Assembly (NCBI GenBank): GCA_030700025.1 | Contig: JAUYKI010000017.1 | Location: 2,748 to 66,747 of the forward strand | Source of the DNA: a bacterium | Lineage (GTDB): Bacteria; Patescibacteriota; Minisyncoccia; UBA6257; 02-FULL-45-10c | Reading direction: 5' to 3' | DNA: 64,000 nucleotides | Shown: piece after piece, positions 1 to 64,000 of the stretch | Numbering within the stretch: the first letter of the stretch is position 1 | Layout of the letters: each line of letters starts with the position of its first letter | Program-made: the position numbers and the translations under genes | Notes under the pieces: model-generated | Seen by the model: only the letters and a program-made list of their open reading frames with translations | What the model was told of the DNA's origin: nothing | The model's database searches: none

Positions 1-56
1 TACCTTAAATCAGGCATGGGCAGGCGCTATCTAAAAAATAGATTAAAGCGCTTCCT

Positions 57-68
57 GGCTCTAACGGG
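57..68 (+). repeat. 3' arm of a CCCGTTAGA/TCTAACGGG inverted-repeat cassette (5' arm lies outside the window)
   Basis: ggcTCTAACGGG fused directly to ATG at 69. Same arm as at 1946-1959, 40504-40518 and 62471-62484. Confidence 0.5.
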
Positions 69-1781
69 ATGACGTCAAAAAATTTAAAAATTATCATTGG
101 GGCTCTTTTGGGAGTCATTGTCATCAGCCTTTTCTATATTTATATCAACGGGCGGCGGAATTTGGACTTGGCGATTGACGCGCCCGAAGAAGCGCTAATC
201 GGCGTGCCTTTTGATTTCAGGGTTGAGTTTAGCAACCAGTCCGGCTCGGTTTTGAAAGACGTTAACTTAACGGTGAGCTTGCCGGACGGAGCGGTATTTG
301 CCGGAAGCGGAGAGGACAAATTATTGGCGAATAAGAACTTGGGCAATGTCGGCGAAGGAAGCCTGATCGCGGAAACTTACCAAATCGTTTTTTTACGAGG
401 CGGTAATACTTCCCAGGAAATAAAATCCGTTATCAGTTACGCGCCGGGCAATTTACGCACGCATTTTGAAACAGTTAAGAAAGCGGAGATAGCTGTCCGG
501 GAAAGCGGAGTGGCAGTGGAGTTGGTAGGCCCGGAAAAAGTTTTTAACGGCGAAGAGTTTAGTTTTGATCTGGTTTATCGGAATGTTTCCGAGCTGGATT
601 TTTCCAATCTGGAGTTGCGGTTGGAATATCCGCCCAGTTTTACTTTTTTGGGCTCTTCTTTGGAGCCGGATAAGGGAAAGAACACCTGGACGTTAGGAGA
701 TTTGCGGAAGGGGTCGGAGGGGACTTTTGCCATCACCGGCAGTATTATCGGTCCGGAGAATGCCACGGCGGATTTTAAGTTTGGCTTGACCGCGAATATT
801 GCCGGTAAGAATTATGACTTGGAGATTAAGCCGTTTACTATGACTATCGCTCCGTCGTCATTGGGCTTGTCGGTGGTTTTGAATAACAAGCCCGAATACA
901 TTGCTAAAGCCAACGACGATTTGAATTACGTTATCAGCTACATTAATAATACCGATACTACTTTGCGGGATGTGGTAATCCGCGCCCAAGTAGTCGGAGA
1001 GATGTTTGATTTGGGCCTTTTGAATACCGACGGTCTGTTCCGTTCCTCGGATAATAAAATTATTTGGAATTCCCAAACAACGCCTTCCTTAGGTGTAGTT
1101 TCGCCCAGCAGCGCCGGCTTTGTTAAGTTCAGCATAAAAACCAAGGCCAGTTATCCAATCCGCCGGTTTGGCGATAAGAATTTTGTTTTGCGGATTAACG
1201 CGGAAATTGAATCGCCGACTCCGCCGGATTCCGGGGCTTCTTCCCGGACTTACAGCCTGGCCCGATTAGACAGCAAAGTTTCTGGTAATATAGTATTAGA
1301 CGTACGAGGATATTTCCGGGACGCGGAGGCGGGAATTTTAAATAAAGGAACTATGCCGCCGCGGGTGGGCCAGCCGACTAATTTTACGGTTCATTGGGTT
1401 TTGAAAAATTTTGCCAATGATATTTCCGGTTTGGAAATCCGTTCGGAGCTGAAAAGCGGAGTGCAATTTACCGGCGTGGCAAAAAGCAATTTCGGCCCCC
1501 TGCCATTTTACGACGAAAAAAACCGCCAATTAGTCTGGCAGTTGGATAAATTGTCGGCAAATAAAGGCGTGGTGGATCAGCCGCTGGAAGCAATATTTCA
1601 GATAGAAGCTACGCCATCGGCGAATCAGGTAGGGAATTATATGCCGCTTCTGGGCGAGACAATGGTTAAAGCGCTGGATAGCTTTACCGGACAGGAATTT
1701 TTAGCTTCCATGTCCGCGCTGACTACCGCTCTGCCCAATGATGTGACTATCGGCTCGCAAGGAGGAGTGGTACAGCCGTAA
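69..1781 (+). CDS. Membrane-anchored surface protein with repeated beta-rich (DUF11/CARDB-like) segments
   Basis: 570-aa ORF with an N-terminal TM helix (IIIGALLGVIVISLFYIYI) and repeated ~110-aa segments. The family assignment is from motif memory only. Confidence 0.6.
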   Translation: MTSKNLKIIIGALLGVIVISLFYIYINGRRNLDLAIDAPEEALIGVPFDFRVEFSNQSGSVLKDVNLTVSLPDGAVFAGSGEDKLLANKNLGNVGEGSLIAETYQIVFLRGGNTSQEIKSVISYAPGNLRTHFETVKKAEIAVRESGVAVELVGPEKVFNGEEFSFDLVYRNVSELDFSNLELRLEYPPSFTFLGSSLEPDKGKNTWTLGDLRKGSEGTFAITGSIIGPENATADFKFGLTANIAGKNYDLEIKPFTMTIAPSSLGLSVVLNNKPEYIAKANDDLNYVISYINNTDTTLRDVVIRAQVVGEMFDLGLLNTDGLFRSSDNKIIWNSQTTPSLGVVSPSSAGFVKFSIKTKASYPIRRFGDKNFVLRINAEIESPTPPDSGASSRTYSLARLDSKVSGNIVLDVRGYFRDAEAGILNKGTMPPRVGQPTNFTVHWVLKNFANDISGLEIRSELKSGVQFTGVAKSNFGPLPFYDEKNRQLVWQLDKLSANKGVVDQPLEAIFQIEATPSANQVGNYMPLLGETMVKALDSFTGQEFLASMSALTTALPNDVTIGSQGGVVQP

Positions 1782-1850
1782 TTTAGAATCTAATATCTAG
1801 AATCTAGAAAATAGAATTTATGAAAAATAAAGAACAAAACGATTTAATGG

Positions 1851-1959
1851 ATCCCGTTAGAAGGTGAAGAATCTTCGTTATTTTAGTAAAATTGCCAAGT
1901 ATTATGAAAATTAATAAAAATAATCAAAAAAGTGACGTTGGGGCCCCTTCTAACGGGAT
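1851..1959. repeat. Inverted-repeat-bounded intergenic cassette (CCCGTTAGA family)
   Basis: ATCCCGTTAGAAGG (1851-1864) is the perfect reverse complement of CCTTCTAACGGGAT (1946-1959). ATGGAT occurs directly at both outer junctions (1848-1853 and 1958-1963). Confidence 0.75.
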
Positions 1960-3340
1960 GGATAAGGTGATTAGCTTGTGCAAGCGGCGGGGTTTTATTT
2001 TTCCCGGATCGGAAATTTACGGGGGATTGGCAAATTCCTGGGATTACGGCCCATTAGGGGTGGAATTGAAAAATAATATCAAGCAGGAATGGTGGAGGCG
2101 TTTTGTGCATTCCCGGACGGATGTGGTGGGTTTGGATACGGCTTTAATTATGAACACCAAAGTTTGGGAAGCGAGCGGACATTTGAAGGAATTTTCTGAC
2201 CCGTTGGTGGAGTGCGATGTGTGTAAAAATCGGTGGCGTATTGATGCATTGGATCAAATGAGGGCTCGTAAAGCAGATGGCTCATATAGATGTCCAACAA
2301 TGACGGCCTCTTTTATTAAGGGGGGTGCCGATAGTTATTGCTCGGGCAAATTAAGTGAACCACGCCAGTTTAATTTAATGTTCAAAACTTTTTTAGGCCC
2401 AGTGGAAAGCGAAGACAATACAGTTTATTTCCGTCCGGAAACCGCGCAGGGAATGTTCGTAAATTTTAAAAACGTTTTAGAAACTACCCGCAAGCGTTTG
2501 CCGTTCGGCATTGCCCAGGTCGGCAAAGCATTCCGGAATGAAATTACTCCGGGCAATTTTATTTTCCGCACCCGCGAGTTTGAACAAATGGAAATAGAGT
2601 ATTTTACTCACGAAAAAGATTGGAAAGCTCATTTTGAAATGTGGCTGGAAGAAATGAGAAATTGGCTCCGGCATTTGGGGGTGAAGAAATTCCACGAAAC
2701 GGAAATTCCGGACGGCGAACGCGCCCACTATTCCAAGCGGACCGTGGATATTGAATATGACTTTCCGTTCGGCAAAAAGGAGCTTTATGGCCTGGCCTAT
2801 CGGACAGATTTTGATTTAAAAAAACACATGGATAAAAGCGGGGAGGATTTCCGGTATACCGATCCGGAAACTAATGAGAAGTTTTTACCGCATGTTATTG
2901 AGCCGACTTGGGGCGTTGACCGCTCGGTATTGGTTGCATTGCTGGAGGCTTACCATGAAGAAACGGTTAAAAGTGAAAAGTTAAAAGTGAAAAGTGAGGA
3001 CGATGAAGATACGCGGGTAGTTATGAAATTTCCAAAATGGCTGGCGCCGGTTAAGGTGGCAGTTCTGCCTCTTTCCAAGAAAGAAAATCTTTCCAGCCAA
3101 GCTAAAAAAATTCATGAAGATTTGGCAAAAGATTTTGTCTGTGAATATGACGAAACCCAAAGTATCGGCAAGCGCTATCGCCGGCAGGACGAAATTGGAA
3201 CGCCGTTTTGCGTAACAGTTGATTTTGAATCGCTGGAGGATAAAGCGGTAACGGTGAGAGATCGTGATACAATGAAACAAGAGAGAATTTCTATTTCTGA
3301 ATTAAAGAACTATCTAAATCAGAAATTAAATTCCGAATAA
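1958..3340 (+). CDS. glyQS: Glycine--tRNA ligase (class II, alpha2 type)
   Basis: MDKVISLCKRRGFIFPGSEIYGGLANSWDYGPLG is a typical GlyRS N-terminus. The ORF is open from TTG at 1892, but ATG 1958 matches family N-termini. It sits at the end of the repeat arm. Confidence 0.9.
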   Translation: MDKVISLCKRRGFIFPGSEIYGGLANSWDYGPLGVELKNNIKQEWWRRFVHSRTDVVGLDTALIMNTKVWEASGHLKEFSDPLVECDVCKNRWRIDALDQMRARKADGSYRCPTMTASFIKGGADSYCSGKLSEPRQFNLMFKTFLGPVESEDNTVYFRPETAQGMFVNFKNVLETTRKRLPFGIAQVGKAFRNEITPGNFIFRTREFEQMEIEYFTHEKDWKAHFEMWLEEMRNWLRHLGVKKFHETEIPDGERAHYSKRTVDIEYDFPFGKKELYGLAYRTDFDLKKHMDKSGEDFRYTDPETNEKFLPHVIEPTWGVDRSVLVALLEAYHEETVKSEKLKVKSEDDEDTRVVMKFPKWLAPVKVAVLPLSKKENLSSQAKKIHEDLAKDFVCEYDETQSIGKRYRRQDEIGTPFCVTVDFESLEDKAVTVRDRDTMKQERISISELKNYLNQKLNSE

Positions 3341-3399
3341 TTTTTTAAATTGGACATTTAGAATTTTATTAGAAATTAGATATTAGTAATTAGAAATTT

Positions 3400-4668
3400 A
3401 TGTTTAAAAAGTATGTTTTATCCAGCGGTTTAAGAGTGGTGTTGGCTCCCCAGCCGGACAATGTGGCGGCCACGGTTTTGGTATTGGTAGAGGCGGGATC
3501 AAAATACGAAACCAAAAAAATTAACGGCTTATCTCATTTTTTGGAACATTTATGTTTTAAGGGAACGGCTAAGCGGCCGACGGCGATTGCCATTGCTTCA
3601 GAATTGGAATCTTTGGGAGCGGTTTACAATGCTTTTACCGGGCACGAAGTAACCGGTTATTACGCCAAAGTCGGCGCGTCTAAAATTAATTCGGCTTTGG
3701 ATATTATCGCCGATCTTTATCAGGACCCGGTTTTTGACGAAGCGGAATTTGAAAAAGAAAAAGGAGTTATTATTGAAGAAATTAATTTATACGAAGATAC
3801 GCCGACCCGGAAAGTCCAGGAACTTTTTACGGAATTGATGTACGGCGATCAGCCGGCCGGCTGGCCCATCGGCGGTTTGAAGGAAGTAATTTTGTCGTTA
3901 AAAAAACAGGATGTTTTGAATTACCGCTCGGAGCACTACGTGGCTAAGGCTACGACCGTAGTGGTTGCTGGCGCTTTTAATGAAAAAGAAATGCTGAAAA
4001 GAATAAAAACGCTTTTTGCTAAAACTCCGGCTAACAAAAAATTCTCTAAAATCCGCACTCAAGAATCCCAGGCCCGGCCTCAAACTTTAGTGCGCTTTAA
4101 AAAATCAGACCAAACTCATTTGGTAATGGGCTTCCGGGCATTTGACCGGTACGATAAACGGCAGTACGCGCTGGAAGTTTTAGCGGATATTTTGGGCGGC
4201 GGCATGAGCTCCCGGCTTTTTCAAAGAATCAGGGCAGAATTAGGCGCGGCTTATTACGTTAAAGCCGGAACCGATTTATTTACGGATCATGGATTTTTGT
4301 CCGTATCGGCCGGAGTGGACCACCGGAAATTAAAAGAAGTTATTGAGGCAGCTTTGGGGGAGTTTAAGAAAATTTCTTCGGTTTTGGTAACTTCCAATGA
4401 GCTAGAAAAATCTAAGAATCATTTGACCGGCCAGGCGATGCTGGGTTTGGAAACCTCGGACGCCTTAGCCAGTTTTTACGGAGAACAGGAGATTTTCCAG
4501 GAAAAGATATTGAACCTTCGGGACGTTATTAAAAAAATAGAGGCCGTGACCGCTAAAGACGTTTTAAACGTTGCCCGTGAAATTATGAAGGATAAAAAGT
4601 TGAATTTGGCGCTTATCGGACCGGTCAAGAAGCTTCCGACCGGGCTGGATTTTAGTTTGGGGCGGTAG
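3400..4668 (+). CDS. M16 family zinc peptidase (pitrilysin-like)
   Basis: HFLEHLCFKGT carries the inverted zinc motif HxxEH. The 422-aa two-domain length is typical. Confidence 0.85.
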   Translation: MFKKYVLSSGLRVVLAPQPDNVAATVLVLVEAGSKYETKKINGLSHFLEHLCFKGTAKRPTAIAIASELESLGAVYNAFTGHEVTGYYAKVGASKINSALDIIADLYQDPVFDEAEFEKEKGVIIEEINLYEDTPTRKVQELFTELMYGDQPAGWPIGGLKEVILSLKKQDVLNYRSEHYVAKATTVVVAGAFNEKEMLKRIKTLFAKTPANKKFSKIRTQESQARPQTLVRFKKSDQTHLVMGFRAFDRYDKRQYALEVLADILGGGMSSRLFQRIRAELGAAYYVKAGTDLFTDHGFLSVSAGVDHRKLKEVIEAALGEFKKISSVLVTSNELEKSKNHLTGQAMLGLETSDALASFYGEQEIFQEKILNLRDVIKKIEAVTAKDVLNVAREIMKDKKLNLALIGPVKKLPTGLDFSLGR

Positions 4669-4716
4669 GTTCTAGTAACTAACCACTAAGAGATTGCGTT
4701 ATAAATAGTATATACA

Positions 4717-5745
4717 ATGGAAAAAGGAACTTTATTTGAGATTAGCTGGAGCAGCCTGTGGCGCATAGTGGTAATGCTGGTTTTGGGCAGCATTGTTTTT
4801 TTTGCTAAAGACGTTTTGGTGGCGGTGGCTTTGGCGATAGTCATTTCCTCGGCCTTTGATCCGCTGGTGAGCGCTTTGGAGCGCTGGCGGATTCCCCGGG
4901 TTTTGGGCACTCTTGGCATTTTTATTTTGATTATTGTCGGTTTAGCAATGGTGCTTTACACTATTGTTCCTTTGGCGCTTTCGGAGTTAAACGTTTTGTT
5001 GAATACTTTAACCGAAATTGACGCTCCGTTTTTGGGATTGGAACAATTATCCGCGGTAGTTAAAACCCTTAACGAGGGAATCGGCCGGCTGGCGAATCTT
5101 TTAATCAGCGGCAGCGCTTCTATATTAGATGCCGTATCTCGGTTTTTGGGCGGAATTGCTTTAGTAATCTCGGTTTTTATCCTTTCCTTCTATTTAACTA
5201 TTGACCGGGACGGCATAGAGAACTTCTTAAAGGCAATTTTGCCGCCTAGTTACGAAGATCAGGTTTTAGATATTTATTTCCGGGTCCGGAGGAAGATTGG
5301 CCGCTGGCTGCAGGGCCAGATTTTCTTGAGCTTGAGCATCGGTTTTAGCACCTTTATAGCCCTTTGGAGTTTGGGAATTAAATACAGCCTGATCCTGGGA
5401 ATCTTGGCTGGTATGTTAGAAATTGTTCCGTTTGTGGGCCCGATTTTCAGCGGCGCCATAGCTTTCTTGATTGCCCTTTCGCAGTCATTCTCGTCGGCAA
5501 TTTACGTTCTGATACTTTTTATCGTGATTCAGCAATTAGAAGGGCATTTATTGGTACCGACTTTTATGCGTTTGGCCACCGGCTTGAATCCGGCTTTAAT
5601 TCTGATCGCCCTTTTAATCGGAAGCCAGCTTTTGGGATTTATCGGATTGATTTTGGCGGTTCCAGCCGCGGTGCTGGCGCAAGAAGTTATTAATTTCTGG
5701 TCTTTGTCTAAAAACAAAAAGAAGGCAGCGATGCTAAACGTTTAG
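4717..5745 (+). CDS. AI-2E family transporter (PerM/UPF0118)
   Basis: 342 aa and polytopic, with a ...EIVPFVGPI...QQLEGHLLVP... pattern typical of the family. Confidence 0.8.
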   Translation: MEKGTLFEISWSSLWRIVVMLVLGSIVFFAKDVLVAVALAIVISSAFDPLVSALERWRIPRVLGTLGIFILIIVGLAMVLYTIVPLALSELNVLLNTLTEIDAPFLGLEQLSAVVKTLNEGIGRLANLLISGSASILDAVSRFLGGIALVISVFILSFYLTIDRDGIENFLKAILPPSYEDQVLDIYFRVRRKIGRWLQGQIFLSLSIGFSTFIALWSLGIKYSLILGILAGMLEIVPFVGPIFSGAIAFLIALSQSFSSAIYVLILFIVIQQLEGHLLVPTFMRLATGLNPALILIALLIGSQLLGFIGLILAVPAAVLAQEVINFWSLSKNKKKAAMLNV

Positions 5746-5773
5746 AATCTAGAATCTAATATCTAGAATAAGA

Positions 5774-5796
5774 ATCGCCAAAACGGCGATTTTTTA
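5774..5796 (+). terminator. Intrinsic terminator
   Basis: ATCGCC-aaaac-GGCGAT followed by TTTTT. Confidence 0.6.
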
Positions 5797-5803
5797 TTAT
5801 TTA

Positions 5804-6092
5804 GAACCTATCTCAATAATATTTCCTAACCGCGTTGCTAAGATAAATGCCAGATTTCAAGGCACGACGACGAAATTATGGCCATAGCCACATTGAGGAG
5901 GAGTAACGAAGAAATATGGCATTTAGACCGCAACCCAAAGGGACATAGTAAATTTTGTTCATAACTTCGTTGCTCGGGCTCGACGTAGCCAAGCTACAGT
6001 CTCGCCCCTGCCTGCCGGTAGGCAGGCTCGCGCCTTGTTCTGAATCAAAATTTACTTATATCGCGTTTGGAATTATTATTGGGATAGGTTCT
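5804..6092 (+). ncRNA. Candidate structured element, ~280-nt family, copy 1 (RNA versus DNA repeat unresolved)
   Basis: 24-nt terminal arms pair (5804-5827 with 6069-6092, 2 mismatches). P2 pairs 5844-5858 with 5911-5925 (14/15). P3 pairs 5947-5957 with 6046-6056 (11/11). Shares the core TGAGGAGGAGTAACGAAG and CTTCGTTGCTCG with the copies at 27767 and 44559. Confidence 0.5.
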
Positions 6093-6093
6093 T

Positions 6094-7722
6094 ATGTCTA
6101 AGTTCTATATCACTACCTCTATTGCTTATGTTAATGCCGCCCCGCATATTGGTTTTGCGCTGGAAGCGGTTCAGGCGGACGTAGTTGCCCGCTGGCATAA
6201 GCAGGAGGAAGTCTTCTTTTTAACCGGCACAGACGAGCACGGAGCGAAAATTGCCAGGGCCGCGGCCGCCTCGCGCGGCGAGGCGCCGCCGAAAGCGAGC
6301 CTCGCCACTGGCGGGAGCCTCGCCCCAAAGGGGCGGGAAGCCGACAATAAGTTAATAAAAGAATTTGTTGATCAGCAAGCAGAAAAGTTTAAAGCGTTAA
6401 AAAGCGCGCTTAATTTATCCTGGGACAACTTCATCCGGACTTCCGACCAAAAAGTTCATTGGCCGGTGGCGCAAGAAGTCTGGAAGCGGATTGCGGAGGC
6501 GGGCGATTTATATAAAAAAACTTATCAGGGGCTTTATTGCGTCGGCCACGAAGCGTTTGTTACCCAGAAAGACTTAGTGGCGGAAACCCCGACGCTAGAG
6601 GGTCGGGGCTCCGACCGAAGCGCCGGAGATGCCTTAGTATGTAAAGATCATAAAAAAGCCCCGGAGCTTATAGAAGAAGAAAACTGGTTTTTTAAATTAT
6701 CAAAATATACGAAAGATATTGAATTGCGAATAAAGAATGATGAATTACGGATTATTCCGGAAGGCCGGAAAAATGAGGTTTTGGGCTTGCTTAAGGACGA
6801 TCCGGAAGATGGTTCGGCAAGCTCACCACAAGACGTGAGTTTCTCCCGGCCGAGCAAAGACTTAACCTGGGGCGTTCCGGTGCCGGGCGATGATTCGCAA
6901 ACCATGTATGTCTGGGCAGATGCCCTCACGAACTATATTAGCGGTTATGGCGGAGTTAAAAACTGGGAAAAGCATCCGGCGGATATCCATTTTATCGGTA
7001 AAGATATTTTACGTTTTCACGCGATCATTTGGCCGGCGATGCTTTTATCGGCAAAATTGCCCTTGCCGAAAACTATTTTTGTGCACGGCCATATTTTGTC
7101 TGACGGGCAGAAGATGTCTAAATCCTTAGGCAATGTGGTGGATCCGTTTGAATTAGTAAAAAAGTATGGTTCGGCAAGCTCATCACAAGCTGGCACAGAT
7201 GCAGTTCGGTATTTTCTTTTGCGGGAAATTCCGTCGGCGGAAGACGGCGATTTTAGCTATGAAAAATTTACCCAGCGGTATAACGCGGATTTGGCAAACG
7301 GATTAGGTAATTTTGCGGCCCGGGTTTTAACCCTTGCGAGTAATTACAGCGAATATTTTACAATTCACGCTAACCCCCAGAACGTTCACGAGGTGGTTAA
7401 TGACAAAATTAAGGAAACCCAATTATTAGCTAATAAGAAAATCACGGATTTTAAACTTAACGAAGCACTAGAAATAATTTGGAGCTTAATCCATTTTGGG
7501 GATCAGTATATAAATGAAAAAAAACCATGGGAGCGAAAGGATGAAAAAATAATAGAGGCAAATGGCGTAGCGATTCACAGTTCGGTAGCAATTTTAAATA
7601 ACGTGGCGATTTTACTCCAACCATTTTTGCCGGACACCGCGGATAAAATTACCAAGAGCATCGTTTGGGAAGAAGGTAGGCTGGAAATCCAAAAGACCGA
7701 AAATTTATTTCCGAGATTGTAA
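6094..7722 (+). CDS. metG: Methionine--tRNA ligase
   Basis: N-terminus YITTSIAYVNAAPHIGF, a KMSKS motif (KMSKSLGN) and WADALTNY. Carries several in-frame repeat-derived insertions (see findings). Confidence 0.9.
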   Translation: MSKFYITTSIAYVNAAPHIGFALEAVQADVVARWHKQEEVFFLTGTDEHGAKIARAAAASRGEAPPKASLATGGSLAPKGREADNKLIKEFVDQQAEKFKALKSALNLSWDNFIRTSDQKVHWPVAQEVWKRIAEAGDLYKKTYQGLYCVGHEAFVTQKDLVAETPTLEGRGSDRSAGDALVCKDHKKAPELIEEENWFFKLSKYTKDIELRIKNDELRIIPEGRKNEVLGLLKDDPEDGSASSPQDVSFSRPSKDLTWGVPVPGDDSQTMYVWADALTNYISGYGGVKNWEKHPADIHFIGKDILRFHAIIWPAMLLSAKLPLPKTIFVHGHILSDGQKMSKSLGNVVDPFELVKKYGSASSSQAGTDAVRYFLLREIPSAEDGDFSYEKFTQRYNADLANGLGNFAARVLTLASNYSEYFTIHANPQNVHEVVNDKIKETQLLANKKITDFKLNEALEIIWSLIHFGDQYINEKKPWERKDEKIIEANGVAIHSSVAILNNVAILLQPFLPDTADKITKSIVWEEGRLEIQKTENLFPRL

Positions 7723-7736
7723 TAACCCCGGTACTA

Positions 7737-8410
7737 AAAAGAAAAATCCCCCGACATGCGTCAGGGGAAATGATGATGGGCAACAGTTGCTTTGCAGTGT
7801 TATGAGGTATTAGCCTCTAGCCATAAAGTGGCTGTCTGTTCTGCGTTGCTTCTGTTGCCGTTGACTCGGAATTTTGTCAGGGCGGGTGGACACCGGGTTA
7901 GCTCGCGCGGCTGAAAGAAAGTCAGCCTTCTATTCCCGGCGCCACCTTTGGCAGTGAGATGGTTGTAACACCCCACCGGCCAGCAGCCTGCCCCGACTTT
8001 ACGTCGGGGTCCCCTCCGGCTTGTGACCGGAGGATGATTCCAAATAGCAGTTGCCTTTCGCAGATTATGAGCCTATTGGGCTCTGACCAAAAAAGTGGTC
8101 TTCTTTCTGTTAGCTTCTGTTATTGGATGATTCCGCCCCGACGCTTTGTAAGCCGTCGGGGATACTGCTACTTGGTGAGCCGGTCCTAAGGTAGCGAATC
8201 TTTGGTTTCCTACCCACCAAGATGATGCTTCTTATTGTAGTTAAGGAACGAAAGTAGCGCGATGTGACTCTGCAACTGTCCAGTTTGTGTTGCATCGGAG
8301 CGGAATACCCGGGTGGACGGCCCCAAGGCTCCTACGGCTCTTTGCCTGATCTCGGGTTCTTCCCGACGTCAACCAAGCATTGTAAGAACCAAAGCCAGCA
8401 TCGCTAAGTA
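7737..8410 (-). ncRNA. Candidate large structured RNA (unclassified); boundaries approximate
   Basis: ORF-poor 880-bp gap with many perfect helices. Two helices carry G-U pairs only when read on the minus strand. A minus-strand terminator sits at 7748-7767 with a T-run, and a TTGACA-N17-TATCCT match at 8439-8411 (-). Confidence 0.45.
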
Positions 8411-8603
8411 AGGATAGCACACCTCAAACCCTTTGTCAATAGCGGGTTTGCAATCTCTAAATTCTAATCCCTAATCTCTAAATAAACTCGAAGCTCAAAT
8501 ATCCGGATTTTTAAATTTTATTTTTGAGATTGGACATTGGAAATTGTTTAGAAATTAGGGTTTAGGAATTAGAAATTTATCAAAACATGTTATTATTAAT
8601 TCC

Positions 8604-9473
8604 ATGAAACTTTTTGATTCTCACACCCACGTTCAATTCTCGGCTTACGATAATGACCGCGAAGAAGTTATTAAACGCGCTCGAGAAGCGGGCGTAAAAA
8701 TGATTTGCGTGGGTACGCAGTTTTCCACTTCCGAGGCGGGGATAAAATTGGCGGAAAAATATCCGGACGATATTTGGGCGTCGGTTGGTTTTCATCCGAA
8801 TCACGCGGTGAGCGAGGGCTGGCATCACGATCCGGACGAACAAAGCGAAGCTCGGCCGGAAAAGTTTGATTCGGACCAATTGGAAAAATTAGCCCTGAAT
8901 CCGAAAGTGGTGGCGATTGGGGAATGCGGATTGGACTACTATAGAATCAGGAATGATGAATTAGGAATTAAGAATAAGCAGAAAGAAGTTTTTTTGGCGC
9001 AAGCGGAGATTGCCCAAAAATTAAATAAAGCCCTTATGATTCATTGCCGTTCCTCGGTTTTGAAAAGCCCCGAAGGTAAATCAATAAAAACTGACGATGC
9101 TTATGAAGACCTATTTAACTTAATGACCAATAACCAATTACCAATAACCAAAGTAATTCACTTTTTTGCCGGGTCTTTAGAAATAGCAAAAAAATTATTA
9201 AATGCCGGCTGTTATTTTACTTTTGGCGGGGTCATAACGTTTACCCGGGATTATGACGAGGCAATTAAATATCTTCCTTTGGACAGAATCCTTTTGGAAA
9301 CCGACGCGCCCTATGTCGCGCCGGAGCCGTACCGGGGGAAGAGGAATGAGCCGGCTTATGTTGTGGAAGTAGCGAAAAAAATGGCGGAGTTCAAAGGCGT
9401 AAGTTTGGAGAAGGTGGCGGAAGCGACCACGCAAAATAACTTGACTATTTTTAGATTATCTGATATTGTATAG
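8604..9473 (+). CDS. tatD: TatD family metal-dependent hydrolase
   Basis: Motifs FDSHTHV, GECGLDY, IHCR and ETDAPY. Confidence 0.85.
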   Translation: MKLFDSHTHVQFSAYDNDREEVIKRAREAGVKMICVGTQFSTSEAGIKLAEKYPDDIWASVGFHPNHAVSEGWHHDPDEQSEARPEKFDSDQLEKLALNPKVVAIGECGLDYYRIRNDELGIKNKQKEVFLAQAEIAQKLNKALMIHCRSSVLKSPEGKSIKTDDAYEDLFNLMTNNQLPITKVIHFFAGSLEIAKKLLNAGCYFTFGGVITFTRDYDEAIKYLPLDRILLETDAPYVAPEPYRGKRNEPAYVVEVAKKMAEFKGVSLEKVAEATTQNNLTIFRLSDIV

Positions 9474-9551
9474 GCAGTTTCACTTTGATAAGCCCTCCGA
9501 CGGGTTCGACAAGCTCACCGCGGGCAATCTTGGGGTAAAGGAGGCGCTAAC

Positions 9552-9920
9552 GTGGGCAAATGGGTGTGGTGGCTCTGGATTTGGCCGGCATCAATTTTGC
9601 ACGCTTTGGATGTGACTACGACTTATGCCGGATTATCCACCGGTAAATTCCAGGAAACCAACCCTCTCATCAGCTCTTTAATTGAGAGATGGGGATTAGA
9701 AGTCGGATTGCTGGCAACGCTGGCAATTAAGATTTTGATCATAGTTGCCGGATGCGCTTTGTGCTGGTCGGCAGCGGAATTACGAAAGATTTTCAAAGAA
9801 TGGGGAGTGATTCTGGTTCCGTGGGCGTTGTCGGTTCTTCTGTACGCATCTTTGGGATTTCATTTGGCAGTCATGGTTTTCGTGGCAATGAATAATTTAA
9901 CAGTTTTGGCTCTGGGTTGA
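9552..9920 (+). CDS. Small integral membrane protein
   Basis: 122 aa with 4 hydrophobic segments. GTG start preceded by AAGGAGG. Confidence 0.55.
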   Translation: MGKWVWWLWIWPASILHALDVTTTYAGLSTGKFQETNPLISSLIERWGLEVGLLATLAIKILIIVAGCALCWSAAELRKIFKEWGVILVPWALSVLLYASLGFHLAVMVFVAMNNLTVLALG

Positions 9921-9984
9921 CCCCGGAGCATTTTTTTGTTATCATATCTCTGCAGTTTTTTGACAACCCACTTGGGAGGAAACA

Positions 9985-11694
9985 ATGAATTACAACCAGA
10001 CCGTGCCGGAGCTTTTTGCCCAGACAGTTCAGCGATATCCGAATAAAGACGCGATTCTTTTCCATGGCCGGTTTACTTACTCGGATTTGGATAAGATGTC
10101 AGATGAATTTGCCAAAGTGCTTTTGATGAACGGCATTTACAAGGGCGACCGGGTTTCGTTACTGTTGCCCAATAGCGTACATTTTGACGTGGCCTTTTTA
10201 GGCATTTTGAAAATCGGAGCGGTAGTGTCGGCGATGAATCCGTTGGTCAGCACTCCGGAAATTCTGGAGATGGCGAAACAAGCGAAGCCCACAATGATCA
10301 TTACCTTGGATATCGCGCCTTTTTACGCGCATAACCAGGCGATTTACAAGAGCTTGAAGCCCAACCAGATTATGATGGTTTGCGATTTGCGGGATTATTT
10401 CTCGCCGATTTTAAAGATTCTTTATACGCTGAAAACTTGGCGGGATAAACACTTCTTGGGAATCAGCTCCGAAGATGGCAGGCGGTCGGTATATTCGTGG
10501 GGCTATTGGAAGCGCGACAGTTTATCACAGAAATATTTGTTGCCTGACAATCCCACAATGGCAGCATTAACGAAAAAGAATTGTCCGACTCCGGACGATT
10601 TGGCTGTTTTGCAATCTACCGGCGGAACGACTGGAATTCCGAAGTTTGCTATGTTGAGCCATCGGAATATCATCAGTAACACTTTGCAGGCCTTGGCGCA
10701 TGTTAATGCCACGGGCCAGCTGGTTACCAAGGATTCTATTTTCTTGGGCGTTTTGCCGTTTTTCCATGTTTTCGGGCTTTCGGTTTGCCTGAACTTGGCT
10801 TTTGCGGTTGGCGCGACTGTGGTGATTATGCCGAAGTTTGACAGCGCGGAAGCGCTAAAGCTGATCAAGAAATACGGAGTGGATATTTTTCCGGCGATTA
10901 CCCGGATGTACGCGGCTTTGGTCGCGTTCGGATCTAAGGATTCGGAAAAATGCCGGACAATGTGCGCTAGCTTGAGGCTGTGCTTTTCCGGAGCCGGAGC
11001 TTTGGATCTGGCGGTAAAAGCCCAATGGGAAAAAATGACCGGAAAAGAAATCACCGAAGGCTACGGCTTGTCCGAAGCGTCGCCGATCGTTTCTTTTAAT
11101 CCGATTGGTGAAGGAAAAACCGGAAGCATGGGCACCTTGGTTCCGGATACGGAATTGAAATTAGTTCACCAGGATACCGGCGAACCGGTTGGCTGGGATG
11201 AATCTGGTGAATTGTGGATCCGTGGCCCGCAAGTGATGATGGGCTATTGGCAGAATGAAGAAGAAACGCGAATGGCGCTCCGCGAAGGCGGATGGCTGGC
11301 TACCGGCGATATCGTCCGATATCACGACGGATATTTATGGTTCGTGGACCGGAAAAAGGACATGGTGAAGATTAACGGAGAGAATGTTTATCCCAAGTCC
11401 ATTGAAGATGTAATCCGTACCTGTCCGATAGTGGCTGATGTGGCGGTGTTTGGCGTGCCAGATAAAGAAACCGGCGAACAGCTGGTAGCGTGCGTAGTTT
11501 TAAACGATAAAGCAGAGGGCGCGCTGAAATACACCGATTCGGCCTTGACTGACGCGATACACGGCCATTGCCGCAATAACCATCTGGCGGGAATCAAGAT
11601 TCCCAAGCGAGTGGTATCGGTTCCCGAAATTCCCAAAACGGTTGTAGGAAAAGTTCTGAAGAGAGTATTGAAAGAAAACCTTTTAAAAAACTAA
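9985..11694 (+). CDS. AMP-dependent acyl-CoA synthetase/ligase (FadD-like)
   Basis: Motifs TGGTTGIPK, GYGLSEASP and TGDIV...DRKKDMVKINGENVYP. GGGAGG Shine-Dalgarno upstream. Confidence 0.85.
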   Translation: MNYNQTVPELFAQTVQRYPNKDAILFHGRFTYSDLDKMSDEFAKVLLMNGIYKGDRVSLLLPNSVHFDVAFLGILKIGAVVSAMNPLVSTPEILEMAKQAKPTMIITLDIAPFYAHNQAIYKSLKPNQIMMVCDLRDYFSPILKILYTLKTWRDKHFLGISSEDGRRSVYSWGYWKRDSLSQKYLLPDNPTMAALTKKNCPTPDDLAVLQSTGGTTGIPKFAMLSHRNIISNTLQALAHVNATGQLVTKDSIFLGVLPFFHVFGLSVCLNLAFAVGATVVIMPKFDSAEALKLIKKYGVDIFPAITRMYAALVAFGSKDSEKCRTMCASLRLCFSGAGALDLAVKAQWEKMTGKEITEGYGLSEASPIVSFNPIGEGKTGSMGTLVPDTELKLVHQDTGEPVGWDESGELWIRGPQVMMGYWQNEEETRMALREGGWLATGDIVRYHDGYLWFVDRKKDMVKINGENVYPKSIEDVIRTCPIVADVAVFGVPDKETGEQLVACVVLNDKAEGALKYTDSALTDAIHGHCRNNHLAGIKIPKRVVSVPEIPKTVVGKVLKRVLKENLLKN

Positions 11695-11715
11695 AGACTA
11701 AAAATCAAAAAATTT

Positions 11716-11740
11716 AACCCCGATAAATGTCGGGGTTTTT
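11716..11740 (+). terminator. Intrinsic terminator
   Basis: CCCCGA-taaatg-TCGGGG followed by TTTTT. Confidence 0.6.
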
Positions 11741-11745
11741 AATTT

Positions 11746-11891
11746 AGAAAGAGTGTTTTATTCTCCCGCTACTGTTCAAACTCCCGGCGAGAGTTTTCAC
11801 TGGGTCTCGGGCTTCGCTCTTTCCGCCTTTGGCGGAAAACCCTGCCCGCTCAGCCCTCAGCCCGCGCTACGGAGAATAAAACACTCTTTCT
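11746..11891 (+). repeat. GC-rich inverted-repeat-bounded element, copy E1
   Basis: AGAAAGAGTGTTTTATTCTCC and GGAGAATAAAACACTCTTTCT form perfect 21-nt arms. The interior is homologous to the reverse complement of 36623-36810. Confidence 0.7.
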
Positions 11892-11904
11892 AATTTTTAT
11901 GGAA

Positions 11905-11934
11905 ATAAAAAAACCACGGCTTAACGCACCGTGG
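11905..11934 (-). terminator. Intrinsic terminator (minus strand)
   Basis: CCACGG/CCGTGG hairpin followed on the minus strand by a T-run. Confidence 0.55.
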
Positions 11935-11996
11935 TATTGATTAGCGCCCTTGCTAATGCCCGCAAGAGTAAAGGGTTATGCCGAAACGGGCCCTGA

Positions 11997-12116
11997 TCAG
12001 GAATAGTGGCAGGTCAGGTTCAGGGCCATTACCAGAAGGATCATCGCGCCCGCCACGCCCACTATCACCCAGGCGACCTCCTGGCTCACCTTCTTCTCGT
12101 TCAGATACTTCATCAT
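11997..12116 (-). CDS. Small hydrophobic protein (39 aa, one TM)
   Basis: ATG preceded by AAGGAGG at a 6-nt spacing. Sequence MMKYLNEKKVSQEVAWVIVGVAGAMILLVMALNLTCHYS. GC-rich codons unlike the neighbouring genes. Below the ORF-track length cutoff. Confidence 0.5.
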   Translation of the reverse strand: MMKYLNEKKVSQEVAWVIVGVAGAMILLVMALNLTCHYS

Positions 12117-12135
12117 GTGCAGCCTCCTTGTTAGT

Positions 12136-12333
12136 TTACTTTGGGCCCGAGATGGGGTTCTGTCGTTTCTTGAGCCCGCCTAACAAAAGACCAATCAGAA
12201 GGCCGATCAGGTATCCGATGTACAAACTGCAGCCTATGGTCACGAACGATGCGTGAGGGGTTCGCGGAGTCTCGAAGGCGTAGGGCAAAAACATGGCAAC
12301 TATCAACCCGATACCAAGCTGAATCATATACAC
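12136..12333 (-). CDS. Small membrane protein (65 aa, two TM)
   Basis: GTG/ATG start preceded by GGGAGGA. Hydrophobic, and co-oriented with the 39-aa ORF. Confidence 0.5.
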   Translation of the reverse strand: MYMIQLGIGLIVAMFLPYAFETPRTPHASFVTIGCSLYIGYLIGLLIGLLLGGLKKRQNPISGPK

Positions 12334-12368
12334 GATAGTCCTCCCAGCGTTTTCAAGTTTCTAAACAT

Positions 12369-12397
12369 ATCTTATCATATTATTCCAATCTTGTCAA
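12369..12397 (-). promoter_or_regulatory. Sigma70-like promoter for the small membrane ORF pair
   Basis: TTGACA-N17-TAAGAT on the minus strand. Confidence 0.45.
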
Positions 12398-12440
12398 TCG
12401 GGGATAGCAAATACCCCATTTTTAGCTTAAAATTTACCTA

Positions 12441-14966
12441 ATGAAGTACGACTTCAAAAAGATAGAAAAAAAGTGGCAGAAGACTTGGAGTAAGAATGAC
12501 TACGCCGTCTGGCACGCGGAGGAAAAGCCCAGGGCAAGGGAAATGTATGTTTTGGACATGTTTCCGTATCCTTCCGGCGAAGGTTTGCATGTGGGCCATG
12601 TGGAGGGCTACACTGCCTCGGATATTTTAAGCCGTTATTATCGGATGCGCGGTTTTAATGTTTTGCACCCAATGGGCTGGGACGCTTTCGGTTTGCCCGC
12701 GGAAAATTACGCGATTAAAAAGAAGGTCCATCCCGCGGAAGTAGTGAAGCAAAATGTTAAGCGGTTCAAAGAACAGCTGAACAAGCTGGGCTTCAGCTAT
12801 GACTGGCAAAGGGAAGTGAATACCACCGACCCGGAATATTATAAGTGGACTCAATGGATTTTCCTCCAGCTTTTTGAAAAGGGCTTGGCTTATGAAGCGG
12901 AAGTGCCGGTGAATTGGTGCCCGAAAGATAAAACGGTTTTAGCGAACGAGGAAGTGATTGACGGCTGTTGTGAACGCTGTAGCGAACAGGTGGAAAGGAA
13001 AAATCTCAAGCAATGGGTTTTAAAAATCACGGCTTACGCGGACCGGCTTTTAAAGGACTTGGAAGATTTGGACTGGCCGGACAAAGTGAAAGAAATGCAG
13101 AAAAATTGGATCGGCCGTTCCGAGGGCGCGGAAATTGATTTTCCAGTGGCTAATTCCACTTTAAAAATAAAAGTCTTCACCACCCGGCCGGACACGATTC
13201 CGGGAGTTACTTATTTAGTGCTGGCGCCGGAACATGCGCTGATTTCCCAGCTGGACGCGAGAATTACCAATCCGAACGCGGTTAAGGAATATCTGGAAAC
13301 CGCCAGGCATAAATCGGAACGGGAAAGAATCGCCGATATCAGGCAAAAAACCGGAGTGGAATTGCGGGGCATCAAGGCCGTGAATCCTTTAACCGGAAAA
13401 GAAATACCGGTTTGGACTTCGGATTACGTTTTATCCGGCTACGGCACCGGAGCGATTATGGCGGTTCCGGCGCATGACCAGCGGGATTTTGAATTTGCCA
13501 AGAATTTCGAATTGCCGATTGTCCAGGTCATTTCCCTTACCGGACGGGAAGAGGATTTAGCGTCGGCGTACGGAGGCGACGGCATTATGATTAACGCCGG
13601 CGAAGAATTAAACGGCTTGGGCAATCAGTTAGCGAAAGAAACAATTATTGAAAAATTGGAAGCTCATAAAAAGGTAAATTATAAGCTTCGGGACTGGGTA
13701 TTTTCCCGCCAGCGTTATTGGGGAGAACCTATACCGCTTATTTTTTGTGAACAGTGTAAAAAACAAGCGGTAAATTCCAAATTCCAAACTCCAAATTCCA
13801 AACATAATGAATTTAACGAAGGCGAGATTTTAAATCCGGGCTGGGTTCCGGTGCCGGAAGAAGATTTGCCGGTAGAACTGCCGAAAGTTAAAAACTATGA
13901 GCCGACCGGTTCGGCGGAGTCTCCGCTAGCAGGGATTGATAAGTGGGTGAATGTAAAATGTCCGCAATGCGGCGAGCCGGCGAAAAGAGAAACCAACACT
14001 ATGCCGCAATGGGCGGGCTCTTGCTGGTATTATCTCGCGTATATTTTAAGTGAAAAGTTAAAAGTTAAAAGTGACAAAGATTTTTGGGATAAAAAATCTT
14101 TGGATTATTGGCTGCCGGTGGATGTTTATATCGGCGGAGTAGAGCACGCCGTACTCCATCTTTTATATGCTCGTTTTTGGCATAAGTTTTTGCATGATAT
14201 TGAAGCTGTTTCTACGAAAGAGCCGTTTCAGCGGTTGGTGAATCAGGGCTTGATTTTGGGACCGGATAATCAAAAGATGTCCAAATCCCGCGGGAACGTG
14301 GTTAATCCGGATGAGCTGGTAGAAAAGTTCGGAGCGGATTCTTTGCGGTTATATGAAATGTTTATGGGGCCGTTGGAAGACGCTAAACCGTGGCAGCCGG
14401 ACGGAATTGTCGGCGTGCATCGGTTTCTTAATCGTGTATGGAATCTAGTAGGCGAAAAGCGAAAAACGAAAAGCGAAAAGACGGACGATAAATTAGAAAG
14501 ATTATTACACAAGACGATTAAAAAAGTTACTGAAGACGTAGAGGGGCTTAAATTTAATACCGCTATTTCCAGTTTAATGATTTTAGTGAATGAAATGGAG
14601 AAGGCGGAGTCAATAGTTAATAGTCAATTGTTATTAGTTACTAAGTTGCTGTTTCCTTTTGCTCCGCATATTGCCCAAGAGCTTTGGAGCCAGCTTGGCC
14701 CTTCGGCAAGTTCAGGACAAGCAAGCTTGCTGGATCATGAAGATTGGCCGAAATATGACGAGAAATTGATTACCGAAGAAGACTTTGAGCTTTTGATTCA
14801 GGTTAACGGAAAATTGCGCGATAAGGTTATGGTTTCAAAAAATACTACGCAAGAAGAAGCGGAGAAGTTGGTTTTGGGAATGGAAAAGATTAAAGAGTTT
14901 GTCGGCAAAGCTAAGCCTAAAAAAATAATTTTTGTGCCAGGCCGGTTAATTAATATTGTGGTTTAG
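12441..14966 (+). CDS. leuS: Leucine--tRNA ligase
   Basis: HVGHVEGYTASD (HIGH-type motif), KMSKSRGN and the CP1 editing region. 841 aa. Confidence 0.93.
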   Translation: MKYDFKKIEKKWQKTWSKNDYAVWHAEEKPRAREMYVLDMFPYPSGEGLHVGHVEGYTASDILSRYYRMRGFNVLHPMGWDAFGLPAENYAIKKKVHPAEVVKQNVKRFKEQLNKLGFSYDWQREVNTTDPEYYKWTQWIFLQLFEKGLAYEAEVPVNWCPKDKTVLANEEVIDGCCERCSEQVERKNLKQWVLKITAYADRLLKDLEDLDWPDKVKEMQKNWIGRSEGAEIDFPVANSTLKIKVFTTRPDTIPGVTYLVLAPEHALISQLDARITNPNAVKEYLETARHKSERERIADIRQKTGVELRGIKAVNPLTGKEIPVWTSDYVLSGYGTGAIMAVPAHDQRDFEFAKNFELPIVQVISLTGREEDLASAYGGDGIMINAGEELNGLGNQLAKETIIEKLEAHKKVNYKLRDWVFSRQRYWGEPIPLIFCEQCKKQAVNSKFQTPNSKHNEFNEGEILNPGWVPVPEEDLPVELPKVKNYEPTGSAESPLAGIDKWVNVKCPQCGEPAKRETNTMPQWAGSCWYYLAYILSEKLKVKSDKDFWDKKSLDYWLPVDVYIGGVEHAVLHLLYARFWHKFLHDIEAVSTKEPFQRLVNQGLILGPDNQKMSKSRGNVVNPDELVEKFGADSLRLYEMFMGPLEDAKPWQPDGIVGVHRFLNRVWNLVGEKRKTKSEKTDDKLERLLHKTIKKVTEDVEGLKFNTAISSLMILVNEMEKAESIVNSQLLLVTKLLFPFAPHIAQELWSQLGPSASSGQASLLDHEDWPKYDEKLITEEDFELLIQVNGKLRDKVMVSKNTTQEEAEKLVLGMEKIKEFVGKAKPKKIIFVPGRLINIVV

Positions 14967-15028
14967 AAGAAAAATTATCTCGTCTTCGTTGCTTTAGTAT
15001 AAAATCATCAGTTATATATGTATATATG

Positions 15029-15164
15029 CCCGGTATTACAACTTTGATCGTAAAAGTTTCAGCGAGTTATTTAAGAAAAACTATGAAATTACCTAATTTA
15101 TTAATTATAAAGTCGACAAAGCGCTTAATTTTAATTAAGCGCCAATCAAAGTTGTAATACCGGG
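15029..15164. repeat. Inverted-repeat-bounded intergenic cassette abutting the glmS start
   Basis: CCCGGTATTACAACTTTGAT (15029-15048) is the perfect reverse complement of 15145-15164. TATG flanks both outer junctions. Confidence 0.75.
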
Positions 15165-15165
15165 T

Positions 15166-17028
15166 ATGTGCGGTATAGTCGGTTACATCGGAAAACAGAA
15201 AGCCGCTCCCATACTTTTGGACGGCATTAAAAGCTTGGAGTATCGCGGTTATGATTCAGCGGGAATTTCCGTGATTAATAATCAAGGAGGAGTGGCGGAG
15301 GCGCAAGTGGAAAAAGCGGTTGGCAAAGTAATTAATTTAGAAAATAAAATAAAGTCCCGGGAGCTGTTAGGCGGCCTCGGGATTATTCATACCCGCTGGG
15401 CCACTCATGGCGGAGCCACCGAGGCCAATGCTCATCCGCATAGCGATTGCGCTGGCAATATTTGGCTGGTTCACAATGGAATTATTGAGAATTATAAAGA
15501 GCTAAAAAATGAACTGATTTCCGCCGGCCATCAGTTTAAATCGGAAACTGACACGGAAGTCGTTGCTCATTTAATCGAAGAGCAAGTTAAAAGTTTAAAG
15601 TCAAAAGTTCAAAGTTATGCGTTAGAGGACGCGGTGCGGTTAGCTTTGAAAAAAGTCCGCGGAGCTTACGCGCTGGCGATTATTGATAAGCGCGAGCCGG
15701 AAAAATTAGTGGCCGTCCGGAATTCCAGCCCGCTGATTTTGGGAATCGGCAATGATGAATATCTGGTGGCTTCGGACGCTTCGGCGGTAGTAAAGCATAC
15801 CCGCAAAGTGATTTATTTTAATGACGGCGAAATGGCAATTTTAACTCCGGATAATCATCGGGTGGTTAATCTGGAAAACCAGGCAGTAGATTCTCAGCCG
15901 CAAGAATTAGATTGGACTGTGGAAAGCGCCCAGAAAGGAGGCTATCCGCATTTTATGCTGAAAGAAATTTTTGAACAGCCGGAAGCGGTAGAAAATTGTT
16001 TGCGCGGAAGATTGGTAGTTCAAGAGGGAACGGCTAAACTGGGCGGATTGGAATCCATTAAAGATAAATTGCGGGAAATAAAAAGAATTCATATTTCCGC
16101 CTGCGGTACGGCTTATTTGGCCGGAAAAGTGGGTGAATATATGCTGGAAGAATATGCCGGCATTCCGGTAGAAGTGGATTTGGCTTCCGAGCTTCGTTAT
16201 CGCAAACCCGTTTTTGATAATCATGACGCGGTGCTGGTGATTTCCCAATCCGGAGAAACGGCGGATACGCTGGCTTCGGTAAAAGAAGCCAAGGAAAAGG
16301 GAATTTTAACTTTAGGCATTGTTAATACGGTGGGATCGTCCATTGCCCGGGAAACCGAAGCCGGAATTTATCAGCATATCGGTCCGGAAATCGGCGTAGC
16401 TTCCACCAAAGCATTTACTTCGCAGGTGGCGGTGCTGGCGCTCTTAACTTTATTTTTGGGAAGGCAGCGGCAAATGTCTTTGGTAACCGGCGAGCGGATC
16501 GCGCGGGAATTGCAGAGGTTGCCGGAATTAATCCGAAAAGTTTTGCAGTCCGAAGATTTAATAAAACAAATCGCCGTCAAATATCAGACCCACAATAATT
16601 TTTTATACTTAGGCCGGAAATATAATCTGCCGATTGCTTACGAGGGAGCGTTAAAATTAAAAGAAATTTCCTATATCCACGCTGAAGGCTATGGCGCCGG
16701 AGAAATGAAGCACGGCCCGATTGCCATGATTGACCAGAATTTGCCGTCGGTAGTAATTGTTCCGTCGGACTCGGTTTATGAAAAAACTGTTTCTAATATT
16801 GAGGAAATTCGCGCCCGTCGAGGTCCGGTTATCGCCATTGCCACTGAAGGCAACGAAGATATTAAAAGTTTGGCGGACGACGTTATTTATATTCCGAAAT
16901 CTTTGGAAATGCTGACTCCGATTTTATCGGCGGTTCCGCTCCAGCTTTTTGCTTATCATGTCGGAGTTTTGCGGGGATTGGACGTAGATAAGCCCCGTAA
17001 TCTCGCTAAATCGGTTACCGTGGAATAA
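15166..17028 (+). CDS. glmS: Glutamine--fructose-6-phosphate aminotransferase
   Basis: MCGIVGY N-terminal nucleophile, two SIS domains and a C-terminal ...KPRNLAKSVTVE. Confidence 0.95.
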   Translation: MCGIVGYIGKQKAAPILLDGIKSLEYRGYDSAGISVINNQGGVAEAQVEKAVGKVINLENKIKSRELLGGLGIIHTRWATHGGATEANAHPHSDCAGNIWLVHNGIIENYKELKNELISAGHQFKSETDTEVVAHLIEEQVKSLKSKVQSYALEDAVRLALKKVRGAYALAIIDKREPEKLVAVRNSSPLILGIGNDEYLVASDASAVVKHTRKVIYFNDGEMAILTPDNHRVVNLENQAVDSQPQELDWTVESAQKGGYPHFMLKEIFEQPEAVENCLRGRLVVQEGTAKLGGLESIKDKLREIKRIHISACGTAYLAGKVGEYMLEEYAGIPVEVDLASELRYRKPVFDNHDAVLVISQSGETADTLASVKEAKEKGILTLGIVNTVGSSIARETEAGIYQHIGPEIGVASTKAFTSQVAVLALLTLFLGRQRQMSLVTGERIARELQRLPELIRKVLQSEDLIKQIAVKYQTHNNFLYLGRKYNLPIAYEGALKLKEISYIHAEGYGAGEMKHGPIAMIDQNLPSVVIVPSDSVYEKTVSNIEEIRARRGPVIAIATEGNEDIKSLADDVIYIPKSLEMLTPILSAVPLQLFAYHVGVLRGLDVDKPRNLAKSVTVE

Positions 17029-17048
17029 AGTCGCCGTGAATAAAAAAT

Positions 17049-17072
17049 GCCCATCCTTCCGGATGGGCTTTA
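17049..17072. terminator. Bidirectional intrinsic terminator
   Basis: GCCCATCC-ttcc-GGATGGGC flanked by an A-run and a T-run, between convergent genes. Confidence 0.6.
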
Positions 17073-17074
17073 AT

Positions 17075-17530
17075 TTATTTAGTGGCAGGCTTTTTGCGTG
17101 GCGGCAGTTTTTCCAGCGGAATGACATTAGAAGTTTCGGTGTAAGCAAACCAGATAGTTGCGCTTTCTTGTTTTGATTCATCAAACACCCGGACAACTTG
17201 GAGGATCGTAAACTTGCCGGCGTCTCTAACAATTTCGTGGAAAAGCGCGCGAAGCGTTTTTCCTCCTCCGTAGTTGCCGGCGTATTCTTGGGCAAAGTTA
17301 AATTCTTTAGATTGCAGGCGGATGGCTAGAGGGTCTTTTACTCTTTCGGATGCCCGCGGCAGGGTATAAATGATATTGGAGCTGTTGCCGACAGTAGTTT
17401 CGTCTCCGCCAAATAATACGGCGCCGGTTACCATGCCGAGAAGGAAGGTGCTCCCTTGGGCAGGCTGGGCGGTGGTTAATCCGAAGATCAGCAGAGCTGA
17501 CATTGCCAGGACACTCGCGGTTTTTTTCAT
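17075..17530 (-). CDS. Secreted/hypothetical protein
   Basis: 151 aa with signal-peptide-like MKKTASVLAMSALLIFGLTTAQPAQG. Confidence 0.6.
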   Translation of the reverse strand: MKKTASVLAMSALLIFGLTTAQPAQGSTFLLGMVTGAVLFGGDETTVGNSSNIIYTLPRASERVKDPLAIRLQSKEFNFAQEYAGNYGGGKTLRALFHEIVRDAGKFTILQVVRVFDESKQESATIWFAYTETSNVIPLEKLPPRKKPATK

Positions 17531-17630
17531 GTTTTTCCCCGTGCTGAGCTTGTCGAAGCGCTCGATTCACTTTTCAATCTGCGTTAGCAATACTATTATG
17601 ACAGCCGTTAAGTGTCAATTGTTAAAAGTT

Positions 17631-18701
17631 TTAGATGCCGAGATAATCCAAGAATTTTCCAAGTTGGGCGTTTTTGGGGCTATGGCTGGTTTTTTCGTTT
17701 GGCGGATTAATAACCATAGATCCGCGAATCAGCTGGGTGTCCAGAAAAGCATCTTTCAGTTTTTTAAAAACTCCGGTTAATTTTTTGGTTTGGGATGTAA
17801 GGAAAAAACTGCTATTAGCAGAACTCCACAAAGCATAAGTATCAAAGCCTAGCGCTTTGGCGGCGGTAAATCCTAGAGGAATTTGATTGCGTTGTTTGAG
17901 CCGTCCGGTTTTTGGATCTTGCGTAGTTTCCACGATGTTTAATAATACTTTTCCCAATTCGGCGCTTTCCGGCTTGGCTCCGCCTTCTGCCATGCGTTTT
18001 TTGGCGGCTTCAATTCCGTTTAAAGATATTTGGACCAATCCTTTATTTTGAAGGCAGATATCCCATAAATTAACCTTTTTACCGCCGGATTCTTTTACCG
18101 TGATTTGTTTGGCCTCTTCTTCGGCAAATGGCTGGCGCGGATCCCGGCCCTCCTGGAAGAATTTGGCAATTAAGCTTAGTGGCAGGGCTTTATAGATTCC
18201 ATAAGGAGTCCGCCACCAGTCATTTTTTAAAAACTCTTCGTCAATCGGATAATCTAAATTATCTATTTGGGTTACAAACTCGGAAAAATTATCCAGCCAC
18301 TTTTCCTTTTTCAGCATTCCGGCTTTAGTCAGGGATTCATAAACAATTGCGGTGGCGGAAGTGGGCTTGCCTTGTTCCGGACCGTGATGGTCAAAGAAAA
18401 TACTGCCGTCTTCTTCCATGGTTAATTCCGGCTTGCCCCCGGTATCAATATGCACCGCGCCGGCCAGGTCTTTTCCTTTTGGCACGAAAGTTACCATTTT
18501 ATAATTAATGCCCGCTAAATCCATTAAAAAGACTCCGCCCATCGCGTCTAAGTCGGGCCGGAGCTTTAATTGGCTTTTTCCGCCTTCGTGGCGGAAATCA
18601 CCGTGGATAACCAGCTGGTCAAAGCCGGCCTTCAGGGTTTCCGCTACCCGTTCTAATGTTTTTTGCTCTGATTTTTCCGGATTGGCTTTAAATTGTTCCA
18701 T
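17631..18701 (-). CDS. DHH-superfamily phosphoesterase-like protein (divergent)
   Basis: Ordered motifs PDLDAMGG, HIDTGG and FFDHHG resemble DHH motifs I-III. No clear DHHA1 GGGH motif. Confidence 0.5.
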   Translation of the reverse strand: MEQFKANPEKSEQKTLERVAETLKAGFDQLVIHGDFRHEGGKSQLKLRPDLDAMGGVFLMDLAGINYKMVTFVPKGKDLAGAVHIDTGGKPELTMEEDGSIFFDHHGPEQGKPTSATAIVYESLTKAGMLKKEKWLDNFSEFVTQIDNLDYPIDEEFLKNDWWRTPYGIYKALPLSLIAKFFQEGRDPRQPFAEEEAKQITVKESGGKKVNLWDICLQNKGLVQISLNGIEAAKKRMAEGGAKPESAELGKVLLNIVETTQDPKTGRLKQRNQIPLGFTAAKALGFDTYALWSSANSSFFLTSQTKKLTGVFKKLKDAFLDTQLIRGSMVINPPNEKTSHSPKNAQLGKFLDYLGI

Positions 18702-18833
18702 CCCTCACCTTTAAAGAACTGCGACGCTATCGCAATTCTTGATTTTAATTAAATGACTTTTTATTGTTGAAAACATAGTTTTGAGTATTAACTTGGCTTC
18801 GGACGCATTATTGGTTCTTTAAGGGTGAGGGAT
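18700..18833. repeat. Inverted-repeat-bounded cassette abutting the start codon of the minus-strand gene
   Basis: ATCCCTCACCTTTAAAGAAC (18700-18719) pairs with GTTCTTTAAGGGTGAGGGAT (18814-18833), 19/20. Read on the minus strand: GTGAGGG-ATG. Confidence 0.7.
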
Positions 18834-18892
18834 TACTTTCTTTACGATAGCTTAAAACGGCTAACTTGGAAATGGGGGAATACATGGGGTAC

Positions 18893-18921
18893 TTGACAAA
18901 ATAAGCCCTATATATTATCAT
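18893..18921 (+). promoter_or_regulatory. Sigma70-like promoter, probably giving a leaderless transcript
   Basis: TTGACA-N17-TATCAT, with ATG 7 nt after the -10 box. Confidence 0.5.
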
Positions 18922-18928
18922 ATAAACT

Positions 18929-19045
18929 ATGGAAATAAATTCCAATCGACAATTTAATATACAAGTTAAACCTCTTGGCACCCACTATGGGATGGTTTCG
19001 GTTTTTAGCCAAGGCGGTTTTTATATTAATTGGAGAATAGAGTAA
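18929..19045 (+). CDS. Small protein (38 aa), hypothetical
   Basis: ATG at the predicted transcription start, with an intrinsic terminator 35 nt after the stop. Sequence MEINSNRQFNIQVKPLGTHYGMVSVFSQGGFYINWRIE. Confidence 0.35.
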   Translation: MEINSNRQFNIQVKPLGTHYGMVSVFSQGGFYINWRIE

Positions 19046-19079
19046 TTTAAACTTCAAAAGATATTGATCTTATTTAAAG

Positions 19080-19112
19080 AACGCCTCGGCTAGATAAACC
19101 GAGGCGTTTTGG
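19080..19112 (+). terminator. Intrinsic terminator
   Basis: AACGCCTCGG/CCGAGGCGTT 10-bp stem followed by TTTT. Confidence 0.65.
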
Positions 19113-19148
19113 TTTATCTAGAAAGCACCTTGAAAAGGAGAAAAGAAA

Positions 19149-19637
19149 ATGGACATCCGGGCAGTGATTCGCGGTGTCGGGCCGGACAAGAAGTTTCTGC
19201 TGGTTAGCTATAATTTGGTTTGGGGATTTAAGAGCGGAATACAGAACGGCGGACGGCTGATTATTTGCGCTGGCGATTCTAGAAGCGCCAGCTTAATGAG
19301 CGGAGAAGATAGGTTTGAAGCAGTAAGGCCCCGTTCCGAGTATGATGAGTTGGGATCTAGATTCGTTACCCCTTCGGGCCAGGAAGTTAGAAAGAGCGAC
19401 CTTGGGTTAGTAGTAGTTTACGCGGGATTCGATTTTAAGCTTGCCATAGATTGGGCAAGAATTTTAAAGAAGAATCGATCGATTATTGTCTGGGTCGTAG
19501 CTTGTGATTGTGACTGGGGAAGAAAGAAGAGGATGATAGAAGGAACCGATATTGAGTTAATAGAGGCACGGTGTGGCGGAGACTTTGAGATGGGAAATAT
19601 CGCGCGGGAGATATTGACTGCCACTAATCCAAATTAA
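19149..19637 (+). CDS. Hypothetical protein
   Basis: 162-aa ORF with AAGGAG upstream. No family recognised. Confidence 0.6.
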   Translation: MDIRAVIRGVGPDKKFLLVSYNLVWGFKSGIQNGGRLIICAGDSRSASLMSGEDRFEAVRPRSEYDELGSRFVTPSGQEVRKSDLGLVVVYAGFDFKLAIDWARILKKNRSIIVWVVACDCDWGRKKRMIEGTDIELIEARCGGDFEMGNIAREILTATNPN

Positions 19638-19643
19638 GTTTGA

Positions 19644-19669
19644 AGCCGGGCATAATACCCGGCTTTTTT
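19644..19669 (+). terminator. Intrinsic terminator
   Basis: AGCCGGG-cataata-CCCGGCT followed by TTTTTT. Confidence 0.65.
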
Positions 19670-19734
19670 ATTGACAGATTGATCGGGCCCATATATATTA
19701 ATTTGGCTACAAGAGCTTTGCGGGAGGTGGCGCA

Positions 19735-19974
19735 ATGGCAGTGGTTCACAAGAGAAATAAAGTTGCGGAAGCTCAGGAATTTTTGAATAGCGACGTTGCG
19801 AAGAGCCATGGACTTCGAATTATGAAATGGGATGGCAAAAAAGTTCTGGCATGGGATAGCCGAAGGCAAAAATGGACCATTGACGATTGCTTTCGGGGCG
19901 GACCACTATGGGAGGGCTTTGTACGGCTGGCATTCTATTTTCAACGAAAGAAGCCGTTTCAAGTTTCCATTTAA
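19735..19974 (+). CDS. Hypothetical small protein (79 aa)
   Basis: Strong GGGAGGTG Shine-Dalgarno 5 nt before ATG, a TTGACA-N17-TATATT promoter at 19672-19700 and a terminator at 19986-20011. Confidence 0.6.
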   Translation: MAVVHKRNKVAEAQEFLNSDVAKSHGLRIMKWDGKKVLAWDSRRQKWTIDDCFRGGPLWEGFVRLAFYFQRKKPFQVSI

Positions 19975-19985
19975 GATGGTATATC

Positions 19986-20011
19986 GCCCGCGGAATTCCG
20001 CGGGCATTTTT
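19986..20011 (+). terminator. Intrinsic terminator
   Basis: GCCCGCGG-aatt-CCGCGGGC followed by ATTTTT. Confidence 0.6.
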
Positions 20012-20017
20012 ATTTTT

Positions 20018-20062
20018 AATTGGCTTGTATCGCGTTATGGGATTACTATTAGAATAGGTTCT
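20018..20062 (+). repeat. Solo 3' end of the ~280-nt element family
   Basis: 40 of 45 nt identical to 44787-44831 (AATTGGCT..TATCGCGTTATGGGATTA.TATT.G.ATAGGTTCT). Confidence 0.65.
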
Positions 20063-20065
20063 ATT

Positions 20066-20905
20066 ATGGAAAAGTTTATCGGATTAATTTTATTGGCTTT
20101 TGCCGTTGCCGCGGGAATCTTTATATTTTCCCGCGAGGGCGGTTTGTCCAAGTTGGCGGCTCCTTACACTGTTAAGTTGGAGCCGTATTCTTACCGGCAA
20201 AGATATTCGGATGCCGGAGCGGATCAGCCCTCTGGATCGGACTATAGCTCTTACGGCCAATCGGAAATTGAAAACAGAAAGTTGTTAACCATTTCTTCGT
20301 TCCGGCCAGCCAATAGTTATGTTTCTTATTCGGAGATAGTTTTAGATTCCAATTTGAACAGCGGCGAGACCGCGGACATTACCGGCTGGATCATTAAGGG
20401 TGAACACGGATCATTCACTATTCCGCGGGCGCAGGAAGTTTTTTCTTCCGGCGGAGTTGAGGGCAATATCGTGGCGCGTTCCCGGGACGCGATTTATCTT
20501 TATTCCGGCTTTGGACCGAAGGGCAATTTCCGTTTGAATAAATGCCTTGGTTACATAGAAGACGTTGCTCCGTTTACGCCGCCTCTGCCTAAAGATTGCC
20601 CGCAAATTTCCTGGTCGGAGATGCAGAGGTTCGGGGGTTATTGCCGGGATTATATTTCTTCGCTGGATACTTGCCAGACACCGAATGCTAATCCGCCGGT
20701 GCCCTTGGAAGATACGGCTTGCCACGCTTTTTTGCGGGATTTGAACTATGTCGGCTGTGTTGCGAATCATCGGAACGATCAGGATTTTCGTTCCAACGAA
20801 TGGAGGGTTTGGATGGGGGATCAGATGAATATCTTTGACCCAATTCACGATCGAATCCAGCTTTGGGATAAAAGCGGAAAATTGGTAGACGAATACATTT
20901 ATTAG
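20066..20905 (+). CDS. Membrane-anchored lamin-tail-domain-like protein
   Basis: Start moved to MEKFIGLILLAFAVAAGIFIF (TM helix). The upstream part of the ORF crosses a terminator. ...ADITGWIIKGEHGSFTIP... resembles the LTD signature. Confidence 0.6.
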   Translation: MEKFIGLILLAFAVAAGIFIFSREGGLSKLAAPYTVKLEPYSYRQRYSDAGADQPSGSDYSSYGQSEIENRKLLTISSFRPANSYVSYSEIVLDSNLNSGETADITGWIIKGEHGSFTIPRAQEVFSSGGVEGNIVARSRDAIYLYSGFGPKGNFRLNKCLGYIEDVAPFTPPLPKDCPQISWSEMQRFGGYCRDYISSLDTCQTPNANPPVPLEDTACHAFLRDLNYVGCVANHRNDQDFRSNEWRVWMGDQMNIFDPIHDRIQLWDKSGKLVDEYIY

Positions 20906-20947
20906 GCTACGAAATACGAAACAATACGAAATTACGAAAAAGAGGGA

Positions 20948-21985
20948 TTATTTTCTTTCCGCTAGGATAATCTTAAGCTCTAATTCTTTATTGCCGCGCA
21001 GAACCTTCATTTTTAAAATATCTCCGGCCCCAAGCTCTTCCAGGAAATCCTGAATGGTTTTTTGCATAGTAATTTTTTCGCCGTTGCATTCCAAAACAAT
21101 ATCTTTTTCTTGCAGGCCGGCTATTTCCGCCGGAGTGCCGGGCACGATTCCCGCGTGATGCGGGCCCTTACCAATAACTAAAGCGCCGTAATTTATCGGC
21201 AATTTCATTTTTTCTTGAAGAGTTTCGTCAATGGTGATGTAGCGGACTCCTAGAAGCGGACGGCGGACGTGGCCGAACTTAGCCACATCTTCCAAATCCC
21301 GCCTGGCATAATTGATTGGTATGGCAAAGCCGATATTCTGGGCGCCGAAGACAATGGCGGCATTAATGCCAATGGCCTCTCCGTTTATATTTACCAATGG
21401 GCCCCCGGAGTTGCCCGGATTGATAGCGGCGTCGGTTTGAATGAGCCCGCGCATTTCTTGAATTGGCGATTCTTGATCCGCCTTGGCGGCTATGGATCGG
21501 GATAATCCGGAGATGATTCCCGAAGAAACCGTATTTTGGAAGATTCCCAAGGCATTGCCAATTGCCAGAACAGTTTGTCCCAATTCCACCGTGGCGGATT
21601 CGCCCAGCGGAATAGTCGGCAAGTTTTTTGCGTCAATTTTGAGAATGGCTACGTCGTCTACCGGATCGCGCCCTAGAATAACCGCGGGGTATTTTTTATT
21701 ATCAAATGTAACAATGGTATATTCGGCGTTCGGGTCGGCGATTACGTGCTTGTTAGTTAAAATTATTCCATTTGGATCAACGATAAACCCCGATCCGCCG
21801 CCAATTTGCACCCGTCCATGGGCGTCAATTTTTTCTTCGGGGATTCTCATTTCCGGAACGCCGAACGGAAAAAAAGGAAACATTTCCAAGGGCAGTTCTT
21901 TTTCCAGCTCTTCCAGGCTTTTGGAAATAATAACAGAGACTACAGCCGGCATTGTTTTCTTAATTATTTTAGGAAATTCTTCCAT
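20948..21985 (-). CDS. htrA: HtrA/DegP family serine protease with PDZ domain
   Basis: GNSGGPLVN catalytic motif, trypsin-like core and a C-terminal PDZ domain. Confidence 0.9.
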   Translation of the reverse strand: MEEFPKIIKKTMPAVVSVIISKSLEELEKELPLEMFPFFPFGVPEMRIPEEKIDAHGRVQIGGGSGFIVDPNGIILTNKHVIADPNAEYTIVTFDNKKYPAVILGRDPVDDVAILKIDAKNLPTIPLGESATVELGQTVLAIGNALGIFQNTVSSGIISGLSRSIAAKADQESPIQEMRGLIQTDAAINPGNSGGPLVNINGEAIGINAAIVFGAQNIGFAIPINYARRDLEDVAKFGHVRRPLLGVRYITIDETLQEKMKLPINYGALVIGKGPHHAGIVPGTPAEIAGLQEKDIVLECNGEKITMQKTIQDFLEELGAGDILKMKVLRGNKELELKIILAERK

Positions 21986-22088
21986 AAGAGTATTCGCTAA
22001 TAATGCGAATTACGGCAAATAACACGAATAACAAAATATTTTTTTATCTTATATTCGCATTATTTAATGCTATTCGCGATTACTCATA

Positions 22089-24686
22089 TTATAGCTTTTT
22101 AATTACCAACTTACCAACTTCAATTGCTAGAATGTTTACAAAACCGACTGCGAATACTCCCCAAAGCCAAACTGGCGGCAGGGCGATGGTATTTAAGATA
22201 TTTTGAAGCGGCAGCCAATAGATGGAGAAGGCCATCAACGTCAGTCCGAGAACTACGCCAGCTACCACATAGAGGTTAGAGAATGGATTAAAGGTGAAAA
22301 TACTTCTTTGAAGATTGCGGATGGCAAATATCAGGAATAGCGAATAAGTTCCGAATGACGCGAAAATAAAAGTCCTGACCAATAGCGGATCAAATCCCGC
22401 TTTAAGCAATCCGTAATAAAGTCCGAAAAGTAAAAAGCTGGTTGGAAGGCTGATGGCAAAGATTAAGAACTTCATTTCTCTGTCTAGCAGGCCCTTGGTT
22501 AGTTTTCGCGGCTGGGTAAACAGATATTCAAAGCGATCTTCAAAGGCCAGGGTAATAGCCGGCAAGCTATCGGTGATTAAATTAACCCATAAAATTTGAA
22601 CGGCGCTTAGGGGCAGGGTTAGGCCAAACAGCAATGACCCGCCGATTAGAATCAATTCATCTCCTACGGAAGAGAAGAAATAGACAATGACTTTGCGGAT
22701 GTTTTCCATAATACGGCGGCCCTCGGCAATGGCGGTTACGATAGTTTCGTAGTTGTCATTTAAGAGCACCAGCTCGGAAACATCTTTAGCGACATCAGCG
22801 CCGGATCCCATGGCGATGCCAATGTCCGCTTGTTTTAAGCTGGGCGCGTCATTAACTCCGTCGCCGGTCATAGCGACAATCGCGCCCATTTCCTGGTATC
22901 CTTTAACAATTTTTACTTTTCCTTCCGGGCTGACGCGGGAAACAAAACTTAAATTCGGCAGGCGGAGCTTCAATTCTTCCATGGAAAGATTTTCTAATTC
23001 GGCGCCATCCAAGCCATTTTCCTTTTTAATTGGAAAACCCAGTTCTTTGGCAATAGTTTCGGCGGTGCCTCGATGATCGCCGGTGACAATAACGGTTTTA
23101 ATTCCGACTTGCTGGGTGCGGTGAATGGCGTCGTGAACGCCCGGCCGCAAGGGATCGCGAAACGAAATAGTGCCGAGAAATTTCAGATTTTCTATTTTCG
23201 CATTGGCGGTTAAGGAAAAATTTTTGCCGGTTACATCTTTAGTGGCCACGCCCAGCACCCTTTCACCGCTGTGCGCCATATGGTTGATATTTTGCGTTAT
23301 TTTTTTGCCTTCTTCTTCGGAAGTCTGGCCGGACAATTTTAATAATATTTCCGGCGCGCCAAAAACCGTTAGCCATTCTTTTCCCTCGGATTCAATTATG
23401 GCCGCGGAATATTTATTTAAAGAGTTAAACGGCAGATAGCCGAGAGTTTTTACCTCTTTTTTTATTTTATGCGCTAAAACTCCGAATGCCGCGCCAGCCC
23501 GCACGACCGCGGTTTCCAGCGGACGCCCGACAATCCGCCACTTTTCGTAAGGATCCTTGGGATTCTCAATTACCACATCCGAATTAATAATGGCAATTTG
23601 AAGCAAGAACTTTTGAGTAGATTCTGAATTGTCCATTGTGGTGATATTGGCTAGCGACATCTTAGCTTCGGTCAGAGTTCCGGTTTTGTCGGTCAAGATT
23701 ATCGAAGTGCTGCCTAAGGTTTCCGCCGCGAGCAATTTTTTTACCACGGCTTTTTTTCGCGCTAATCTTTGGACGCCGACAGCTAGAATAACCGTTAAAG
23801 CCACAGGCAATCCTTCGGGAACGGCTGAAACCGCGATGGCGACGGAAGTCAGGAACATTTCAAATGGCGAGCGTCCGCTAAAAAGTCCTATGGCAAAAAC
23901 AACGGCAGTAAGGCTGATTAAAATAATGGATGCCTTGACGCTGAAGCGATTGATGGCAGTTTGAAGCGGAGTGTCTTCTTGCCGGTGATGATTCCGGACC
24001 AAAGAGGCGATTCTTCCTAGTTCGGAATTAAGCCCGGTATTACAGACTACGGCATTAGCAAATCCCTGGACAATCAATGTTCCGCTGAAAACCATATTTT
24101 TTTGGTCGCCGATAACCGCCTGGAAATTAACCGGCTGGATTGATTTTCGGACCGGCAGAGATTCGCCGGTAAGAATTGACTCGTCCACCGTTAAATCATT
24201 GATGTAAAGCAATCGGCCGTCGGCCGGAATCCGGTCGCCTTGCGTAAGATGGATGATATCCCCGGGAACTAATTCCGTGGAGTCAATTTCATATTCGCGG
24301 TTTTCCCGGATGGTCCTCACCCTTTCTTCAATATAGCTTTTCAAGTGGGCAAGCGCGTTGCCGGCTTTATTTTCCTGATAGAACCCCAAAAAAGTATTAA
24401 AAAAAGCCGCCGCTAAAATAATTAGGGCGTCATTATAATCTTTTACTAAAACGCTAACCAAGCCGGCAATGACCAGCAGAAAAATCAGCGGGCTTTGGAG
24501 CTGTTCCAAAAAAATTTTGAATTTTGTGGCGCGGCTTTTTTCCGGGATGGCATTGGCGCCAAATATATTGAGCCGTTCCTTGGCTTCGTTTTCGGTTAAC
24601 CCTTCCTGGTTAGTTTCCAGGCAGTCCAGAACCTCCGGAATGGGCAGGGCCCAAAAAGATTTTTTTATAATATTTTCAGATATCAC
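22089..24686 (-). CDS. P-type cation-transporting ATPase (P2/Ca2+-Mg2+ type)
   Basis: Motifs DKTGTLT, TGES and TGDGVNDAPSLKQADIGIAMG, with about 10 TM segments. Confidence 0.92.
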   Translation of the reverse strand: MISENIIKKSFWALPIPEVLDCLETNQEGLTENEAKERLNIFGANAIPEKSRATKFKIFLEQLQSPLIFLLVIAGLVSVLVKDYNDALIILAAAFFNTFLGFYQENKAGNALAHLKSYIEERVRTIRENREYEIDSTELVPGDIIHLTQGDRIPADGRLLYINDLTVDESILTGESLPVRKSIQPVNFQAVIGDQKNMVFSGTLIVQGFANAVVCNTGLNSELGRIASLVRNHHRQEDTPLQTAINRFSVKASIILISLTAVVFAIGLFSGRSPFEMFLTSVAIAVSAVPEGLPVALTVILAVGVQRLARKKAVVKKLLAAETLGSTSIILTDKTGTLTEAKMSLANITTMDNSESTQKFLLQIAIINSDVVIENPKDPYEKWRIVGRPLETAVVRAGAAFGVLAHKIKKEVKTLGYLPFNSLNKYSAAIIESEGKEWLTVFGAPEILLKLSGQTSEEEGKKITQNINHMAHSGERVLGVATKDVTGKNFSLTANAKIENLKFLGTISFRDPLRPGVHDAIHRTQQVGIKTVIVTGDHRGTAETIAKELGFPIKKENGLDGAELENLSMEELKLRLPNLSFVSRVSPEGKVKIVKGYQEMGAIVAMTGDGVNDAPSLKQADIGIAMGSGADVAKDVSELVLLNDNYETIVTAIAEGRRIMENIRKVIVYFFSSVGDELILIGGSLLFGLTLPLSAVQILWVNLITDSLPAITLAFEDRFEYLFTQPRKLTKGLLDREMKFLIFAISLPTSFLLFGLYYGLLKAGFDPLLVRTFIFASFGTYSLFLIFAIRNLQRSIFTFNPFSNLYVVAGVVLGLTLMAFSIYWLPLQNILNTIALPPVWLWGVFAVGFVNILAIEVGKLVIKKL

Positions 24687-24822
24687 TTCCTCTAATTATA
24701 ACAGATGGGGCGGGGATTGCGTTTTAAAACCCCCGCGTTTGCGGGGGTTAAATCGTAGCTCCGATGCTTCGATCGGGGCATAAGAAAATTTAAAGCTCAT
24801 TTTTCGCTAAGATTTTCTAATG

Positions 24823-24909
24823 CGGAAGCGGAAGGATTCGAACCTTCGAAGCCATTTCTGGCTTACCGCATTTCAAGTGCGGCCCATTCAACCGCTCTGG
24901 CACGCTTCC
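24823..24909 (-). tRNA. tRNA-Ser (anticodon UGA)
   Basis: Manual cloverleaf: GGAAGCG acceptor stem, anticodon loop CTTGAAA, long variable arm and GGTTCGAATCC T-arm. Confidence 0.9.
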
Positions 24910-24925
24910 ATCGAGGGTAACTAAT

Positions 24926-25282
24926 TTATAATAACCATAAAAGGAAACTAGCGACACTAATCGGAAAAATAATCAGCTGGATAGTTTTAACCTTTTCCAT
25001 ATCCAGGTTCATTCCTATCCGGTTGAAGAAATCAGCCACGAAGCTGTCCAGCGCCGGTTTGGGGGGATTCATTTTTTCCCGCAATTGATTTTGAATGATA
25101 GTCACTGCGCAACGCGGCCAGGTTATGGCTTGAGTTATTGAAACAACCAGGAAGAAAGCAATATTAAATACTTTAAGCGCAGGATGCCATAAGGCAATGG
25201 AGTTCGTAACCGGAAGAAAAATAACCCACATTACGATAAGGGCGTGCAGCCAGTACAGGATGGCTTCCAGGAGTACGATCAT
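24926..25282 (-). CDS. Small integral membrane protein
   Basis: 118 aa with 3-4 TM segments. Confidence 0.6.
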   Translation of the reverse strand: MIVLLEAILYWLHALIVMWVIFLPVTNSIALWHPALKVFNIAFFLVVSITQAITWPRCAVTIIQNQLREKMNPPKPALDSFVADFFNRIGMNLDMEKVKTIQLIIFPISVASFLLWLL

Positions 25283-25341
25283 GATTGCGCCTCCTTCTTT
25301 ATATTAGATTTTAAACAGCTATCGAATTTTTATCAGGAAAA

Positions 25342-26547
25342 TTAGATATTGTCCAGCGCTTGGGAGAGGTCGTTGATTAAATCTCGGGGATCTTCCCGGC
25401 CGATTGAGAGTCGCAGGGTAGACTGGGAAATTCCGGCTTTCTTCAGCTCCGCCGGGGTTAATTGTCCGTGAGTGGTAGTGGCCGGATGGATGACCAATGA
25501 CCGGGCCTCGCCAATGTTAGCGGCGTGCCAAAAGAGTTTTAATGATTCCAGGACTTTTCGGGCTTCCCGGATTCCGCCCCTAACTTCAAAAGCCATGAGT
25601 CCTCCAAATCCTTTAGGCATCATTTTTTTATTAAAACGCCGGCGATCGCCGTATTCCGGATAAAGAACCCTTTTAACTTTCCGATGGCGGGAAAGATATT
25701 TAGCCACTAAAGAAGCGTTGCGACAGTGTTCTTTCATTCGGCCGAAAAGCGATTCAATGTGGTAGCACAAAATAGCGGCATTATCCGGAGAAATGCACGG
25801 ACCAGTATCGCGGAACCAGCCGATTCGGATTTCATTAATAAGTTTCTTTCGTCCCAAAATGGCTCCCGCCACCACTTCGCCGTCCCCCATATATTTAGAT
25901 AGCGAATGGATTACAATATCCGCTCCCAGTTTTAGCGGCCGGAGCAGGGCCGGAGTAGAGAGGGTGTTGTCTACCACCAGCGGCAAATTATATTTATGCG
26001 CCAGGTTGGCAAGCATTTTAATATCAAATACGTCTAAGGTGGGATTGGACGGATTTTCTACGTAAAGAAATTTAGTTTTAGGGCCGATGGCTTTAGTCCA
26101 GGATTTTTCTTCCAGCGGTTTTTCCACGAAAGTAGTTTTAATTCCGAGCGCCGGCAGGCGATCACGGAATAAATGAAAAGTTCCGCCGTAGATGCGGTTG
26201 GAAGTTACGATGTGCCCGCCGTTGTTGGCGAGATGAAGGGCGATTAATTGGATTGCGGACATTCCGGAAGAAGTGGCTAATCCGGCCTCGGCATTTTCTA
26301 AAGATGCCAGCCGTTTTTCTAATTTATCAACTGTGGGATTATTGACGCGGGTATAAATAAATCCTTCTTCTTCGCCGGCAAATAATCGTTTAGCACGTTC
26401 AAAGGAACCCAGCGAAAATCCGATAACCCGGTGCAGGCCGGGACGCATTTCCGAATCGGTCAGCGATCCGCCCCCGTGGATTTCCAAGGTATTGGGATGC
26501 AGGGGCATTATTCTTTCCGGTTTGTTTGCTTTGGATTTTTTTGCCAT
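25342..26547 (-). CDS. metY: O-acetylhomoserine/O-acetylserine sulfhydrylase (Cys/Met PLP family)
   Basis: SLSKYMGD PLP-lysine region and family-typical length (401 aa). Confidence 0.85.
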   Translation of the reverse strand: MAKKSKANKPERIMPLHPNTLEIHGGGSLTDSEMRPGLHRVIGFSLGSFERAKRLFAGEEEGFIYTRVNNPTVDKLEKRLASLENAEAGLATSSGMSAIQLIALHLANNGGHIVTSNRIYGGTFHLFRDRLPALGIKTTFVEKPLEEKSWTKAIGPKTKFLYVENPSNPTLDVFDIKMLANLAHKYNLPLVVDNTLSTPALLRPLKLGADIVIHSLSKYMGDGEVVAGAILGRKKLINEIRIGWFRDTGPCISPDNAAILCYHIESLFGRMKEHCRNASLVAKYLSRHRKVKRVLYPEYGDRRRFNKKMMPKGFGGLMAFEVRGGIREARKVLESLKLFWHAANIGEARSLVIHPATTTHGQLTPAELKKAGISQSTLRLSIGREDPRDLINDLSQALDNI

Positions 26548-26656
26548 TTGTGGAAATTATAACATTATTTACTGGACTCTCACAAAGGCGCAATGTTGTA
26601 ATTTATTTAGAAAAATGTTACTATTTTGCTAGTTTATTGAAACCTCGGAGGGGAAC

Positions 26657-27073
26657 ATGAAGGAAGAAAATGACCTTTCCTACCTTCAGGCAGTAAAGGA
26701 AGACCTTAGCGATATTCCGATTATGGACTTCGGCAATCTGGCGCTTAGCGATGATTTAAAGATTAATACCCGGCAGACGATTTATACGGTTCGTTTTCTG
26801 GGCCCGCCTTCTCAAAAGAAACGCCTGGCCGGCATTCAAAGCACCGGCAAGCATCTTTTTGACGGTCGAGTTACATTGATTGGTTCGGAAGTAAAATCTT
26901 CTCCCGGCGGCGCGCTGACGGTTTTGGAAGGGGGATTGATGGTTGGATTTTCGGCTGTGTTCTTTGATATCGTTGAAGAAAGATTGTTGAAATTGCCGGT
27001 TACTCAGGAAGTTTGGCTGAACGGAAAAAGAATTTTGCCGGATTTCTCCAGAGTTCCCGCAAGGGAAAAATAA
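26657..27073 (+). CDS. Hypothetical protein
   Basis: 138-aa ORF with GGAGGGG upstream. Confidence 0.55.
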   Translation: MKEENDLSYLQAVKEDLSDIPIMDFGNLALSDDLKINTRQTIYTVRFLGPPSQKKRLAGIQSTGKHLFDGRVTLIGSEVKSSPGGALTVLEGGLMVGFSAVFFDIVEERLLKLPVTQEVWLNGKRILPDFSRVPAREK

Positions 27074-27147
27074 ATCCCGCTTAGAAGCAGGCCGCCCCAA
27101 GGTGGCTGTAGCCACTCGCTAAAAGCGAGGGCGGCTTCTAACGGGAT
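27074..27147. repeat. Compact hairpin member of the CCCGTTAGA family
   Basis: ATCCCGcTTAGAAGC..GCCGCCC pairs with GGGCGGCTTCTAACGGGAT. Two small apical hairpins. Starts right after the stop codon. Confidence 0.65.
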
Positions 27148-27280
27148 AAACAAACACTCCGCATAGCGGGGTGTTTTACTTTGGCTTGTCCTGCCTGCCC
27201 TGAGTCGTATCGAAGGGAGTTTGCTGGCAGTGAGCTTGTCGAATCTGCCGAAGGGGCTTGCGTTGAGCAAGGTCGAAGTG

Positions 27281-27351
27281 TGGACCTAAGGAGAATCGAA
27301 CTCCTACCTCTTCCATGCCATGGAAGCGTAATGCCACTTTACTATAGGCCC
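27281..27351 (-). tRNA. tRNA-Ala (anticodon GGC)
   Basis: Manual cloverleaf with a G3-U70 pair, anticodon loop ATGGCAT and T-loop TTCGATT. Confidence 0.85.
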
Positions 27352-27398
27352 AAAATTAACTATTAACTTATAACCGATAATTTATAACTTTTCAAACC

Positions 27399-27473
27399 TG
27401 GTGTCCCCGGACTGAATCGAACAGTCATCCACTCCTTAGGACGGAGTTGTTCTATCCATTGAACTACGGGGAC
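27399..27473 (-). tRNA. tRNA-Arg (anticodon CCU)
   Basis: Manual cloverleaf with anticodon loop GTCCTAA and an encoded CCA. Confidence 0.85.
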
Positions 27474-27766
27474 GTTTTTCTTTATCCACAAGGCTTACTT
27501 TACAATGTTTGGCGGTAATTTGCTATAATAGTTTCTAGTTGTGTCGCGTCCATAAAAGGGTTTTTGTTGTTTCTTAGAACCCGGTTGTGAGGACTGGATT
27601 TTGAGAAAGGCAGGTTTGTTTCAAAAAATAAGAATCGAGTGGCGGGTCGAATATTATTTATATAATTTAATTCACCGCGCCCAAGCATTCTTTTTCAAAA
27701 ACAAAACGGAAAGTCTTATGAGCCCTCCGCGGAGTCATAAGACTTGCCAGCCCTTTTATGGGCGTA

Positions 27767-28041
27767 GGGGTCTGTCATAAAATTACTGGCTTAATTTGGA
27801 GGCCTGGATTTGAGACAGGTACGAGACGCGACGACGACAACGTGTCTGAATGAAGGACACGTTGAGGAGGAGTAACGAAGTAGCTGGCCAAAGATAGGCC
27901 TCCCCGAAGGGCCAAAGCATTTTATGGGCTGCGACTGCGTCACTCGTCGTCAATGTAGCTAAAGCTACAATCTCCTCCTCGTTTCTTGTCTCGCTCCAAA
28001 AATGCTATGGTAAATAAGTCATTAATTTTATGACAGACCCC
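27767..28041 (+). ncRNA. Candidate structured element, ~280-nt family, copy 3
   Basis: P1 pairs 27767-27785 with 28023-28041 (19/19, sequence unrelated to copies 1 and 2). P2 pairs 27798-27805 with 27896-27903. P3 pairs 27916-27923 with 27999-28006. Hairpins at 27839-27863 and 27954-27969. Core TGAGGAGGAGTAACGAAG at 27863-27880. Confidence 0.5.
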
Positions 28042-28151
28042 AGTATGGTATAGTTTAAGTAAGCATTATAAACAAGAACCTATTGAAATGGGTTCGGGCA
28101 ATCGATTTGATAAGGTCGCGATTAGCTCAATTCTAATTTTTCAAAAAAACT

Positions 28152-28400
28152 ATGGCAAATTCTGCATTTATGAAGCCGTTGAAAGTTAGCTCGGACTTAG
28201 CCGCGGTAGTCGGCAATGGCCCAATGCCTCGGAGCGAAGTTGTAAAGAAGCTCTGGGTATACATCAAAAAGAACAACCTTCAAGATCCTACAAATAAGCG
28301 CAACATCAACGCCGACGCGAACTTGAAAAAAGTTTTTGGCGGAAAGTCAGTTGTGAACATGTTTGAAATGACCAAATTGGTTTCCAAGCATCTTTCTTAA
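28152..28400 (+). CDS. SWIB/MDM2 domain protein
   Basis: 82 aa. ...PRSEVVKKLWVYIKKNNLQDP..KRNI..D..L..VFG... matches the SWIB pattern. Confidence 0.8.
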   Translation: MANSAFMKPLKVSSDLAAVVGNGPMPRSEVVKKLWVYIKKNNLQDPTNKRNINADANLKKVFGGKSVVNMFEMTKLVSKHLS

Positions 28401-28514
28401 TTGATTAAGAAATAAAAAATCCGGTCGCCTTAGGCGGCGGGATTTTTTATTTGGGGCATGATATAATGCAGTTAAAGCCCAAAGGTCTGACAATTAAATT
28501 AAGAATTTAATTTC

Positions 28515-28673
28515 ATGGAAGGATATTGTGTAAAGTGCAAAGCGAAAAGAGAAATGAAAGACGCCAAAGAGGTTGAAATGAAAGGAAAGGGCGGCAAGCC
28601 CAGGATGGCAATGACCGGCGTTTGCCCAGTTTGCGGCACTAAAATGTTTCGCATCATGGGCGCCAAGAAATAA
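28515..28673 (+). CDS. Small zinc-ribbon protein (DUF5679-like)
   Basis: 52 aa, MEGYCVKCKAKREM...GVCPVCGTKMFRIMG, with two CxxC pairs and a terminator downstream. The antisense 73-aa track ORF is rejected. Confidence 0.7.
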   Translation: MEGYCVKCKAKREMKDAKEVEMKGKGGKPRMAMTGVCPVCGTKMFRIMGAKK

Positions 28674-28705
28674 TTTATCTTCTCCAGCTTGGTAAGATAT
28701 CTAAC

Positions 28706-28735
28706 AAAAAATCTGGTCAAAAGCCGGATTTTTTG
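28706..28735 (+). terminator. Intrinsic terminator
   Basis: ATCTGG/CCGGAT stem followed by TTTTTT. Confidence 0.55.
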
Positions 28736-28813
28736 TTAGATTCTAGATTAGAGTAGGGCTAAATCTCACGAAGCGAGATCGCCCGAACATTTTATTGAAA
28801 TAAAATGTTTTAG

Positions 28814-28900
28814 GGAAGCGTGCCAGAGCGGTTGAATGGGCCGCACTCGAAATGCGGTATGCCCGAAAGGGCATCGAAGGTTCGAATCCTTCCGCTTCCG
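28814..28900 (+). tRNA. tRNA-Ser (anticodon CGA)
   Basis: Near-identical to the tRNA at 24823-24909, apart from the anticodon and a compensated variable arm. Confidence 0.9.
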
Positions 28901-28957
28901 CAATTTTTAAATTGAGGTTGTTTTTATTTGTTAATCGTGGTATTTATATAGAGCTTT

Positions 28958-30130
28958 TTGAAAACTGATAAAAAGGCGGTTACGATGGAACCGAAAAAGG
29001 GCTTGCGTGATGTTCCGGCCGGACAGACCCGGCTTTGCTTGTTGGATGAAGCCAACAGCGAACTTTATTATTGCGGTTATTCTATCAGGGATTTAGTTGA
29101 GCATTATCCCTATGAAGCCGTGGCTTATTTGATGCTTCACGGCGAATTGCCTTCCGAGTCGGAATTAAAAATTTTCACCCGTCGCCTGGTGAATAACGCA
29201 TGGAATATGCCTCAAGTGGTAGTTAAGAGTTTGGAGTTAAAAACTCCATTCACTGATGCCCATCCGATGGATAAATTGTCACTGATAATCCGGGCTGACG
29301 GCAATACTCACGGCATTCCGTTTTCTACGCCATCGTTAGAGAATAATTTGGACTTAGCGAAATCTTTGATTGCCCGGTTGCCTTTAATGGTTGCTTTGCT
29401 GGGCGGCGCTAGCCGGAATTATTTTGACTATTTTGATCCAGACCGCACGCTGATGGAAAATTTTGTAGATTCTTTGCGGATCCCGAACGAAGGCGGTTTG
29501 GCAACGAAATTAATGAATGTCGCGTTTATTCTTTACGCGGAACATGAATTCAACGCCGGGTCTTTCGCGGTTCGGGTGGCAGCCAGCGCGCACACCGATA
29601 TTTATTCCGCGGTTTTGGGAGGATTAGGAACTTTGCGCGGTACTCGCCACGGCGGAGCCAATGAAGAAGTAATGAAGAAGATGCTGGAAATCGGAACACC
29701 GGAAAAAACGCGCGAATATTGCGACCGATTTTTGTCTCAGCCGGGAGCGCGCTTGCCGGGATTTGGCCACGCGGTTTATACCATCGGCGATCCGCGGGTA
29801 GCGGTTCTCCGCCCGCTGGTAAAAGATTTGTCGGTCCGAAAGAACGATATGCGCTGGTATGAAATTGCTGTCGCGCTGGAAGAATATATGGCGGAGCGTT
29901 CTCGGGGAAAGTCTAAGCCCTTGCCGGCTAACACTGACCTTTGGACGGCGCCGTTATATCACTTGCTGGGCATCCCGATTCGTCTTTTCACCCCGCTTTT
30001 CGCCGCCTCCCGGGTTTCCGGCTGGTGCGGACATTATTTGGAAGTGCGGCATGTTTACAACGAACCGATTCTTCGGCCGCGCGCCGAATATGTCGGATCC
30101 GCTCCTCGGAAAGTAATCCCTCACTCTTGA
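28958..30130 (+). CDS. Citrate synthase family protein (citrate/2-methylcitrate synthase-like)
   Basis: GFGHAVYTIGDPR active-site region. Start uncertain (TTG 28958 or ATG 28985). The last 4 codons lie in a repeat arm. Confidence 0.85.
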   Translation: MKTDKKAVTMEPKKGLRDVPAGQTRLCLLDEANSELYYCGYSIRDLVEHYPYEAVAYLMLHGELPSESELKIFTRRLVNNAWNMPQVVVKSLELKTPFTDAHPMDKLSLIIRADGNTHGIPFSTPSLENNLDLAKSLIARLPLMVALLGGASRNYFDYFDPDRTLMENFVDSLRIPNEGGLATKLMNVAFILYAEHEFNAGSFAVRVAASAHTDIYSAVLGGLGTLRGTRHGGANEEVMKKMLEIGTPEKTREYCDRFLSQPGARLPGFGHAVYTIGDPRVAVLRPLVKDLSVRKNDMRWYEIAVALEEYMAERSRGKSKPLPANTDLWTAPLYHLLGIPIRLFTPLFAASRVSGWCGHYLEVRHVYNEPILRPRAEYVGSAPRKVIPHS

Positions 30131-30191
30131 AAGAATTAACCTCGCTTATAGCGAGGTTTTTTATAGCAACGTTATTTCAAAAGTGAGGGAT
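30116..30191. repeat. Inverted-repeat cassette, CCCTCAC family
   Basis: ATCCCTCACTCTTGAAA pairs with TTTCAAAAGTGAGGGAT (16/17). The interior holds a CCTCGC/GCGAGG terminator with a T-run. Confidence 0.7.
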
Positions 30192-30269
30192 TTATTTTGA
30201 AGTTGATTTTTATGGAATTTAGCATTAAACTATTCTCGTTCTTTAATAACGAGGTATGGAGGATGAAAC

Positions 30270-31586
30270 ATGTTGACTACTAAAAATCTGCTGAATCACT
30301 TAGTAAATTTTTCTCATGACCTCAAATACAAAGATCTGCCGCCGGAAGTTGTCCACGAAGCTAAGCGGCGCTTAATTGATTCTATGGCCTGCGCGATAGC
30401 TGGCTCGCATGATCCGGCCACGCTTTTACTTGCTAAAAACTCTTGCGAATCCATGGAAGAGAAAGCCTTCAGATTTACGCATTTAATCCGCGTACTGGAT
30501 TGGAACGATACCTATCTTTCCAAAGAGCCGGCTCATCCTTCTGATAATATCGGCGCCCTGCTCGCGCTTTGTAACTATGGCATTTCCGGAGAAGATTTTA
30601 TTACCGCCATGGTGCTGGCTTATGAAATCCAGTGCCGGTTCTGCGACGCGGCTTCGCTCCGTAAAAATGGCTGGGACCACGTTGCTTACGTTTCGTTAGC
30701 CACTGCGTTTGCCACGGCAAAAATCCTGAAACTCAACCGCGAAAAAATGACCCATGCCGCTTCGCTGGCTCTCCGCTGGATTCCGCTTCGCCAAGTGCGC
30801 GCCGGATCGGACCTTTCAATGTCAAAGGGGCTTTCGGCGGCAGAAGCGGTAAAATTCGGCGTTCATTCAGCTCAATTAGCTAATTGCGGAATTACCGGCC
30901 CAAGCGAAATGATGGAAGGACAATTTGGATTTATTAATCAAGCAACCGGCGAGCTGGATTTTTCCGCCTTTACTTCACTCGGTTCGGAATTCAAAATTCT
31001 GAAAACCCACATTAAACTTTATCCGGTGGAATACCATGCCCAAGCCGCAGTGGATGTGGCTCTGCAAATCCGAAAAACACTAAATGGACGAGTGGAGAAC
31101 ATTACTCGCCTTGACCTTGAATCCTATGAAGCATGCCGAGCCATTATTGCCGACAAAAACAAACGCCGGCCAGCCACTAAAGAATCTGCTGACCATTCCC
31201 TGTTTTATATCATGGCAGTTACTCTTTTAGACGGAGAAATGACCTTGAAGCAATACGCACCCGAAAGATACAATGATCCGGCAGTACTTCAGCTGATTGA
31301 TAAAATGAGCGACGTTCAAGAAACGCCAAAATTTAATGAAGCTTATCTCAATCGAGAAAAACCCGCTTTTCCGCTTCGTTGCAAAGTTATTGGCTACCCC
31401 ATTCCATATACGGTAGAGGTTGAATTTCCCAAGGGCCACTTTGCAAATCCTTTAACCGACGATGAATTAGTTGAAAAGTTTAAGGCCCTAACTAGCCAAG
31501 ATATAAATCCAGTTTCATTAAAATCGGGCCTGGAATATCTTTGGCACTTGGAAGACGAACCGCGCCTCGCTCCTGTAAAATTTTAA
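30270..31586 (+). CDS. MmgE/PrpD family protein (2-methylcitrate dehydratase-like)
   Basis: 438 aa with a PrpD-like pattern throughout and GGAGG upstream. Confidence 0.8.
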   Translation: MLTTKNLLNHLVNFSHDLKYKDLPPEVVHEAKRRLIDSMACAIAGSHDPATLLLAKNSCESMEEKAFRFTHLIRVLDWNDTYLSKEPAHPSDNIGALLALCNYGISGEDFITAMVLAYEIQCRFCDAASLRKNGWDHVAYVSLATAFATAKILKLNREKMTHAASLALRWIPLRQVRAGSDLSMSKGLSAAEAVKFGVHSAQLANCGITGPSEMMEGQFGFINQATGELDFSAFTSLGSEFKILKTHIKLYPVEYHAQAAVDVALQIRKTLNGRVENITRLDLESYEACRAIIADKNKRRPATKESADHSLFYIMAVTLLDGEMTLKQYAPERYNDPAVLQLIDKMSDVQETPKFNEAYLNREKPAFPLRCKVIGYPIPYTVEVEFPKGHFANPLTDDELVEKFKALTSQDINPVSLKSGLEYLWHLEDEPRLAPVKF

Positions 31587-31677
31587 TCTCCACCTTAAGT
31601 GGAGATCTTTTTCTTTTGTTTAAAGAAAACCTCGTAATATAAAAAAGCCACGACCCCAAGGTCGTGGTATTTTAATT

Positions 31678-32871
31678 TTATTTATCTTTTTTCTTTTCGC
31701 GGACTAACGGCAGAGCCAGCCACATCAGAGCGGTCAGTATGGCGGATAAGATTACCAGATTTGGATAGCCGATTTGTTCATAAAGTTTTGCTCCGGCAAG
31801 AGAGCCCAGCCGGCCGGCAAAATTGTAAAGCGACATCAAGAGGGCAAATACTATAGCTTCGGCATACTTCGGGCAAGCTTTGGCGGCAATGGTCAGCGTC
31901 CCCAGGAATCCGGCAATCGTTATAATCGGGTTCAGCGCGGAAATGATGTAAGCGCTCGTGGCATCGCGGTAGAAATAGAACATCAGATTGCCGATTACTC
32001 CAGTGATAATAATAGAGCGAATTAAGATTTCGTAGCTGATTCGCTTGGAATATATTCCGTACAGGAAAGTGCCGATAACAAAGGCGATGCTCCCAACTGT
32101 TTCAATGTTGCCGATTAAAACATCGGAAAACTTCAAAACATCTTTTTGATAATAGTAGAAAGTTTCTCCCAAGTGCGGATTACATTGGAATAGGAACAAA
32201 AAGATGGCGGCGGCCCAAAGAGTTCTGGACTTTACCGCGTCTTTCAGCCCGCCCCAAGATTGGCGCGAAGCTTCGCCGACAGAATTAACCGGTTCTTCTT
32301 TCAAGAAAAAGAAAGTAAACACCGCCATTAAAAGCGGAGCCCCAGCGGTCAGCATGATGGCGTCTTGAAGCGACCAATATTCAGCGATTCTTCCTTTGGT
32401 AGCGGCTATGAGAATTCCGGCTACTCCGCCGGCTGCCCATTGGGCGGCTTGCAAGCGATCGGTAATTTTTAACGGCTGGCCTTTTTCCACCATGACGGCG
32501 TCGCAGAGAACATCAGTGAAAGCGATTCCGATAGCGGCAATGACTAGCATTATCAGAAGCGTAGATTGGGTGAGGGGCAGAAAATAGATCGTACTATAGG
32601 CCGCGGCGGCGAGCAGGCTCATTAAGATGAAGTAGCTCTTCCGCCTTAATTTAAAAATCGGCAGAAAGTCAGAAATAATTCCGTAAAGCGGTTTAATCGT
32701 CCAAGGCAGGATAAGCATAGACATAAAGGCGGCCATTTCCGTTGGCGTGAAGTTTAGAACTTCTTTTAAATACTTTTGCAGAGATTGAATATGAAAACCC
32801 GGATTGCCTCCGGCGCCCTGCAAAAAGTAATAACCCCACATCAGGAACACTAAGTAGCGGACGCTTGCCAT
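31678..32871 (-). CDS. MFS transporter, BT1 (folate/biopterin transporter)-like
   Basis: About 12 TM segments. LPWTIKPLYGIISDFLPIFKLRRKSY resembles the BT1 signature. Confidence 0.65.
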   Translation of the reverse strand: MASVRYLVFLMWGYYFLQGAGGNPGFHIQSLQKYLKEVLNFTPTEMAAFMSMLILPWTIKPLYGIISDFLPIFKLRRKSYFILMSLLAAAAYSTIYFLPLTQSTLLIMLVIAAIGIAFTDVLCDAVMVEKGQPLKITDRLQAAQWAAGGVAGILIAATKGRIAEYWSLQDAIMLTAGAPLLMAVFTFFFLKEEPVNSVGEASRQSWGGLKDAVKSRTLWAAAIFLFLFQCNPHLGETFYYYQKDVLKFSDVLIGNIETVGSIAFVIGTFLYGIYSKRISYEILIRSIIITGVIGNLMFYFYRDATSAYIISALNPIITIAGFLGTLTIAAKACPKYAEAIVFALLMSLYNFAGRLGSLAGAKLYEQIGYPNLVILSAILTALMWLALPLVREKKKDK

Positions 32872-33060
32872 GTTGCCTCCCTAAATCAAATTTGCTTAGC
32901 AAATTTGATCGGGCGTCCCGCTTTGCGGGATTAGCCTGATTTCAAACAGCTGAGGAGATTTTAGTCGGGACTTGCTTCAAAGTCAAATTATTCTTATAAT
33001 CATTAACGGCTCATTAAAAATATCAGCGTTCTTGATGGGGCGCTAAGGAGAAAATTTACG

Positions 33061-34599
33061 ATGGGACCGGAAGAAGCAGATCAGTTAGTTCAGAAATATT
33101 TTAAGCGAAAGGGATTGCCGTTAATGCCAGCAGTTACCTTTGATGATGTTTTAGTTCGGGAAGGAATTTCCAGCATTGCTAGCCGGAGCGACATTACTAA
33201 TTTAAAGGCTCAGCTGGCAAAAGATTTTTGGCTGAATATTCCGGTAGTGTCCGCTAATATGGACACGGTTACGGATTCGCGTATGGCAATTGCTTTGGCT
33301 CGGCTGGGCGGTATGGGTTTCATCCATCAGTTCGTTTCGCTGGAAGACCGGCTGGAAGAAGTCAGCAAGGTTAAGCGGGCGGACAATATGGTGATTGAAA
33401 ATCCGGCGACCATTCGTCCGGAAGCAACTTGGGCGGAAGCGCAAGCGGTAATGGCGGAACGGGAAATTTCCTGTTTGCTGGTTACTGACGCGCAAGGAAT
33501 TTTGGCCGGCATCTTAACGTCGCGCGATACTCAATTTTGTTCCGACCCCAACGCTTTAGTTGGAGATTTAATGACTCCGAAAACCAGAGACGGACACTTT
33601 GTTTTGCAAACTGCCCGTCCGGATATTTCCAATGAAGACGCGGAAAAAATGTTAAAGCGTTCCAAGGTAGAAAAACTTCCTTTAATAGATGATGAGGGCA
33701 AGGTGGTTGGATTGATTACGGCGAAAGATATTTTAAAGCGCCGGATGTTTCCCAACGCGGCCCGGGACGAAAAGGGCCAGCTGTTAGTTGGCGCTACTTT
33801 GCGGTTCAGCGGAAATTATTTGGAAGAAGCGAAAGCGTTGATCGACGCCGGAGCGGATGTATTGCTGTTAGATACGGCGCGAGCCAGTTCTTCATCAGAG
33901 GACGGAATTTTGGCGTCGCAGTATTTAACGCCCGGGAAAATTGTGGAATTAGCCGCGGAAAGAACCGCGAAAATTAAATACGTGTTTCCAAAAATAGTTT
34001 TAGTGGTTGGTAATACTGCCAATCCGGAAGCGGTGGCGCTTCTGGCAAGCCGTGGAGCGGATTGCGTTAAAATCGGAATTGGGCCGGGAGCGGGATGTAA
34101 GACTCAGGAAGTAGCCGGAATCGGTTCGCCTCAGCTTCACGCGATCGCGCAATGCGCGGCGGTGGCCAGAGAAATCGGAGTTTGTTTAATGGCTGACGGC
34201 GGAATTAGAAATGGCGGTTGCATGGTTAAAGCGCTAGTTGGCGGAGCAAATGTGGTGATGCTGGGAAGTTTGCTGGCGGGAACCGACAAATCTCCGGGCC
34301 TGCTGGTTTGGAATCGAAAGGAAAATAAACTGGTTAAGAAATACCGCGGTTCGGCATCCACTGAACATCAGCTGGATAGGATTAAAGTTGGGGATTTGCA
34401 CGCGGTTAGAACGTCAGAGGGCGAAGCCGGAGCGGTTCCTTACATGGGCACGACGGTTTCGCTGATTGATGATCTGCTTGGCGGATTGCGGTCGGGCATG
34501 AGTTATGTCGGCGCCCATAACCTAGAAGAGCTTTGGCAGTTCGGCAGATTTGTTTGGAGAACGCAGGCCGGAATTGAAGAAGGAAGACCCCGAATATAA
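33061..34599 (+). CDS. guaB: IMP dehydrogenase family protein with CBS pair
   Basis: GIGPGAGCKTQEVAGIGSPQ catalytic-Cys loop, and a CBS pair at roughly aa 110-230. Confidence 0.85.
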   Translation: MGPEEADQLVQKYFKRKGLPLMPAVTFDDVLVREGISSIASRSDITNLKAQLAKDFWLNIPVVSANMDTVTDSRMAIALARLGGMGFIHQFVSLEDRLEEVSKVKRADNMVIENPATIRPEATWAEAQAVMAEREISCLLVTDAQGILAGILTSRDTQFCSDPNALVGDLMTPKTRDGHFVLQTARPDISNEDAEKMLKRSKVEKLPLIDDEGKVVGLITAKDILKRRMFPNAARDEKGQLLVGATLRFSGNYLEEAKALIDAGADVLLLDTARASSSSEDGILASQYLTPGKIVELAAERTAKIKYVFPKIVLVVGNTANPEAVALLASRGADCVKIGIGPGAGCKTQEVAGIGSPQLHAIAQCAAVAREIGVCLMADGGIRNGGCMVKALVGGANVVMLGSLLAGTDKSPGLLVWNRKENKLVKKYRGSASTEHQLDRIKVGDLHAVRTSEGEAGAVPYMGTTVSLIDDLLGGLRSGMSYVGAHNLEELWQFGRFVWRTQAGIEEGRPRI

Positions 34600-34711
34600 A
34601 TTTCTAATTACTAATTTCTAATTACTAATGACTAAGTTCAAAATTCAAATCCCGCAATTGCGGGATTTTTTATTTGAAAATACTTCAAAATTGATTTAAT
34701 ATATTTTCAAC

Positions 34712-34785
34712 GGGCCGTTAGCTTAGTGGCAGAGCACCCGGTTTGCATCCGGGAGATGCGAGTTCGATTCTCGCACGGTCCACCA
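34712..34785 (+). tRNA. tRNA-Ala (anticodon UGC)
   Basis: G3-U70 pair, anticodon loop TTTGCAT and an encoded CCA. Confidence 0.9.
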
Positions 34786-34787
34786 AA

Positions 34788-34827
34788 TAAAAATTCCCTC
34801 CGACGCAAGGTCGGAGGGAATTTTTAT
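34788..34827. terminator. Bidirectional intrinsic terminator
   Basis: 13-bp stem AATTCCCTCCGAC/GTCGGAGGGAATT flanked by an A-run and a T-run. Confidence 0.65.
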
Positions 34828-35597
34828 TATGAAGTCAAAGATAAATTTTTATTGAATTCTTTTCTTGGTTTGGATTTTTTGATAATCCGCAACGCTTCCG
34901 CCGGAGTGTCCACGATTGTGAAAAGATTCAAGTCCGCTTTATCAATGGCGTCAAACTTTTCATACATTTCCACTTCAAACCATTTGACCAGCGGTTCCCA
35001 GAATTTTTTCCCGTAAAGGATAATCGGAATCTTATCAGTTATTTTTTTAGTTTGGACAAGAGTAAGAATCTCAAAAAATTCGTCCAAGGTTCCGAAACCG
35101 CCCGGAAAATAAACATAGGCCTGGGCAGAGTAGGAGAGCATCACTTTTCTCACAAAGAAATAGTGAAAGGCGATGCTTTTGGAAACATAGGCGTTAATGC
35201 GCTGTTCAAACGGCAGTTTGATATTCAGGCCGATGGACTCACCCTTATTTTCAAAGGCGCCGTGGTTTCCGCCCTCCATGATTCCCGGTCCGCCGCCCGT
35301 TACTACGCCAAAGCCGTTTTTGGCCAATAAGCCTCCCAATTTTCTGGCCTCTTCATACCAGCGGCTTCCTTCTGGAAATCGGGCGGAACCGAAAATAGTG
35401 ACGGTTTTTTTGAAGTCGGCCAAAAATTGCCAGCCGTCCACAAACTCGGACATAATGCGCAACACTCTCCAGTGGAAGGAAGACCGGAAGTCGGTTGGAT
35501 GCCGCCGGACATCTATCGGCAGTTTAGATGCCGGCAGATTCAAGTGCCCCCTTTTGGAATTATTATTTTTCCCGTTTTTATTCTTTTTCTTAAGCAT
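34827..35597 (-). CDS. LOG family (TIGR00730) nucleotide phosphoribohydrolase-like protein
   Basis: Motifs GGGPGIMEG and PGGFGTLDE. Confidence 0.85.
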   Translation of the reverse strand: MLKKKNKNGKNNNSKRGHLNLPASKLPIDVRRHPTDFRSSFHWRVLRIMSEFVDGWQFLADFKKTVTIFGSARFPEGSRWYEEARKLGGLLAKNGFGVVTGGGPGIMEGGNHGAFENKGESIGLNIKLPFEQRINAYVSKSIAFHYFFVRKVMLSYSAQAYVYFPGGFGTLDEFFEILTLVQTKKITDKIPIILYGKKFWEPLVKWFEVEMYEKFDAIDKADLNLFTIVDTPAEALRIIKKSKPRKEFNKNLSLTS

Positions 35598-35776
35598 TTA
35601 TTAAGTATATCAGATATGACAAGAACTACGGAACTAATAACTATTAACCAATGACTAATTGACTTTATCCCAAAATGATATATAATATCCCCAAGCATCA
35701 GATACTTCGGTATTTGATGCGGTTCGTTGAAAAAGAAAACCAATTCAGCCGCTAATCCCGGCTGAGCGGAACAGGG

Positions 35777-35819
35777 GTCCTAAATCCGCTAAGCGCGGAT
35801 CGGACAAGGAGAGAGAAAG
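35777..35819 (+). promoter_or_regulatory. Conserved 5' leader hairpin next to the Shine-Dalgarno (copy A)
   Basis: GTCC-taa-ATCCGC-taagc-GCGGAT-c-GGAC followed by AAGGAG. Near-identical motif at 55321-55363. Confidence 0.45.
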
Positions 35820-36566
35820 ATGGCTGCTAATGACAGCGTCAGAGTAAGGGTGACGGATTTAGTCACCAAGCTGTTGGAGTACGTTCGGGACGGAAAACGG
35901 GACGCTAATGACGTGGCCCGGGTTCTCCAGGTCGTAAAAGACGACCCGAATTTCATCCACCAGCTGTTTCCGGAAGAAACCGGTAGGCCGCAAGTACCCG
36001 CGCGTAATCGGAGAGCCAGGCATTTGCTGGACCAGTGGTACGACATCTATGTCAGAGAGTTTGGAATGAAATTAGATCTTGAGGAATTTCGAGCTATTAA
36101 AATTCCGCCTCGTAGATCCGAATTTGACCGTCTGATTGTCGTGCTGAAGGGACTGACTCTTGGTCAGATTGTCCAAGTCCTTCAAAAACATATGAAGATT
36201 GATATTCGCGCTGGCCATCTCAATTCCATCACTTCCGTCCGAAACACCAGTCAAACTTATGCCATCTGGGTCCGCGACTACCAGGAAGCCGACAAAGAGT
36301 TCGAGAATATGTCAGCTGAGTACTTAATCGGAAAGCAAATTAAGGGTATTACCTTGGAAGAGTATTTTCTCTTTGAACTTAAGTATTACTTGGAGTTAGG
36401 CCTGCACCTGGATATTAAGAATGTTACTCGTTGCGATGGTTCGCGCAATTCGAATGGCAATGTTCTGATCGCGAGCTGGGATCCGGACGATGGCGAGGTC
36501 ATCGTCTATTGGTACGATCCGTTGGATGCAGGTTCTGGTGTGCGTTCCCGTCAGGTTATTGCTTAA
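35820..36566 (+). CDS. Hypothetical protein
   Basis: 248-aa ORF with a strong Shine-Dalgarno. No family recognised. Confidence 0.65.
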   Translation: MAANDSVRVRVTDLVTKLLEYVRDGKRDANDVARVLQVVKDDPNFIHQLFPEETGRPQVPARNRRARHLLDQWYDIYVREFGMKLDLEEFRAIKIPPRRSEFDRLIVVLKGLTLGQIVQVLQKHMKIDIRAGHLNSITSVRNTSQTYAIWVRDYQEADKEFENMSAEYLIGKQIKGITLEEYFLFELKYYLELGLHLDIKNVTRCDGSRNSNGNVLIASWDPDDGEVIVYWYDPLDAGSGVRSRQVIA

Positions 36567-36622
36567 AAATTTTCGCCTCGGCTTTTTGCCGGGGCTTTTT
36601 ATTTCTACGAAAGCAGTTTTTG

Positions 36623-36810
36623 AGAAAAGAAACTTTATTCTCCGTAGCGCGGGCTGAGCCTGCCTGCCGGTAGGCAGGGGCTGAGCGGGCAGGGTGTCCC
36701 GCGAAGCGGGACGAGCGAAGCCCGAGACCCAGTGAAAACTTCCCTCACTCTTGTACAAAAGTGAGGGACTGGGAGTTTGAACGGTAGCGGGAGAATAAAG
36801 TTTCTTTTCT
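36623..36810 (-). repeat. GC-rich inverted-repeat-bounded element, copy E2 (inverted relative to E1)
   Basis: AGAAAAGAAACTTTATTCTCC and GGAGAATAAAGTTTCTTTTCT form perfect arms. Homologous to E1, with two nested hairpin insertions (36659-36678, 36741-36768). Its end overlaps the comFC stop codon. Confidence 0.7.
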
Positions 36811-37507
36811 AGCGTGTTTTAGCAATTACCAACGCGATTATTTTTTTGGCGCCGGCGGATTTTAAAGTTTTAGCGGCTTCGCGGATAGTGGCTCCGGAAG
36901 TGTGAACGTCGTCAACGAGAAGGATATTTTTTCCCACTATCAGTTCTGGGTAATTAACCGCGAAGCAGTTAATCACATTTTGCGCCCGTTCTTCATGATT
37001 CTTGGCAAGCGACTGGGTTTTAGTATTTTTAATTCTTTGAATCGGCTCCGTTAAATCTAATTTATAAAAATCAGCAACAATTTTCGCAATCAATTTTGCC
37101 TGATTAAATCCGCGTTCTTTTTCCCGATCTTCGTGAAGCGGGATTGGAACCACGGTAAAATTTCTAATATCTAAATCCAAATTTCTAAGATACGAGACTA
37201 GAATTTCGCCTAATGGCCTTTGAAGCCGCTGCCATTTTTTAAATTTAAATAATTTCAGCAAAGTCCGGATGGAATCGTTATCGTAATTAGTGGCGGCGGC
37301 CAAAAGATAAGGAGAATCTTTATGGCAGACCTTTTTATTATCCGCCAGGCGCAATCCGCAAACCGGGCAAAAAAGCGAAGTATTGAGGCGGATGCCGGCC
37401 CAGCACTCCGGGCAAAGATCGCCTTCAGCGTTTTTTTGGCAGTTTAAGCAGAGCGGAGGAAAGAGGATGTCCCACAGCCAGGTTTTCATTTTTTGGAGAT
37501 AGCTCAT
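36809..37507 (-). CDS. comFC: ComF family protein (double zinc ribbon plus phosphoribosyltransferase domain)
   Basis: CLNC...CPEC...CPVCG zinc ribbons and a PRTase motif ILLVDDVHTSGAT. ATG 37507 preferred over TTG 37543. Confidence 0.85.
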   Translation of the reverse strand: MSYLQKMKTWLWDILFPPLCLNCQKNAEGDLCPECWAGIRLNTSLFCPVCGLRLADNKKVCHKDSPYLLAAATNYDNDSIRTLLKLFKFKKWQRLQRPLGEILVSYLRNLDLDIRNFTVVPIPLHEDREKERGFNQAKLIAKIVADFYKLDLTEPIQRIKNTKTQSLAKNHEERAQNVINCFAVNYPELIVGKNILLVDDVHTSGATIREAAKTLKSAGAKKIIALVIAKTR

Positions 37508-37750
37508 GTCTGTTATACTAATAATAGATTTAGAATAAGGCAATGGATTCCAATAACTAATTTCTAATATCTAATTTCTAATAAAATGACCGAAATCACA
37601 AACCACAAGCACCAAATCACAAACAAGCACCAATGACCAAAATCATAAATTTAAAACCCGTTTGGAATTTCTATTATTTGAATTTAGAATTTGTTTGTAA
37701 TTTGAGATTTGTAATTTGGAATTTTATCAGAAATTGTAAATTGTAAATTT

Positions 37751-38812
37751 ATGTCTTTTTTTGAAAAACTTCTTCATAACAAAACTTATTTCGGCGTGGA
37801 TATCGGCACGACCTCTATTAAAATTGTGGAATTAAAACAGGGAGGCCAGAAGCCGGGCCTGAAAGATTATTGCGTTTTGGAAAGCTACGCGCATCTGGAA
37901 AAATTTAACGCGGCCATTCAAACCAGCAATTTAAAAATGCTGGACCAGAAAACCGCGGAATATTTGAAAACCGCGATTCAGCAGATAGAGTCTAAAGACA
38001 TTGAAGCCATTGCTTCGGTTCCGACTTTTTCCGCTTTTACTACTTTGATTGAAATGCCGGCTATGTCGGAGGCGGATACGAGCAAGGCCATGGCATTCCA
38101 GGTTAGGCAGTATGTTCCTTTGCCGATTTCGGAAGTAACCACCGACTGGATAAAAATTATGGAAAAAAAGGATTCTGCCGGCAATTTAATCCAGCAAGTT
38201 CTGCTGATTTCCATTCCGAATGAAATTATTAATAAGTATAAAAATGTTTTTCAGTTGGCGGGCGTGAAATTAATCGCTTTAGAAGTGGAAGGATTGAGTT
38301 TGGCGCGGGCGCTGACTCTTGGTTCGCCGGAAGTTTCGCTGATTGTGGATATCGGATCCCGGTCTACCAGTATTCTTATCGCCCAAAACGGCTTTTTGAA
38401 GTTTGTCAGCCAGACGGATTTCGCCGGCAGTTCCTTAACGCAGAATTTGGCTGCCGGAACCAGCCTTTCTCCGCAGGAGGCCGAAGAAATGAAACGGCAG
38501 AGGGGCATTGTCTCGGGGGAGTTATCCACACTGCTGATACCGGTGCTGGATGCTATAATAAATGAGACGAGACTAGTCAAGGAAGATTTTGAAAAGAACT
38601 ATAAAGAGCCGGTCCAAAAGCTTATTTTGACCGGAGGCGGGGCTAATCTGAGCGGCATTGAGAAGTACTTTGGCGAGCAATTGGGCTTGCCGGCCGTTAA
38701 GGGCAATCCGCTGTCACGGGTGGATTATCCGGAAGAATTAAACCCCTTGCTTGGAGAATTGAATAATACTTTGGCGATTGCCGCCGGACTCGCTTTAAGG
38801 GATGTACACTAG
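37751..38812 (+). CDS. pilM: Type IV pilus assembly protein PilM (actin-like ATPase fold)
   Basis: YFGVDIGTTSIKIVEL N-terminus, 353 aa, first gene of the pilus cluster. Confidence 0.85.
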   Translation: MSFFEKLLHNKTYFGVDIGTTSIKIVELKQGGQKPGLKDYCVLESYAHLEKFNAAIQTSNLKMLDQKTAEYLKTAIQQIESKDIEAIASVPTFSAFTTLIEMPAMSEADTSKAMAFQVRQYVPLPISEVTTDWIKIMEKKDSAGNLIQQVLLISIPNEIINKYKNVFQLAGVKLIALEVEGLSLARALTLGSPEVSLIVDIGSRSTSILIAQNGFLKFVSQTDFAGSSLTQNLAAGTSLSPQEAEEMKRQRGIVSGELSTLLIPVLDAIINETRLVKEDFEKNYKEPVQKLILTGGGANLSGIEKYFGEQLGLPAVKGNPLSRVDYPEELNPLLGELNNTLAIAAGLALRDVH

Positions 38813-38830
38813 TTAAAAAAATAAATTGTA

Positions 38831-39373
38831 ATGGCGCTATTAAATCAAAAACCAATGGAGCACTACGTGCCGGAAACACCGGTTGCCGGAACACCGTGGC
38901 GCCTTTTTACTTACGCCGGATTGGCATTTTTGGCGTCTTTGTTGATTTATCTGGGATTAAGCATGGGCTATAGCGCTTACTTAAGTTCCCGGATTACCGC
39001 GGTGGAACAGCAATTAAAACAATTGGGAACTTCCATTTCCAAAGAAGATCAGGATAAGTTTGTCCGATTTTATTCCCAGCTGGTTAACTTTAATAAGCTT
39101 TTAGATAATCATATTTTATCCGCCGATACATTTTCTTTATTGGAAAAAAATACCAATCAAAAAGTCCGTTATACTAATTTTGATTTAAAAATTGACGAGC
39201 GGAAGCTTACTTTAGACGGTTCGGCTCTTTCTTATGAAATTTTGGCGCAACAGCTGGCGTCTTTTGCCGCCGATCCCGGCGTAGAGAACTACATGCTTAA
39301 TCAATCGCAAATGAGCGATGGAAGCGTAAAATTCAAGGCGGTATTAATATTAAAAAAGGAAGTTTTAAAATAA
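38831..39373 (+). CDS. pilN: PilN-like pilus assembly protein
   Basis: Single TM followed by a coiled coil. Position after pilM. Confidence 0.55.
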   Translation: MALLNQKPMEHYVPETPVAGTPWRLFTYAGLAFLASLLIYLGLSMGYSAYLSSRITAVEQQLKQLGTSISKEDQDKFVRFYSQLVNFNKLLDNHILSADTFSLLEKNTNQKVRYTNFDLKIDERKLTLDGSALSYEILAQQLASFAADPGVENYMLNQSQMSDGSVKFKAVLILKKEVLK

Positions 39374-39378
39374 GATGA

Positions 39379-39504
39379 ATCCCACACATAACAAAGACTA
39401 TAGGATATTTAAGCTAATAACTATGATAGTAGAATTAAAATGTCACATTAAATTAAAAGGCAAGGATTTGCGGAAAACTTCGCAGTCTTTGTTATGTGTG
39501 GGAT
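39379..39504. repeat. Inverted-repeat-bounded intergenic cassette abutting the pilO start
   Basis: ATCCCACACATAACAAAGACT (39379-39399) is the perfect 21-nt reverse complement of 39484-39504. ATGAA occurs at both outer junctions. Confidence 0.75.
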
Positions 39505-40078
39505 GAAAGCTTCTACTCAAAGAGCCTTGGGATTGTTGGGAACCGGACTATTGTTTGTCGGAGCGGCGGCGATTTTTGCTTTTTTATCGGTTCCGGCTTA
39601 TCAGGACATCCAGGATTTGAAATCCACGCTGTCGTCTAAATCAACATTATTTCAAAATCAATCCCGCGATTTGACCCAGGTTCAAAACTTGTTATCGCAA
39701 TATCAGGGAGTGGTCCGGCTGGAAGAATCTTTAAATTTGGCTCTGCCTACCAAAGAAGAGTCCGGAAGCATCGTGAATCAGCTGGATGTTATTACTAAGT
39801 CCAACGGCGTTTTAATTAAATCCCTCGGGCTGGATTATGTTCCGGCCGGACGGACCGCCGGGACCGCTTTGGTAAAAAATGTTTCTACTTTGCGGCTGAC
39901 AATAAAATTAGCCGGTTCTTATTCCGCGTTTAAAAAAGCTTTAGCCGCGCTGGAAACCAATATTCGCATCATGGATTTAGTGAGTTTGAAGATGGAGCCG
40001 GTTAGCGCCGCGCCCGGCCAGGAATCCGCGGATTTATTTGATTACACCTTAGTTATTAATACTTATTATCAATTGTAA
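39503..40078 (+). CDS. pilO: PilO-like pilus assembly protein
   Basis: TM followed by a coiled coil. ATG 39503 chosen at the end of the repeat arm; ATG 39494 lies inside the arm. Confidence 0.5.
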   Translation: MKASTQRALGLLGTGLLFVGAAAIFAFLSVPAYQDIQDLKSTLSSKSTLFQNQSRDLTQVQNLLSQYQGVVRLEESLNLALPTKEESGSIVNQLDVITKSNGVLIKSLGLDYVPAGRTAGTALVKNVSTLRLTIKLAGSYSAFKKALAALETNIRIMDLVSLKMEPVSAAPGQESADLFDYTLVINTYYQL

Positions 40079-40101
40079 AATTTATTAGAGATTTAAATAA
40101 T

Positions 40102-40392
40102 ATGGCAATTACATTTGAAAAAGAAAAAAAACCGTTTGGCATTGTTCGGCTTGTTATCGTGATAGCGGCGGTGGTGTTTATTGTCGGCGGAGCCTACTTT
40201 TTATTCTTCGCTTCAACTCCGGGCATAGAAGCTTTAGTTCCTTCGGAACAAAGGTTAGCCACCCAGATTTCTAAATTAGAATTGAATACCCAGCCGGCCG
40301 TGGAAGCTTTTACTTCTAACCGCCTTAAAAGATACGCCGGTCCGCCTTCGGTTGGACAAGTTGGCAGATTAAATCCATTTGTCCGATTTTAG
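40102..40392 (+). CDS. Small single-TM pilus-cluster protein
   Basis: 96 aa with TM VRLVIVIAAVVFIVGGAYFLFF. Confidence 0.55.
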   Translation: MAITFEKEKKPFGIVRLVIVIAAVVFIVGGAYFLFFASTPGIEALVPSEQRLATQISKLELNTQPAVEAFTSNRLKRYAGPPSVGQVGRLNPFVRF

Positions 40393-40398
40393 GAATGG

Positions 40399-40518
40399 AT
40401 CCCGTTAGAGATAGGCCGTCAAAGGCGGCCGTAGCTCGTCCGTTCTAATGGCGCTCAGAGTTTAAAATAAAAACAAAGGTTAATAATATAAATCTAATTT
40501 AGTTATCTCTAACGGGAT
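40399..40518. repeat. Inverted-repeat-bounded intergenic cassette (CCCGTTAGA family)
   Basis: ATCCCGTTAGAGATA (40399-40413) is the perfect reverse complement of 40504-40518. ATGGAT occurs at both outer junctions. Confidence 0.75.
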
Positions 40519-42250
40519 GGATGCTCAAGTTTTACTTAAAGCTCTTGTTGATAAGGAACTTCTAAAACAGGATCAGGCGGATAAGCTGATTCAGGAATCT
40601 TCGGCTGGGCAAAAATCCGCTGAAGATTTAATTTACGAAAACCGGCTGGTGGACGAAACCGAAGTGGCGAAAACCAAAAGCCAGCTTTTAAAAATACCTT
40701 ATAAGAAAATTTCGGCGGATACTCTGGATAAAGAATTTTTAAAAGTTATTCCGATTGAAACCGCCCAAACTTATAAAATAATTCCTATTTCCCGGACGGA
40801 AAATATGCTGGTGGTGGGAATGGTGAATCCGGACGACCAAAAAGCCCAGGACGCGCTCCGGTTTGTCGCTAAGCAATTGCACTCCAATCTTGGAGTTTAT
40901 TTGATTTCACACGGCGATTTGGACGCAGTCTTAAAAAAATATTCTCCGTTTAAAGATGAAGTAGAAGCGGCAGTGCGGGCTTTGGGGACTAGGCCGGGCA
41001 GGAAAGTCGGCCAGGCAATTCAACTGGAAGAGGGAACCGCGGTTACGGAAGAAGCGCCGGTAATTAAAATTGTCGCTTCAACGCTTAGAGAAGCGGTCAA
41101 CGTCGGAGCTTCGGACATTCACGTTGAGCCAGAGCGGGAAAAATTCCGGATTCGTTTCCGGATTTCCGGAGATTTGCAGACCATCAGCGAAATGCCGATT
41201 GAATTGCACCAGCCGATAGTTTCCCGCATTAAAGTTATGTCCAAGTTAAAATTAGATGAAAACCGCGTTCCGCAAGACGGCCGGTTTCGCAGCCAGGTAT
41301 CGGGCCGGGACATTGATTTCCGGATCGCGACTTTTCCAACTCCAGCCGGAGAAAAAGTGGCAATCCGGGTTCTGGATTCTTCTACCGGCTTACGGACTTT
41401 AAATGAATTGGGATATAGCGATCGGAATGTAAAAATTGCCATGGAGGCGATTGAGCGCCCGTTTGGCACCGTGGTCATTACCGGTCCGACCGGTTCGGGA
41501 AAATCCACCACTCTTTATTCGTTGATGCAGATTTTAAATCAGCCGGACGTTAACATCGTCAGCTTGGAAGATCCGGTGGAGTATTATATTGACGGCGCCA
41601 ACCAGTCGCAGGTTCGGCCGGAAATCGGCTATGATTTCGCCGCCGGTTTGCGGCAAATTTTGCGGCAAGACCCGGACGTGATTATGGTTGGAGAAGTGCG
41701 GGACGTGGAAACTGCCACTTTGACCATCCACGCCGCTTTAACCGGACACATCGTATTAACCACCTTGCACACTAATAATGTAGTGGGCGTAGTGCCCCGC
41801 TTATTGGATTTAAAAGTAGACGCGTTTTTATTGCCGCCGGCGGTAAATTTGATGGTGGCCCAGCGCTTGCTTTCCAAGCTTTGCCCGAAATGCAAAAAGC
41901 CCGAACCTGCTCCGGGAAATATCGCCGAAATGATCAAAAAAGAATTGGAAAAATTGCCGGCAGACGTCAGGGCGGAATTAAAATCTAAAGAACCGTATAA
42001 AATCTATCGGTCGGCCGGATGCGCTTCTTGTAAAAATAAAGGGACAGCCGGGCGGATGGCCATTTCGGAGCTTTTAAAAATGACTCCACAATTGTCGGAA
42101 ATTATCAGCGCCGGCCCGACCGAGAACCGGATTTTAGAAGAGGCTAAGCGCCAAGGAATGGTAACGATGCGGCAAGACGGAATTATTAAAGCCCTGGACG
42201 GATTATTGGGAATGGAGGAGGTATTGCGAGAGACTGCGGAGCTGACCTAA
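40517..42250 (+). CDS. pilB: Type IV pilus assembly ATPase PilB (GspE family)
   Basis: Walker A GPTGSGKST, Asp/His boxes and a tetracysteine motif CPKC...CASC. Confidence 0.92.
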   Translation: MDAQVLLKALVDKELLKQDQADKLIQESSAGQKSAEDLIYENRLVDETEVAKTKSQLLKIPYKKISADTLDKEFLKVIPIETAQTYKIIPISRTENMLVVGMVNPDDQKAQDALRFVAKQLHSNLGVYLISHGDLDAVLKKYSPFKDEVEAAVRALGTRPGRKVGQAIQLEEGTAVTEEAPVIKIVASTLREAVNVGASDIHVEPEREKFRIRFRISGDLQTISEMPIELHQPIVSRIKVMSKLKLDENRVPQDGRFRSQVSGRDIDFRIATFPTPAGEKVAIRVLDSSTGLRTLNELGYSDRNVKIAMEAIERPFGTVVITGPTGSGKSTTLYSLMQILNQPDVNIVSLEDPVEYYIDGANQSQVRPEIGYDFAAGLRQILRQDPDVIMVGEVRDVETATLTIHAALTGHIVLTTLHTNNVVGVVPRLLDLKVDAFLLPPAVNLMVAQRLLSKLCPKCKKPEPAPGNIAEMIKKELEKLPADVRAELKSKEPYKIYRSAGCASCKNKGTAGRMAISELLKMTPQLSEIISAGPTENRILEEAKRQGMVTMRQDGIIKALDGLLGMEEVLRETAELT

Positions 42251-42284
42251 CCAATAACCGCCGACTAATGATATTATAAAGTGT

Positions 42285-43352
42285 ATGGCTGATTATAAGG
42301 CGAGATTAATAGATTTACTTTCCGAGGCGGTCAAGCAAGACGCTTCGGATTTGCATATTGCGGTAGGTCAAAAGCCGATGCTTCGGAAGGACGGAAGTTT
42401 GGTAGCTTTAGAAAGTGAATCGGTTCTGAACCCTAAGGACGCCGAAGGATTGGTGTTGGCGTTATTAAACCCTGATCAAAAAAACAAATTCTTGGAAGAA
42501 AAGCAGTTAGATTTTGCGTATGACCTGGATGGCAGAGCCAGGTTCCGTATTAACGCCTATTTTCAAAGAGGATTTATGTCGGCGGCGCTCCGTTTAATTT
42601 CGGCGAAAGTTAAAACATTGGAAGAATTGGGCTTGCCGATGGTGTTGAGGGAATTTGCCAAATTATCCCAAGGGCTCTTGCTGGCAGTCGGTCCGGCTGG
42701 ACAAGGAAAGTCCACGACTTTAGCGGTGGTAGTAGATGAAATCAATCGCCAGCGCGCCGACCATATTATTACCATTGAAGACCCGATTGAATATTTGTTT
42801 GAACAAAATAAAAGCATTATTTCCCAGCGGGAAGTTCGTTTGGATACTTTAACGTTTCACGACGCCTTGCGATCGGTTTTGCGGCAGGATCCGGATGCAA
42901 TTATGATCGGTGAAATGCGCGACGCGGAATCTATTGCCAGCGCTTTAACCGCCGCGGAAACCGGCCATTTGGTTCTTTCCACCTTGCATACTAATTCGGC
43001 TTCTCAGACTATTGACCGGATTGTGGATAGTTTTCCGTCCGGCCAGCAGCCGCAAATTATTTCTCAGCTGGCATCCACTTTGATAGGCATTGTTTCCAAA
43101 AGATTAATTCCTAAAATTGGCGGCGGACGGGTTCCGGCTTGCGAAATTATGATAATGAATCCGGCAATCCGGAATTTAATCCGGGAAAAGAAGTTTTTCC
43201 AGATAGATAACGTTATTGAAACCAGCAAAGGCGAGGGCATGATCAGCTTAAACCGTTCTTTATCGGAGCTGGTGAAGGCCAAGCAAATTACTCCGGCGAA
43301 CGCGGAATTATATTCCATTAGCCCGAAAGAATTAAAATTGATGTTAAAATGA
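42285..43352 (+). CDS. pilT: Twitching motility (retraction) ATPase PilT
   Basis: GPAGQGKSTT Walker A, 355 aa, PilT-type length. Confidence 0.9.
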   Translation: MADYKARLIDLLSEAVKQDASDLHIAVGQKPMLRKDGSLVALESESVLNPKDAEGLVLALLNPDQKNKFLEEKQLDFAYDLDGRARFRINAYFQRGFMSAALRLISAKVKTLEELGLPMVLREFAKLSQGLLLAVGPAGQGKSTTLAVVVDEINRQRADHIITIEDPIEYLFEQNKSIISQREVRLDTLTFHDALRSVLRQDPDAIMIGEMRDAESIASALTAAETGHLVLSTLHTNSASQTIDRIVDSFPSGQQPQIISQLASTLIGIVSKRLIPKIGGGRVPACEIMIMNPAIRNLIREKKFFQIDNVIETSKGEGMISLNRSLSELVKAKQITPANAELYSISPKELKLMLK

Positions 43353-44557
43353 AATTTAAATACGTTGCTAAAACTAAAACCGGCGAGCTGCAAACAGGAT
43401 TTATTGAATCGCAGGACCGCAATTCCGCCACTAGCGCTTTGGTTAGCCACGAGCTGGCAGTTTTAAGCTTAGAATCCGCGGATGTGCCAAAGTGGTACGA
43501 ACAATTTTTAAATTTATTTAAAAGAGTAAGCAGTACCGACCTGATGGTTTTTACCCGCCAATTCGCCACTTTATTGGATGCTAAAATTTCCTTGGGCGAT
43601 TCTTTAAAAAATCTTCATCGCCAAACCCGCAATGTTGCCTTAAAAGAAGCGGTATTTGATATTTCGGCGGACATTGAAGCCGGCTTGTCTTTATCGCAGG
43701 CCTTGGAGCGGCACTCCGCGATTTTTCCGGACTTCTACGTTAACATGGTGCGTTCGGCGGAAATTACCGGCCGGATGAGCGAAGTTATGATGTTTTTGGC
43801 GGATTATCTGGAAAAGACCCAGGCGACTTCCACTAAAGTCCGGAACGCCATGATTTATCCGGTAGTGGTAATTATTTTGCTGGTTGGCGTGATGCTGGTG
43901 ATGGTAGGTTTTGTTTTTCCTAAGTTAATTCCGGTTTTTGAAGAATCAAACGTGGAATTGCCGTTAATCACTAAAATAATTTTTGCCATTGGAACCTTTA
44001 TCAGCAATTGGTGGTGGCTGGTTTTGCTGGCTTCTATTGCCGGAGCTTATTTTCTGGTTTCTTACTTAAAAACCAAAGAGGGCAGGGTAGTGTTAGACGA
44101 AGTTTTAATGAAATTGCCGGTTTTTGGAACTATGCTTCGGAAGCTGTATATTTCTAGATTTGCCGAACTGACCAGCGTTTTGATAAAAGGCGGAACTCCG
44201 ATAGCCCAAAGTTTGGGAATTGCCGGCAATACCGTGGGCAGTTTTATTTATCGGGACCAGATTTTAGAAATTGCCGAAGCGGTCCGGCAGGGACAGCTGA
44301 TGTCCCAGGCGCTGGAAGAACGGCAGGTGTATTTTCCGGTTTTAGTCAGCCAGATGGTTTCCGTGGGCGAAAGCACCGGCAAGCTGGAAGAGTTATTAAG
44401 CCGGGTATCAAGCTTTTACACAAGAGAAGTGGATGACTTGGTTAATAATTTGGTAGAATTAATTCAGCCCCTTCTGATGGTAGTAATCGGCGTGGCAGTA
44501 GGAATTTTATTTGCTTCAGTATTGCTGCCAATTTTCAGCTTGGTGCAGACTTTCTAA
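43349..44557 (+). CDS. pilC: Type IV pilus platform protein PilC (GspF family)
   Basis: 402 aa with two GspF repeats and 3 TM segments. Overlaps pilT by 4 nt. Confidence 0.9.
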   Translation: MKFKYVAKTKTGELQTGFIESQDRNSATSALVSHELAVLSLESADVPKWYEQFLNLFKRVSSTDLMVFTRQFATLLDAKISLGDSLKNLHRQTRNVALKEAVFDISADIEAGLSLSQALERHSAIFPDFYVNMVRSAEITGRMSEVMMFLADYLEKTQATSTKVRNAMIYPVVVIILLVGVMLVMVGFVFPKLIPVFEESNVELPLITKIIFAIGTFISNWWWLVLLASIAGAYFLVSYLKTKEGRVVLDEVLMKLPVFGTMLRKLYISRFAELTSVLIKGGTPIAQSLGIAGNTVGSFIYRDQILEIAEAVRQGQLMSQALEERQVYFPVLVSQMVSVGESTGKLEELLSRVSSFYTREVDDLVNNLVELIQPLLMVVIGVAVGILFASVLLPIFSLVQTF

Positions 44558-44558
44558 T

Positions 44559-44830
44559 GAACCTATCCCAATAATAATCCTCAAACGCGTTGCTAGTATA
44601 AATTGAAAATTTCTAGGCCTGCCGAGGAGCTTGTGGCCATAGCCACAGTGAGGAGGCAGAACAACGAAATTTTCAATTTAGACAGCAACCCCAAGAGGGA
44701 TACAGCCAATTTTATCCATAACGTCGTTGCTCGTCGAAGATATAGCTTACGCTATAAATCTTCTCCTCGCGTCTAGTTCTGAATAAAATTGGCTAATATC
44801 GCGTTATGGGATTATTATTGGGATAGGTTC
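44559..44830 (+). ncRNA. Candidate structured element, ~280-nt family, copy 2 (best preserved)
   Basis: P1 22/22, P2 15/15, P3 12/12, two hairpins and conserved cores. See the finding for coordinates. Confidence 0.55.
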
Positions 44831-44932
44831 TATGTTACACTTATTAAAGGTCGGAAATAAGATGTAATACCAATATACGAATTATTCGTATCATTAGTAT
44901 GAATTAGTATATTAGTATCTCATTATAAATAT

Positions 44933-45382
44933 ATGAAAAATAAAAAAGGTTTTACATTAATAGAAATTTTAATCGTTATCTCCATTATCGGGCTTTTGGC
45001 CTCGGTAGTGTTGGTGAATTTGGGAGGTTTTAGGGCTAAAGGAAGAGATTCGCGCCGGATTGCGGACTTACGGACTTTGCAAAATACCTTGGAACTTTAT
45101 TTTGGAGTTAACAATAAGTATCCAAGCGCCATAACGGAATTAATTAGTCCGGAATTGGGAGTTACCAGGTTACCTCAAGATCCAGGCACTACTTTGGATT
45201 ACTCCTATTGTTATAAAAATGACAGCGGCGGCAATCCAACCAGTTATATTGTAGGCGCTAAGTTGGAGGGTAGAAATGTGGCTTTGGATTCCGATGAAGA
45301 TGACACCGCTGGCTACACTTGCAGCGCGGCCACGGATTGTTCTGACGCGGCGAATGTCTGGGGTTACTGCATAAAGTTCTAA
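44933..45382 (+). CDS. Type IV pilin (major pilin candidate)
   Basis: Prepilin leader MKNKKG|FTLIEILIVISIIGLLA, with C-terminal cysteines. Confidence 0.9.
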   Translation: MKNKKGFTLIEILIVISIIGLLASVVLVNLGGFRAKGRDSRRIADLRTLQNTLELYFGVNNKYPSAITELISPELGVTRLPQDPGTTLDYSYCYKNDSGGNPTSYIVGAKLEGRNVALDSDEDDTAGYTCSAATDCSDAANVWGYCIKF

Positions 45383-45389
45383 GGATTTT

Positions 45390-46175
45390 ATGGCCGCGGT
45401 ATTTCTATTTGTCTTTGGCCTAGTCATAGGAAGCTTTTTAAATGTGCTGGCATTTCGCTACGATCCGGATCAGCCGTTTTTTGGCTTGAAAAGATGGGGC
45501 GGCCGTTCTCATTGTTTGTTTTGCTCACAGCAATTGAAGTGGTATGAGCTGATTCCGATCCTCAGTTTTATTATTCAGGAGGGCCGTTGCCTGGTGTGCC
45601 GTAAAAAACTTTTTTGGCAATATCCTTTGGTGGAATTGGCCAGCGGGCTTACTTTTTTTCTGCCTTATTATTTTTATAATTCCGCGAACGAAGCCTCTTA
45701 TTTTATTACCGCGTTTTGGATTCTAATTTTCTTGATTTTTATTTTAATCTGGGCGATTGACGCGCGGATTTCCGTAATTCCGGACGAATTGAATTTCTTT
45801 TTAGGGCTGTTGGGAGTCGCTTTATTAGACATGACTAATGCCAGCCGGGTGATTTGGCTTAATCATTTTTGGGCCGCTCTGGCGGGCGCGTTATTCTTCG
45901 GAGCGATTATTTATTTCAGCGAGGGGCGGGCAATGGGCGGCGGAGATTTAAAAATGGCGGTGGCGCTCGGTTTAATTTTCGGCTGGCCGAATCTTGTCTA
46001 TATTTTGGCGGTAGCCTTTGTAGTGGGAGCTTTTTGGGGCCTGACGCTGATGGGATTAAACAAGAAAAATTCCAAAGACGCCGTGCCCTTCGGGCCATTC
46101 TTGATTCTCGGTTCGCTGGTGATATTTTTCTTTGGAGACGTTTTGATTTCCGCTTATTGGCGGTTGCTGATCTAG
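45390..46175 (+). CDS. pilD: Prepilin peptidase (A24 family)
   Basis: Polytopic. Zinc-finger-like CLFC...CLVC and a GGGDLKM active-site region. Confidence 0.88.
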   Translation: MAAVFLFVFGLVIGSFLNVLAFRYDPDQPFFGLKRWGGRSHCLFCSQQLKWYELIPILSFIIQEGRCLVCRKKLFWQYPLVELASGLTFFLPYYFYNSANEASYFITAFWILIFLIFILIWAIDARISVIPDELNFFLGLLGVALLDMTNASRVIWLNHFWAALAGALFFGAIIYFSEGRAMGGGDLKMAVALGLIFGWPNLVYILAVAFVVGAFWGLTLMGLNKKNSKDAVPFGPFLILGSLVIFFFGDVLISAYWRLLI

Positions 46176-46300
46176 TAGTGTTAAATATCTTAAATAAGAA
46201 ATAATCTTACCTATACTTATTCTCGCCATGGCGAGAATAAGTATAGGGCAGGATAGTTTAAGCTTGGTCTAAGCTTAAACTAAGTTCTATTCCGGCTTCA

Positions 46301-46810
46301 TTAATAAAGCCGCGCGCTGATTGAGGTTTGGATGTGTATAAACGGAGTGTCTAATTGAACAGCCGGCGCGCCAATAGACAGGGCAATAGTAATCCGATCC
46401 GGCAATTCGGCTCCGGCTGGATTTTCCAATAAATTAAATACTAGTTTTTCTACAGTCACATTTTCGGCGGTAATTCTTTCCCCGTCTTTTTCAATGGATT
46501 TCAGATTTGTATTCCACGTATAAGTAACATTTTGTTTTTCCCGGCTGCTGTAAAAAGTGACGCTTTCGCCTTCGCCGGCAGTTCCAAGGCCGAAACCAAC
46601 GTCAAAATCTTTGCCCGTCCTCATTTCTCGTGACATTTGTTCAATCGCTAAAGAGGCATTGCTGTTTGCGGCGATTAGCGCTACGGTTCCGCGCTGAGTC
46701 CGCAGGGATTGCACGAATACGCCGGAAATAATTGCCATCAACATGACAAAAAGCGACATCGCCACCAGTAATTCTACAATTGTAAACCCCCTTTGATTTG
46801 AATTGGTCAT
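46301..46810 (-). CDS. Minor pilin (PilW-like)
   Basis: QRG|FTIVELLVAMSLF prepilin N-terminus. Confidence 0.75.
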   Translation of the reverse strand: MTNSNQRGFTIVELLVAMSLFVMLMAIISGVFVQSLRTQRGTVALIAANSNASLAIEQMSREMRTGKDFDVGFGLGTAGEGESVTFYSSREKQNVTYTWNTNLKSIEKDGERITAENVTVEKLVFNLLENPAGAELPDRITIALSIGAPAVQLDTPFIHIQTSISARLY

Positions 46811-47310
46811 TGTTGCAGATTGAAAAAATGGCTTTCCACTTCGGATTTGGATTGGCCGCCTCCGCGCGTAGACCAGCTGACCCTAGAAACTACCTTAATC
46901 TCATCGCCATTATTTAGGGTTGGGTCTATGGATATTATCCTATGAAATTTAGTCGGCTGGCCGTTGCTGTAATTGTAATATTGATCGTCAAATAATAATG
47001 GCTGGCTGGCGCTGATAATCGGTTGCAAGCTTAATTCTTGAAAATCGATTTCATAATCGGTCGGATCGGCATCGGGGATGGCATCGGGGCTGTTCCAAGG
47101 ATGGCTGTCCACTAAATTTTTCACTAACTCAATTCCTTCGGCAGCTAAGTAAGTTCCGACATATTGGTCGGCAATAACGCGGTTCAAGCTAAAAGACCGG
47201 GAAACAAATTCAAAAACTCCGAGCAGTCCGACAACGGCTACGGAAATGGCCACCAGGGCCTCTACCATGACCTCTCCTTTTTTATTTTTGCGTAGTGACT
47301 TGTCCAGCAT
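46807..47310 (-). CDS. Minor pilin (PilV-like)
   Basis: KKG|EVMVEALVAISVAVVGLL prepilin-like N-terminus. 4-nt overlaps with its neighbours. Confidence 0.65.
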   Translation of the reverse strand: MLDKSLRKNKKGEVMVEALVAISVAVVGLLGVFEFVSRSFSLNRVIADQYVGTYLAAEGIELVKNLVDSHPWNSPDAIPDADPTDYEIDFQELSLQPIISASQPLLFDDQYYNYSNGQPTKFHRIISIDPTLNNGDEIKVVSRVSWSTRGGGQSKSEVESHFFNLQQ

Positions 47311-47788
47311 TGTTTATTTTAACGGTTATTTCGGCAGTTCCGTCGGCAGTTCCGATTCTAACTAAAGCCTCTTTTTTGGAAGGGTCTTGGTCTAAAAAGG
47401 TTTTCGGATCTGGCGGAACAAATACGACATCAGTTAAATCCAGCTGGGTAAACTGTAAATCTGCGGGCAAATCATGAGTTTCCAATTCCTCGCCTGGATC
47501 GTAGGATCTGTTGGCCCCCTCGCAATTCGGCGCGGAATCTTTAAAGAGAACAAAATTATTATCGGCAAGATTAAAGTGAATTCCGTAACCGCAAGCCGGA
47601 GCTTGTTCGGAAAAAGTCTGGATGGATAAAGATTTGGCGCGCAGAACCGCGCTGACTAAGCCCGCTTGTTCTTTGAATAGCATAATCTGTTTTTCGCCGG
47701 TCCGGCTGTAAAGCAATAACAGCGAAGTTAACAGCGCCATAATGCCCAAGGAAACCAATATCTCAATAATCGTGAAGCCGCGAGTCAT
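47282..47788 (-). CDS. Minor pilin (FimT/GspH-like)
   Basis: MTRG|FTIIEILVSLGIMALL. ATG 47788 lies 6 nt after TGTATAAT, so it is probably leaderless. The GTG 47806 extension is rejected. Confidence 0.75.
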   Translation of the reverse strand: MTRGFTIIEILVSLGIMALLTSLLLLYSRTGEKQIMLFKEQAGLVSAVLRAKSLSIQTFSEQAPACGYGIHFNLADNNFVLFKDSAPNCEGANRSYDPGEELETHDLPADLQFTQLDLTDVVFVPPDPKTFLDQDPSKKEALVRIGTADGTAEITVKINNAGQVTTQK

Positions 47789-47816
47789 ACTTAGATTATA
47801 CAACACAGGCGTTCTT

Positions 47817-47825
47817 TGCTATAAT
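47817..47825 (+). promoter_or_regulatory. Extended -10 element (TGCTATAAT) for the adhesin operon
   Basis: TGnTATAAT 11 nt before ATG 47837, divergent from TGTATAAT (47794-47802, minus strand). Confidence 0.45.
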
Positions 47826-47836
47826 ATAAGCGTTAT

Positions 47837-48049
47837 ATGAATAAGAATTTTTACGCGTTAGGAGTGTTGCTTTTGACGGGAGTTTGGCTGGCCGGAACCG
47901 GTTTTTTCCTGCAAGAGAATGGAATTTCCTTAAATTGGGATTTTTCTCCGAATTATGCCCAACGGCCTTTGCCGGTTCCGGCGCCGGTAGCGTCAGCGGA
48001 GAACTTTTTGAGCAATAATCTCTTTGCGTGGATTTTCCTCACGCACTAA
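47837..48049 (+). CDS. Small membrane protein
   Basis: 70 aa with an N-terminal TM. Confidence 0.45.
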   Translation: MNKNFYALGVLLLTGVWLAGTGFFLQENGISLNWDFSPNYAQRPLPVPAPVASAENFLSNNLFAWIFLTH

Positions 48050-48076
48050 GGAGGACTTTGTGTTATAATCTAAATA

Positions 48077-50476
48077 ATGATTAAGGGGTTGCGCATTTTT
48101 ATTATTTTATCCGGAGCGTTTCTTTTGTCTTCTTCCGCCCTGGCGGGGTCGGGGGTTTATTCAGCTAATATTTTTGACGCCGGATTAAATGTATCTGGCG
48201 TTGGGCCGGTTGATTATTCGGATATTTTGAGCGCTCGGCTGGCGGGCTGGAATAATTTATTGCAAAGAGTTAATCCCCAAACCCCGCCTAATTATTGGAT
48301 TTGGCTTGGCCATATTGCGTCTTATGGTTATGCTGGATGCAGCAGCGCTTCTATCGGCGCTTTGTCGAGCGCTTATGGCAATCAATATGGTTTGGAAGTT
48401 TATAAAGATTCGGCAACCGGAAATTGCACGGCGCTTCAATCCAAACCGCTTTCTTCCGGCGCCACCCACTCAATAAATTTAACTAAATCCGGATTGGGAG
48501 ACGGGACAGTTAGTTCCAATCCAACCGGCATTAGTTGCGGAGCGATTTGTTCCAGCGATTTTACTCATGGCGCCAGCGTTGCGCTTAGCGCGGCTGCGGA
48601 TGGAGTTTCGCAGTTTGCCGGCTGGGGAGGAAATTTTTGCGCCGCTACCAGCACGCCAAGTAATTGTATGGCGCTGATGGTCAGCGACCGGACGATTACC
48701 GCAACTTTCGTTCCGATCGGAACCCCATTAAATACTTTAACCGTTCAAAAAATTGCAGTTGGCAATGCCAATGGCGTGATTACGGATTCCGGACTGGGCC
48801 AAGGGTCATTTTTAAATATTAATTGCGGAACTGATTGTTCCGAGTCCTATGTTGCCGGCGCGTCAGTTATTCTTTATGCCTATCCTAATGCCGAATCTAA
48901 TTTCGGATCTTGGGTTGGCTGTAATAGCGTTTCCGGCAATGCCTGCACGGTAACGATGAGCGCGGCCAAAAATGTCCGGGCTGGTTTTAGTAATAAAAAT
49001 TTTCCGGTTACGGTTTCTAAGACTGGAGCGGGAACCGGCAGCGTGTCTGGCACCGGAATTAATTGCGGAGCGACTTGTTCCGCGAATCTTTCGGCCGGAA
49101 ACGGATTTTTGTTTATTGCCAGCCCGGGGGTTAATTCTAAATTTGAAAGTTGGAGCGGCTGCGATTATTCAGCGGGAAATAATTGCTTAATAGATGTATT
49201 TTCGGCTAAATCAATTACCGCGAATTTCTCCGCCTCTTATGCGGTCACCGTTACGAAAAGCGGTAATGGCGCGCCTGCGGGCAGCGTTACTTCTACTGGC
49301 GGAATAGACTGCGGAATTATTTGTTCGGCTAGTTTTGTTCCGGGAGCTAATGTAGCTTTAACCGCCTCCGTGGGCGATCCTCAATATCAATTTTCCGGCT
49401 GGGGAGGCGATTGCGCTTCTTTCGGAACTAATCTAACCTGCAGTTTAAATAACATTTCTTCCGCTAAATCAGTTTCCGCTGTTTTTGATGCTGTTCGCCC
49501 GACTTTAACTATTACCAAATCCGGCACCGGAGACGGATCGTTTAGTATTAGCGGCGGTTCACCAATTTGCACCCCCGGTTGCGTTTACGCGTATGGCTCG
49601 GTAGTGACAATTTCCGCTACTCCAAACGCCTTTTCTACATTTACCGGCTGGACCGGTGATTGCGCTAGTTTTGGCGCGAACACCACCTGTACTTTAACTA
49701 TGACTTCTAATAAAAGCGCCTCGGCTATTTTTGACTTGCCGGTTCTGACTTTAAATAAGAGCGGCGCCGGGCAGGGAACGGTTTCGGATGCCCCATTGAA
49801 AATTAATTGCGACCCGTCTTGCGTTACTGCTTCCGCTAGTTACAACAAGCAAAGCTCCGTAACTCTGACCGCGGCGCCGGACGCCGATTCCAGCTTTTTT
49901 GACTGGTCCGGCTGTGATAATTTTACCCCCACCACCTGCACGATATTAATGAATACCCACCGGACCGTTACAGCCGATTTTTTAGCCACGGACGTTAAAT
50001 ATGATTTAACGGTTTCTAAGTCCGGAGCGGGCGACGGAACAGTTACTTCTTCGGTGGCGGGAATTAATTGCGGCGCCGATTGTTCTGAAAAATATATTGA
50101 AAATTCCGATATCGTTCTCCACTCGTCTTCTAATCTTGATTCAGCCTTTGTCGGCTGGACCGGATGCGATAGCGTTAATGGCAATTCCTGCGTAGTTACT
50201 ATGAGTACCGCGAAAAATATTAGCGCGGAATTTGCCGCGTCGCCGGTGTCCGGAAGTTATTCTTTGAGTGTTTTTAAAGTTCCGGACGGCGGAACAATAG
50301 TTTCCAGTGAAAGTTATATTGATTGCGGCGGGACTTGTTCCAAAACCCTAGGCACTGTTTGGAGCACTACACTGACCGTAATGACTAATAATGATTATCA
50401 ATTTGCCGGATGGACTGGAGATTGCACCAGCACCAGCGGAAGCTCATGCGTAATTAATTTTACCCAATGCCAATAA
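48077..50476 (+). CDS. Secreted protein with ~8 tandem divergent InlB-B-repeat-type domains
   Basis: Signal-like N-terminus. Repeating ~85-aa units (G.G.V.S.P.GI.CG..C...F..G..V.L.A.P...S.F.GW.G.C....C.V.M...K.V.A.F). Confidence 0.8.
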   Translation: MIKGLRIFIILSGAFLLSSSALAGSGVYSANIFDAGLNVSGVGPVDYSDILSARLAGWNNLLQRVNPQTPPNYWIWLGHIASYGYAGCSSASIGALSSAYGNQYGLEVYKDSATGNCTALQSKPLSSGATHSINLTKSGLGDGTVSSNPTGISCGAICSSDFTHGASVALSAAADGVSQFAGWGGNFCAATSTPSNCMALMVSDRTITATFVPIGTPLNTLTVQKIAVGNANGVITDSGLGQGSFLNINCGTDCSESYVAGASVILYAYPNAESNFGSWVGCNSVSGNACTVTMSAAKNVRAGFSNKNFPVTVSKTGAGTGSVSGTGINCGATCSANLSAGNGFLFIASPGVNSKFESWSGCDYSAGNNCLIDVFSAKSITANFSASYAVTVTKSGNGAPAGSVTSTGGIDCGIICSASFVPGANVALTASVGDPQYQFSGWGGDCASFGTNLTCSLNNISSAKSVSAVFDAVRPTLTITKSGTGDGSFSISGGSPICTPGCVYAYGSVVTISATPNAFSTFTGWTGDCASFGANTTCTLTMTSNKSASAIFDLPVLTLNKSGAGQGTVSDAPLKINCDPSCVTASASYNKQSSVTLTAAPDADSSFFDWSGCDNFTPTTCTILMNTHRTVTADFLATDVKYDLTVSKSGAGDGTVTSSVAGINCGADCSEKYIENSDIVLHSSSNLDSAFVGWTGCDSVNGNSCVVTMSTAKNISAEFAASPVSGSYSLSVFKVPDGGTIVSSESYIDCGGTCSKTLGTVWSTTLTVMTNNDYQFAGWTGDCTSTSGSSCVINFTQCQ

Positions 50477-50477
50477 T

Positions 50478-53453
50478 ATGAATATCCGGAATTATAAATT
50501 TTTAATACTTTTCTTAATCGGCCTTTGGGGCGCCGGTAATTTGGCCTTTGCGCAAATTACGCCGGACCCTGGTGAGCACGCGGTTAGAGTTTATAAATCC
50601 GGCACCGGCAGTGGTTTGGTAACAGACCAGTATTCCCAAATTGACTGCGGGAACGATTGCCAGGGGAATTATATTGGGGCTGCTTCCACCTGGGTTACTT
50701 TGGAACCTTTTCCTTCTCCTAACAGCTCTTTTGCCGGTTGGTACGGTTGTGACTCCGTAAATACCATGGTTATATTGCCTGATTTGCCGACTTGCTCAGT
50801 TAATACGAGCCCCTTCGTTCCTAGATCAGTTAACGCGATTTTTAACTCTAACACCCCGTGGCATCAAGCTAAATTAACCGTGACTACATCGGGCGATGGC
50901 GGGGGATCGGTATTTTCCAATCCCGGATTTATCAGTTGCGGAGCGGTTTGTTCCGATAATTTTTCGAATCCTTCTTATCCTTTATTTACCGCCACTCTTA
51001 TCAACACCGGTTCCTTAGGGTCATTTACCAATCAGCAGGTAATACATATTGTTGATAGCAGTGGTAGAATCACAGTGGGCGGAAATAGGCTTCAGACCCT
51101 CAATTCGGAAGGTGTGACCAATCCTCAGCAAACTATTATTGACATAGCGGACGGATTTATAAACGTATCGCCGACTATTAAATATATTTACGCGCTGGGA
51201 TATAGGGGGAGTGGAAATATTGCTGAATATCTTTTGGACGTGATTAATCCTTCTGCTCCTCAGGGAGCGCAAGCTAGTGCGCCAGAGGTGGTGAATCGTA
51301 TTCCGCTCCCCATAGATTCAACTGGAGGGGAAGATTACAGCGTTTACTCTAAAATTGCTCTGGCCGGAAATTTTGTTTATATAACTCGTTGGTCAGGAAC
51401 TTCGGTCAGCGCGGGTGGCAGTGGAGGCGCTTTATTGATTTTTGATATATCTGATCCGTTGAATCCGGCGCAGGTCGGGTTCATTGCTCCCCGCTTCAGT
51501 CCTGGCTATGGAATCGCGGCGATTAATAATCCTTTTATTGGAAATTATGCTTATATGGGACAGCAGCATCAGTTCTCTGTAATTGATGTTTCCAGTCCGG
51601 CTAGTCCGGCAGTTGTCGGCACTGTCGGCGGCACCGGCCTATTTAAGGGCGTTTTTAATGAAGTGGCTGAAGCCTTTCCGTATGTTTATGTTTCCAGCGT
51701 GAATGCTTCGGATAATTCCAATACGCTTTATATTATAGACGTTAGTAAGCCGAACAGCCCGGCGTTGATTAGCGCGACACCGATTGATTATTTTAACGGC
51801 GATTTAAGGCCGGCCGTCGGAGGAAAGCTTCTTTTTATCGGTTCCACGGTTTATGATGTTTCTGATCCGTTTCATCCCAGAAAAATCGGCCAAGGGCCGG
51901 GAGGCGTTCAATATGGGGGCGATACTTCTTTTCAAGTTGGAAGTTTGAATGAAGGCAATGATTATGTTGTAACCGGAACCAACGCTACGGGATTCGGCAT
52001 CTACTCGATTAAAAGAACTTTTGTTACGGGTACTGGTTGGGTTCCCACTTATGACCTTTTATCTTTTGCTCCCGGATTGGGAATTTATCCTAACCCGACT
52101 GTTAGTTTATCCGGAGAGCCGGAAGACGATTCGATTTTGGGCGCTTGGTCCGGAGATGTTCCGGGAACTTGCGCCAACAACGCGTCGTGTTTAGTAACTG
52201 CTGTTTTGGGCGCGGAAACTAACGCAGATGCCAGATTTGATGCCGCCGCGGCGCTCGCGCCTACTTCGGCAACTTTAACCGTTACTAAATCCGGAAATGG
52301 ATCCGGCCATGTATCTGATTCGGCTTTGGATTCTTCTTCGTTAGGCGGCGCTTCTTTGGGCGGCGGATCATTGGGTTTTGTTTCCGGGGGAATTGATTGC
52401 GGCGGGGATTGCGATGAAACTTACCCAACGGACACCAGCGTAATTCTTTTGGCAACGCCAAGCGCCGGATCGGATTTTGTAAAATGGAATGGCTGTGTAA
52501 TCGGTGCGGTAATGAAAGATGACGGAGCGCTTTGGAATCCGGCTACTTTGGCGGCTAAACAATCTAACGGCGCTAATGCTTGGGACGGAAGAAATTACAG
52601 CGCCTTGGCTTTCCAAAACAAGCTTTGGGTTTTAGGAGGCGGGAGCACCTTAGGCCAAGTATGGTATTCGGCTGACAACGGCATTACTTGGGCGCAGTAT
52701 ACTCGGGCCTTTATCGCTCCGTCGTCGTGGGCTCCGTGGTGGTCAACTAAATTCGGATTCTCGGCGTTGAGCTACGGAACCAAGATGTGGGTTTTGGGCG
52801 GAACGGAGGGCGGTAGTTCTTATACTAATGAAGTTTGGAGTTCTTTTGACGGCCAAAATTGGAGTCAGGGGCTGAATGCCGATTGGTCTCCGCGGGTTAA
52901 CTTTGCCGCAACCAGATTTAACGGCTCTATGTGGGTATTGGGCGGAAATGCTAAAGAAAATAATAGTTTTGTAAATAAAAATGATGTCTGGTCTTCGGTT
53001 GGCAGTTCCGGATATTGGAGTCCTGTAAATGTATCTGCCGCTTGGTCTGCCCGACAAGGCCATGCCGCAGTCGCTTTTAATGGCCAATTATGGGTTTTAG
53101 GCGGATTGGACGCGGGCGGTTATAAGAATGACGTTTGGTCATCTTCCAACGGAACTGATTGGATTCAAAAAAATTCTTCGGCGCCTTGGCCGGCTCGGGC
53201 TTTTCATAAAGTTTTGGTTTTTGATAATAAACTTTGGGTGATGGGCGGTTCGGGCTCTTTTCAGCCGGCCGATTTTAAAAATGATGTGTGGTATTCCGTG
53301 GACGGCGTTAATTGGATTCAGTCGGGATTGGCGGATTGGCCGGCTCGGTTTGATTTTGGCGCTACGGTTTTCAATAATAAAATGTGGATTTTGGGCGGAA
53401 CGGTCGGGTCCAATTTATATGTAAATGACGTTTGGTATTCGGCGGCGCATTAA
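50478..53453 (+). CDS. Large secreted protein: B-repeats, LVIVD-like beta-propeller region and six Kelch-like blades
   Basis: Signal peptide. YVYVSS...LYIIDVSKPNSP-type repeats in the middle. C-terminal NKLWVLGG...NDVWSS.DG..W repeated six times. Confidence 0.8.
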   Translation: MNIRNYKFLILFLIGLWGAGNLAFAQITPDPGEHAVRVYKSGTGSGLVTDQYSQIDCGNDCQGNYIGAASTWVTLEPFPSPNSSFAGWYGCDSVNTMVILPDLPTCSVNTSPFVPRSVNAIFNSNTPWHQAKLTVTTSGDGGGSVFSNPGFISCGAVCSDNFSNPSYPLFTATLINTGSLGSFTNQQVIHIVDSSGRITVGGNRLQTLNSEGVTNPQQTIIDIADGFINVSPTIKYIYALGYRGSGNIAEYLLDVINPSAPQGAQASAPEVVNRIPLPIDSTGGEDYSVYSKIALAGNFVYITRWSGTSVSAGGSGGALLIFDISDPLNPAQVGFIAPRFSPGYGIAAINNPFIGNYAYMGQQHQFSVIDVSSPASPAVVGTVGGTGLFKGVFNEVAEAFPYVYVSSVNASDNSNTLYIIDVSKPNSPALISATPIDYFNGDLRPAVGGKLLFIGSTVYDVSDPFHPRKIGQGPGGVQYGGDTSFQVGSLNEGNDYVVTGTNATGFGIYSIKRTFVTGTGWVPTYDLLSFAPGLGIYPNPTVSLSGEPEDDSILGAWSGDVPGTCANNASCLVTAVLGAETNADARFDAAAALAPTSATLTVTKSGNGSGHVSDSALDSSSLGGASLGGGSLGFVSGGIDCGGDCDETYPTDTSVILLATPSAGSDFVKWNGCVIGAVMKDDGALWNPATLAAKQSNGANAWDGRNYSALAFQNKLWVLGGGSTLGQVWYSADNGITWAQYTRAFIAPSSWAPWWSTKFGFSALSYGTKMWVLGGTEGGSSYTNEVWSSFDGQNWSQGLNADWSPRVNFAATRFNGSMWVLGGNAKENNSFVNKNDVWSSVGSSGYWSPVNVSAAWSARQGHAAVAFNGQLWVLGGLDAGGYKNDVWSSSNGTDWIQKNSSAPWPARAFHKVLVFDNKLWVMGGSGSFQPADFKNDVWYSVDGVNWIQSGLADWPARFDFGATVFNNKMWILGGTVGSNLYVNDVWYSAAH

Positions 53454-53456
53454 AAT

Positions 53457-55103
53457 ATGGAAAACTGGAAACAAAAAATTTATTTATTGTTGGCGTTGGC
53501 GGGAATTGGATTTATCGCGGGAACCGTTTTTGCCGCGGATGCCGGGGTTCGCTGGTTTCAAACCGATCCGGTCGCCGGGGCAATCTGGACTGCCAGAAAC
53601 GGACACTCGGCTCTGGTTTTTAACAACAAAATGTGGATTTTAGGAGGAACTCTCTCGCCGGGTTATAAAAATGATGTTTGGCTTTCTTTTAATGGCATCA
53701 ATTGGGTTCAACGGACTCCGTCCGCCGCGTGGCAGGCCAGGACCGAACACGCGTCCCTAGTCTTTAATAATAAAATGTGGGTTTTGGGAGGATCTATCTC
53801 GACGGGTTTTAAAAATGATGTTTGGTCTTCCGCGGATGGATTTACTTGGAATTCAGAAACTGCCGCGGCCGCCTGGCCGGCAAGAGATCGCCACGCGTCC
53901 CTAGTTTTTAATAATAAAATGTGGATTTTAGGAGGATCTACCTCGGCGGGTTCGAAAAATGACGTTTGGTCTTCCGTGGACGGAATTACTTGGACGCAAG
54001 AAACTGCTTCCGCCGGCTGGTCTCCGCGTTTCGACTTAGTAGCTCTCGTTTTTAATAACAAGATGTGGGTTTTAGGCGGCAGTGGTTCTCTGAATGATGC
54101 TTGGTCTTCTTCAGATGGAGTTACGTGGACCAGGGTCAGTCCGGCAATTGGCGCTGATTGGCCGGGGCGGTCCGGGCATACCGGAGTGGTTTATGACGGA
54201 AAAATGTGGATTTTTGGCGGACAAAGAGCAAATACCATTTTTAATGATGCTTGGTATTCCGTGGACGGAATAAGTTGGTCTCAGGCGTTATTAGCGGCTG
54301 ATTCTCAATGGGGCGCCCGATGGAATCACGCTTCTTTAGTCTTTAATAATAAAATGTGGATTTTGGGCGGTTCTGGCGGCCCTAATAAAAATGATATTTG
54401 GCATTCCCAGCAGGATAATCTTCCGGTGGAAGCGTGCGTGATTACCAGTGATAGAAATCGGACTGTTGACGCGGAATTTAAAGGCCAGCTTTATACGGTT
54501 ACGGTGGTTAGCATTAATCAGGACGGAGCCGGAAAAGGCGCGGTTAGTTCCACGGATAATAAAATCAGCGATTGCCAAACGATTTGTTCCGCCGAAAATT
54601 ATGCTTACAATTCCAGTGTTGCTTTAAACGCCATGGCCGCCGACGGTTCGGAATTTGACCATTGGGAAGGGCCAAGCCCTTGCGATAACAGCGCCGAATT
54701 GAGCTGTTCTTTGACTTTAACCGGCGATGTAACTGTTTACGCGGTATTTAAATCGTTGATGGCCGCTTGCGTGGTGGAAAAATCAGTTACCGCGAACTTT
54801 GCCACTTCTTTTCCGACTTGTACGCTGACGATTGCTCCGCAAGGAACAAATGCCAGTCAGGCAATTATTTCTTGGACCACCACTAATAATCCGACTAGCG
54901 CTGTTATAGATGATGGCGTTGGTGCGCCAGTAGCGGTGACTATCCCGCCGGCCAGCGGTAGCATGACGATTACTCCGCCTGGCAACACTACTTATATTAT
55001 GACCGTCACGAATAACGCCGGCAGCCGCACTTGCAGCGCTCAGGCTTCAGCGGCGCCCGGAAGATTTCAATTTAAAGATATTCGCGAAATTCTCCCGTTT
55101 TAG
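53457..55103 (+). CDS. Secreted Kelch-repeat beta-propeller protein with C-terminal B-repeat/Ig-like region
   Basis: Six blades with the ATGTGG landmark spaced 141-150 nt apart (53631, 53775, 53919, 54063, 54204, 54354). Confidence 0.8.
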   Translation: MENWKQKIYLLLALAGIGFIAGTVFAADAGVRWFQTDPVAGAIWTARNGHSALVFNNKMWILGGTLSPGYKNDVWLSFNGINWVQRTPSAAWQARTEHASLVFNNKMWVLGGSISTGFKNDVWSSADGFTWNSETAAAAWPARDRHASLVFNNKMWILGGSTSAGSKNDVWSSVDGITWTQETASAGWSPRFDLVALVFNNKMWVLGGSGSLNDAWSSSDGVTWTRVSPAIGADWPGRSGHTGVVYDGKMWIFGGQRANTIFNDAWYSVDGISWSQALLAADSQWGARWNHASLVFNNKMWILGGSGGPNKNDIWHSQQDNLPVEACVITSDRNRTVDAEFKGQLYTVTVVSINQDGAGKGAVSSTDNKISDCQTICSAENYAYNSSVALNAMAADGSEFDHWEGPSPCDNSAELSCSLTLTGDVTVYAVFKSLMAACVVEKSVTANFATSFPTCTLTIAPQGTNASQAIISWTTTNNPTSAVIDDGVGAPVAVTIPPASGSMTITPPGNTTYIMTVTNNAGSRTCSAQASAAPGRFQFKDIREILPF

Positions 55104-55129
55104 TTAGAAGGTTTTAACTCGAAGTCGAA

Positions 55130-55252
55130 GCAACATCTCTTTAAGGGAACATCCCGCAGGCGTATTTTGCTTGGACCACAAAATACGCCGAGGGCGAAGA
55201 AAATCCGGCCGCTGGAGCCGGATTATTCTGTTTCCCAAAAAAGAGATGTTGC
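55130..55252 (+). other. Three-helix structured intergenic element
   Basis: Outer arms 55130-55151 and 55229-55252 (bulged) enclose hairpins at 55159-55189 (11 bp) and 55202-55224 (7-8 bp). Confidence 0.45.
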
Positions 55253-55320
55253 TAAGATCCTTGACGGGGATTTTTTAATGCCATAAAATATACTGGCGTT
55301 CTTTAACAAAGCAACAAGGT

Positions 55321-64000: not shown

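Follow-up and report, generated by a model that had tools for sequence, protein, structure and literature searches.

The GC-rich element E, present in two inverted copies (E1 and E2) in the 64,000-nt window analysed here, i.e., the whole stretch of DNA under study, probably, though by no means certainly, represents a small family of palindromic repeats of the REPIN/MITE/ERIC/Correia type, non-coding, non-autonomous and restricted to one lineage, in a CPR (Patescibacteria) genome. E is most likely a new family of a known kind and not a new kind of RNA gene. We favour this reading because dispersed copies with empty orthologous sites are found, because the ends are invariant, and because coding capacity and a promoter are absent. 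The location of the copies behind stops or terminators between convergent genes and the nested insertions point the same way. A functional 3' RNA element is a serious rival, albeit an unlikely one, and both readings could hold at once.

The host is a Patescibacteria (CPR) bacterium, Parcubacteria-like, and the window is an ordinary chromosome stretch with genes for aminoacyl-tRNA synthetases, type IV pilus genes, comFC, a ligase and tRNAs. The top GTDB species-representative match of the LeuRS in the window is 67% identical, and the nearest named relatives are Parcubacteria-type MAGs. CPR genomes are about 1 Mb in size and are usually called streamlined and poor in mobile DNA.

Three copies with a shared architecture

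The sequence-only reading described E1 and E2 as inverted copies of one GC-rich element, which holds: E1 aligns with the reverse complement of E2 over the full length, with 82% column identity. The identical blocks comprise 16+12, 28, 17 and 25 nt. The 28-mer and the 17-mer occur in the window only at E1 and E2, and the shuffle expectation is 0.00 and 0.17, respectively. The GC content of the E1/E2 core is 62-64%, compared with 29-33% in the arms and 45% in the whole window. The unit is about 146 nt long (188 nt in E2) and consists of an AT-rich closing duplex of 17-24 bp, here called P1, around a GC-rich, asymmetric core with two to three hairpins. E2 is 42 nt longer than E1 because of the two nested hairpins that had also been noticed before, H2 (28 nt, in place of CGAG) and H1 (20 nt). 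The coordinates of all features are listed in Table 1.

Table 1. Features of the two E copies in the window and of their flanks.
Feature	Position	Strand	Evidence or remark
E1, complete 146-nt copy	11746..11891	+	alignment to E2/E3; CM R1 178 bits
E1 closing stem P1, 5' arm AGAAAGAGTGTTTTATTCTCC	11746..11766	+	21/21 complementary to 11871-11891
E1 closing stem P1, 3' arm GGAGAATAAAACACTCTTTCT	11871..11891	+	pairs with 5' arm
CGCTAC direct repeat, copy 1, just inside the E1 5' arm	11767..11772	+	
CGCTAC direct repeat, copy 2, abutting the E1 3' arm	11865..11870	+	
Helix P2' of E1 (CCCGG ... CTGGG)	11783..11804	+	RNAalifold consensus
E1 inner hairpin P3b (TTCCGCC-TTT-GGCGGAA)	11821..11837	+	two-sided changes vs E2/E3, pairing kept
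E1 C-rich block CCCTGCCCGCTCAGCCC	11840..11856	+	leading 12 nt identical in E1, E2 and E3
Intrinsic terminator of AMP-binding-enzyme gene	11716..11737	+	8 nt upstream of E1
Intrinsic terminator of convergent minus-strand small genes	11913..11935	-	downstream of E1
E2, complete 188-nt copy with two nested hairpins	36623..36810	-	CM R1 100.9 bits
E2 P1 5' arm AGAAAAGAAACTTTATTCTCC	36790..36810	-	starts with the AG of the comFC TAG stop
E2 P1 3' arm	36623..36643	-	21/21 complementary
H2 nested hairpin (TCCCTCACTTTTG TA CAAGAGTGAGGGA), 28 nt	36741..36768	-	replaces CGAG of E1 and E3
E2 inner hairpin P3b (GTCCCGC-TTC-GCGGGAC)	36696..36712	-	equals E3 hairpin except for the loop
H1 nested 20-nt GC palindrome (plus strand CCTGCCTGCCGGTAGGCAGG)	36659..36678	-	between two CTCAGCC repeats
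Intrinsic terminator of convergent gene 35820-36566	36575..36595	+	beyond E2 3' end

A third copy, E3, was found on the minus strand at 5844-5997 of locus L085, which belongs to the related MAG GCA_964646555.1 (LeuRS 78% identical). E1, E2 and E3 are the only copies returned by the covariance-model scan of 1.53 Mb of mostly CPR sequence. Likewise, a search with a fuzzy end-pair regex and nhmmer --max in 1.55 Mb, mostly CPR, found no copy beyond these three. E3 occupies a different locus, where a large unannotated ncRNA lies between MetRS and TatD; the copy follows the terminator of this ncRNA at a distance of about 30 nt and is convergent with MetRS. The stem-proximal ends of E3, TTTATTCTCCCGCTAC ... 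GCGCTACGGAGAATAAA, are identical to those of E1 and E2, and all copies share the invariant ends TTTATTCTCC-CGCTAC ... GCGCTAC-GGAGAATAAA. E3 also retains the 12-nt block CCCTGCCCGCTC and an inner hairpin of the E2 type (GTCCCGC-TAC-GCGGGAC), and its closing stem is a third version (GGAAACC.../...GGTTTCC), perfect over 17 bp. The direct repeat CGCTAC stands at both P1 feet (inside the 5' arm and at the 3' arm) in E1, E2 and E3.

The terminal arms differ in sequence yet are self-complementary in each copy, as had been observed before, with all 21 pairs formed both in E1 and in E2. At arm positions 6-11 all six nucleotides differ (GAGTGT in E1 vs AGAAAC in E2), and each difference is compensated on the opposite arm. 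Over E1-E3, eight of the 21 P1 pairs are changed on both sides, a number that none of 500 column shuffles reaches, and when the partner is slid by 1-3 columns as a control only 0-3 two-sided changes are left. The inner hairpin P3b is swapped in the compensatory manner described earlier (TTCCGCC/GGCGGAA vs (G)TCCCGC/GCGGGA(C)), and here two pairs are changed on both sides. P1 and P3b covary strongly within this set of only three sequences. When P1, its CGC/GCG extension, P2' and P3b are taken together, the 105 cells comprise 101 Watson-Crick pairs, one G.U pair and three mismatches, the mismatches being confined to the outer edges of P1 and P2' in E3. Every P1 pair within the delimited stems is Watson-Crick (59/59). 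Of the six P1 differences that separate E1 from E2, five are double changes of the transition type; if the arms were unrelated, at least five such changes would arise with a chance of about 0.02 (binomial estimate).

The arms are homologous across loci, as AGAAA and TTTATTCTCC are common to E1 and E2, and GAAAC(C)TTTATTCTCC is common to E2 and E3. Since this homology is found between non-orthologous loci, the arms belong to the element and not to the target DNA. The outermost arm part is the variable part of E. Between E1 and E2, identity is higher in the unpaired core (92%) than in the stems (76%), while between the genomes the order is reversed (63-66% vs 69-79%). A C-rich unpaired block of 12 nt is invariant across both genomes, and blocks of 12-17 nt are identical between these two genomes although their other intergenic DNA is unalignable.

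The predicted fold of E1 has an energy of -62.6 kcal/mol, and the MFE z-scores against shuffles are -6.3 for E1 and -9.9 for E2. Both strands of E fold about equally well. The strand-diagnostic G.U/A.C positions are too few to decide between them, as two favour the sense strand and one the antisense strand: there is one sense-strand G.U pair in P2' and one in H2, while H1 has an A.C on the sense strand. The pair in P2' is G.U in E1 vs A-U in E2 and E3, and the loop of P2' is the site occupied by H2 in E2. One further helix, P3 (CGGGC/GCCCG), is predicted in E1 and E2 but not kept in E3, where GCCCG can pair downstream.

No conserved reading frame was found in E, and a shared frame is broken because the indels are of +24, -2 and +20 nt. 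A coding reading is ruled out by these frame-breaking indels together with the absence of homologous ORFs. A concatenated six-frame translation of the related elements gave no match among 5.8 billion proteins.

Gene ends, empty sites and nested repeats

The location just past gene 3' ends, which had been pointed out for both copies in the window, stands. A gene for an AMP-binding enzyme (9985-11694) has its stop codon 52 nt ahead of E1, while E2 starts inside the TAG stop codon of comFC (36809-37543, minus strand), with its other end 57 nt away from the stop of the convergent gene 35820-36566. That E2 had truncated comFC was considered and is ruled out, as the C-terminus ...AKTR* is native in the alignment of ComFC orthologues. 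Each of the three copies is located between two convergent transcription units and has the orientation of the nearer one, and E1 and E3 lie just after intrinsic terminators. The adjacent genes, encoding an AMP-binding enzyme, ComFC and the large ncRNA, are functionally unrelated. The copies occupy the least harmful positions, i.e., between convergent units and just past stops or terminators.

No promoter-like site was found near E1. Near E2 there are two weak ones upstream, both within the conserved stretch of comFC that codes for AGAKKIIALV. Because no terminator separates comFC from E2, E2 is almost certainly transcribed; within E2, the terminator scan of the region flags H2 only. In the U-tract test, AAUUUUUAU follows P1 of E1, and neither E2 nor E3 is followed by a U-tract.

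The syntenic loci of the closest LeuRS and ComFC homologues were compared. Five loci (L085, L086, L087, L098 and L099) are syntenic for the site of E1, which separates the AMP-binding gene from LeuRS, and have no copy there; the site of E2 after comFC is empty in four (L094, L095, L096 and L097). The site of E3 is empty in the window, though the ncRNA and its terminator are conserved there. The empty orthologous sites of all three copies are the signature of a dispersed repeat that is probably mobile. The flanks contain a repeat of AATTT at E1 and of TC at E3, with none clear at E2, and the empty sites are too diverged to be reconstructed. The copy density is 2 per 64 kb in the window and 1 in about 137 kb of its closest relatives.

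Searches in wider collections gave no additional member. Exact-word scans with the core 20-/22-mers returned 0 matches in the genome contig collection and 3 in metagenome contigs, all of them chance matches inside a GC-rich ORF. Scans of viral contigs with both invariant ends gave 6 chance matches and 0 matches, and the phage and plasmid collections contain no match to E. An autonomous element sharing the ends of E was not found in the loci examined, and a Pfam scan of 47 window ORFs detected no transposase, RAYT (Y1_Tnp-type), integrase or recombinase.

The nested hairpins H1 and H2 are independent repeats of the same genome, which have been received by hairpin loops of E2. The 20-mer of H1 is present in identical form, including its single G.T variant, at 6007-6026 in the window, where it is an insertion in one of the four copies of an unrelated palindromic element, G, of about 280-290 nt; the other three G copies are without it. 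Six other loci, most of them CPR, carry near-identical 20-mers. H2 has the same arms as the F repeats at 30110-30197 and 63103-63249, and H2 and both F repeats share one identical asymmetric mismatch. The loop of H2 is 2 nt, while the interiors of the F repeats are 36 and 99 nt.

The window contains 14 perfect inverted repeats (arms of at least 14 nt, within 400 nt of each other) vs 0.15 in first-order Markov simulations. With this excess and the nested modules, E is found in a genome rich in mutually inserting palindromic repeats. It can be speculated, although we regard this as rather unlikely, that E, H1, the H2/F arms and the G elements together form an undescribed modular hairpin-element system in CPR genomes. 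Such modules would spread by insertion into other hairpins, at their loops or centres; these targets would include further elements and, possibly, ORFs. The insertion could be driven by an unrecognised enzyme that uses single-stranded DNA as its substrate, and template-switch correction could keep the arms perfect. E would then form one layer in a "Russian-doll" ecology of repeats, within genomes that are supposedly streamlined and poor in mobile DNA.

Comparison with known elements

A scan of the window with Rfam 15, whose families include raiA, 6S, Y RNA and ribozymes, finds tRNAs only at gathering scores. Scans at E<=10 around E1 and E2 give nothing significant over their bodies, and the best local matches are the flanking terminators. 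Our literature searches found no description of repeats of this type in the CPR phylum.

The closest parallels are found among dispersed palindromic repeats. REPINs, known from Pseudomonas, E. coli and others, are mobilised by RAYT Y1 transposases. E shares with REPINs and tagged REPs that it is non-coding, extragenic, about 100-150 nt long and dominated by one long hairpin. As in E, the regions near the ends of REPINs are conserved, while a variable region is kept paired by compensation. Compensatory changes on both sides of the hairpin are common in REPINs, and new elements insert into or beside existing ones (PMC3116915). Tagged REPs are located downstream of genes, between unidirectional and convergent ORFs, and have an unpaired GTAG at the foot of the stem (PMC3733652). 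In E, GTAGCG is present on the antisense strand (CGCTAC on the sense strand) at both P1 feet in all three copies. However, E is not a symmetric doublet of inverted REPs, since its core is asymmetric, and its tags are direct and not inverted repeats. Moreover, REPINs exist in tens to hundreds of copies while three of E were found, there is no RAYT among the window ORFs, and the phyla from which REPINs are reported do not include CPR.

E resembles a MITE in being a short non-coding unit of 146-188 nt with perfect inverted termini of 17-21 bp, dispersed as three copies over three non-orthologous loci in two genomes with insertion polymorphism. What a MITE would further have, an autonomous partner or a transposase, has no counterpart among the window ORFs. 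The Correia elements of Neisseria (also CREE or NEMIS) are non-coding units of 100-155 bp with terminal inverted repeats and a conserved core that are mobile between strains (PMC2649163). They are co-transcribed with their neighbours, and RNase III binds the duplex formed by their inverted repeat, which is then cut or else protected (PMC2649163). However, Correia elements have conserved tips, a TA duplication and an IHF site, and they can create promoters, while E shows none of these features, and the two share no sequence similarity. ERIC/IRU in enterobacteria and RUP/BOX in pneumococcus form imperfect palindromes, measure about 100-130 nt and lie in intergenic regions that are transcribed; their longer variants are due to insertions at fixed internal positions, which H1 and H2 nested in E2 resemble. 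In contrast, sequence and phyla differ, and ERIC is far more numerous and often kept at orthologous sites.

Some specific candidates were tried and rejected. The raiA motif RNA (Rfam RF03072) is found downstream of comFC in Firmicutes and Actinobacteria, and E2, which is structured, non-coding and about 200 nt long, directly follows comFC as well. The raiA motif is ruled out, as no Rfam match is obtained over 36540-36900 even at E<=10. Further, E is also found after unrelated genes, and four related comFC loci are without E. The tRNA-like T-arm in GTTCAAACTCCC has no complementary 5' strand, and neither ARAGORN nor Rfam finds a tRNA there. An independent sRNA gene, with its own promoter and terminator and a conserved context, is not supported: the promoter-like sites of the E2 region lie in the coding sequence of comFC and the context varies.

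Mobile repeat or RNA element

We suggest that E spreads, or has spread, as DNA, helped by an enzyme encoded elsewhere. This enzyme would recognise the folded or paired ends of E; the direct CGCTAC/GTAG tags are the only hint of a single-strand Y1 (IS200/RAYT-like) route. The complementarity of the arms could be kept at the DNA level, either by a need for the hairpin in mobilisation, or by quasi-palindrome template-switch correction, or both. Such correction is an established mechanism, and the all-Watson-Crick arms fit maintenance at the DNA level.

A transcript that reads through into E would adopt a very stable structure, in which a long perfect duplex closes a GC-rich set of hairpins. A passive stabilising or terminating effect on such transcripts is plausible. 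The structure could act as a block to 3' exonucleases or as a target of RNase III-type cutting, and in this way may alter the stability of the upstream mRNA. Both roles are proposed by analogy with REP, ERIC and Correia elements (PMC2649163). Any such effect would be a side-effect and not the reason for the existence of E. The lean of the sequence-only reading towards an sRNA, or a dedicated terminator or stabiliser RNA gene, is not supported: there is no Rfam family and no promoter-like site at E1, E1 and E3 stand behind intrinsic terminators, and the orthologous sites of all three copies are empty.

There are, however, observations that speak against a mobile repeat. Three copies in 1.53 Mb is far below the number in typical REP/MITE families, there is neither a transposase among the window ORFs nor a consistent target duplication, and E has variable arm tips and a strikingly conserved unpaired core. 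Classical TIR transposons, in contrast, are most conserved at their tips. Because of these points, a functional structured RNA, i.e., a 3'-UTR/cis element or an sRNA processed from read-through, whose stems would be under selection for the RNA fold, stays a serious rival, although we judge it unlikely. The invariant C-rich single strands, CCCUGCCCGCUC, would then bind a protein or G-rich, SD-like targets, and the long closing stem would be a determinant of processing or stability. The compensatory changes are highly non-random, and the transition-type double changes in P1 are the path expected for RNA-level compensation through G.U; the G.U pairs on the sense strand in P2' and H2 also argue for an RNA. 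So do the conservation of the unpaired core above that of the stems within the genome, the identical 12-17-nt blocks in otherwise unalignable intergenic DNA, the co-orientation of all three copies with the adjacent upstream unit and the almost certain transcription of E2 from comFC. The unpaired-core conservation and the invariant C-rich block would also fit a sequence-specific RNA or protein-binding function. However, compensatory changes are not diagnostic of an RNA gene, because REPINs, which are mobile hairpins, show the same. An RNA function is also at odds with the lack of an Rfam match and of a promoter-like site near E1, with the terminators ahead of E1 and E3, and with neighbours that are functionally unrelated. 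E is retained at no orthologous site in the four to five relatives compared per site. Finally, helix P3 is not conserved in E3, both strands fold about equally, and H1 carries an A.C on the sense strand.

Other origins are less probable still. The mobile unit could be the CGCTAC-bounded, GC-rich core only, with the arms being host hairpins; the core would have landed in the loop of an AT-rich hairpin of about 48 nt (AGAAA..TTTATTCTCC-CGCTAC-GGAGAATAAA..TTTCT). The direct repeat lies exactly at both inner P1 feet in every copy, and other loop insertions exist in the same genome (H2 compared with the F interiors, and H1 in both E2 and one G copy). Also, Y1 (IS200/IS605) transposases insert 3' of a short tag without target duplication. 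This core-only variant is nevertheless improbable, since no empty TTTATTCTCC...GGAGAATAAA hairpin is found in the window or in 1.5 Mb of relatives, and since the arm homology between non-orthologous loci implies that the arms travel with the core. Very improbable is a DNA-level site for protein binding or recombination, acting as a folded single strand or cruciform (attC-like, for another recombinase, or for partition). In its favour, E has conserved ends but a variable palindromic stem part, Watson-Crick pairs throughout P1 and a location at gene 3' ends; an integron attC is likewise an imperfect palindrome at the 3' end of a gene, with structure more conserved than sequence in part of the stem. 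However, E ends in AGAAAG...CTTTCT and lacks the R''/R' core sites (RYYYAAC/GTTRRRY), its centre is conserved, contrary to attC, its copies stand alone instead of in arrays, and no integrase or recombinase was found among the window ORFs, so attC is rejected. The least credible alternative, with hardly any probability, is decayed duplicates or chance similarity with no maintained structure, where decayed duplication had been named earlier as the outcome that would refute the observation. The small copy number fits it, but chance is excluded by the 28-/17-mer shuffles and the inverted-repeat simulations. Decay would break the stems, yet they are kept despite the eight two-sided changes in P1 and two in P3b, and the stem-pairing counts refute this reading.

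If E is a dispersed palindromic repeat, as we propose, the intergenic DNA of CPR would be more dynamic than assumed, carrying a structured and apparently mobile non-coding repeat with nested sub-modules. E could serve as a marker for strain-level variation and is a candidate 3'-end RNA structure. For long, compensated and perfect stems in CPR genomes, the claim of an RNA gene needs a check of presence and absence. The surrounding repeat landscape and the other unexplained palindromic and ncRNA features of the window may be of more interest than E. As a separate observation, the large unannotated ncRNA between MetRS and TatD, with its terminator, is conserved in the window.

Inverted repeats and palindromes at gene borders

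In some intergenic spacers of about 100 nt, the entire spacer is covered by a perfect inverted repeat, ATCCCGTTAGA(N) ... (N')TCTAACGGGAT, and we refer to these repeats as "start-codon clamps". The 5' arm begins at the upstream stop codon or directly past it, and the 3' arm terminates in GGGATG(G), the following gene's start codon. The window contains 8 occurrences of the clamp 11-mer, compared with 1.1 expected. Sequestration of the start site and translational coupling to the upstream gene are one possible role of the clamps; alternatively, they could be another repeat family. Other long-range perfect inverted repeats differ from the clamps in sequence but share their geometry, with a 3' arm that stops at the downstream ATG. 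The genes that start there are a pilus-operon gene, glmS and the minus-strand ORF 17631-18701.

Gene ends are also found within the F repeats, a palindromic family distinct from the hairpin repeat E. Citrate synthase (28958-30130) and the unrelated ORF 62483-63121 both take their last codons and stop (…NPHS*) from an F-repeat 5' arm, and the terminator of the citrate synthase gene lies in the interior of the F copy at 30110-30197. The F-repeat arms are matched by H2, a hairpin nested in E2, the minus-strand window copy of E.

Coordinates of the repeats, hairpin elements and RNA candidates
Feature	Window	Other loci	Arms or length
Start-codon clamps	1851-1959, 40399-40518, 62364-62484	L005 12690-12793	ATCCCGTTAGA / TCTAACGGGAT
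Further clamp 3' arms	60-70, 27137-27147		
Other long-range perfect inverted repeats	39379-39504, 15029-15164, 18700-18833	L084 6859-6996	arms 20-21 nt
F repeats	30110-30197, 63103-63249		ATCCCTCACTCTTGAA / TTCAAAAGTGAGGGAT
G family	5803-6092, 44558-44831, 27767-28041	L099 2672-2942 (-)	about 270-290 nt
Perfect palindrome CCTGCCTGCCGGCAGGCAGG	6007-6026, 36659-36678	L006 19914, L010 441, L016 1867, L056 3210, L087 20050, L098 21245	20 nt
GC-rich hairpin runs in coding sequence	6234-6347, 6577-6633 (MetRS ORF 6094-7722); 60543-60599		
GC-rich multi-hairpin elements, AT-rich perfect inverted repeats as flanks		L008 11620-11770, L016 1760-1925 (other CPR genomes)	
Large conserved ncRNA candidate, between MetRS and TatD	about 7760-8420 (-)	L085 about 6040-6510 (-)	

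Possible modular hairpin elements

The elements of the G family, another palindromic repeat distinct from E, are closed by terminal stems of 19-38 nt and share the conserved core GACGACGA-hairpin-TTGAGGAGGAGTAACGAAG ... CGTTGCTCGTCG-GTAGCnnnGCTAC-CTCCTCG. Covariation is seen in their hairpins, a pseudoknot is possible, and no Rfam match was found at E<=1. In two of the window copies the end coincides exactly with a start codon, that of MetRS in one and of a pilin gene in the other. The spacer between the AMP-binding and LeuRS genes holds a G copy in L099 and E1, the plus-strand copy of E, in the window.

Genomes that are only distantly related, most of them CPR, share the palindrome CCTGCCTGCCGGCAGGCAGG (H1) nearly unchanged. 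Its flank in L010 looks like putative coding sequence; in L087 and L098 its neighbour is a tRNA-like sequence, after which comes (CAGG)n. Different multi-hairpin elements are carried by other CPR genomes, and the one in L008 includes an E-like module, TCTCGGGC..GTCCCGC-TGA-GCGGGAC, which suggests a broader class of modular elements.

Hairpin runs and other insertions within coding sequence

The runs of GC-rich hairpins inside genes reach 90% GC (40-nt window), encode low-complexity stretches such as AAAASRGEAPPKASLATGGSLAPKGREA, and look like in-frame hairpin insertions. The window LeuRS (12441-14966) has a six-residue insertion, PSASSG, at 14700-14720 (in …LGPSASSGQASLL…), missing in all five close orthologues compared. 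The zinc-binding region of the protein carries another, separate insert, about 27 residues long, which only the closest relative shares.

Large non-coding RNA candidates

The candidate between MetRS and TatD comes with a promoter of TTGACA/TATCCT type and with an intrinsic terminator; at E<=0.1 it had no Rfam match. The window version, about 650 nt long, carries an internal module (…AACAGAAGCTAACAGAAAGA.GACCACTTTT…) in duplicate; the L085 version (MAG GCA_964646555.1) is about 470 nt long. A second non-coding stretch, about 700 nt from promoter to terminator, is seen at 5600-6320 of L099.

Follow-up and report, generated by a model that had tools for sequence, protein, structure and literature searches.

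A probable second-subfamily member of a large, undescribed family of palindromic, non-coding mobile DNA

Introduction

The 275-nt element at positions 27767–28041 of the window, by which is meant the whole 64-kb stretch of DNA analysed here, is probably a second-subfamily member of a large and undescribed family of non-coding, palindromic mobile DNA of about 270 bp, which would be recognised in the form of folded single-stranded DNA. Candidate-phyla-radiation bacteria have tiny, streamlined genomes, and in these 64 kb three full copies of the family, two remnants and one footprint are present. The combination of a conserved interior with variable ends is the reverse of what is known for bacterial miniature transposons, and points to machinery that reads the shape of the DNA (or RNA). 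Here, we describe the element, called copy 3, its relatives in the same window and in other bacteria, and the explanations that may account for it.

Copy 3 and Its Family

Copy 3 (plus strand, as set by the family alignment) is delimited by an inverted repeat and by nhmmer and covariance-model matches, and is missing from the corresponding contig of a relative. Its terminal helix, P1, is formed by two arms at 27767–27796 and 28012–28041 (repeat I1), neither of which is assigned to a strand. The outer 19 nt of these arms are perfect, with the tips GGGGTCTGTCATAAAATTA (27767–27785) and TAATTTTATGACAGACCCC (28023–28041) paired at 19 of 19 positions, as originally predicted, and the inverted repeat in fact reaches 30 nt at 90%. 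The arms had also been described as unrelated to the GAACCTATCCCAATAATAA arms of copies 1 and 2, and this is confirmed by an ungapped identity of about 7/19, which is the chance level; GAACCTATCCCAATAATAAT is the mark of copy 1, copy 2 and two 3' remnants, and the arms of copy 3 are unrelated to it. The folding energy of the whole element, –117.8 kcal/mol (z = –8.65), is far beyond chance.

The two internal hairpins that had been described are both present on the plus strand. Hairpin 1, CAACGTGTC / GACACGTTG, is a 9-bp stem at 27838–27864 (27838–27846 / 27856–27864; repeat I14) with covariation between columns 54–57 and 70–73, while hairpin 2, TGTAGC / GCTACA, lies at 27954–27969 (27954–27959 / 27964–27969) with covariation between columns 217–221 and 230–234. 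Their stems had been reported to differ from those of the other copies: this is correct for hairpin 1 but not for hairpin 2, whose GTAGC/GCTAC stem is that of copy 1. A similar distinction applies to the three core sequences considered to be retained. The first, TGAGGAGGAGTAACGAAG at 27863–27880, is an 18-mer identical to positions 5894–5911 of copy 1, with 0.02 chance matches expected, whereas CGTCACTCGTCGTC and CTCCTCCTC are kept only in part in copies 1 and 2, where their counterparts are CGTTGCTCGGGCTC / CGTTGCTCGTCGAA and CTCGCCCC / CTTCTCCTC.

Copy 3 is a true and strong member of the family of copies 1 and 2. In the covariance test named by the original prediction, performed with a model of the left half (R1) built from 63 homologs with copy 3 left out, it scored 91.5 bits (E 2.7e-26; 27792–27905) and was the top match in the window, above copies 1 and 2 themselves, so that the prediction withstood its own test. 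The core of copy 3 is 66–71% identical to Elusimicrobia-type copies, as compared with 53–56% to copies 1 and 2 of the same genome, which indicates that two subfamilies coexist in one genome.

The family ranges over candidate-phyla-radiation bacteria (Parcubacteria-like), Elusimicrobia and other groundwater and sediment bacteria; the nearest named sequences of the host MetRS are from Harrisonbacteria and Parcubacteria, at about 64% identity. With a degenerate pattern of the core, four copies were retrieved from a genome of Elusimicrobia and a single copy from one of Candidatus Harrisonbacteria, and a second pattern retrieved at least 120 loci on metagenome contigs whose sources are groundwater, soil and aquifer sediment. 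About 100 of the at least 125 loci found by pattern scanning have homologs confirmed by nhmmer; some pattern loci are due to chance, 16 of the first 70 being devoid of a covariance-model match. Among 82 full elements, 72 of them distinct, the outer-to-outer length is 258–300 nt and mostly 266–277 nt. The core sequence is conserved across phyla while the stems co-vary, and the family could mark horizontal exchange between very distant phyla. Searches of Rfam 15 with the window and four other loci, at gathering and at permissive thresholds (E up to 10), returned only tRNAs and chance matches to microRNA models; viral contigs gave zero true matches, with a single chance match (L130) in a GC-rich coding region, plasmid and phage collections gave zero matches, and a description of the family was not found in the literature on MITEs and repeat elements in these phyla.

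On some contigs (L055:5165-6040, L053:365-1316, L019 and L097) two elements, sometimes of differing terminal-repeat classes, lie within 0.3–5 kb of each other, which denotes a high local density. The EF-Tu (tuf) gene directly adjoins an element on seven different contigs (L028, L012, L039, L041, L085, L066 and L103), and tRNA genes, too, are abundant around tuf (L074).

Filled and Empty Sites

All three copies in the window, each as a whole unit with its P1 helix, are insertions relative to close relatives, and copy 3 is recently inserted. Its empty site is found in L126, a short contig of a relative, in which the SWIB protein beside copy 3 is encoded identically and which aligns to 27438–27761 and 28097–28400 at 81–89% identity with copy 3 absent; where L126 reads ...TTTTATGGACGCGA joined directly to CTATGGTATAG..., the window reads ...TTTTATGGGCGTA, the element (GGGG...CCCC) and AGTATGGTATAG.... 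Copy 2 (44559–44830, plus strand, subfamily a) starts 2 nt past the stop codon of the T2SS-F gene and is absent from the relatives L127, L128 and L129 (pilin identity 87–95%), the empty site TTCTAA-A-ATGTTAC being replaced in the window by TTCTAA-T(element)T-ATGTTAC. Copy 1 (5803–6092, plus strand, subfamily a) lies between the T-run of a terminator and the start codon of metG; in L131, which has the same gene order (peptidase M16, AI-2E transporter, metG), it is absent and the intergenic region leads straight from the T-run of the terminator into the start region of metG.

Since empty sites exist for all three copies, the whole element, ends included, is inserted DNA. The conservation of pairing in copy 3 had been taken in the original prediction to argue for a structural instead of a transpositional constraint. 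This contrast is mistaken in the light of the empty sites in L131, L127–L129 and L126; there is support for the structural constraint itself, which exists alongside mobility and not in place of it. The same comparison weighs on the idea that only the core was inserted, into pre-existing hairpins of the host, and that P1 is host sequence, which could explain why P1 is so diverse and why elements lie near terminators. The empty sites contradict it, containing neither P1 arm; furthermore, copies 1 and 2 and many metagenome copies have the same P1, and the total length including P1 is nearly constant, making this explanation extremely improbable.

The positions of the copies, directly past terminators or stop codons and directly before start codons, could instead suggest a cis element that serves the host in either orientation within read-through transcripts, where it might, for example, halt transcription, serve as an RNase III site or stabilise the mRNA, its mobility being incidental. 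Certain MITE-like repeats are reported to act as such cis elements, and the symmetry of the element ensures that a transcript arriving from either side meets a well-folding module first. However, the relatives are without copies at the same sites with their genes intact, the hairpins have no downstream T-run, and the G·A core shared across phyla would be left unexplained; a primary role of this kind is very unlikely.

Beyond the full copies, the window contains a truncated remnant of subfamily a, a 3' part at 20018–20076 (plus strand; nhmmer E 1.8e-07), and a short 3' remnant of the same subfamily, consisting of the right P1 arm, at 57122–57155 (plus strand), for which nhmmer alone is weak (E 0.13). 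In addition, GAACCTATTGAAATGGGTTC at 28076–28095 (plus strand) joins two 8-nt tips of the subfamily-a P1; it is unique in the window, with 0 occurrences expected, is missing from L126, and is probably a collapsed or excised copy. Its joined flanks are 2 nt shorter than the empty site of L126 and the flank is not duplicated.

Upstream of copy 3 a hairpin followed by a T-run on the minus strand had been noted, and had been considered to leave the transcribed strand unsettled. The hairpin does exist, at 27708–27748 (27708–27721 / 27735–27748), with a 14-nt stem and a T-rich tail on the minus strand, but it is a host feature outside copy 3: it is kept in L126, which is without the element, and is therefore silent on the element's transcribed strand. 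It may be a terminator that separates the tRNA genes from the SWIB gene.

Some features of the surroundings of these copies may be recorded here. The metG start codon lies 2 nt past the end of copy 1 (6092–6096), where the relative without the element has ATAAGACCTAT, so that the sequence preceding the start codon is now provided by the end of the element. In a read-based assembly of the same organism, the contig L133 (Logan SRR13727534) begins within copy 1, 275 nt before metG (window positions 5819–6093); thus the repeat breaks short-read assemblies, which is a practical problem for the annotation of groundwater metagenomes. The remnant at 57122–57155 adjoins the end of a run (48077–57093) of very large Kelch, LVIVD and InlB-B-repeat proteins. 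Positions 28958–31586 encode a citrate synthase together with a MmgE/PrpD-family gene; citrate synthase and MmgE/PrpD metabolism is unusual for the Harrisonbacteria/Parcubacteria group.

Architecture of the Element

The element consists of the P1 terminal inverted repeat, two inverted homologous modules of about 100–110 nt each and a small central hairpin, arranged in the order P1, module A (top strand), P4, module B (bottom strand; homologous to A) and second P1 arm. Module A (27792–27905, plus strand) is a long irregular hairpin comprising P2, P3, a G·A zipper and hairpin 1, and folds as single-stranded DNA with –23.7 kcal/mol (z = –5.7). The strands of P2 on the plus strand, GGAGGCC... at 27798–27812 and ...GGCCTCC at 27889–27903, pair with each other (repeat I7) and show covariation in alignment A5. 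P4, the short hairpin CCCCGAAGGG at 27902–27911 (plus strand), lies at the dyad of the element. Module B (27909–28017, minus strand) is the homolog of module A on the opposite strand; the strands of P5, CCAAAGCATTTT at 27912–27923 and AAAATGCTATGG at 27999–28010 (plus strand; repeat I10), pair with each other. The homology of the two halves is apparent from model R1 which, although built on left halves, also matches the right halves on the minus strand (in copy 3, 27909–28017, 53.3 bits, E 3.8e-14), and in nearly every covariance-model match the two modules occur side by side, one on each strand. Each of them forms a long hairpin on its own strand.

In these helices it is the pairing, not the sequence, that is conserved, in agreement with the original prediction. 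In module A 85.7% of the cells are paired, as against 63% in shuffles and 37–49% with the partners slid, and 29/29 pairs have changed on both sides; in module B, in alignment A7, covariation is evident with 91.2% of the cells paired as against 68% in shuffles, and 24/27 pairs have changed on both sides. Copy 1 carries an extra perfect hairpin of about 20 nt, CCTGCCTGCCGGTAGGCAGG, within its right module (6004–6030 of the window), and an Elusimicrobia copy has a 12-nt insertion in its central hairpin (L005, about 3790–3810), so that the modules tolerate small hairpin insertions.

What had been described as cores are conserved sequences that face each other in a tandem G·A zipper, with (CGA)3 on one strand and (GAG)3 on the other. 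In module A these are GCGACGACGA at 27828–27837 and GAGGAGGAG at 27864–27872 (both plus strand), the latter inside TGAGGAGGAGTAACGAAG; in module B, CGTCACTCGTCGTC at 27938–27951 and CTCCTCCTC at 27972–27980 (plus strand; repeat I15) are the complements of the (CGA)n and (GAG)n strands, respectively. What appeared to be a conserved internal loop is thus closed, with C-G pairs alternating with tandem 5'-GA/3'-AG mismatches. These are sheared-type tandem G·A pairs, (CGA)n opposite (GAG)n, and form the conserved centre of each module. The pairing of the zipper is supported by compensatory changes: at columns 39:86 G-C in 45 sequences is exchanged for A-T in 10, at columns 40:85 C-G in 52 sequences is exchanged for T-A in 5, and four sequences have G-C/C-G in place of the first G·A/A·G pair. 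The zipper of module B is built alike, except that G-C takes the place of C-G in the intervening pairs; for this reason, the sequence of the top strand is CGACGA...GAGGAG in the left half and TCGTCG...CTCCTC in the right half. The tandem (CGA)n·(GAG)n zipper offers a concrete candidate for a binding-site motif.

The complementarity of the two halves had suggested interleaved pairings, GACGACGA/TCGTCGTC and GAGGAGGAG/CTCCTCCTC, which are better read as by-products of two inverted homologous modules, since each module zips its own purine strands. The interleaved pseudoknot (CGACGA/TCGTCG with GAGGAG/CTCCTC) was rejected on zero covariation and many uncompensated changes, and the four sequences in which the left strand is changed are compensated within the module and not across the domains. 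Long-range PA/PD pairings were likewise discarded, with zero covariation and many uncompensated changes.

The Variable Terminal Helix

Unlike the core, P1 is constrained in pairing and not in sequence. Its length across the family is 20–32 bp and its arms fall into at least 18 sequence classes around a single conserved core; arms are paired at 94.7% with their own partners and at 32% with the arms of other elements. P1 therefore need only match its own partner, and its sequence has drifted into these classes.

In the largest class, the right arm resembles the T-arm and acceptor 3' strand of a tRNA, as for example in TGGTTCGAATCCTGGGCTCC followed by TA, and the left arm is complementary to it. 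Such arms consist of GGTTCGAATCC plus 10–12 nt and are found in L054:7675-7945, L028:1332-1603, L097, L020, L027, L074, L002 and others; the arm of L028 matches the 3' ends of a real tRNA-Tyr (L074) and a real tRNA-Ser (L095) at no fewer than 16 of 18 positions. A search for tRNA genes that overlap such arms found none, and the arms of copy 3 are not tRNA-like. The tRNA-like ends of this class are not explained by the mobile-DNA model.

DNA or RNA

Strong covariation, a conserved core and a fixed length are also what would be expected of a structured non-coding RNA gene, either ribozyme-like or protein-binding, that is carried on mobile DNA, with P1 as its closing helix and the purine segments as its functional core. 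Tandem G·A motifs are frequent in functional RNAs, and those of the zipper would fit this reading; many of the central hairpins are C(TTCG)G, and the tRNA-like P1 class could be a processing signal for RNase P or RNase Z. Moreover, a core of about 200 nt shared across phyla is unusual among known bacterial MITEs and REPINs and could point to a function as RNA. Against an RNA gene, Rfam gave zero matches for the element even at E up to 10, copy 3 has neither a promoter-like nor a terminator-like site in or beside it, and the orientation of elements relative to flanking genes is random (16 same/same and 16 opposite/opposite, every copy being intergenic).

The strands themselves also argue for DNA. 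Folding energies of whole elements favour the plus strand in 37 cases and the minus strand in 35, so there is no strand preference and a strand call by folding energy was set aside as uninformative; mismatches in P1 are without bias, with G·T in 37–57 cells and A·C in 40–46. Inside the modules, by comparison, wobbles counted in the sense of the module are G·T in 57 and A·C in 44 cells for module A (22 vs 11 sequences) and G·T in 84 and A·C in 32 cells for module B (40 vs 11 sequences), these being raw counts in which shared ancestry is included. Selection for folding acts on the top strand in the left half and on the bottom strand in the right half: the G·T excess in each module's own sense places it on opposite strands and follows a two-fold symmetric DNA logic. 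This switch of the wobble-tolerant strand is more readily reconciled with a two-fold symmetric DNA element than with a single RNA. Taken with the even folding and the random orientation, the data do not favour the RNA reading that had been envisaged for copy 3, and an RNA gene is an unlikely explanation of the family.

Mobilisation

In mobile DNA of this kind the insertion junctions are of particular interest. In the filled/empty comparisons no clean target duplication was found, in junctions that are blurred by relatives only 72–90% identical; with respect to the empty site, the joined flanks differ by 0 nt for copy 3 and by +1/–1 nt for copy 2, while the flanks of copy 1 are too diverged for a junction comparison (72% protein identity). 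Across 70 elements, the left flank ends in xTA in 28 and the right flank starts with TA in 32 and with TTA in 12. This enrichment, together with eight exact 3-nt duplications of TTA or TAA and with P1 helices that start with GG, GAG or GA, starts that may resemble the ends of the IS5 family, would suit an ordinary MITE mobilised by a DDE transposase (IS5/IS1031/IS427-like or IS630-like), whose P1 classes match resident insertion sequences and whose target, TA or TWA, is duplicated. The eight exact duplications in 70, however, are within the range of permutations (mean 4.6, maximum 11), and neither the filled/empty comparisons nor the footprint at 28076–28095 display a clean duplication. At least 18 unrelated classes of ends around one core are the opposite of ends read by a transposase, the covariation of internal hairpins is unexpected for binding sites in double-stranded DNA, and a transposase is absent from the window ORFs scanned and from the neighbours of the elements. 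An ordinary DDE-type MITE is accordingly improbable, although the enrichment of TA, TTA and TAA in the flanks may reflect a short duplication made by such a transposase.

The search for a mover covered 48 ORFs, that is, nearly all non-nested ORFs of the window of 100 aa or more, in which Pfam revealed no transposase, integrase, HUH or reverse-transcriptase domains. Clustering of the ORFs around about 100 elements yielded, as recurrent neighbours, only histidine kinases, EF-Tu, ABC transporters and MiaA, and candidates for an associated protein beside the elements were dismissed as common housekeeping families. Autonomous versions, consisting of a single module and an ORF, were sought: lone modules occur only in L059 and L069, neither with a candidate gene. 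No insertion sequence with matching ends was found in the 64-kb window or in the locus flanks examined. With no recurrent ORF, no transposase in the window and no autonomous version, the element would be non-autonomous.

The reading preferred here is that of a non-autonomous element that would be moved in trans by an enzyme reading the folded modules in single-stranded DNA. Recognition of the folded strand is the most economical explanation of a co-varying core, ends conserved only in pairing, the lack of clean duplication and selection on opposite strands, and suggests a single-stranded DNA step of mobility. The putative enzyme could be modelled on the tyrosine (HUH-type) transposases of REP/REPIN elements and not on a reader of terminal sequence; with an enzyme that reads shape, the ends would be free to vary while pairing and total length stay fixed. 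It may be speculated, tentatively, that the family represents a new class of mobile DNA, spread from the candidate phyla radiation to Elusimicrobia, in which the mobile unit is a folded, single-stranded, G·A-zipped module and the ends need only pair. If true, there would have to be a hitherto unrecognised transposase or recombinase that reads structure, or else RNA-mediated mobility making use of the tRNA-like ends.

Comparison with Known Systems

Two described systems read folded single-stranded DNA without sharing the layout of copy 3. The attC sites of integrons are likewise imperfect palindromes, recognised by shape once folded in single-stranded DNA, but they are 57–141 nt long, have R''/R' core sites, form the ends of cassettes beside an integrase platform and are without a conserved 200-nt core, whereas copy 3 is 275 nt long with such a core, lies between housekeeping genes and has no integrase. 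The ends of IS200/IS605 elements and of their miniature derivatives (PATEs) resemble the present family, as interpreted here, in that subterminal hairpins are read in single-stranded DNA, targets are not duplicated and mobilisation occurs in trans; however, they are without terminal inverted repeats and have both hairpins on the same strand, whereas the modules here occupy opposite strands and a long inverted repeat closes them.

Several properties are shared with bacterial MITEs (Correia, ERIC, RUP, Nezha, MITEAba12), which are less than 300 bp long, non-coding, intergenic and multi-copy, have terminal inverted repeats, show insertion polymorphism with filled and empty sites, and can sit between terminators and start codons. 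The family of copy 3 is likewise small, non-coding and multi-copy, with terminal inverted repeats and insertion polymorphism. The two differ in that the ends of MITEs are conserved while their interior drifts, the ends here being hypervariable and the interior conserved and co-varying, and in that a clean target duplication and a parent insertion sequence were not found in the examined loci.

The closest described system, by analogy, would be the REPIN/RAYT pair. REPINs are doublets of REP sequences that form hairpins and are mobilised by RAYT tyrosine transposases (PMC3116915), and a REP unit measures 20–40 nt and bears at one of its ends a conserved tag, GTAG or CGTC (PMC3733652). As in REPINs, the family of copy 3 is non-coding, intergenic and multi-copy, and is formed by two inverted copies of a hairpin-forming unit, an inverted doublet that folds as one hairpin; folding is predicted in single-stranded DNA or RNA, a protein is absent inside and beside the element, target duplication is not evident, and singlet or decayed remnants occur. 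The element nevertheless fails the REP-defining features that were testable, namely unit size and tag: the units here are about 100–110 nt long with a G·A zipper, and GT(A/G)N is confined to hairpins 1 and 2, of which it forms the 5' strand. It differs also in its total length of about 270 nt with an extra variable terminal helix and in a core conserved across phyla, REPINs being lineage-specific, and Pfam identified no RAYT gene among the window ORFs scanned. On these comparisons, the family of copy 3 is best filed as a new, REPIN/MITE-like variant of palindromic, non-autonomous mobile DNA.

Follow-up and report, generated by a model that had tools for sequence, protein, structure and literature searches.

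The repeats built on the word CCCTCAC in the stretch of DNA analysed here (64,000 nucleotides, called the window in what follows) are probably a family of small, non-coding, hairpin-forming insertion elements, selfish and REP/MITE-like in character, carried by a compact genome that probably belongs to the Patescibacteria/CPR. Our study bases this explanation on the seven independent copies seen, four of them in the window and three in JGI metagenome loci retrieved by a paired-arm scan. As judged from alignments with element-free relatives, whole palindromic units are shown to have been gained lineage-specifically at three sites, and two to five terminal residues of the affected proteins, together with the stop codon, to have been replaced by the arms of the elements. 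The copies in the window and their parts are as follows.

30116..30191, plus strand: copy 1, with its core from CCC to GGG at 30118-30189 (72 nt)
30116..30131, plus strand: left arm of copy 1, ATCCCTCACTCTTGAA, encoding I-P-H-S and a TGA stop (30128-30130)
30176..30191, plus strand: right arm of copy 1, TTCAAAAGTGAGGGAT
30138..30164, plus strand: terminator-like hairpin (9-bp stem) and T-run inside copy 1
63107..63245, plus strand: copy 2, core at 63109-63243 (135 nt)
63107-63122: left arm of copy 2, the same 16-mer ATCCCTCACTCTTGAA, with TGA at 63119-63121
63230-63245: right arm of copy 2, TTCAAAAGTGAGGGAT
36741..36768, plus strand: copy 3, a hairpin of only 28 nt and the minimal form (core 36742-36767), located in the loop at the apex of a larger inverted-repeat element
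36624..36809: the element that hosts copy 3, called E2, about 185 nt, with terminal inverted repeats GAAAAGAAACTTTATTCTCC / GGAGAATAAAGTTTCTTTTC
18700..18833, minus strand: copy 4, variant subfamily ATCCCTCACCCTTAAAGAAC ... GTTCTTTAAAGGTGAGGGAT, core at 18702-18831 (130 nt)

A preliminary description of this DNA, made from its letters alone, had reported that two unrelated proteins share an identical ...IPHS end and TGA stop, and our analysis reproduces this observation with the same 16-mer at both gene ends. The partner arms that it described are present downstream of each; the gaps between the 16-nt arms are 44 nt (copy 1) and 107 nt (copy 2), not the 45 and about 100 nt given there. The 28-nt hairpin that it had placed within E2 was recovered at the same positions, and a second copy of E2 (about 11745-11880, minus strand) is without this hairpin. 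Copy 4 was absent from that description and was identified by a looser search of the window (arms at 18700-18715 and 18818-18833); on the minus strand it reads AAAGTAATCCCTCACCCTTAAAGAAC ... GTTCTTTAAAGGTGAGGGAT followed by G, and its terminal ATG is the start codon of the gene at 17631..18701. Across all copies, total length ranges from 26 to 135 nt and interior length from 2 to 111 nt, with inverted termini of 13-22 bp. The fold of copy 1 is a single long stem (z = -8.4) interrupted by one C·A mismatch, and the inverted repeat of copy 2 reaches to about 22 nt. No similarity links the interiors of copies 1, 2 and 4 to one another or to the rest of the window, which counts against our reading of the family as selfish elements, since MITE families do not usually have unrelated interiors. 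Copy 4 contains a weak promoter-like site, directed outward, that does not exceed shuffle expectation.

Searching the window with the 12-mer core and allowing up to two mismatches, we found nine occurrences against 2.6 expected, a number that none of 100 shuffles reached, and the six strong matches make up exactly three inverted pairs. It is important to consider whether the arms could instead represent a short recognition word (a DNA-uptake sequence, for example, or the operator of a regulator), two copies of which happen to make up a terminator-like inverted pair behind a gene. The variable spacing of the arms would suit this, and in Neisseria and Haemophilus the uptake sequences are often found downstream of genes in inverted pairs. 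We consider it very improbable: each strong match in the 64 kb is paired, with no solo arms, the two arms always differ at one fixed position, and what one genome has and another lacks is the complete unit with its interior. An uptake-sequence pair in particular was rejected on these grounds.

The first of the two altered C-termini belongs to this gene.

28985..30130, plus strand: citrate/2-methylcitrate synthase gene (possible alternative TTG start at 28958)

Its citrate synthase Pfam domain is complete to residue 375 of the 390, and its tail reads ...APRK-VIPHS before the stop. The 91%-identical orthologue (L116) has no CCCTCAC element and ends ...APRK-ISVL, with the divergence beginning exactly at the boundary of the arm; in a 68% orthologue the gene directly overlaps the next one. 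The reconstruction of copy 1 as a simple clean insertion is ambiguous, and a relic of the native codons, sought after its right arm, gave a resemblance that is not significant. The terminator-like hairpin inside copy 1 may be borne by the element or may be the gene's native terminator enclosed by it, since its 3' half matches the terminator of the sister genome at 13 of 14 positions, yet the metagenomic copy L120 also contains an internal hairpin, TAACC...GGTTTTTT.

The second altered C-terminus, at copy 2, offers a more detailed ancestral state, with the following features.

62483..63121, plus strand: gene of a 212-aa membrane protein, ending ...NLIPHS and stop
63245..63270: relic of the ancestral gene end past the right arm of copy 2, with the old TAA in frame at 63245-63247 and the native terminator hairpin at 63250-63270 (sister: ...AATTAGCGAATAAAAAACTCCGC...)

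This protein has no Pfam match, and an index of contigs held no exact match to it. Its 86%-identical orthologue (L118) ends ...NLISE, and the spacer to the convergent downstream gene measures 28 nt there versus 158 nt in the window, the element of about 135 nt being the only large difference in the alignment of the two loci, which is unambiguous. Where the orthologous site reads ...AATTTAAT, TAGCGA and ATAAAAAACTCCGC, the window has ...AATTTAAT, the 135 nt running from CCCTCAC to GTGAGGG, and then ATAAAAAACTCCGC; six nucleotides of native sequence are missing, so that the insertion is not perfectly clean. A contig of the same species (L119) carries copy 2 unchanged.

It had been proposed in the preliminary description that insertion replaced the native C-termini of both proteins. 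This holds in that the orthologues without the element end otherwise (...APRKISVL and ...NLISE); the replacement is confined to the last two to five residues and amounts to no sizeable truncation, and the isoleucine of the membrane protein is native. All ten membrane-protein homologues end in NLI-x-E or NLI-x-D where the window has NLIPHS, and the sole other IPHS sequence (P0122) is 99% identical and comes from the same species. We give practically no credence to the alternative that each protein acquired IPHS independently, as a native C-terminal peptide under functional selection. Many citrate synthase relatives do have (F/Y)(I/V)P close to their C-terminus, and an I is conserved at the corresponding place in the membrane-protein family; against this, IPHS is the end of no citrate synthase tail among the 70 listed and of no membrane-protein homologue among the nine distinct ones, and the identity spans 18 nt of DNA and reaches into the non-coding partner arm. 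A native IPHS motif was therefore rejected, given that orthologues without the element end otherwise. The TGA that closes both arms is a genuine stop here: open reading frames of up to 991 aa are uninterrupted under table 11, and the ATGA overlap at 43349-43352 uses TGA as a stop, which rules out TGA as a sense codon (code 25).

Copy 4 is located at the other end of a gene.

17631..18701, minus strand: conserved 356-aa gene, whose native start comes right after copy 4 (GGTGAGGG followed by ATG)

The N-terminus of this protein (ME.F...) is kept in its homologues. The sister locus L124 provides the empty site, AAAGAAAATAAT joined directly to ATGGAACAATTT, and the window has AAAGAAAGTAAT, 130 nt and ATGGAACAATTT. 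We compared the empty and filled states with an anchored 12-mer test, in which the 12-mer of the sister locus, with at most one mismatch, matched 4 of 128,000 window positions, one of them being exactly the outer flank of copy 4. On this comparison, copy 4 is a clean insertion between the 5' leader and the ATG with nothing duplicated, and both AT dinucleotides that border it already stand in the empty sister site (TAATATGG).

The three metagenome copies extend the comparison to other contexts and show the family in other organisms, as it is present in JGI contigs L120-L123. The copy on L120 is about 80 nt long, stands 30 nt past a stop codon and lies between the complementary flanks AAGCCC and GGGCTT, followed by a T-run; these flanks could be the two halves of a native terminator stem. 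On L121, a 35-nt hairpin directly adjoins the TAA of an ftsA-like gene, and on L122/L123 a 36-nt hairpin is located within a divergent intergenic region. All seven copies conserve a 13-bp outer stem, TCCCTCAC(T/C)·TT(G/A), in the same order: a T...A closing pair, CCCTCAC paired with GTGAGGG, and one further pair (T-A; C-G in copy 4). There follows an invariant mismatch, C·A on one strand and G·U or G·T on the other. The C-A position that the preliminary description had noted as common to its three copies is thus the same stem position in those three, in copy 4 and in the three metagenome copies. Past the mismatch come T-A, T-A and G-C (A-T in copy 4), and then 1-7 more pairs whose sequences vary between copies yet stay complementary; two stem positions in copy 4 and every inner helix show compensated changes. 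The C-bearing arm is 5' on the sense strand of the adjacent gene in all six assessable copies, an orientation bias that is only suggestive at n = 6 and with some freedom in the assignment of genes.

Our searches outside these loci covered several collections. Neither the CCCTCAC family nor its companion elements (described below) occurs in about 7 kb of sister contigs or in 24 kb of more distant relatives, and viral contigs gave no match to paired arms at spacings of 1-61 and 61-121 nt. A scan of a genome collection with the 16-mer ATCCCTCACTYTTGAA returned at least 115 single chance matches, with none accompanied by a partner arm among the matches listed. Against Rfam 15, only tRNAs reach the gathering score in the window, and permissive scans gave only sub-threshold matches to generic hairpins.

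The conserved stem, the compensated changes and the invariant mismatch might also be read as those of a cis-acting signal of the host, in RNA or DNA, that selection has spread and maintained; its candidate roles would be to stabilise mRNA 3' ends, to clamp a terminator, to serve as a stem for translational coupling or to be bound by a protein as a hairpin. The shared orientation in the six assessable copies, the terminator hairpins enclosed by two copies and a companion family that pairs the upstream stop region with the downstream start region point the same way. We nevertheless consider this explanation quite unlikely. The orthologous sites of close relatives are without the element and the genes there function; the contexts are unrelated (3' ends, a 5' end, a divergent promoter region and the inside of another repeat); protein ends are altered; Rfam offers nothing but the generic hairpins just mentioned; and a DNA palindrome would equally give complementary inner stems. 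The element stem also differs from an intrinsic terminator, a G+C-rich hairpin with a U-run directly after it: the consensus scan places terminators inside copy 1 and beside copy 2, and the short copies have no T-run. The hairpin may secondarily stabilise transcripts or couple translation for the host, and the data can be explained without such a role.

Special attention was given to where the copies lie. Four of the seven overlap or directly adjoin a stop or start codon, and this non-random placement relative to gene ends favours the proposal of the preliminary description. At a coding density of 84% and a median spacer of 110 nt, random uniform intergenic insertion would, by our own rough estimate, touch a gene boundary in about 5-10% of cases. 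Six of the seven left flanks end in AT, four of these being TAAT; every right flank starts with A, four of them with AT, and AT borders both sides of the core in four of the seven. Two sites have clean outgroups, and in each case the empty site already contains both ATs. Since the flanks follow this pattern and the ATs pre-exist, the insertion target looks like (TA)AT^AT in the sequences compared, a type of sequence that arises often at TAA stops and ATG starts. No choice of element boundary yields a consistent target-site duplication in the seven copies. Only one of the three frames of the arm stops at once (ATC CCT CAC TCT TGA), and translation in either of the others would lengthen the protein by more than 20 residues. 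The short frame is the one used by both gene-end copies, in keeping with selection for the least damage. It is important to note that the ancestral state at each site is inferred from one or two outgroup sequences.

These flanks bear directly on whether the family could be an IS-derived MITE moved by a DDE transposase encoded elsewhere. On that account a 2-bp AT duplication would be hidden as an extension of the inverted repeat, from which it would be indistinguishable, since AT reads the same on both strands. The terminal inverted repeats, the small size and the presence of several copies all agree with this account, as does the AT on both core flanks in four of the seven copies, and the companion families F2-F4 often have flanking direct repeats of 4-6 bp (ATGGAT twice, TATG, ATGAAT/ATGAAA) that resemble duplications. 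We still judge it unlikely. Nothing was duplicated at copy 4, where both ATs pre-exist in the sister site, and at the companion F2 site the AT-duplication model leaves the upstream gene without a stop. The interiors of the copies are unrelated, the 26-36-nt forms fall below typical MITE size, and no matching IS was seen in the window.

Our preferred explanation, that of small insertion elements with a selfish character, would account for these features in the following way. Copies would enter A/T-rich (TA)AT^AT sites without target-site duplication, and because intergenic spacers are short, only insertions at the extreme edges of genes would survive, leaving copies at gene ends. When an element lands in the last codons with AT in codon positions 1 and 2, its arm would read ATC CCT CAC TCT TGA and give the protein an ...IPHS end at the cost of few native residues; at a 5' end, the other arm would leave GGTGAGGG directly ahead of the ATG. 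We infer that the IPHS tail is explained by selection and not by function. The donation of a C-terminus is a by-product of the family and not its purpose, because copies also sit on a start codon and inside another repeat. Mobility would be provided in trans by an enzyme encoded elsewhere, the leading guess being a single-strand, hairpin-recognising transposase of the HUH/Y1 type, as for REPs. Such an enzyme would fit best because there is no duplication, a fixed mismatch marks the strand, copy 3 (and possibly that on L120) has inserted into the loop at the tip of another palindrome, and there is an apparent orientation bias. No transposase was found among the 37 ORFs of the window scanned against Pfam, and no autonomous element with CCCTCAC-type ends was found in the window; both results count against the explanation.

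The CCCTCAC family is one of at least four in the window, all close to stop or start codons, as at least three other families (CCCGTTAGAAG, CCCACACATAAC and CCCGGTATTAC) have the same outline, an AT-flanked core running from CCC to GGG and followed again by AT. The CCCGTTAGAAG family has five copies in the window. In one of them (62364-62484), a 117-nt core is wedged at the junction of a GatA-like amidase gene and the membrane-protein gene already described; in the sister genome, the two genes overlap at this junction (TAATG) and there is no element. The amidase tail changes from EKL in the sister to EKLSR in the window, with the new TAG stop inside the arm of the element, and the right arm continues into the ATG of the membrane-protein gene. 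Four genes of the window start with the sequence CTAACGGGATG. Some of the copies at start codons (copy 4 and those of companion families) carry short ORFs that end at or near the ATG of the gene. The JGI contig L121 bears a CCCTCAC copy, the CCCGTTAGAAG family and an CCCCACAC-type element together, a co-occurrence compatible with a common mobilising system for these families.

A bolder reading, possible but held tentatively, is that all of these families, CCCTCAC and companions alike, belong to a single superfamily of foldback elements of CPR bacteria that insert without duplication and have not been described before. These would home to TAAT^ATG stop/start junctions, one arm with a built-in stop and the other leaving a ribosome-binding-like GAGGG or ACGGG before the ATG, and the mismatch in the stem would mark strand-specific transposition of single-stranded DNA. 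If this were true, such elements could wedge even between overlapping genes and inactivate neither. Whatever their grouping, the repeats suggest that very small, gene-dense CPR genomes appear to carry active or recently active miniature mobile DNA, which edits the extreme ends of housekeeping proteins and the spacing at operon junctions. When such genomes are annotated, short C-terminal tails that are identical, or start contexts of the form GGGATG, can come from repeats and need not be functional motifs. The pairs of empty and filled sites, the missing duplication and the invariant mismatch offer a handle for finding the mobilising enzyme.

The family can be compared with several known systems. 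Integron attC sites are imperfect palindromes with conserved ends, a variable centre and fixed unpaired bases that mark the strand, and they lie at or over the 3' end of an ORF. We rejected an attC site because the core sites RYYYAAC/GTTRRRY are absent from the CCCTCAC arms and the flanks are conserved housekeeping genes, syntenic with element-free relatives, and not cassettes, with only the palindrome gained or lost. REP (repetitive extragenic palindrome) and REPIN sequences, thought to be mobilised by RAYT tyrosine (HUH/Y1) transposases, come closer. Like them, the 26-36-nt CCCTCAC forms are imperfect palindromes in which the stem is conserved, the loop varies and a fixed mismatch confers polarity; copies lie at gene ends without target-site duplication, and copy 3 is inside another palindrome. 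Three copies (copy 3, L121 and L122/L123, 28-36 nt) agree with the usual description of a REP palindrome as 20-40 nt, extragenic and often touching stops. Unlike REPs, the family has no GTAG or CGTC tag, its ends being (A)TCCCTCAC / GTGAGGGA(T), its arms stand up to 111 nt apart with unrelated sequence between them, its host has a CPR-type genome, and no RAYT gene was found among the 37 window ORFs.

It has been reported that REP termini supply stop codons to flanking ORFs and that REPs insert inside other palindromes (PMC3733652). In Coxiella burnetii, the copies of QMITE1 and QMITE2 found in functional genes are all at the 3' end, where an overlap of 1-50 bp gives the last residues and/or the stop and protein size changes little (PMC5896051). 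Palindromic repeats that give stop codons are, as a general phenomenon, already documented in other bacteria. Both QMITEs and the CCCTCAC copies are small inverted-repeat elements at gene 3' ends, but the former have family-wide conserved interiors and direct repeats, whereas the latter conserve the outer 13 bp only, with no duplication seen. Mycobacterial interspersed repetitive units (MIRUs) have been described as mobile repeats whose insertion at a start codon has little effect and leaves the downstream gene expressed (PMC12548453); copy 4 and the companion families likewise stand exactly on start codons, although MIRUs are direct, often tandem repeats and not palindromes. With MITEs, our family shares inverted termini and a small, non-coding size; it differs from them in showing no target-site duplication and, in copies 1, 2 and 4, no family-wide interior, and no parent IS was found among the window ORFs. 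Because the GTAG/CGTC tags, the duplication and the conserved interior are all missing, the CCCTCAC repeats belong to neither the REP nor the MITE group, and they constitute a new family of a known kind, that of REPs, Coxiella QMITEs and MIRUs.

Besides the CCCTCAC family of short palindromic insertion elements, the window contains a second inverted-repeat family, with ATCCCGTTAGAAGC as its left arm and GCTTCTAACGGGAT as its right arm, whose copies are as follows:

37-71, incomplete copy, cut by the window start
1851-1959, copy
27074-27149, copy
40399-40518, copy
62364-62484, copy

In four genes (69, 1958, 40517, and 62483) the ATG continues directly from the right arm, and two copies have identical 6-bp direct repeats, ATGGAT, on both sides. 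In the related genome's locus L118, the site corresponding to 62364 is an overlapping TAATG. The left arm provides the TAG stop of a GatA-like amidase, which ends in EKLSR* as opposed to EKL* in the sister, and elsewhere it adjoins a TAA stop.

A further family, GAACCTATCCCAATAATAATCC...GGATTATTATTGGGATAGGTTC, encloses an interior of about 200 nt that includes GAGGAGG; gene 43349..44557 ends in a TAA stop, and one of the family's copies starts straight after it. Its members are:

5802-6092
44559-44830
20038-20062
57122-57146

We also identified two copies of a larger host element, E2, which is about 135-185 nt long, is bounded by terminal inverted repeats of 20 nt and has an interior of G+C-rich nested hairpins:

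36624-36809, E2 copy
about 11745-11880, E2 copy, minus strand

The minimal 28-nt CCCTCAC hairpin is present in the 36-kb copy and missing from the other, and a 20-nt block near 36660 is a further difference between them; on its right side, the 36-kb copy adjoins the TAG stop of gene 36809..37543. Nesting also occurs in the JGI metagenome contig L120, where a CCCTCAC-family copy encloses, at 484-510, another hairpin, CCCTTCACTCTT-GTA-AAGAGTGAAGGG, with a T-run 3' of it. The stem of this inner hairpin has one T more than the family core, and the hairpin looks like a nested relative of the family that serves as a terminator.

In the sister locus L124, the 356-aa gene and the divergently oriented MEKFIGL... 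gene stand 102 nt apart, versus about 1.36 kb in the window (18702 to about 20065). This extra DNA holds the CCCTCAC copy at 18700-18833 and repeats belonging to further families, such as the one at 20038-20062; a search of its 162-aa ORF (19149-19637) against Pfam gave no match. Many intergenic spacers are filled, directly 3' of stop codons on both strands, by 7-nt periodic A/T-rich simple repeats of the TTAGAAA and TCTAGAA types (for example, 1782-1823, 3358-3404, 8537-8580, 34588-34649, 37548-37587, and 58092-58135).

The citrate/2-methylcitrate synthase gene (28985-30130) and the MmgE/PrpD-family gene that follows it (30270-31586) form a 2-methylcitrate-cycle pair, and the genome that carries them seems to be of Patescibacteria type. 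Their counterparts in the 68% relative L117 overlap (GTGA). Two 87-nt tRNA genes (24823-24909 and 28814-28900), inverted, 3.9 kb apart and 94% complementary across 89 nt, lie on either side of the DNA that immediately precedes the synthase gene.

Two inverted-repeat elements with the outline AT|CCC...GGG|(T)AT were found directly 5' of start codons:

39379-39504, type CCCACACATAACAAAGACT
15029-15164, type CCCGGTATTACAACTTTGATCG

The left flank of these elements repeats the start region (ATGAAT, TATG), and from this start copy a 43-codon ORF crosses each element and stops on the real ATG or slightly upstream of it. This layout, with its through-running ORF, resembles that of the mycobacterial interspersed repetitive units (MIRU) and could preserve translational coupling.

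What the first reader, a model, noticed from the sequence alone, without database searches (positions are those of the whole stretch)
40399..40518. CCCGTTAGA...TCTAACGGG inverted-repeat cassettes whose 3' arm is fused to the next gene's ATG
Members are 1851-1864/1946-1959, 40399-40413/40504-40518, 62364-62377/62471-62484, the compact 27074-27147, and a right arm only at 57-68. A possible degenerate member is 55093-55110 with 55263-55276. The core ATCCCGTTAGA/TCTAACGGGAT is conserved. The distal arm bases differ but stay complementary (AAGG/CCTT, GATA/TATC, AAGC/GCTT). The interiors (60-95 nt) are unrelated and AT-rich. In four cases ...GGGAT runs straight into G to form the start codon (ORF 69, glyQS 1958, pilB 40517, ORF 62483). 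None of these genes has a Shine-Dalgarno, although many other genes here have strong AGGAGG sites. In two cases ATGGAT is present at both outer junctions (1848/1958 and 40396/40517), like a target-site duplication that copied the start codon. There are two readings. One is a MITE-like element that inserts at start codons. The other is an RNA stem that juxtaposes the upstream stop and the downstream start, or is cleaved (RNase III-like) to yield leaderless mRNAs.
Basis: seen in the sequence. Interest (0 to 1): 0.65.

Follow-up and report, generated by a model that had tools for sequence, protein, structure and literature searches.

The report
Tiny start-codon-targeting GIY-YIG mobile elements
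The inverted-repeat cassettes are copies of a very small mobile DNA element, found in many uncultured bacterial phyla, whose long form encodes only an 85-residue nuclease and which inserts exactly at gene starts and stops while rebuilding the start codon; I found no description of it in the searchable literature.

Summary
The window holds 8 exact TCTAACGGGAT arms (1.1 expected), forming four complete cassettes plus one arm at the window edge.

They belong to a large cross-phylum family. The hosts are mostly Patescibacteria, plus Omnitrophota, Desulfobacterota, Planctomycetota and others.

Anatomy: 10-bp terminal inverted repeats YCCCGTTAGA/TCTAACGGGR. Three covarying pairs extend them inward, and a 4-bp target-site duplication T-N-N-A (mostly TGAA or TGGA) flanks them. 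Two empty-versus-filled locus pairs confirm the duplication. The host's current start codon is a chimera: R from the element, TG from the duplication.

A ~290-bp long form carries one ORF, an 83-99 aa Slx1/UPF0213-like GIY-YIG nuclease. That ORF reads out through the 3' arm (…SLTG) and stops on a TGA overlapping the host ATG. Window bases 1-72 are the end of such a copy.

The short window cassettes share only the ends and the duplication with the long form, so they are MITE-like. The RNase III/stem reading was not tested.

Shown: it is a mobile element. Inferred: the nuclease mobilises it.

The parts
1..73 (+). 3' end of a long (protein-coding) element, cut by the window edge. The GIY-YIG ORF tail occupies 1-69 (YLKSGMGRRYLKNRLKRFLALTG). 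The 3' arm TCTAACGGG is at 60-68 and the terminal A at 69. The stop TGA at 70-72 overlaps ATG 69-71 of ORF 69-1781. Flank TGAC is at 70-73.
   Evidence: A nhmmer profile built from 88 long elements matches window 1-68 at model positions 210-277, E=9.1e-17. Translation; sequence.
1848..1962 (+). Short cassette 1. Duplication TGGA at 1848-1851 and 1959-1962. Element at 1852-1958, with arms 1853-1861 and 1949-1957. The upstream start copy ATG 1847-1849 opens the sORF MDPVRR, with stop at 1865-1867. The host GlyRS-like gene starts at ATG 1958.
   Evidence: (stem -31.9 kcal/mol, z -3.8).
27071..27150 (.). Compact cassette at a gene end. Duplication TAAA at 27071-27074 (this contains the TAA stop of ORF 26657-27073) and at 27147-27150. 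Element at 27075-27146. The left arm has a 1-nt insertion. No gene start is fused to it, and an intrinsic-terminator-like hairpin follows.
   Evidence: -44.8 kcal/mol, z -6.2.
40396..40521 (+). Short cassette 2, the finding's own coordinates. Duplication TGGA at 40396-40399 and 40518-40521. Element at 40400-40517, with arms 40401-40409 and 40508-40516 extended by GATA/TATC. The upstream start copy ATG 40395 opens a 17-codon sORF, with stop at 40446-40448. The PilB-like gene starts at ATG 40517.
   Evidence: (-42.4 kcal/mol, z -4.9).
62365..62483 (+). Short cassette 3. Arms at 62366-62374 and 62474-62482, with an inner second stem (CGCGATC/GATCGCG). There is no target-site duplication (ATTA versus TGGC). 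The upstream amidase (GatA-like) ORF 60925-62373 ends on the TAG inside the 5' arm (62371-62373). The downstream ORF starts at ATG 62483.
   Evidence: Weak nhmmer match of 62438-62482 to the 3' end of the long form, E=0.009.
55093..55276 (.). CCTTGACGGGG). Not validated.
   Evidence: Arms are found only at 3 mismatches, which is within chance.

Best explanation
The cassettes are copies of a family of very small transposable elements.

Anatomy (shown):
- The ends are YCCCGTTAGA and TCTAACGGGR. The terminal Y and R pair with each other, as T..A or C..G.
- Three further variable but complementary base pairs lie just inside the ends.
- Insertion duplicates 4 bp of target, T-N-N-A, most often TGAA, TGGA or TAAA.
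- TRRA sites coincide with ATGA start/stop junctions, ATGG starts and TAA/TGA stops. Surviving insertions therefore sit exactly at gene boundaries.
- The left copy of the duplication keeps the old start or stop. The element's last base (A or G) plus TG of the right copy makes a new ATG or GTG for the host gene.

Long form (shown): about 290 bp, carrying a single ORF of 83-99 aa. This is a minimal Slx1/UPF0213-type GIY-YIG nuclease, oriented like the downstream host gene.
- The ORF starts either at the host's old ATG read through the 5' arm (M-N/D/S/R-P-V-R) or at its own ATG 13-28 nt inside the arm.
- It reads out through the 3' arm (...L-T-G) and stops on the TGA or TAA supplied by the duplication, overlapping the host ATG.

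Inferred:
- Host-gene translation is maintained by termination-reinitiation.
- The nuclease cuts the hairpin or cruciform formed by the paired ends, and cuts TNNA targets with a 4-nt stagger.
- Host ligase and repair complete the move.
- The ORF-less short cassettes (four in this window) are mobilised in trans. The long copy at window 1-72 is a candidate source.
For: Host titles are.

Flanks:
- The direct repeat is in register 6, with identities .51 .83 .75 .78 .79 .45. L-1 pairs with R1 in 95% of copies.
- Exact 4-bp duplications versus shuffle expectation: 69/87 vs 11.3, 27/46 vs 8.6, 51/103 vs 7.3, 10/53 vs 2.1.
- Inverted flanks are depleted.

Empty versus filled sites:
- L228 reads ...GTTATGAAAATCGG. 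L147 reads ...GTTATGAA-T[CCCG..CGGG]A-TGAA-AATCGG.
- L010 versus L205 shows the same with TGGA.

Covariation: at 4 positions flanking the core, score 0.32 against 0.13 in shuffles, 0 of 500 shuffles as high.

Gene boundaries:
- 73 of 141 short copies are fused to a start codon opening an ORF of at least 60 codons.
- Upstream stops fall at -5 (TGA, 13 cases) or in the arm (TAG, 22 cases).

Long form:
- 88 of 120 matches hold an ORF of at least 80 aa (82 also pass the GIY motif and flank filters).
- Pfam GIY-YIG E=5.7e-14.
- Closest solved sequences are UPF0213 1zg2 and 1ywl.
- The AlphaFold model (pLDDT 91) is closest to 1zg2, 1ywl and Slx1 7cq3/6seh.
- Catalytic Y, G, R, H and E are invariant.
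- Host start fused on the same strand in 44 of 82; on the opposite strand in 1 of 82.
- The ORF stops at +1 in 51 of 82 and starts at -6 in 18 of 82.
- Of the 120 closest database homologs, 105 end in ...LTG and 20 start M.PVR.

Chimeric start codon: 11 ATG-to-GTG cases and 4 GTG-to-ATG cases.

Recent movement: copies 91-96% identical sit at different positions in divergent genes.

Tandem and nested copies share N6 junctions.

Open sORFs span 22 of 65 short cassettes against 5.9 +/- 2.2 in shuffles.
Against: - No biochemical or genetic evidence shows that the nuclease moves the element. An 85-aa protein with no separate DNA-binding domain would have to recognise a 9-bp core.
- Short-cassette interiors show no significant similarity to the long form. 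The link rests on the shared ends, the shared duplication and co-occurrence.
- Many C..G-type long copies (40 of 53) lack an exact duplication and often have TTCA/TTTA on the left and TAAA/TGAA on the right.
- One window copy (62365-62483) has no duplication.
- Some copies lie inside ORFs without clean duplications (L231).
- All samples were selected for exact 9-mer arms, so arm conservation and family limits are not measured without bias.
- No empty site was obtained for the window's own loci, and the source genome was not found.
Confidence: 0.6

Rival explanations
1. The paired arms are chiefly a host-beneficial RNA element. The stem brings the upstream stop or start next to the downstream AUG. 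Alternatively it is cut (RNase III-like) to release a leaderless mRNA. Mobility would be secondary or ancient.
For: - Stems are strong (z -3.8 to -6.2).
- The pairs flanking the core covary.
- Most genes in this window look leaderless, so a processed 5'-AUG could be translated.
- Arms in the window are all exact while the interiors differ.
- Upstream ORFs or sORFs enter the 5' arm.
Against: - Target-site duplications, empty sites, tandem and nested copies, copies at gene ends and inside ORFs, and a nuclease-coding long form all point to a selfish element.
- No Rfam family matches.
- Covariation is equally expected for a DNA hairpin or cruciform.
- The compact copy at 27075-27146 precedes no gene.
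- RNase III cuts inside stems, not at their base.
Confidence: 0.15
2. The short and long forms are non-autonomous elements moved by an unrelated transposase or recombinase encoded elsewhere (DDE, tyrosine or serine type). The GIY-YIG gene would be a passenger, or a free-standing homing endonuclease gene that colonised the element.
For: - A TIR plus a fixed-length duplication is the classic DDE signature.
- The tandem junction TCTAACGGG-R-TNNA-Y-CCCGTTAGA looks like a recombinase core site.
- The 85-aa protein lacks an obvious sequence-reading domain.
- Short interiors are unrelated to the long form.
Against: - No recombinase or transposase recurs within 8 kb of 119 loci.
- The ORF is structurally welded to both arms: the N-terminal PVR and C-terminal LTG are encoded by the arms.
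- The same architecture, a small GIY-YIG ORF between inverted repeats, recurs with different repeat sequences.
- Spread across many phyla argues that the element carries what it needs.
Confidence: 0.2
3. REP/REPIN-type palindromes spread by a RAYT (IS200-like Y1 transposase).
For: The elements are hairpin-forming intergenic repeats. RAYT-like genes occur in 4 of 119 loci.
Against: - Those RAYT genes are flanked by their own, different hairpins.
- REP elements make no target duplication.
- No RAYT-like motif was found in the window.
Confidence: 0.03

Closest known systems
Bacterial MITEs and TIR/TSD insertion sequences (for example Correia elements of Neisseria, IS630/Tc1-derived MITEs)
   Same: Short ORF-less copies with terminal inverted repeats, a fixed-length target duplication, many dispersed copies, insertion next to genes, and long RNA/DNA stems.
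   Different: - The only coding partner has a GIY-YIG nuclease, not a DDE, HUH, Ser or Tyr enzyme.
- The whole 'autonomous' unit is about 290 bp.
- The target is TNNA at start/stop codons, and the start codon is rebuilt.
- The ends are conserved across phyla.
- Short-copy interiors are not derived from the long form.
Free-standing GIY-YIG homing endonuclease genes (T4 Seg/Mob type; from established knowledge)
   Same: A small selfish GIY-YIG gene wedged between host genes and expressed with them.
   Different: - Homing copies into a cognate allele by break repair, makes no duplication and has no inverted-repeat ends.
- Homing enzymes carry extra DNA-binding modules.
- Here the insertions are in unrelated sites, with TIRs and duplications.
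UPF0213 / bacterial Slx1-like stand-alone GIY-YIG proteins (BH0048 1zg2, EF2693 1ywl; 'Slx1 non-Eukaryota' of PMC1564403)
   Same: Best sequence and fold matches, the same catalytic residues and the same minimal size. Eukaryotic Slx1 cuts branched DNA, which fits hairpin or cruciform ends.
   Different: - These proteins are regarded as repair proteins of unknown role.
- No inverted-repeat or duplication context has been described for them in the papers I could search.
- This subfamily has an extra basic segment, GMGKRYLKNRLKRF, and an arm-encoded tail.
piggyBac-type ends (TTAA|CCC...GGG|TTAA; recalled from memory)
   Same: A 4-bp T..A duplication abutting CCC/GGG termini.
   Different: The resemblance is in form only. 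The duplication is TNNA, there is an extra Y/R base, and there is no DDD transposase.
IS200/IS605 (smallest known autonomous IS; hairpin ends; from established knowledge)
   Same: Very small, and it relies on DNA hairpins at the ends.
   Different: It uses an HUH Y1 transposase, has no TIRs and no duplication, and is about 700 bp or more.

Membership tests
MITE / TIR-TSD transposable element | Terminal inverted repeats | tested here: met
   A 9-bp invariant core, the Y/R pair and 3 covarying pairs. All four complete window copies have them.
MITE / TIR-TSD transposable element | Target-site duplication of fixed length | tested here: met
   A 4-bp TNNA duplication. Exact in 69/87, 27/46, 51/103 and 10/53 by class, against 2-11 expected. 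Three of four window copies have it.
MITE / TIR-TSD transposable element | Empty-site versus filled-site pairs | tested here: met
   L228 versus L147 and L010 versus L205. Not obtained for the window's own loci.
MITE / TIR-TSD transposable element | Autonomous partner with the same ends whose protein moves it | tested here: inconclusive
   A long form with the same ends and a GIY-YIG ORF exists. Its activity cannot be tested here.
MITE / TIR-TSD transposable element | Interior derived from the autonomous partner by deletion | tested here: not met
   0 of 203 nhmmer hits. Smith-Waterman gave 26 against 16.6 expected.
GIY-YIG nuclease superfamily, Slx1/UPF0213 branch (long-form ORF) | GIY-YIG domain with catalytic Tyr, Tyr/Gly, Arg, His and Glu | tested here: met
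   Pfam PF01541 E=5.7e-14. Invariant Y5, Y15, G17, R25, H29 and E61.
GIY-YIG nuclease superfamily, Slx1/UPF0213 branch (long-form ORF) | Closest relatives and fold are UPF0213/Slx1 | tested here: met
   phmmer 1zg2 E=5e-10. Foldseek finds 1zg2, 1ywl and 7cq3_A Slx1 (TMq 0.61, rmsd 2.2 A).
Free-standing homing endonuclease gene | Spread by homing into a cognate allele, with no TIR or TSD | tested here: not met
   TIRs, duplications and insertions at unrelated sites.
Free-standing homing endonuclease gene | Additional DNA-binding modules (NUMOD and similar) | tested here: not met
   The protein is 83-99 aa, a core domain plus one C-terminal helix.
REP/REPIN-RAYT | A RAYT gene flanked by the same palindromes; no TSD | tested here: not met
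   RAYT-like genes have different hairpins. A TSD is present.
Integron attC cassette site | 5'-RYYYAAC ... GTTRRRY-3' order, an ORF cassette array and an integrase nearby | tested here: not met
   The order here is GTTAGA...TCTAAC. No integrase recurs near the loci.
Any curated RNA family (Rfam 15) | Covariance-model match | tested here: not met
   Only tRNAs at the gathering threshold, and nothing at the cassettes at E up to 5.

The most novel reading that the evidence does not exclude
The ~290-bp long form is a fully autonomous transposon. Its sole product, an ~85-aa Slx1-like GIY-YIG nuclease, acts as the transposase. It would do so by structure-specific cutting of the hairpin or cruciform ends and staggered cutting of TNNA targets, with host ligation completing the move. 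That would make it the smallest autonomous transposable element known and a new mechanistic class of transposase. It would have a built-in strategy of hijacking host start codons and handing ribosomes back to the host gene by an ATGA overlap.
Probability: 0.4. Interest if true: 0.9.

Novelty: new variant of a known kind. Interest (0 to 1): 0.78.

Why it matters
If the nuclease is the mobilising enzyme, this adds a transposase class (GIY-YIG) to the known DDE, HUH, serine, tyrosine, DEDD and Cas1 set. It would also lower the size limit for an autonomous mobile element to about 290 bp.

It would explain a puzzle raised in 2006: the 'extraordinary evolutionary mobility' of stand-alone Slx1-like GIY-YIG domains and their odd fusions and insertions (PMC1564403).

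There are practical consequences.
- Thousands of proteins annotated as 'GIY-YIG nuclease family protein' or 'excinuclease ABC subunit C' in Patescibacteria and other uncultured phyla are probably selfish-element genes.
- Gene starts next to these elements are chimeric, and some have changed from ATG to GTG.
- Short ORFs beginning MNPVR are insertion artefacts or coupling devices.
- The elements mark recent gene flow between phyla.

The family also offers a natural system for studying translation reinitiation and leaderless expression in organisms that are now becoming genetically tractable (Saccharibacteria).

Tried and rejected
- **Rfam.** Gathering and E-value modes matched nothing at the cassettes.
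- **Source genome.** An exact-protein lookup of two window proteins found nothing on record.
- **Literature.** Searches for the arm sequence, for GIY-YIG with TIR/TSD/transposase, for UPF0213/YhbQ/COG2827, and for MITE with start codon returned nothing describing this element. The library excludes most subscription papers.
- **Integron attC idea.** Rejected because the box order is inverted and no integrase is present.
- **Tyrosine/serine recombinase core-site idea** (11-2-11 or 9-6-9 palindrome). Set aside once the flank statistics showed a 4-bp direct duplication.
- **RAYT/REP.** Rejected.
- **Deletion relics.** My own first impression was that short cassettes are deletion relics of the GIY-YIG gene, with relic MFY codons and a KRF palindrome. 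Two statistical tests did not support it, and I withdrew it.
- **Internal promoters.** An extended -10 box inside the cassettes is not supported. Promoter-like hits are at chance level.
- **Viral carriage.** Only 2 and 3 hits in 2.9 million viral contigs.
- **Multi-copy check.** Looking up one database protein (P0068) returned a single conserved locus across samples. That shows stable inheritance, not movement.

Full report
**1. The observation**

The motif is real. TCTAACGGGAT occurs 8 times in the window, all exact. Shuffles give 1.1 with up to one mismatch, and none of 100 reaches 8. Relaxing to three mismatches adds only chance-level hits.

The eight arms make four inverted pairs:
- 1853-1861 with 1949-1957
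- 27076-27085 with 27137-27145 (the left arm carries a 1-nt insertion)
- 40401-40409 with 40508-40516
- 62366-62374 with 62474-62482

One unpaired arm lies at 60-68, next to the window edge. Each pair folds into a long stem, with z-scores of -3.8 to -6.2 against shuffles. The right arm runs directly into the ATG of ORFs 69-1781, 1958-3340 (GlyRS-like), 40517-42250 (PilB-like) and 62483-63121.

**2. A large family that crosses phyla**

Most are Patescibacteria. Others are Omnitrophota, Deltaproteobacteria/Desulfobacterota, Planctomycetota (including Brocadia), Elusimicrobia, a spirochaete and a gammaproteobacterium.

The window is syntenic with Parcubacteria/Paceibacteria contigs (L055, L081), so it is probably a Patescibacterium. 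In L081 the orthologous GlyRS-like gene also starts right after a cassette, but that cassette has a different interior.

**3. Anatomy of the ends**

I analysed 140 short copies.
- The six bases outside each arm form a direct repeat. Per-position identity is .51 .83 .75 .78 .79 .45.
- The base touching the core pairs across the element in 95% of copies, as T..A or C..G.

So the element is [Y]CCCGTTAGA…TCTAACGGG[R], flanked by a 4-bp duplication T-N-N-A.

Exact 4-bp duplications, against the shuffle expectation:

| Class | Exact | Expected |
|---|---|---|
| T..A-type, short | 69/87 | 11.3 |
| T..A-type, long | 27/46 | 8.6 |
| C..G-type, short | 51/103 | 7.3 |
| C..G-type, long | 10/53 | 2.1 |

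Inverted flanks are depleted.

Just inside the 9-bp core, three more positions vary but stay complementary. Across 81 sequences the pairs are mixtures of AU, GC, UA and CG. The covariation score is 0.32 against 0.13 in shuffles, with 0 of 500 shuffles as high, and slid registers collapse to about 0.1. The core itself is invariant only because I selected for it.

**4. Empty sites**

Two clean comparisons confirm the duplication.
- L228 reads …GACTGTTATGAAAATCGG…. Its homolog L147 (82% identical flanks) reads …GACTGTTATGAA-T[CCCG…CGGG]A-TGAA-AATCGG….
- L010 reads …TATAATTTAAAATATGGAAAC…, where L205 has ATGGA-T[…]A-TGGA-AAT.

Three window copies have perfect duplications: TGGA, TGGA and TAAA. The copy at 62365-62483 has none.

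**5. Position relative to genes**

- 73 of 141 short copies are followed at once by ATG or GTG opening an ORF of at least 60 codons.
- 49 have an upstream ORF ending within a few bases of the 5' arm. In 13 the stop is the TGA of an ATGA overlap. In 22 it is the TAG inside the arm, as at window 62371-62373.

The present host start codon is a chimera: its first base is the element's terminal R, and TG comes from the duplication. Among duplication-bearing fusions, 81 have ATG in both copies, 11 have ATG upstream but GTG now, and 4 have the reverse.

**6. The coding partner**

Longer arm pairs in L105 and L008 enclose an 89-aa ORF with a Pfam GIY-YIG domain, E=5.7e-14.

Of these, 88 hold an ORF of at least 80 aa (mostly 83-99 aa), and 82 also pass the GIY motif and flank filters used below.

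Protein relationships:
- The nearest solved sequences are the UPF0213 proteins BH0048 (1zg2, E=5e-10) and EF2693 (1ywl).
- An AlphaFold model (pLDDT 91) has the β-β-α-β-α-α fold. Its best PDB matches are 1zg2 and 1ywl, then Slx1 of the Slx1-Slx4 branched-DNA nuclease (7cq3_A, TMq 0.61, rmsd 2.2 Å; 6seh).
- The catalytic Tyr, Gly, Arg, His and Glu are invariant. The two reference sequences in alignment A1 were entered from memory and from the alignment.

How the ORF fits the element, in the 82 intact copies oriented by the ORF:
- The host gene start is fused to the 3' arm on the same strand in 44. It is fused on the opposite strand at the 5' arm in 1.
- The ORF reads through the 3' arm (…F-L-S-L-T-G) and stops on TGA or TAA at +1 in 51. 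This gives an ATGA overlap with the host start. In 17 it stops on the TAA inside the arm.
- 18 begin at the upstream copy of the host ATG, read through the 5' arm as M-(N/D/S/R)-P-V-R.

Independently of any DNA selection, a protein search found 6,224 clusters at E up to 1e-5. Sources name them only 'GIY-YIG nuclease family protein', 'excinuclease ABC subunit C' or 'putative endonuclease'. Of the 120 closest, 105 end in …LTG and 20 start M.PVR.

**7. The window holds a long copy**

A DNA profile of 88 long elements matches window 1-68 at model positions 210-277, E=9.1e-17. The translation is YLKSGMGRRYLKNRLKRFLALTG, and its stop TGA (70-72) overlaps the ATG of ORF 69-1781.

**8. What the short cassettes are**

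I first read them as deletion relics of the nuclease gene. Tests did not bear this out.
- With the arms removed, 0 of 203 interiors hit the long-form profile.
- Local alignment scores barely exceed shuffles (26 above the shuffle maximum, 16.6 expected).

They share only the ends and the duplication with the long form, as many MITEs do. Arm pairs not selected by my scans range from bare hairpins to about 120 nt.

**9. Evidence of movement**

- Long copies 91-96% identical sit at different positions inside or at the end of homologous but much more divergent genes with an ORF6N-like C-terminal motif (assigned by eye, no domain search run): L217, L224 and L184, and L144 and L195.
- Tandem copies share a single R-TNNA-Y junction in four cases.
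- A short copy is nested in a long one in L008.
- Two copies interrupt a gene with a MazG-like sequence (assigned by eye, no domain search run) in L231 that is intact in L020.
- Other GIY-YIG homologs in the flanks lie between different inverted repeats (L196, L175, L171, L229). The architecture is therefore more general than this arm sequence.

**10. Effect on the host gene**

In this window only 12 of 47 ORFs have a Shine-Dalgarno. Many have TATAAT 7-8 nt before the ATG, which suggests leaderless starts. Lacking a Shine-Dalgarno is therefore ordinary here.

Insertion just after the old ATG puts the element at the 5' end of the transcript. For long copies, the ATGA overlap suggests termination-reinitiation. 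For short copies, 22 of 65 keep an open frame from the upstream ATG across the whole cassette to the arm TAA or the ATGA overlap. Shuffles give 5.9±2.2 (maximum 14), and the other two forward frames give 2 and 0. The peptides are not conserved, so the selection appears to act on translatability.

The window's cassettes 1852-1958 and 40400-40517 have sORFs of only 6 and 17 codons, and cassette 62365-62483 has no start codon at the upstream position. How GlyRS, PilB and ORF 62483 are translated is unexplained. Consensus promoter scans inside the cassettes are at chance level.

**11. Rivals**

- No recombinase or transposase recurs near the 119 loci.
- RAYT-like genes in four loci have their own, different hairpins.
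- There is no Rfam match.
- Viral contigs almost never carry the element.

An unrelated trans-acting transposase cannot be excluded without whole genomes.

**12. Literature**

Seven searches found nothing describing this element. Two papers are relevant.
- Dunin-Horkawicz et al. 2006 (PMC1564403) noted the unexplained mobility of stand-alone Slx1-like GIY-YIG domains and asked whether they are molecular parasites.
- PMC12455944 lists GIY-YIG genes among those Patescibacteria appear to donate to other bacteria.

The library omits most subscription papers, so prior description cannot be ruled out.

**13. Verdict**

| Status | Claim |
|---|---|
| Shown | The cassettes are copies of a widespread TIR/TSD mobile element that lands on start/stop junctions and rebuilds the start codon. 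Its long form encodes a minimal Slx1-like GIY-YIG nuclease, and one such copy abuts the window start. |
| Inferred | The nuclease mobilises the family, and translational coupling rescues host genes. |
| Unresolved | The cutting and joining chemistry, the duplication-less C..G-type copies, and expression of host genes behind short cassettes whose sORF stops early. |

The confidence of 0.6 given for the best explanation covers the whole statement, including the inferred steps. Taken alone, the claim that the cassettes are copies of a mobile TIR/TSD family whose long form encodes the GIY-YIG ORF deserves about 0.85-0.9.

Noticed in passing
window, e.g. 25342-26547(-), 22089-24686(-), 44933-45382, 48077-50476, 57163-57582: Thirty-five of 47 ORFs of at least 120 aa lack a Shine-Dalgarno. 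Many have TATAAT 7-8 nt upstream of the start codon, so a large share of genes in this organism look leaderless.
   Followed up: partly
L012 7212-8000, L040 278-988, L070 7567-7998, L100 3586-4245: RAYT-like (IS200-like Y1) genes are flanked by their own REP-like hairpins (ACTTGGGTGC...GCACCCAAGT; ACAAGGTTCAACCTTGT). A further copy of the hairpin lies inside the ORF.
   Followed up: partly
L004 4439-4651; L032 2229-2462: Small GIY-YIG homologs sit beside duplicated 5' halves of tRNA genes. In L032 the tRNA D-loop copy carries an inserted palindrome. This is a different insertion context for the same protein family.
   Followed up: no
L196 1332-1577, L175 181-384, L171 229-465, L229 4956-5153: GIY-YIG homologs lie between inverted repeats of other sequences (for example ACCCGGTAGTACAAC/GTTGTACTACCGGGT). 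This suggests several sister element families with different ends.
   Followed up: partly
L217 ~2438, L224 ~1328, L184 ~116, L144 2416-2689, L195 62-338: Homologous genes whose C-terminal motif looked ORF6N-like to me (no domain search run) are hit repeatedly, at different codons, by long elements 91-96% identical. The upstream ORF then ends on the TAG in the arm (...L-P-R-stop).
   Followed up: partly
L231 2662-2937 and 2989-3073 versus L020 720-960: Two elements lie inside a gene with a MazG-like sequence (assigned by eye, no domain search run) that is uninterrupted in a relative, without clean duplications. The gene is either dead or split.
   Followed up: partly
many loci (list printed): About a third of start-fused short cassettes keep a 33-45 codon open frame (MNPVR...SYF or ...LTG) of non-conserved sequence across the whole cassette, far more than in shuffles or other frames.
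   Followed up: yes
C..G-type long copies, e.g. L141, L151, L160, L179, L185: The flanks are often TTCA/TTTA on the left and TAAA/TGAA on the right, which is neither a direct nor an exact inverted repeat. This is unexplained by the simple duplication model.
   Followed up: partly
window 40414-40440 and 27090-27116: The interiors of two window cassettes share a similar sub-terminal hairpin next to the left arm (AGGCCGTCAAAGGCGGCCGTAGC versus AGGCCGCCCCAAGGTGGCTGTAGC). A comparable hairpin (GGAAATC-TAAA-GATTTCC) recurs next to one arm in cassettes of other genomes.
   Followed up: no
window 55110-55262: The intergenic region after the Kelch-repeat ORF holds two strong hairpins (aaaatacgcc/ggcgtatttt and tccggc/gccgga) between the possible decayed arms.
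   Followed up: no

Follow-up and report, generated by a model that had tools for sequence, protein, structure and literature searches.

The 272-nt element at 44559-44830 of the window, which is the whole 64-kb stretch of DNA that was analysed, raises the question of whether a repeated sequence that stays folded while its letters change is a dedicated functional RNA or a piece of mobile DNA. The original prediction described an unclassified multi-helix family and favoured a folded RNA. In our analysis the family is most likely a new structured mobile element, similar to MITEs, REPINs and intervening sequences (IVSs), rather than a dedicated functional RNA. The anatomy of the element is described first, followed by its distribution, the covariation of its helices, the symmetry of its two strands and the evidence for its movement.

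Anatomy of copy 2 and the other copies in the window

The element at 44559-44830 is referred to as copy 2 (Table 1). It starts 1 nt past the TAA stop codon of a T2SS-F/PilC-like gene (43349-44557), and a pilin-like gene (44933) begins 102 nt beyond its end. The "+" strand of the element is a convention only, in which the arm with the G·A block comes first; the element folds alike on both strands. The core of the closing helix P1 (44559-44580 with 44809-44830) is a perfect inverted repeat of 22/22 bp, for which shuffled sequences gave an expectation of 0 chance matches, and P1 is extended by a further 5 bp (44584-44588 with 44801-44805). The coordinates predicted for P1, P2, P3 and both small hairpins were right; these helices are seen in the sequence and were recovered by minimum-free-energy folding, with 15/15 bp in P2 (44599-44613 with 44666-44680) and 12/12 bp in P3 (44704-44715 with 44783-44794), as had been claimed. 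Compared with shuffled sequences, copy 2 gave z = -11.7 (+ strand) and -14.5 (- strand) when folded as RNA, and z = -12.7 (+) and -13.6 (-) when folded as ssDNA.

Table 1. Coordinates of copy 2, its structural parts and the other members of the family in the window.
Feature	Position	Strand	Remarks
Copy 2, whole element	44559-44830	+	272 nt, subtype A
Closing helix P1, 5' strand (terminal inverted repeat)	44559-44581	+	pairs with 44808-44830
Closing helix P1, 3' strand (terminal inverted repeat)	44808-44830	+	
Arm 1	44589-44689	+	stem 44589-44613 with 44666-44689; capping hairpin 44632-44647
Arm 1, conserved non-Watson-Crick block	44615-44630 opposite 44648-44665	+	
Middle hairpin between the arms	44690-44699	+	CCC-AAGA-GGG
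Arm 2, inverted homologue of arm 1	44704-44794	+	stem 44704-44722 with 44776-44794; capping hairpin 44741-44756
Arm 2, pyrimidine block	44722-44736 opposite 44760-44776	+	
Copy 1	5804-6092	+	289 nt, subtype A, full-length homologue
Copy 3	27767-28041	+	275 nt, full-length homologue
Solo 3' end	20018-20062	+	last ~45 nt of a subtype A element, ~89% identical to the end of copy 2
Second solo 3' end	57122-57146	+	25 nt, 3 mismatches in 22 relative to the terminus of copy 2

Three copies and one solo 3' end had been predicted in the window. All of these are real, but the second solo 3' end had been overlooked. All five copies or fragments lie in the same orientation, and each faces the start of a downstream gene. 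Copy 1 sits past the terminator of an upstream transporter gene, ends 1 nt before the ATG of metG (6094) and has TTA on either flank; its arm 2 holds an additional hairpin (6010-6027). Copy 3 lies between two tRNA genes (- strand) on one side and a SWIB-domain gene (+ strand) on the other. Both solo 3' ends are preceded by a terminator hairpin. The first is followed 3 nt on by an in-frame ATG at 20066, which we regard as the true start codon of the listed ORF 19832-20905, and the second is followed 16 nt on by the ORF starting at 57163.

The window holds two subtypes of the element, subtype A (copies 1 and 2) and that of copy 3, which is nearest to subtype B from Elusimicrobia (64-68% identity, versus ~50% to copies 1 and 2). 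Short-read assemblies of the genome to which the window belongs end inside the element. The window belongs to a CPR bacterium of Parcubacteria type. The MetRS encoded in the window is at most 72% identical to any other MetRS and 61-64% identical to the matches named Harrisonbacteria.

Distribution of the family

The family is unclassified, as predicted, in that no Rfam family matches it. A search of the whole window with Rfam 15 at the gathering score identified six tRNAs and nothing else, and a search at E<=10 with copy 2, one subtype B copy and one subtype C copy returned noise or nothing. For the DNA search, a degenerate pattern was built from the conserved blocks. This pattern matched four contigs of a groundwater Elusimicrobia MAG, one Candidatus Harrisonbacteria MAG and six metagenome contigs, and it had 0 matches in viral contigs. 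An additional search of viral contigs with arm 1 only gave one match, which lies inside a phage ORF and was set aside as chance. Also, blastn gave no match for a subtype B copy in plasmids or for copy 2 in phages.

Gene callers frequently call spurious ORFs over the element. A profile of the translated sense frame was searched against a protein collection, and 24 of the "proteins" identified are additional copies of the element; in a larger protein library, 70 cluster representatives match the same profile. The contigs that encode the matching "proteins" contributed copies from three Azambacteria genomes and several groundwater metagenomes. Taken as protein-coding sequence, some copies do have long open frames, but the stops and frame-shifting indels, which break the frames of most copies, together with the covarying stems, exclude a conserved protein.

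These searches identified ~20 further distinct copies, all 266-290 nt long, from Parcubacteria (Harrisonbacteria and Azambacteria), one Elusimicrobia MAG and groundwater metagenomes. The 19 distinct full-length copies (266-290 nt) form three subtypes, between which identity is 40-58%. The closing inverted repeat measures 22-33 bp across the family; the terminal repeats differ greatly among subtypes, and the interior is conserved. The closing helix of subtype C is tRNA-like (GTTCGAATCC then 12 nt). This resemblance was set aside, as no matching tRNA gene was found and the feature is absent from the other subtypes.

Covariation and the G·A block

Covariation was measured on an alignment of 19 sequences, whose consensus fold consists of the closing helix, two long arms that each have a capping hairpin, and a tiny middle hairpin. 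Standard pairs occupy 93.2% of cells, compared with 69.6% after shuffling, and none of 500 shuffles reached the observed value. Both sides have changed in 60 of the 75 pairs, and in P1 covarying pairs make up 23 of 25. When the partners were slid by 1-3 columns, pairing fell to 34-44% of cells. Thus the proposal that the helices are kept by compensatory change between copies is borne out; the stem changes quoted for the copies in the window are right, and the pattern holds on the 19-sequence alignment.

What looks like an internal loop in arm 1 is in fact a helix, in which C-G pairs separate three tandem G·A pairs; each strand has one such helix. In most copies the block reads C-G, G·A, A·G three times over, i.e. 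(CGA)3 opposite (GAG)3, and copy 3 has this canonical form. G·A or A·G is present at the three tandem positions in 16-19 of the 19 sequences. The block of copy 2 reads T-A, G-C, C-G, C-G, G·A, A·G, G·G, G·A, A·G. In copy 2 and in one other copy (L006) the outer tandem G·A has been swapped for G-C/C-G, and this double change indicates that the positions of the block face each other in a helix. Copy 2 had been called the best preserved copy, which is not so in this block, where its outer tandem G·A has become G-C/C-G and its middle C-G has become G·G. Arm 2 on the + strand has G-C pairs plus tandem T·C/C·T, which read from the other strand are tandem G·A. In RNA, helices of tandem G·A pairs commonly serve as protein-binding motifs.

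The two arms had also been said to carry mutually complementary cores, from which a loop-loop or pseudoknot contact was proposed. The cores can indeed pair (86% of cells), but this pairing has almost no covariation of its own, and the tertiary contact finds no covariation support. In 86.5% of cells GAGGAGG could pair with CTCCTC as a pseudoknot; shuffles give the same value, and covariation is zero. A nested "rod" pairing of the cores was likewise rejected (86.3% versus 84.7% in shuffles, with weak covariation). The cores are complementary because the two arms are inverted copies of each other.

Strand symmetry and gene context

Background on structured RNAs gives a simple expectation, namely that a selected RNA would tolerate G·U pairs and avoid A·C pairs. 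The helices of the + strand contain 27 G·U and 25 A·C. By RNAalifold the two strands have consensus folding energies of -81.5 (+) and -87.4 (-) kcal/mol, and single sequences fold with equal energies on both. In addition, models of the two arms each recognise the other arm on the reverse strand, with E as low as 1.7e-13 (arm 1 model on arm 2) and 3.5e-13 (arm 2 model on arm 1), while no cross-arm match in the same orientation was significant (best E 0.21). The model of the whole element also matches each copy at full length in reverse. Thus the element consists of two inverted half-elements, with the G·A helix in the 5' arm of each strand.

The gene context of the copies is similarly mixed. 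Among 14 insertions between co-directional genes, nine are sense and five antisense, a mild and non-significant sense excess. For example, one copy (L010) lies antisense between rpsS and rplV of the S10 operon, 5 nt from each. The neighbours are unrelated housekeeping genes, which include those for aminoacyl-tRNA synthetases, pilus proteins, SecDF, radical SAM enzymes, Omp85 and cytochrome bd, as well as rpoB. Many copies abut a TAA stop codon or sit within 5 nt of a start codon. A strand-specific ncRNA or cis-regulatory leader was rejected for these reasons: G·U equals A·C, the orientation is mixed and there is no consistent gene association. The original prediction attributed the pattern to selection on a folded RNA "(or ssDNA)". 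The helices are indeed kept by compensatory change, and the part in brackets fits better than RNA; no feature marks one strand as the RNA strand.

Mobility and insertion sites

Recent MITE spread had been dismissed as an explanation for the copies. On the contrary, the family is mobile, as several observations show. First, there is an empty site. At a ProRS locus (L024) the element lies between ...GTTACTCTAT and TTATGACACTGCAATCG, and at the orthologous loci of three related genomes (L031, L032 and L033; ProRS 80-89% identical) the same flanks have just 7-14 nt between them. Secondly, there are independent insertions near rpoB. In two Azambacteria loci (L016 and L017) the element lies next to rpoB and follows a small gene in the sense orientation; in another (L015) it also lies next to rpoB but precedes the homologous small gene and is antisense. 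The L015 and L016 insertions around this one small gene upstream of rpoB are independent. Third, near-identical copies occur in one MAG. In the Elusimicrobia MAG the element occurs at unrelated loci of four contigs, and the three full-length copies that were compared are 91-97% identical. Also, the sequences of two loci (L018 and L023) agree completely as far as the 3' closing strand of the element and are unrelated past there, which marks a rearrangement breakpoint.

The element has the generic traits of a MITE: it is short, non-coding and multi-copy, has terminal inverted repeats and varies in presence or absence at orthologous sites. Copies are dense, with 3 full copies and 2 fragments in the 64 kb of the window and at least four contigs in one MAG. 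The flanks are T/A-rich, and identical 3-nt direct repeats (TTA or TAA) flank 4 of 17 copies (permutation p = 0.015). With 1 nt of slop the count is 5 of 17 (p = 0.055), and the others are just T..A-rich. Whether the variant is TTA or TAA agrees on both sides within a copy. Overall, flanking duplications are clear in 4-6 of the 17 copies. Duplications of 5 bp were considered and rejected as inconsistent among copies. The termini (GGRGYC...) and TWA flanks may recall the ends of IS5/IS1031 or Tn3-family elements. The IS1031 group has a 3-nt target (PMC2516522).

The window and the 36 loci analysed yielded neither a parent element with matching terminal repeats nor a transposase, and the proteins scanned in the window and in the loci around the copies include no RT or Y1_Tnp match. 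One region (L001:1687-2427) looks by eye like a decayed integrase-type transposase. It was rejected as a parent, as it has no Pfam or NCBIfam match and no matching ends.

Copies inside 23S rRNA genes and apparent insertions in protein genes

Three Hainich groundwater contigs from three samples (L034-L036) cover the 5' end region of a 23S rRNA gene, where the loops of two hairpins, at Rfam LSU model positions ~229 and ~418-436, have been replaced by inserts of 272 and 327 nt. Each insert contains one full-length member of the family (E 1e-44 and 1e-47), which is antisense under the "+" convention. A further copy, of subtype A, begins shortly before the 23S gene. The 23S-borne copies have classical intervening-sequence anatomy, in which the loop of a helix is replaced by a stem-loop closed by inverted repeats. 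This anatomy is limited to the copies on L034-L036; those in the window are intergenic. Most CPR 23S genes have unexplained insertions (PMC9297842).

Members of the family also appear within predicted proteins. In a methyltransferase-like protein (P0269), residues 95-195 match the element profile and lie within the match to the methyltransferase domain, which suggests, from one protein sequence, an in-frame insertion of the element. In another (P0267), an element peptide is fused to the N-terminus of a protein of the 6-phosphogluconolactonase family.

Interpretation

The reading that we favour, with a probability of roughly 0.6, is that of selfish mobile DNA that is non-autonomous and is moved in trans by an enzyme whose gene lies elsewhere. 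Each half-element consists of a 22-33 nt terminal repeat and a hairpin arm of ~100 nt, and the two inverted halves are joined by the tiny middle hairpin. Because the halves are inverted, either DNA strand, or a transcript of either, folds into the same closed three-arm structure. The complementarity of the stems may be kept through recognition of this folded form, as single-stranded or extruded DNA and/or co-transcribed RNA, for mobilisation. The invariant G·A block would then be a candidate recognition site for the mobilising or a processing protein, and insertion would take place at T-W-A with a 2-3 bp duplication. By sealing the insert off from the host RNA, the closing helix would make it tolerable in mRNA and rRNA in either orientation; by analogy with classical rRNA IVSs, this helix is probably trimmed by RNase III.

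Several observations count against a mobile element. No parent or transposase was found in the window or the fetched loci, and clear duplications were present in few copies. The terminal repeats are variable and the interior is conserved, the reverse of a typical MITE. In addition, all five copies or fragments in the window point the same way, the family overall has the mild, non-significant sense excess (9:5), and the length is unusually constant. The fold may be kept for a DNA-level or an RNA-level reason.

Mobilisation could also be structure-specific and of a new type, in that the enzyme would recognise the single strand by its three-arm fold, by way of the tandem G·A hairpin, and would not read the sequence of the terminal repeats. 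This proposal is tentative, and we consider it unlikely. A fold-reading enzyme would explain why the termini drift while still pairing, why the interior is conserved, and why mRNA spacers, ORFs and rRNA helices have been colonised in two phyla.

It is likewise unlikely that an element that spreads as DNA has its fold selected mainly at the RNA level, as a device for tolerance or processing. The G·A block would then bind an RNA-binding or processing protein, which would be in keeping with the common binding of proteins by tandem G·A helices, and the closing helix is predicted, by analogy, to be the RNase III site at which the insert is removed from rRNA and mRNA. A plain long hairpin would suffice for RNase III, however, which does not account for the three-arm anatomy or the invariant block, and arm 2 offers only pyrimidine mismatches on the same transcript. 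Folding in either orientation would also make G·U approximate A·C at the lineage level, so the balance of mismatches is compatible with selection on RNA. In favour of such a device, insertions lie within the S10 operon, in the pilC-pilin spacer and next to start codons, and two copies are at helix tips of a 23S gene, like classical IVSs (PMC4990558).

The main reading of the original prediction, a functional host RNA, cis- or trans-acting, that happens to be multi-copy, is already largely refuted and must be considered quite improbable. Its very strong covariation, constant length and conserved unpaired-looking blocks are what would be looked for in such an RNA, but they come without strand asymmetry and in arms that are inverted homologues. 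Similarly, the five copies or fragments in the window all face the start of a gene downstream, whereas 5 of the 14 copies between co-directional genes are antisense and the neighbours are unrelated. The family matches no known one, which a new host RNA would share; variation in presence or absence among relatives, and copies within rRNA and within an ORF, argue against it. Lastly, it is very improbable that the compensation is a mutational by-product of template switching at quasi-palindromes or arm-arm conversion, without selection on the fold: quasi-palindrome correction is an established mutational process, the complementarity is Watson-Crick on both strands and one tandem G·A has been "corrected" to G-C/C-G in two copies, but the G·A and pyrimidine mismatches stand uncorrected in 16-19 of 19 copies across phyla, and copies with 40-50% sequence identity share their length and arm architecture, neither of which is expected without selection.

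Significance

A mobile DNA element of this kind carries a caution for the discovery of ncRNAs, as mobile palindromic DNA can give very strong helix covariation. The comparison of G·U with A·C, together with folding of both strands, quickly tells a mobile palindrome from an RNA. The family has consequences for MAGs as well, since the element breaks assemblies and has been annotated as hypothetical proteins in public MAGs. One family spans intergenic repeats, an apparent in-frame ORF insertion and 23S insertions of CPR bacteria, and it thereby ties rRNA intervening sequences to genome-wide mobile elements, which is an old idea. Related subtypes in Parcubacteria and in a diderm groundwater Elusimicrobia MAG point to exchange between them. 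The (CGA)3/(GAG)3 tandem G·A helix is a concrete candidate for the recognition motif of a mobilising or processing protein. If structure-specific mobilisation were true, at least part of the numerous unexplained rRNA insertions in CPR bacteria, and perhaps classical IVSs, would be members of genome-wide mobile families. The parts most worth following are the link between the repeat family and the rRNA IVSs of CPR bacteria, and the conserved tandem G·A module.

Comparison with known systems

Three known systems were rejected as a home for the family, each because a defining feature is lacking. Integron attC sites conserve structure over sequence and keep defined unpaired or mismatched positions in the folded single strand. 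The element shares with them the maintenance of structure over sequence and the defined mismatched positions in the folded strand, but it has no R/L core boxes, cassette arrays or nearby integrase and is twice the size. A PATE derived from IS200/IS605, with subterminal hairpins in one strand at either end and without terminal inverted repeats, does not fit, as the ends of the element are perfect inverted repeats and the arms match significantly only in reverse. A retron msr-msd ncRNA, which combines a closing a1/a2 helix with a neighbouring reverse transcriptase gene, does not fit either, as no RT adjoins any copy.

Rickettsia palindromic elements (RPE) are selfish palindromic repeats found in frame in protein genes and in intergenic DNA. 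The element has the same habit of in-frame and intergenic sites (in frame here in one protein, P0269), but the sequences are unrelated and the hosts differ.

REPINs are symmetric, adopt either one long hairpin or a "clover" of separately folded units, have compensatory changes and have been proposed to be ssDNA substrates (PMC3116915). Like REPINs, the element is non-coding, multi-copy and extragenic, and is made of two inverted units with a hairpin kept by compensatory change. However, its units are arms of ~100 nt rather than REPs of ~25-35 nt, and it has an additional closing inverted repeat of 22-33 bp. It lacks a conserved 5' GTAG next to a short palindrome; GTAGC is present just as a stem of the capping hairpin and is variable among copies. 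Some copies have TWA flanking repeats, and others lie in rRNA and ORFs, which also sets the element apart from REPINs. RAYT (TnpA-REP), the Y1 HUH tyrosine transposase that mobilises REPINs from a single-copy gene usually flanked by REPs, was not seen among the proteins of the window or the loci.

The bcr1 repeats of the Bacillus cereus group are flanked by short direct repeats, differ in distribution from strain to strain and maintain a cruciform-like fold through compensatory changes (PMC3184786). The element resembles them in its terminal inverted repeats, lack of coding capacity, dispersal and co-transcription with host genes. It is larger than they are (~270 versus 105-155 nt), it folds into three arms and carries an invariant tandem G·A block, its terminal repeats are less conserved than its interior, and it occurs in two phyla; no parent IS was found for it in the window or the loci. 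Correia and ERIC are other bacterial MITEs with conserved folds.

The rRNA IVSs have a closing stem of inverted repeats, which is cut by RNase III where tested, and they have been proposed to be remnants of transposition (PMC4990558). As in the 23S IVSs of Salmonella, Leptospira, Campylobacter, Coxiella and Alphaproteobacteria, the 23S-borne copies replace a hairpin loop with a stem-loop closed by inverted repeats, and their distribution is sporadic. Their sites are in domain I (LSU model ~229 and ~418-436) rather than in helices 9, 25 or 45, and unlike those IVSs the family lies mostly outside rRNA genes. Thus the element differs from REPINs, bcr1-like MITEs and IVSs in its size, three-arm anatomy, G·A block, conserved interior and range across two phyla.

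Features associated with the element

The sequences of two loci, L018 and L023, are identical across a sigma-factor gene and most of the adjoining copy of the element (1748-2019 and 1483-1753, respectively). They diverge within the 3' strand of its closing helix, and the sequence downstream is unrelated. A rearrangement has therefore broken the sequence at a point within the element.

In the window, all five copies or fragments of the element share one orientation, which is also that of most genes and of positive GC skew. This uniformity may be due to chance (p ~0.06), or insertion may be biased by replication or transcription.

In subtype C, one of the three sequence groups of the element, the closing helix has a 3' strand similar to a tRNA gene 3' end, reading GTTCGAATCC followed by 12 nt and then the element end. 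This feature is absent from the other subtypes, and no tRNA gene matching the subtype C strand was found in the loci.

Two ORFs in Candidatus Azambacteria that span the element, A2850_04120 and HY250_01650, are publicly annotated as hypothetical proteins, but it is almost certain that neither is a gene. A separate ORF of 246 aa lies 331 nt from the element copy in L001. By eye, its N-terminus is helix-turn-helix-like and its C-terminus is like that of an integrase-type transposase, while the catalytic core is absent. This ORF had no match in Pfam or NCBIfam, and it is without ends that match those of the element.

Other insertions and repeats

Insertions other than the element are also present in the 23S rRNA gene of L034, a Hainich groundwater contig, and these measure 90 nt (with CAAGTCA repeats), 78 nt and ~100 nt. 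In addition, a gene-poor stretch of L016, from Azambacteria, contains two LAGLIDADG endonuclease ORFs, which probably represent rRNA gene introns.

Several other features were noted in the window. First, AT-rich heptamers (TTAGAAAT/TCTAAAT type) occur in runs that adjoin gene ends. The run at 8446-8585 is weakly matched on both strands by miRNA-precursor (hairpin) models, which suggests a long palindrome. Secondly, a perfect inverted repeat of ~21 bp (AGAAAGAGTGTTTTATTCTCC and GGAGAATAAAACACTCTTTCT) encloses ~100 nt of G+C-rich sequence, and is a second small inverted-repeat element with no relation to the family at 44559-44830. Third, a G+C-rich stretch of ~670 nt without an ORF is situated between the metG terminator (7745-7770) and a tatD-like gene (8604). 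This stretch had no match in Rfam at E<=1, and a large non-coding RNA of unknown type could be encoded here. Lastly, repeats with a period of 144 nt occur within two large ORFs, and have the look of beta-propeller or Kelch repeats at the protein level.

Coordinates of the element copies and other features, by locus
Feature	Locus	Positions	Strand
Element copies	window	5804-6092; 27767-28041; 44559-44830	
Solo 3' ends	window	20018-20062; 57122-57146	
tRNA-3'-end-like closing strand, subtype C	L029	6194-6221	
tRNA-3'-end-like closing strand, subtype C	L030	382-410	
tRNA-3'-end-like closing strand, subtype C	L002	5976-6003	-
tRNA-3'-end-like closing strand, subtype C	L009	2444-2468	
Element-spanning annotated ORF	L015	10001-10330	
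Element-spanning annotated ORF	L016	10001-10315	
246-aa ORF	L001	1687-2427	-
23S rRNA gene insertions	L034	1093-1182; 568-730; neighbouring stretches	
LAGLIDADG ORFs	L016	4788-6103	
AT-rich heptamer runs	window	8446-8585; 3358-3401; 34588-34649; 37155-37188; 37548-37581; 37683-37759	
Inverted repeat	window	11747-11770; 11872-11893	
ORF-free stretch	window	7771-8440	
144-nt-period repeats	window	52600-54400	
ORFs with 144-nt-period repeats	window	50478-53453; 53457-55103
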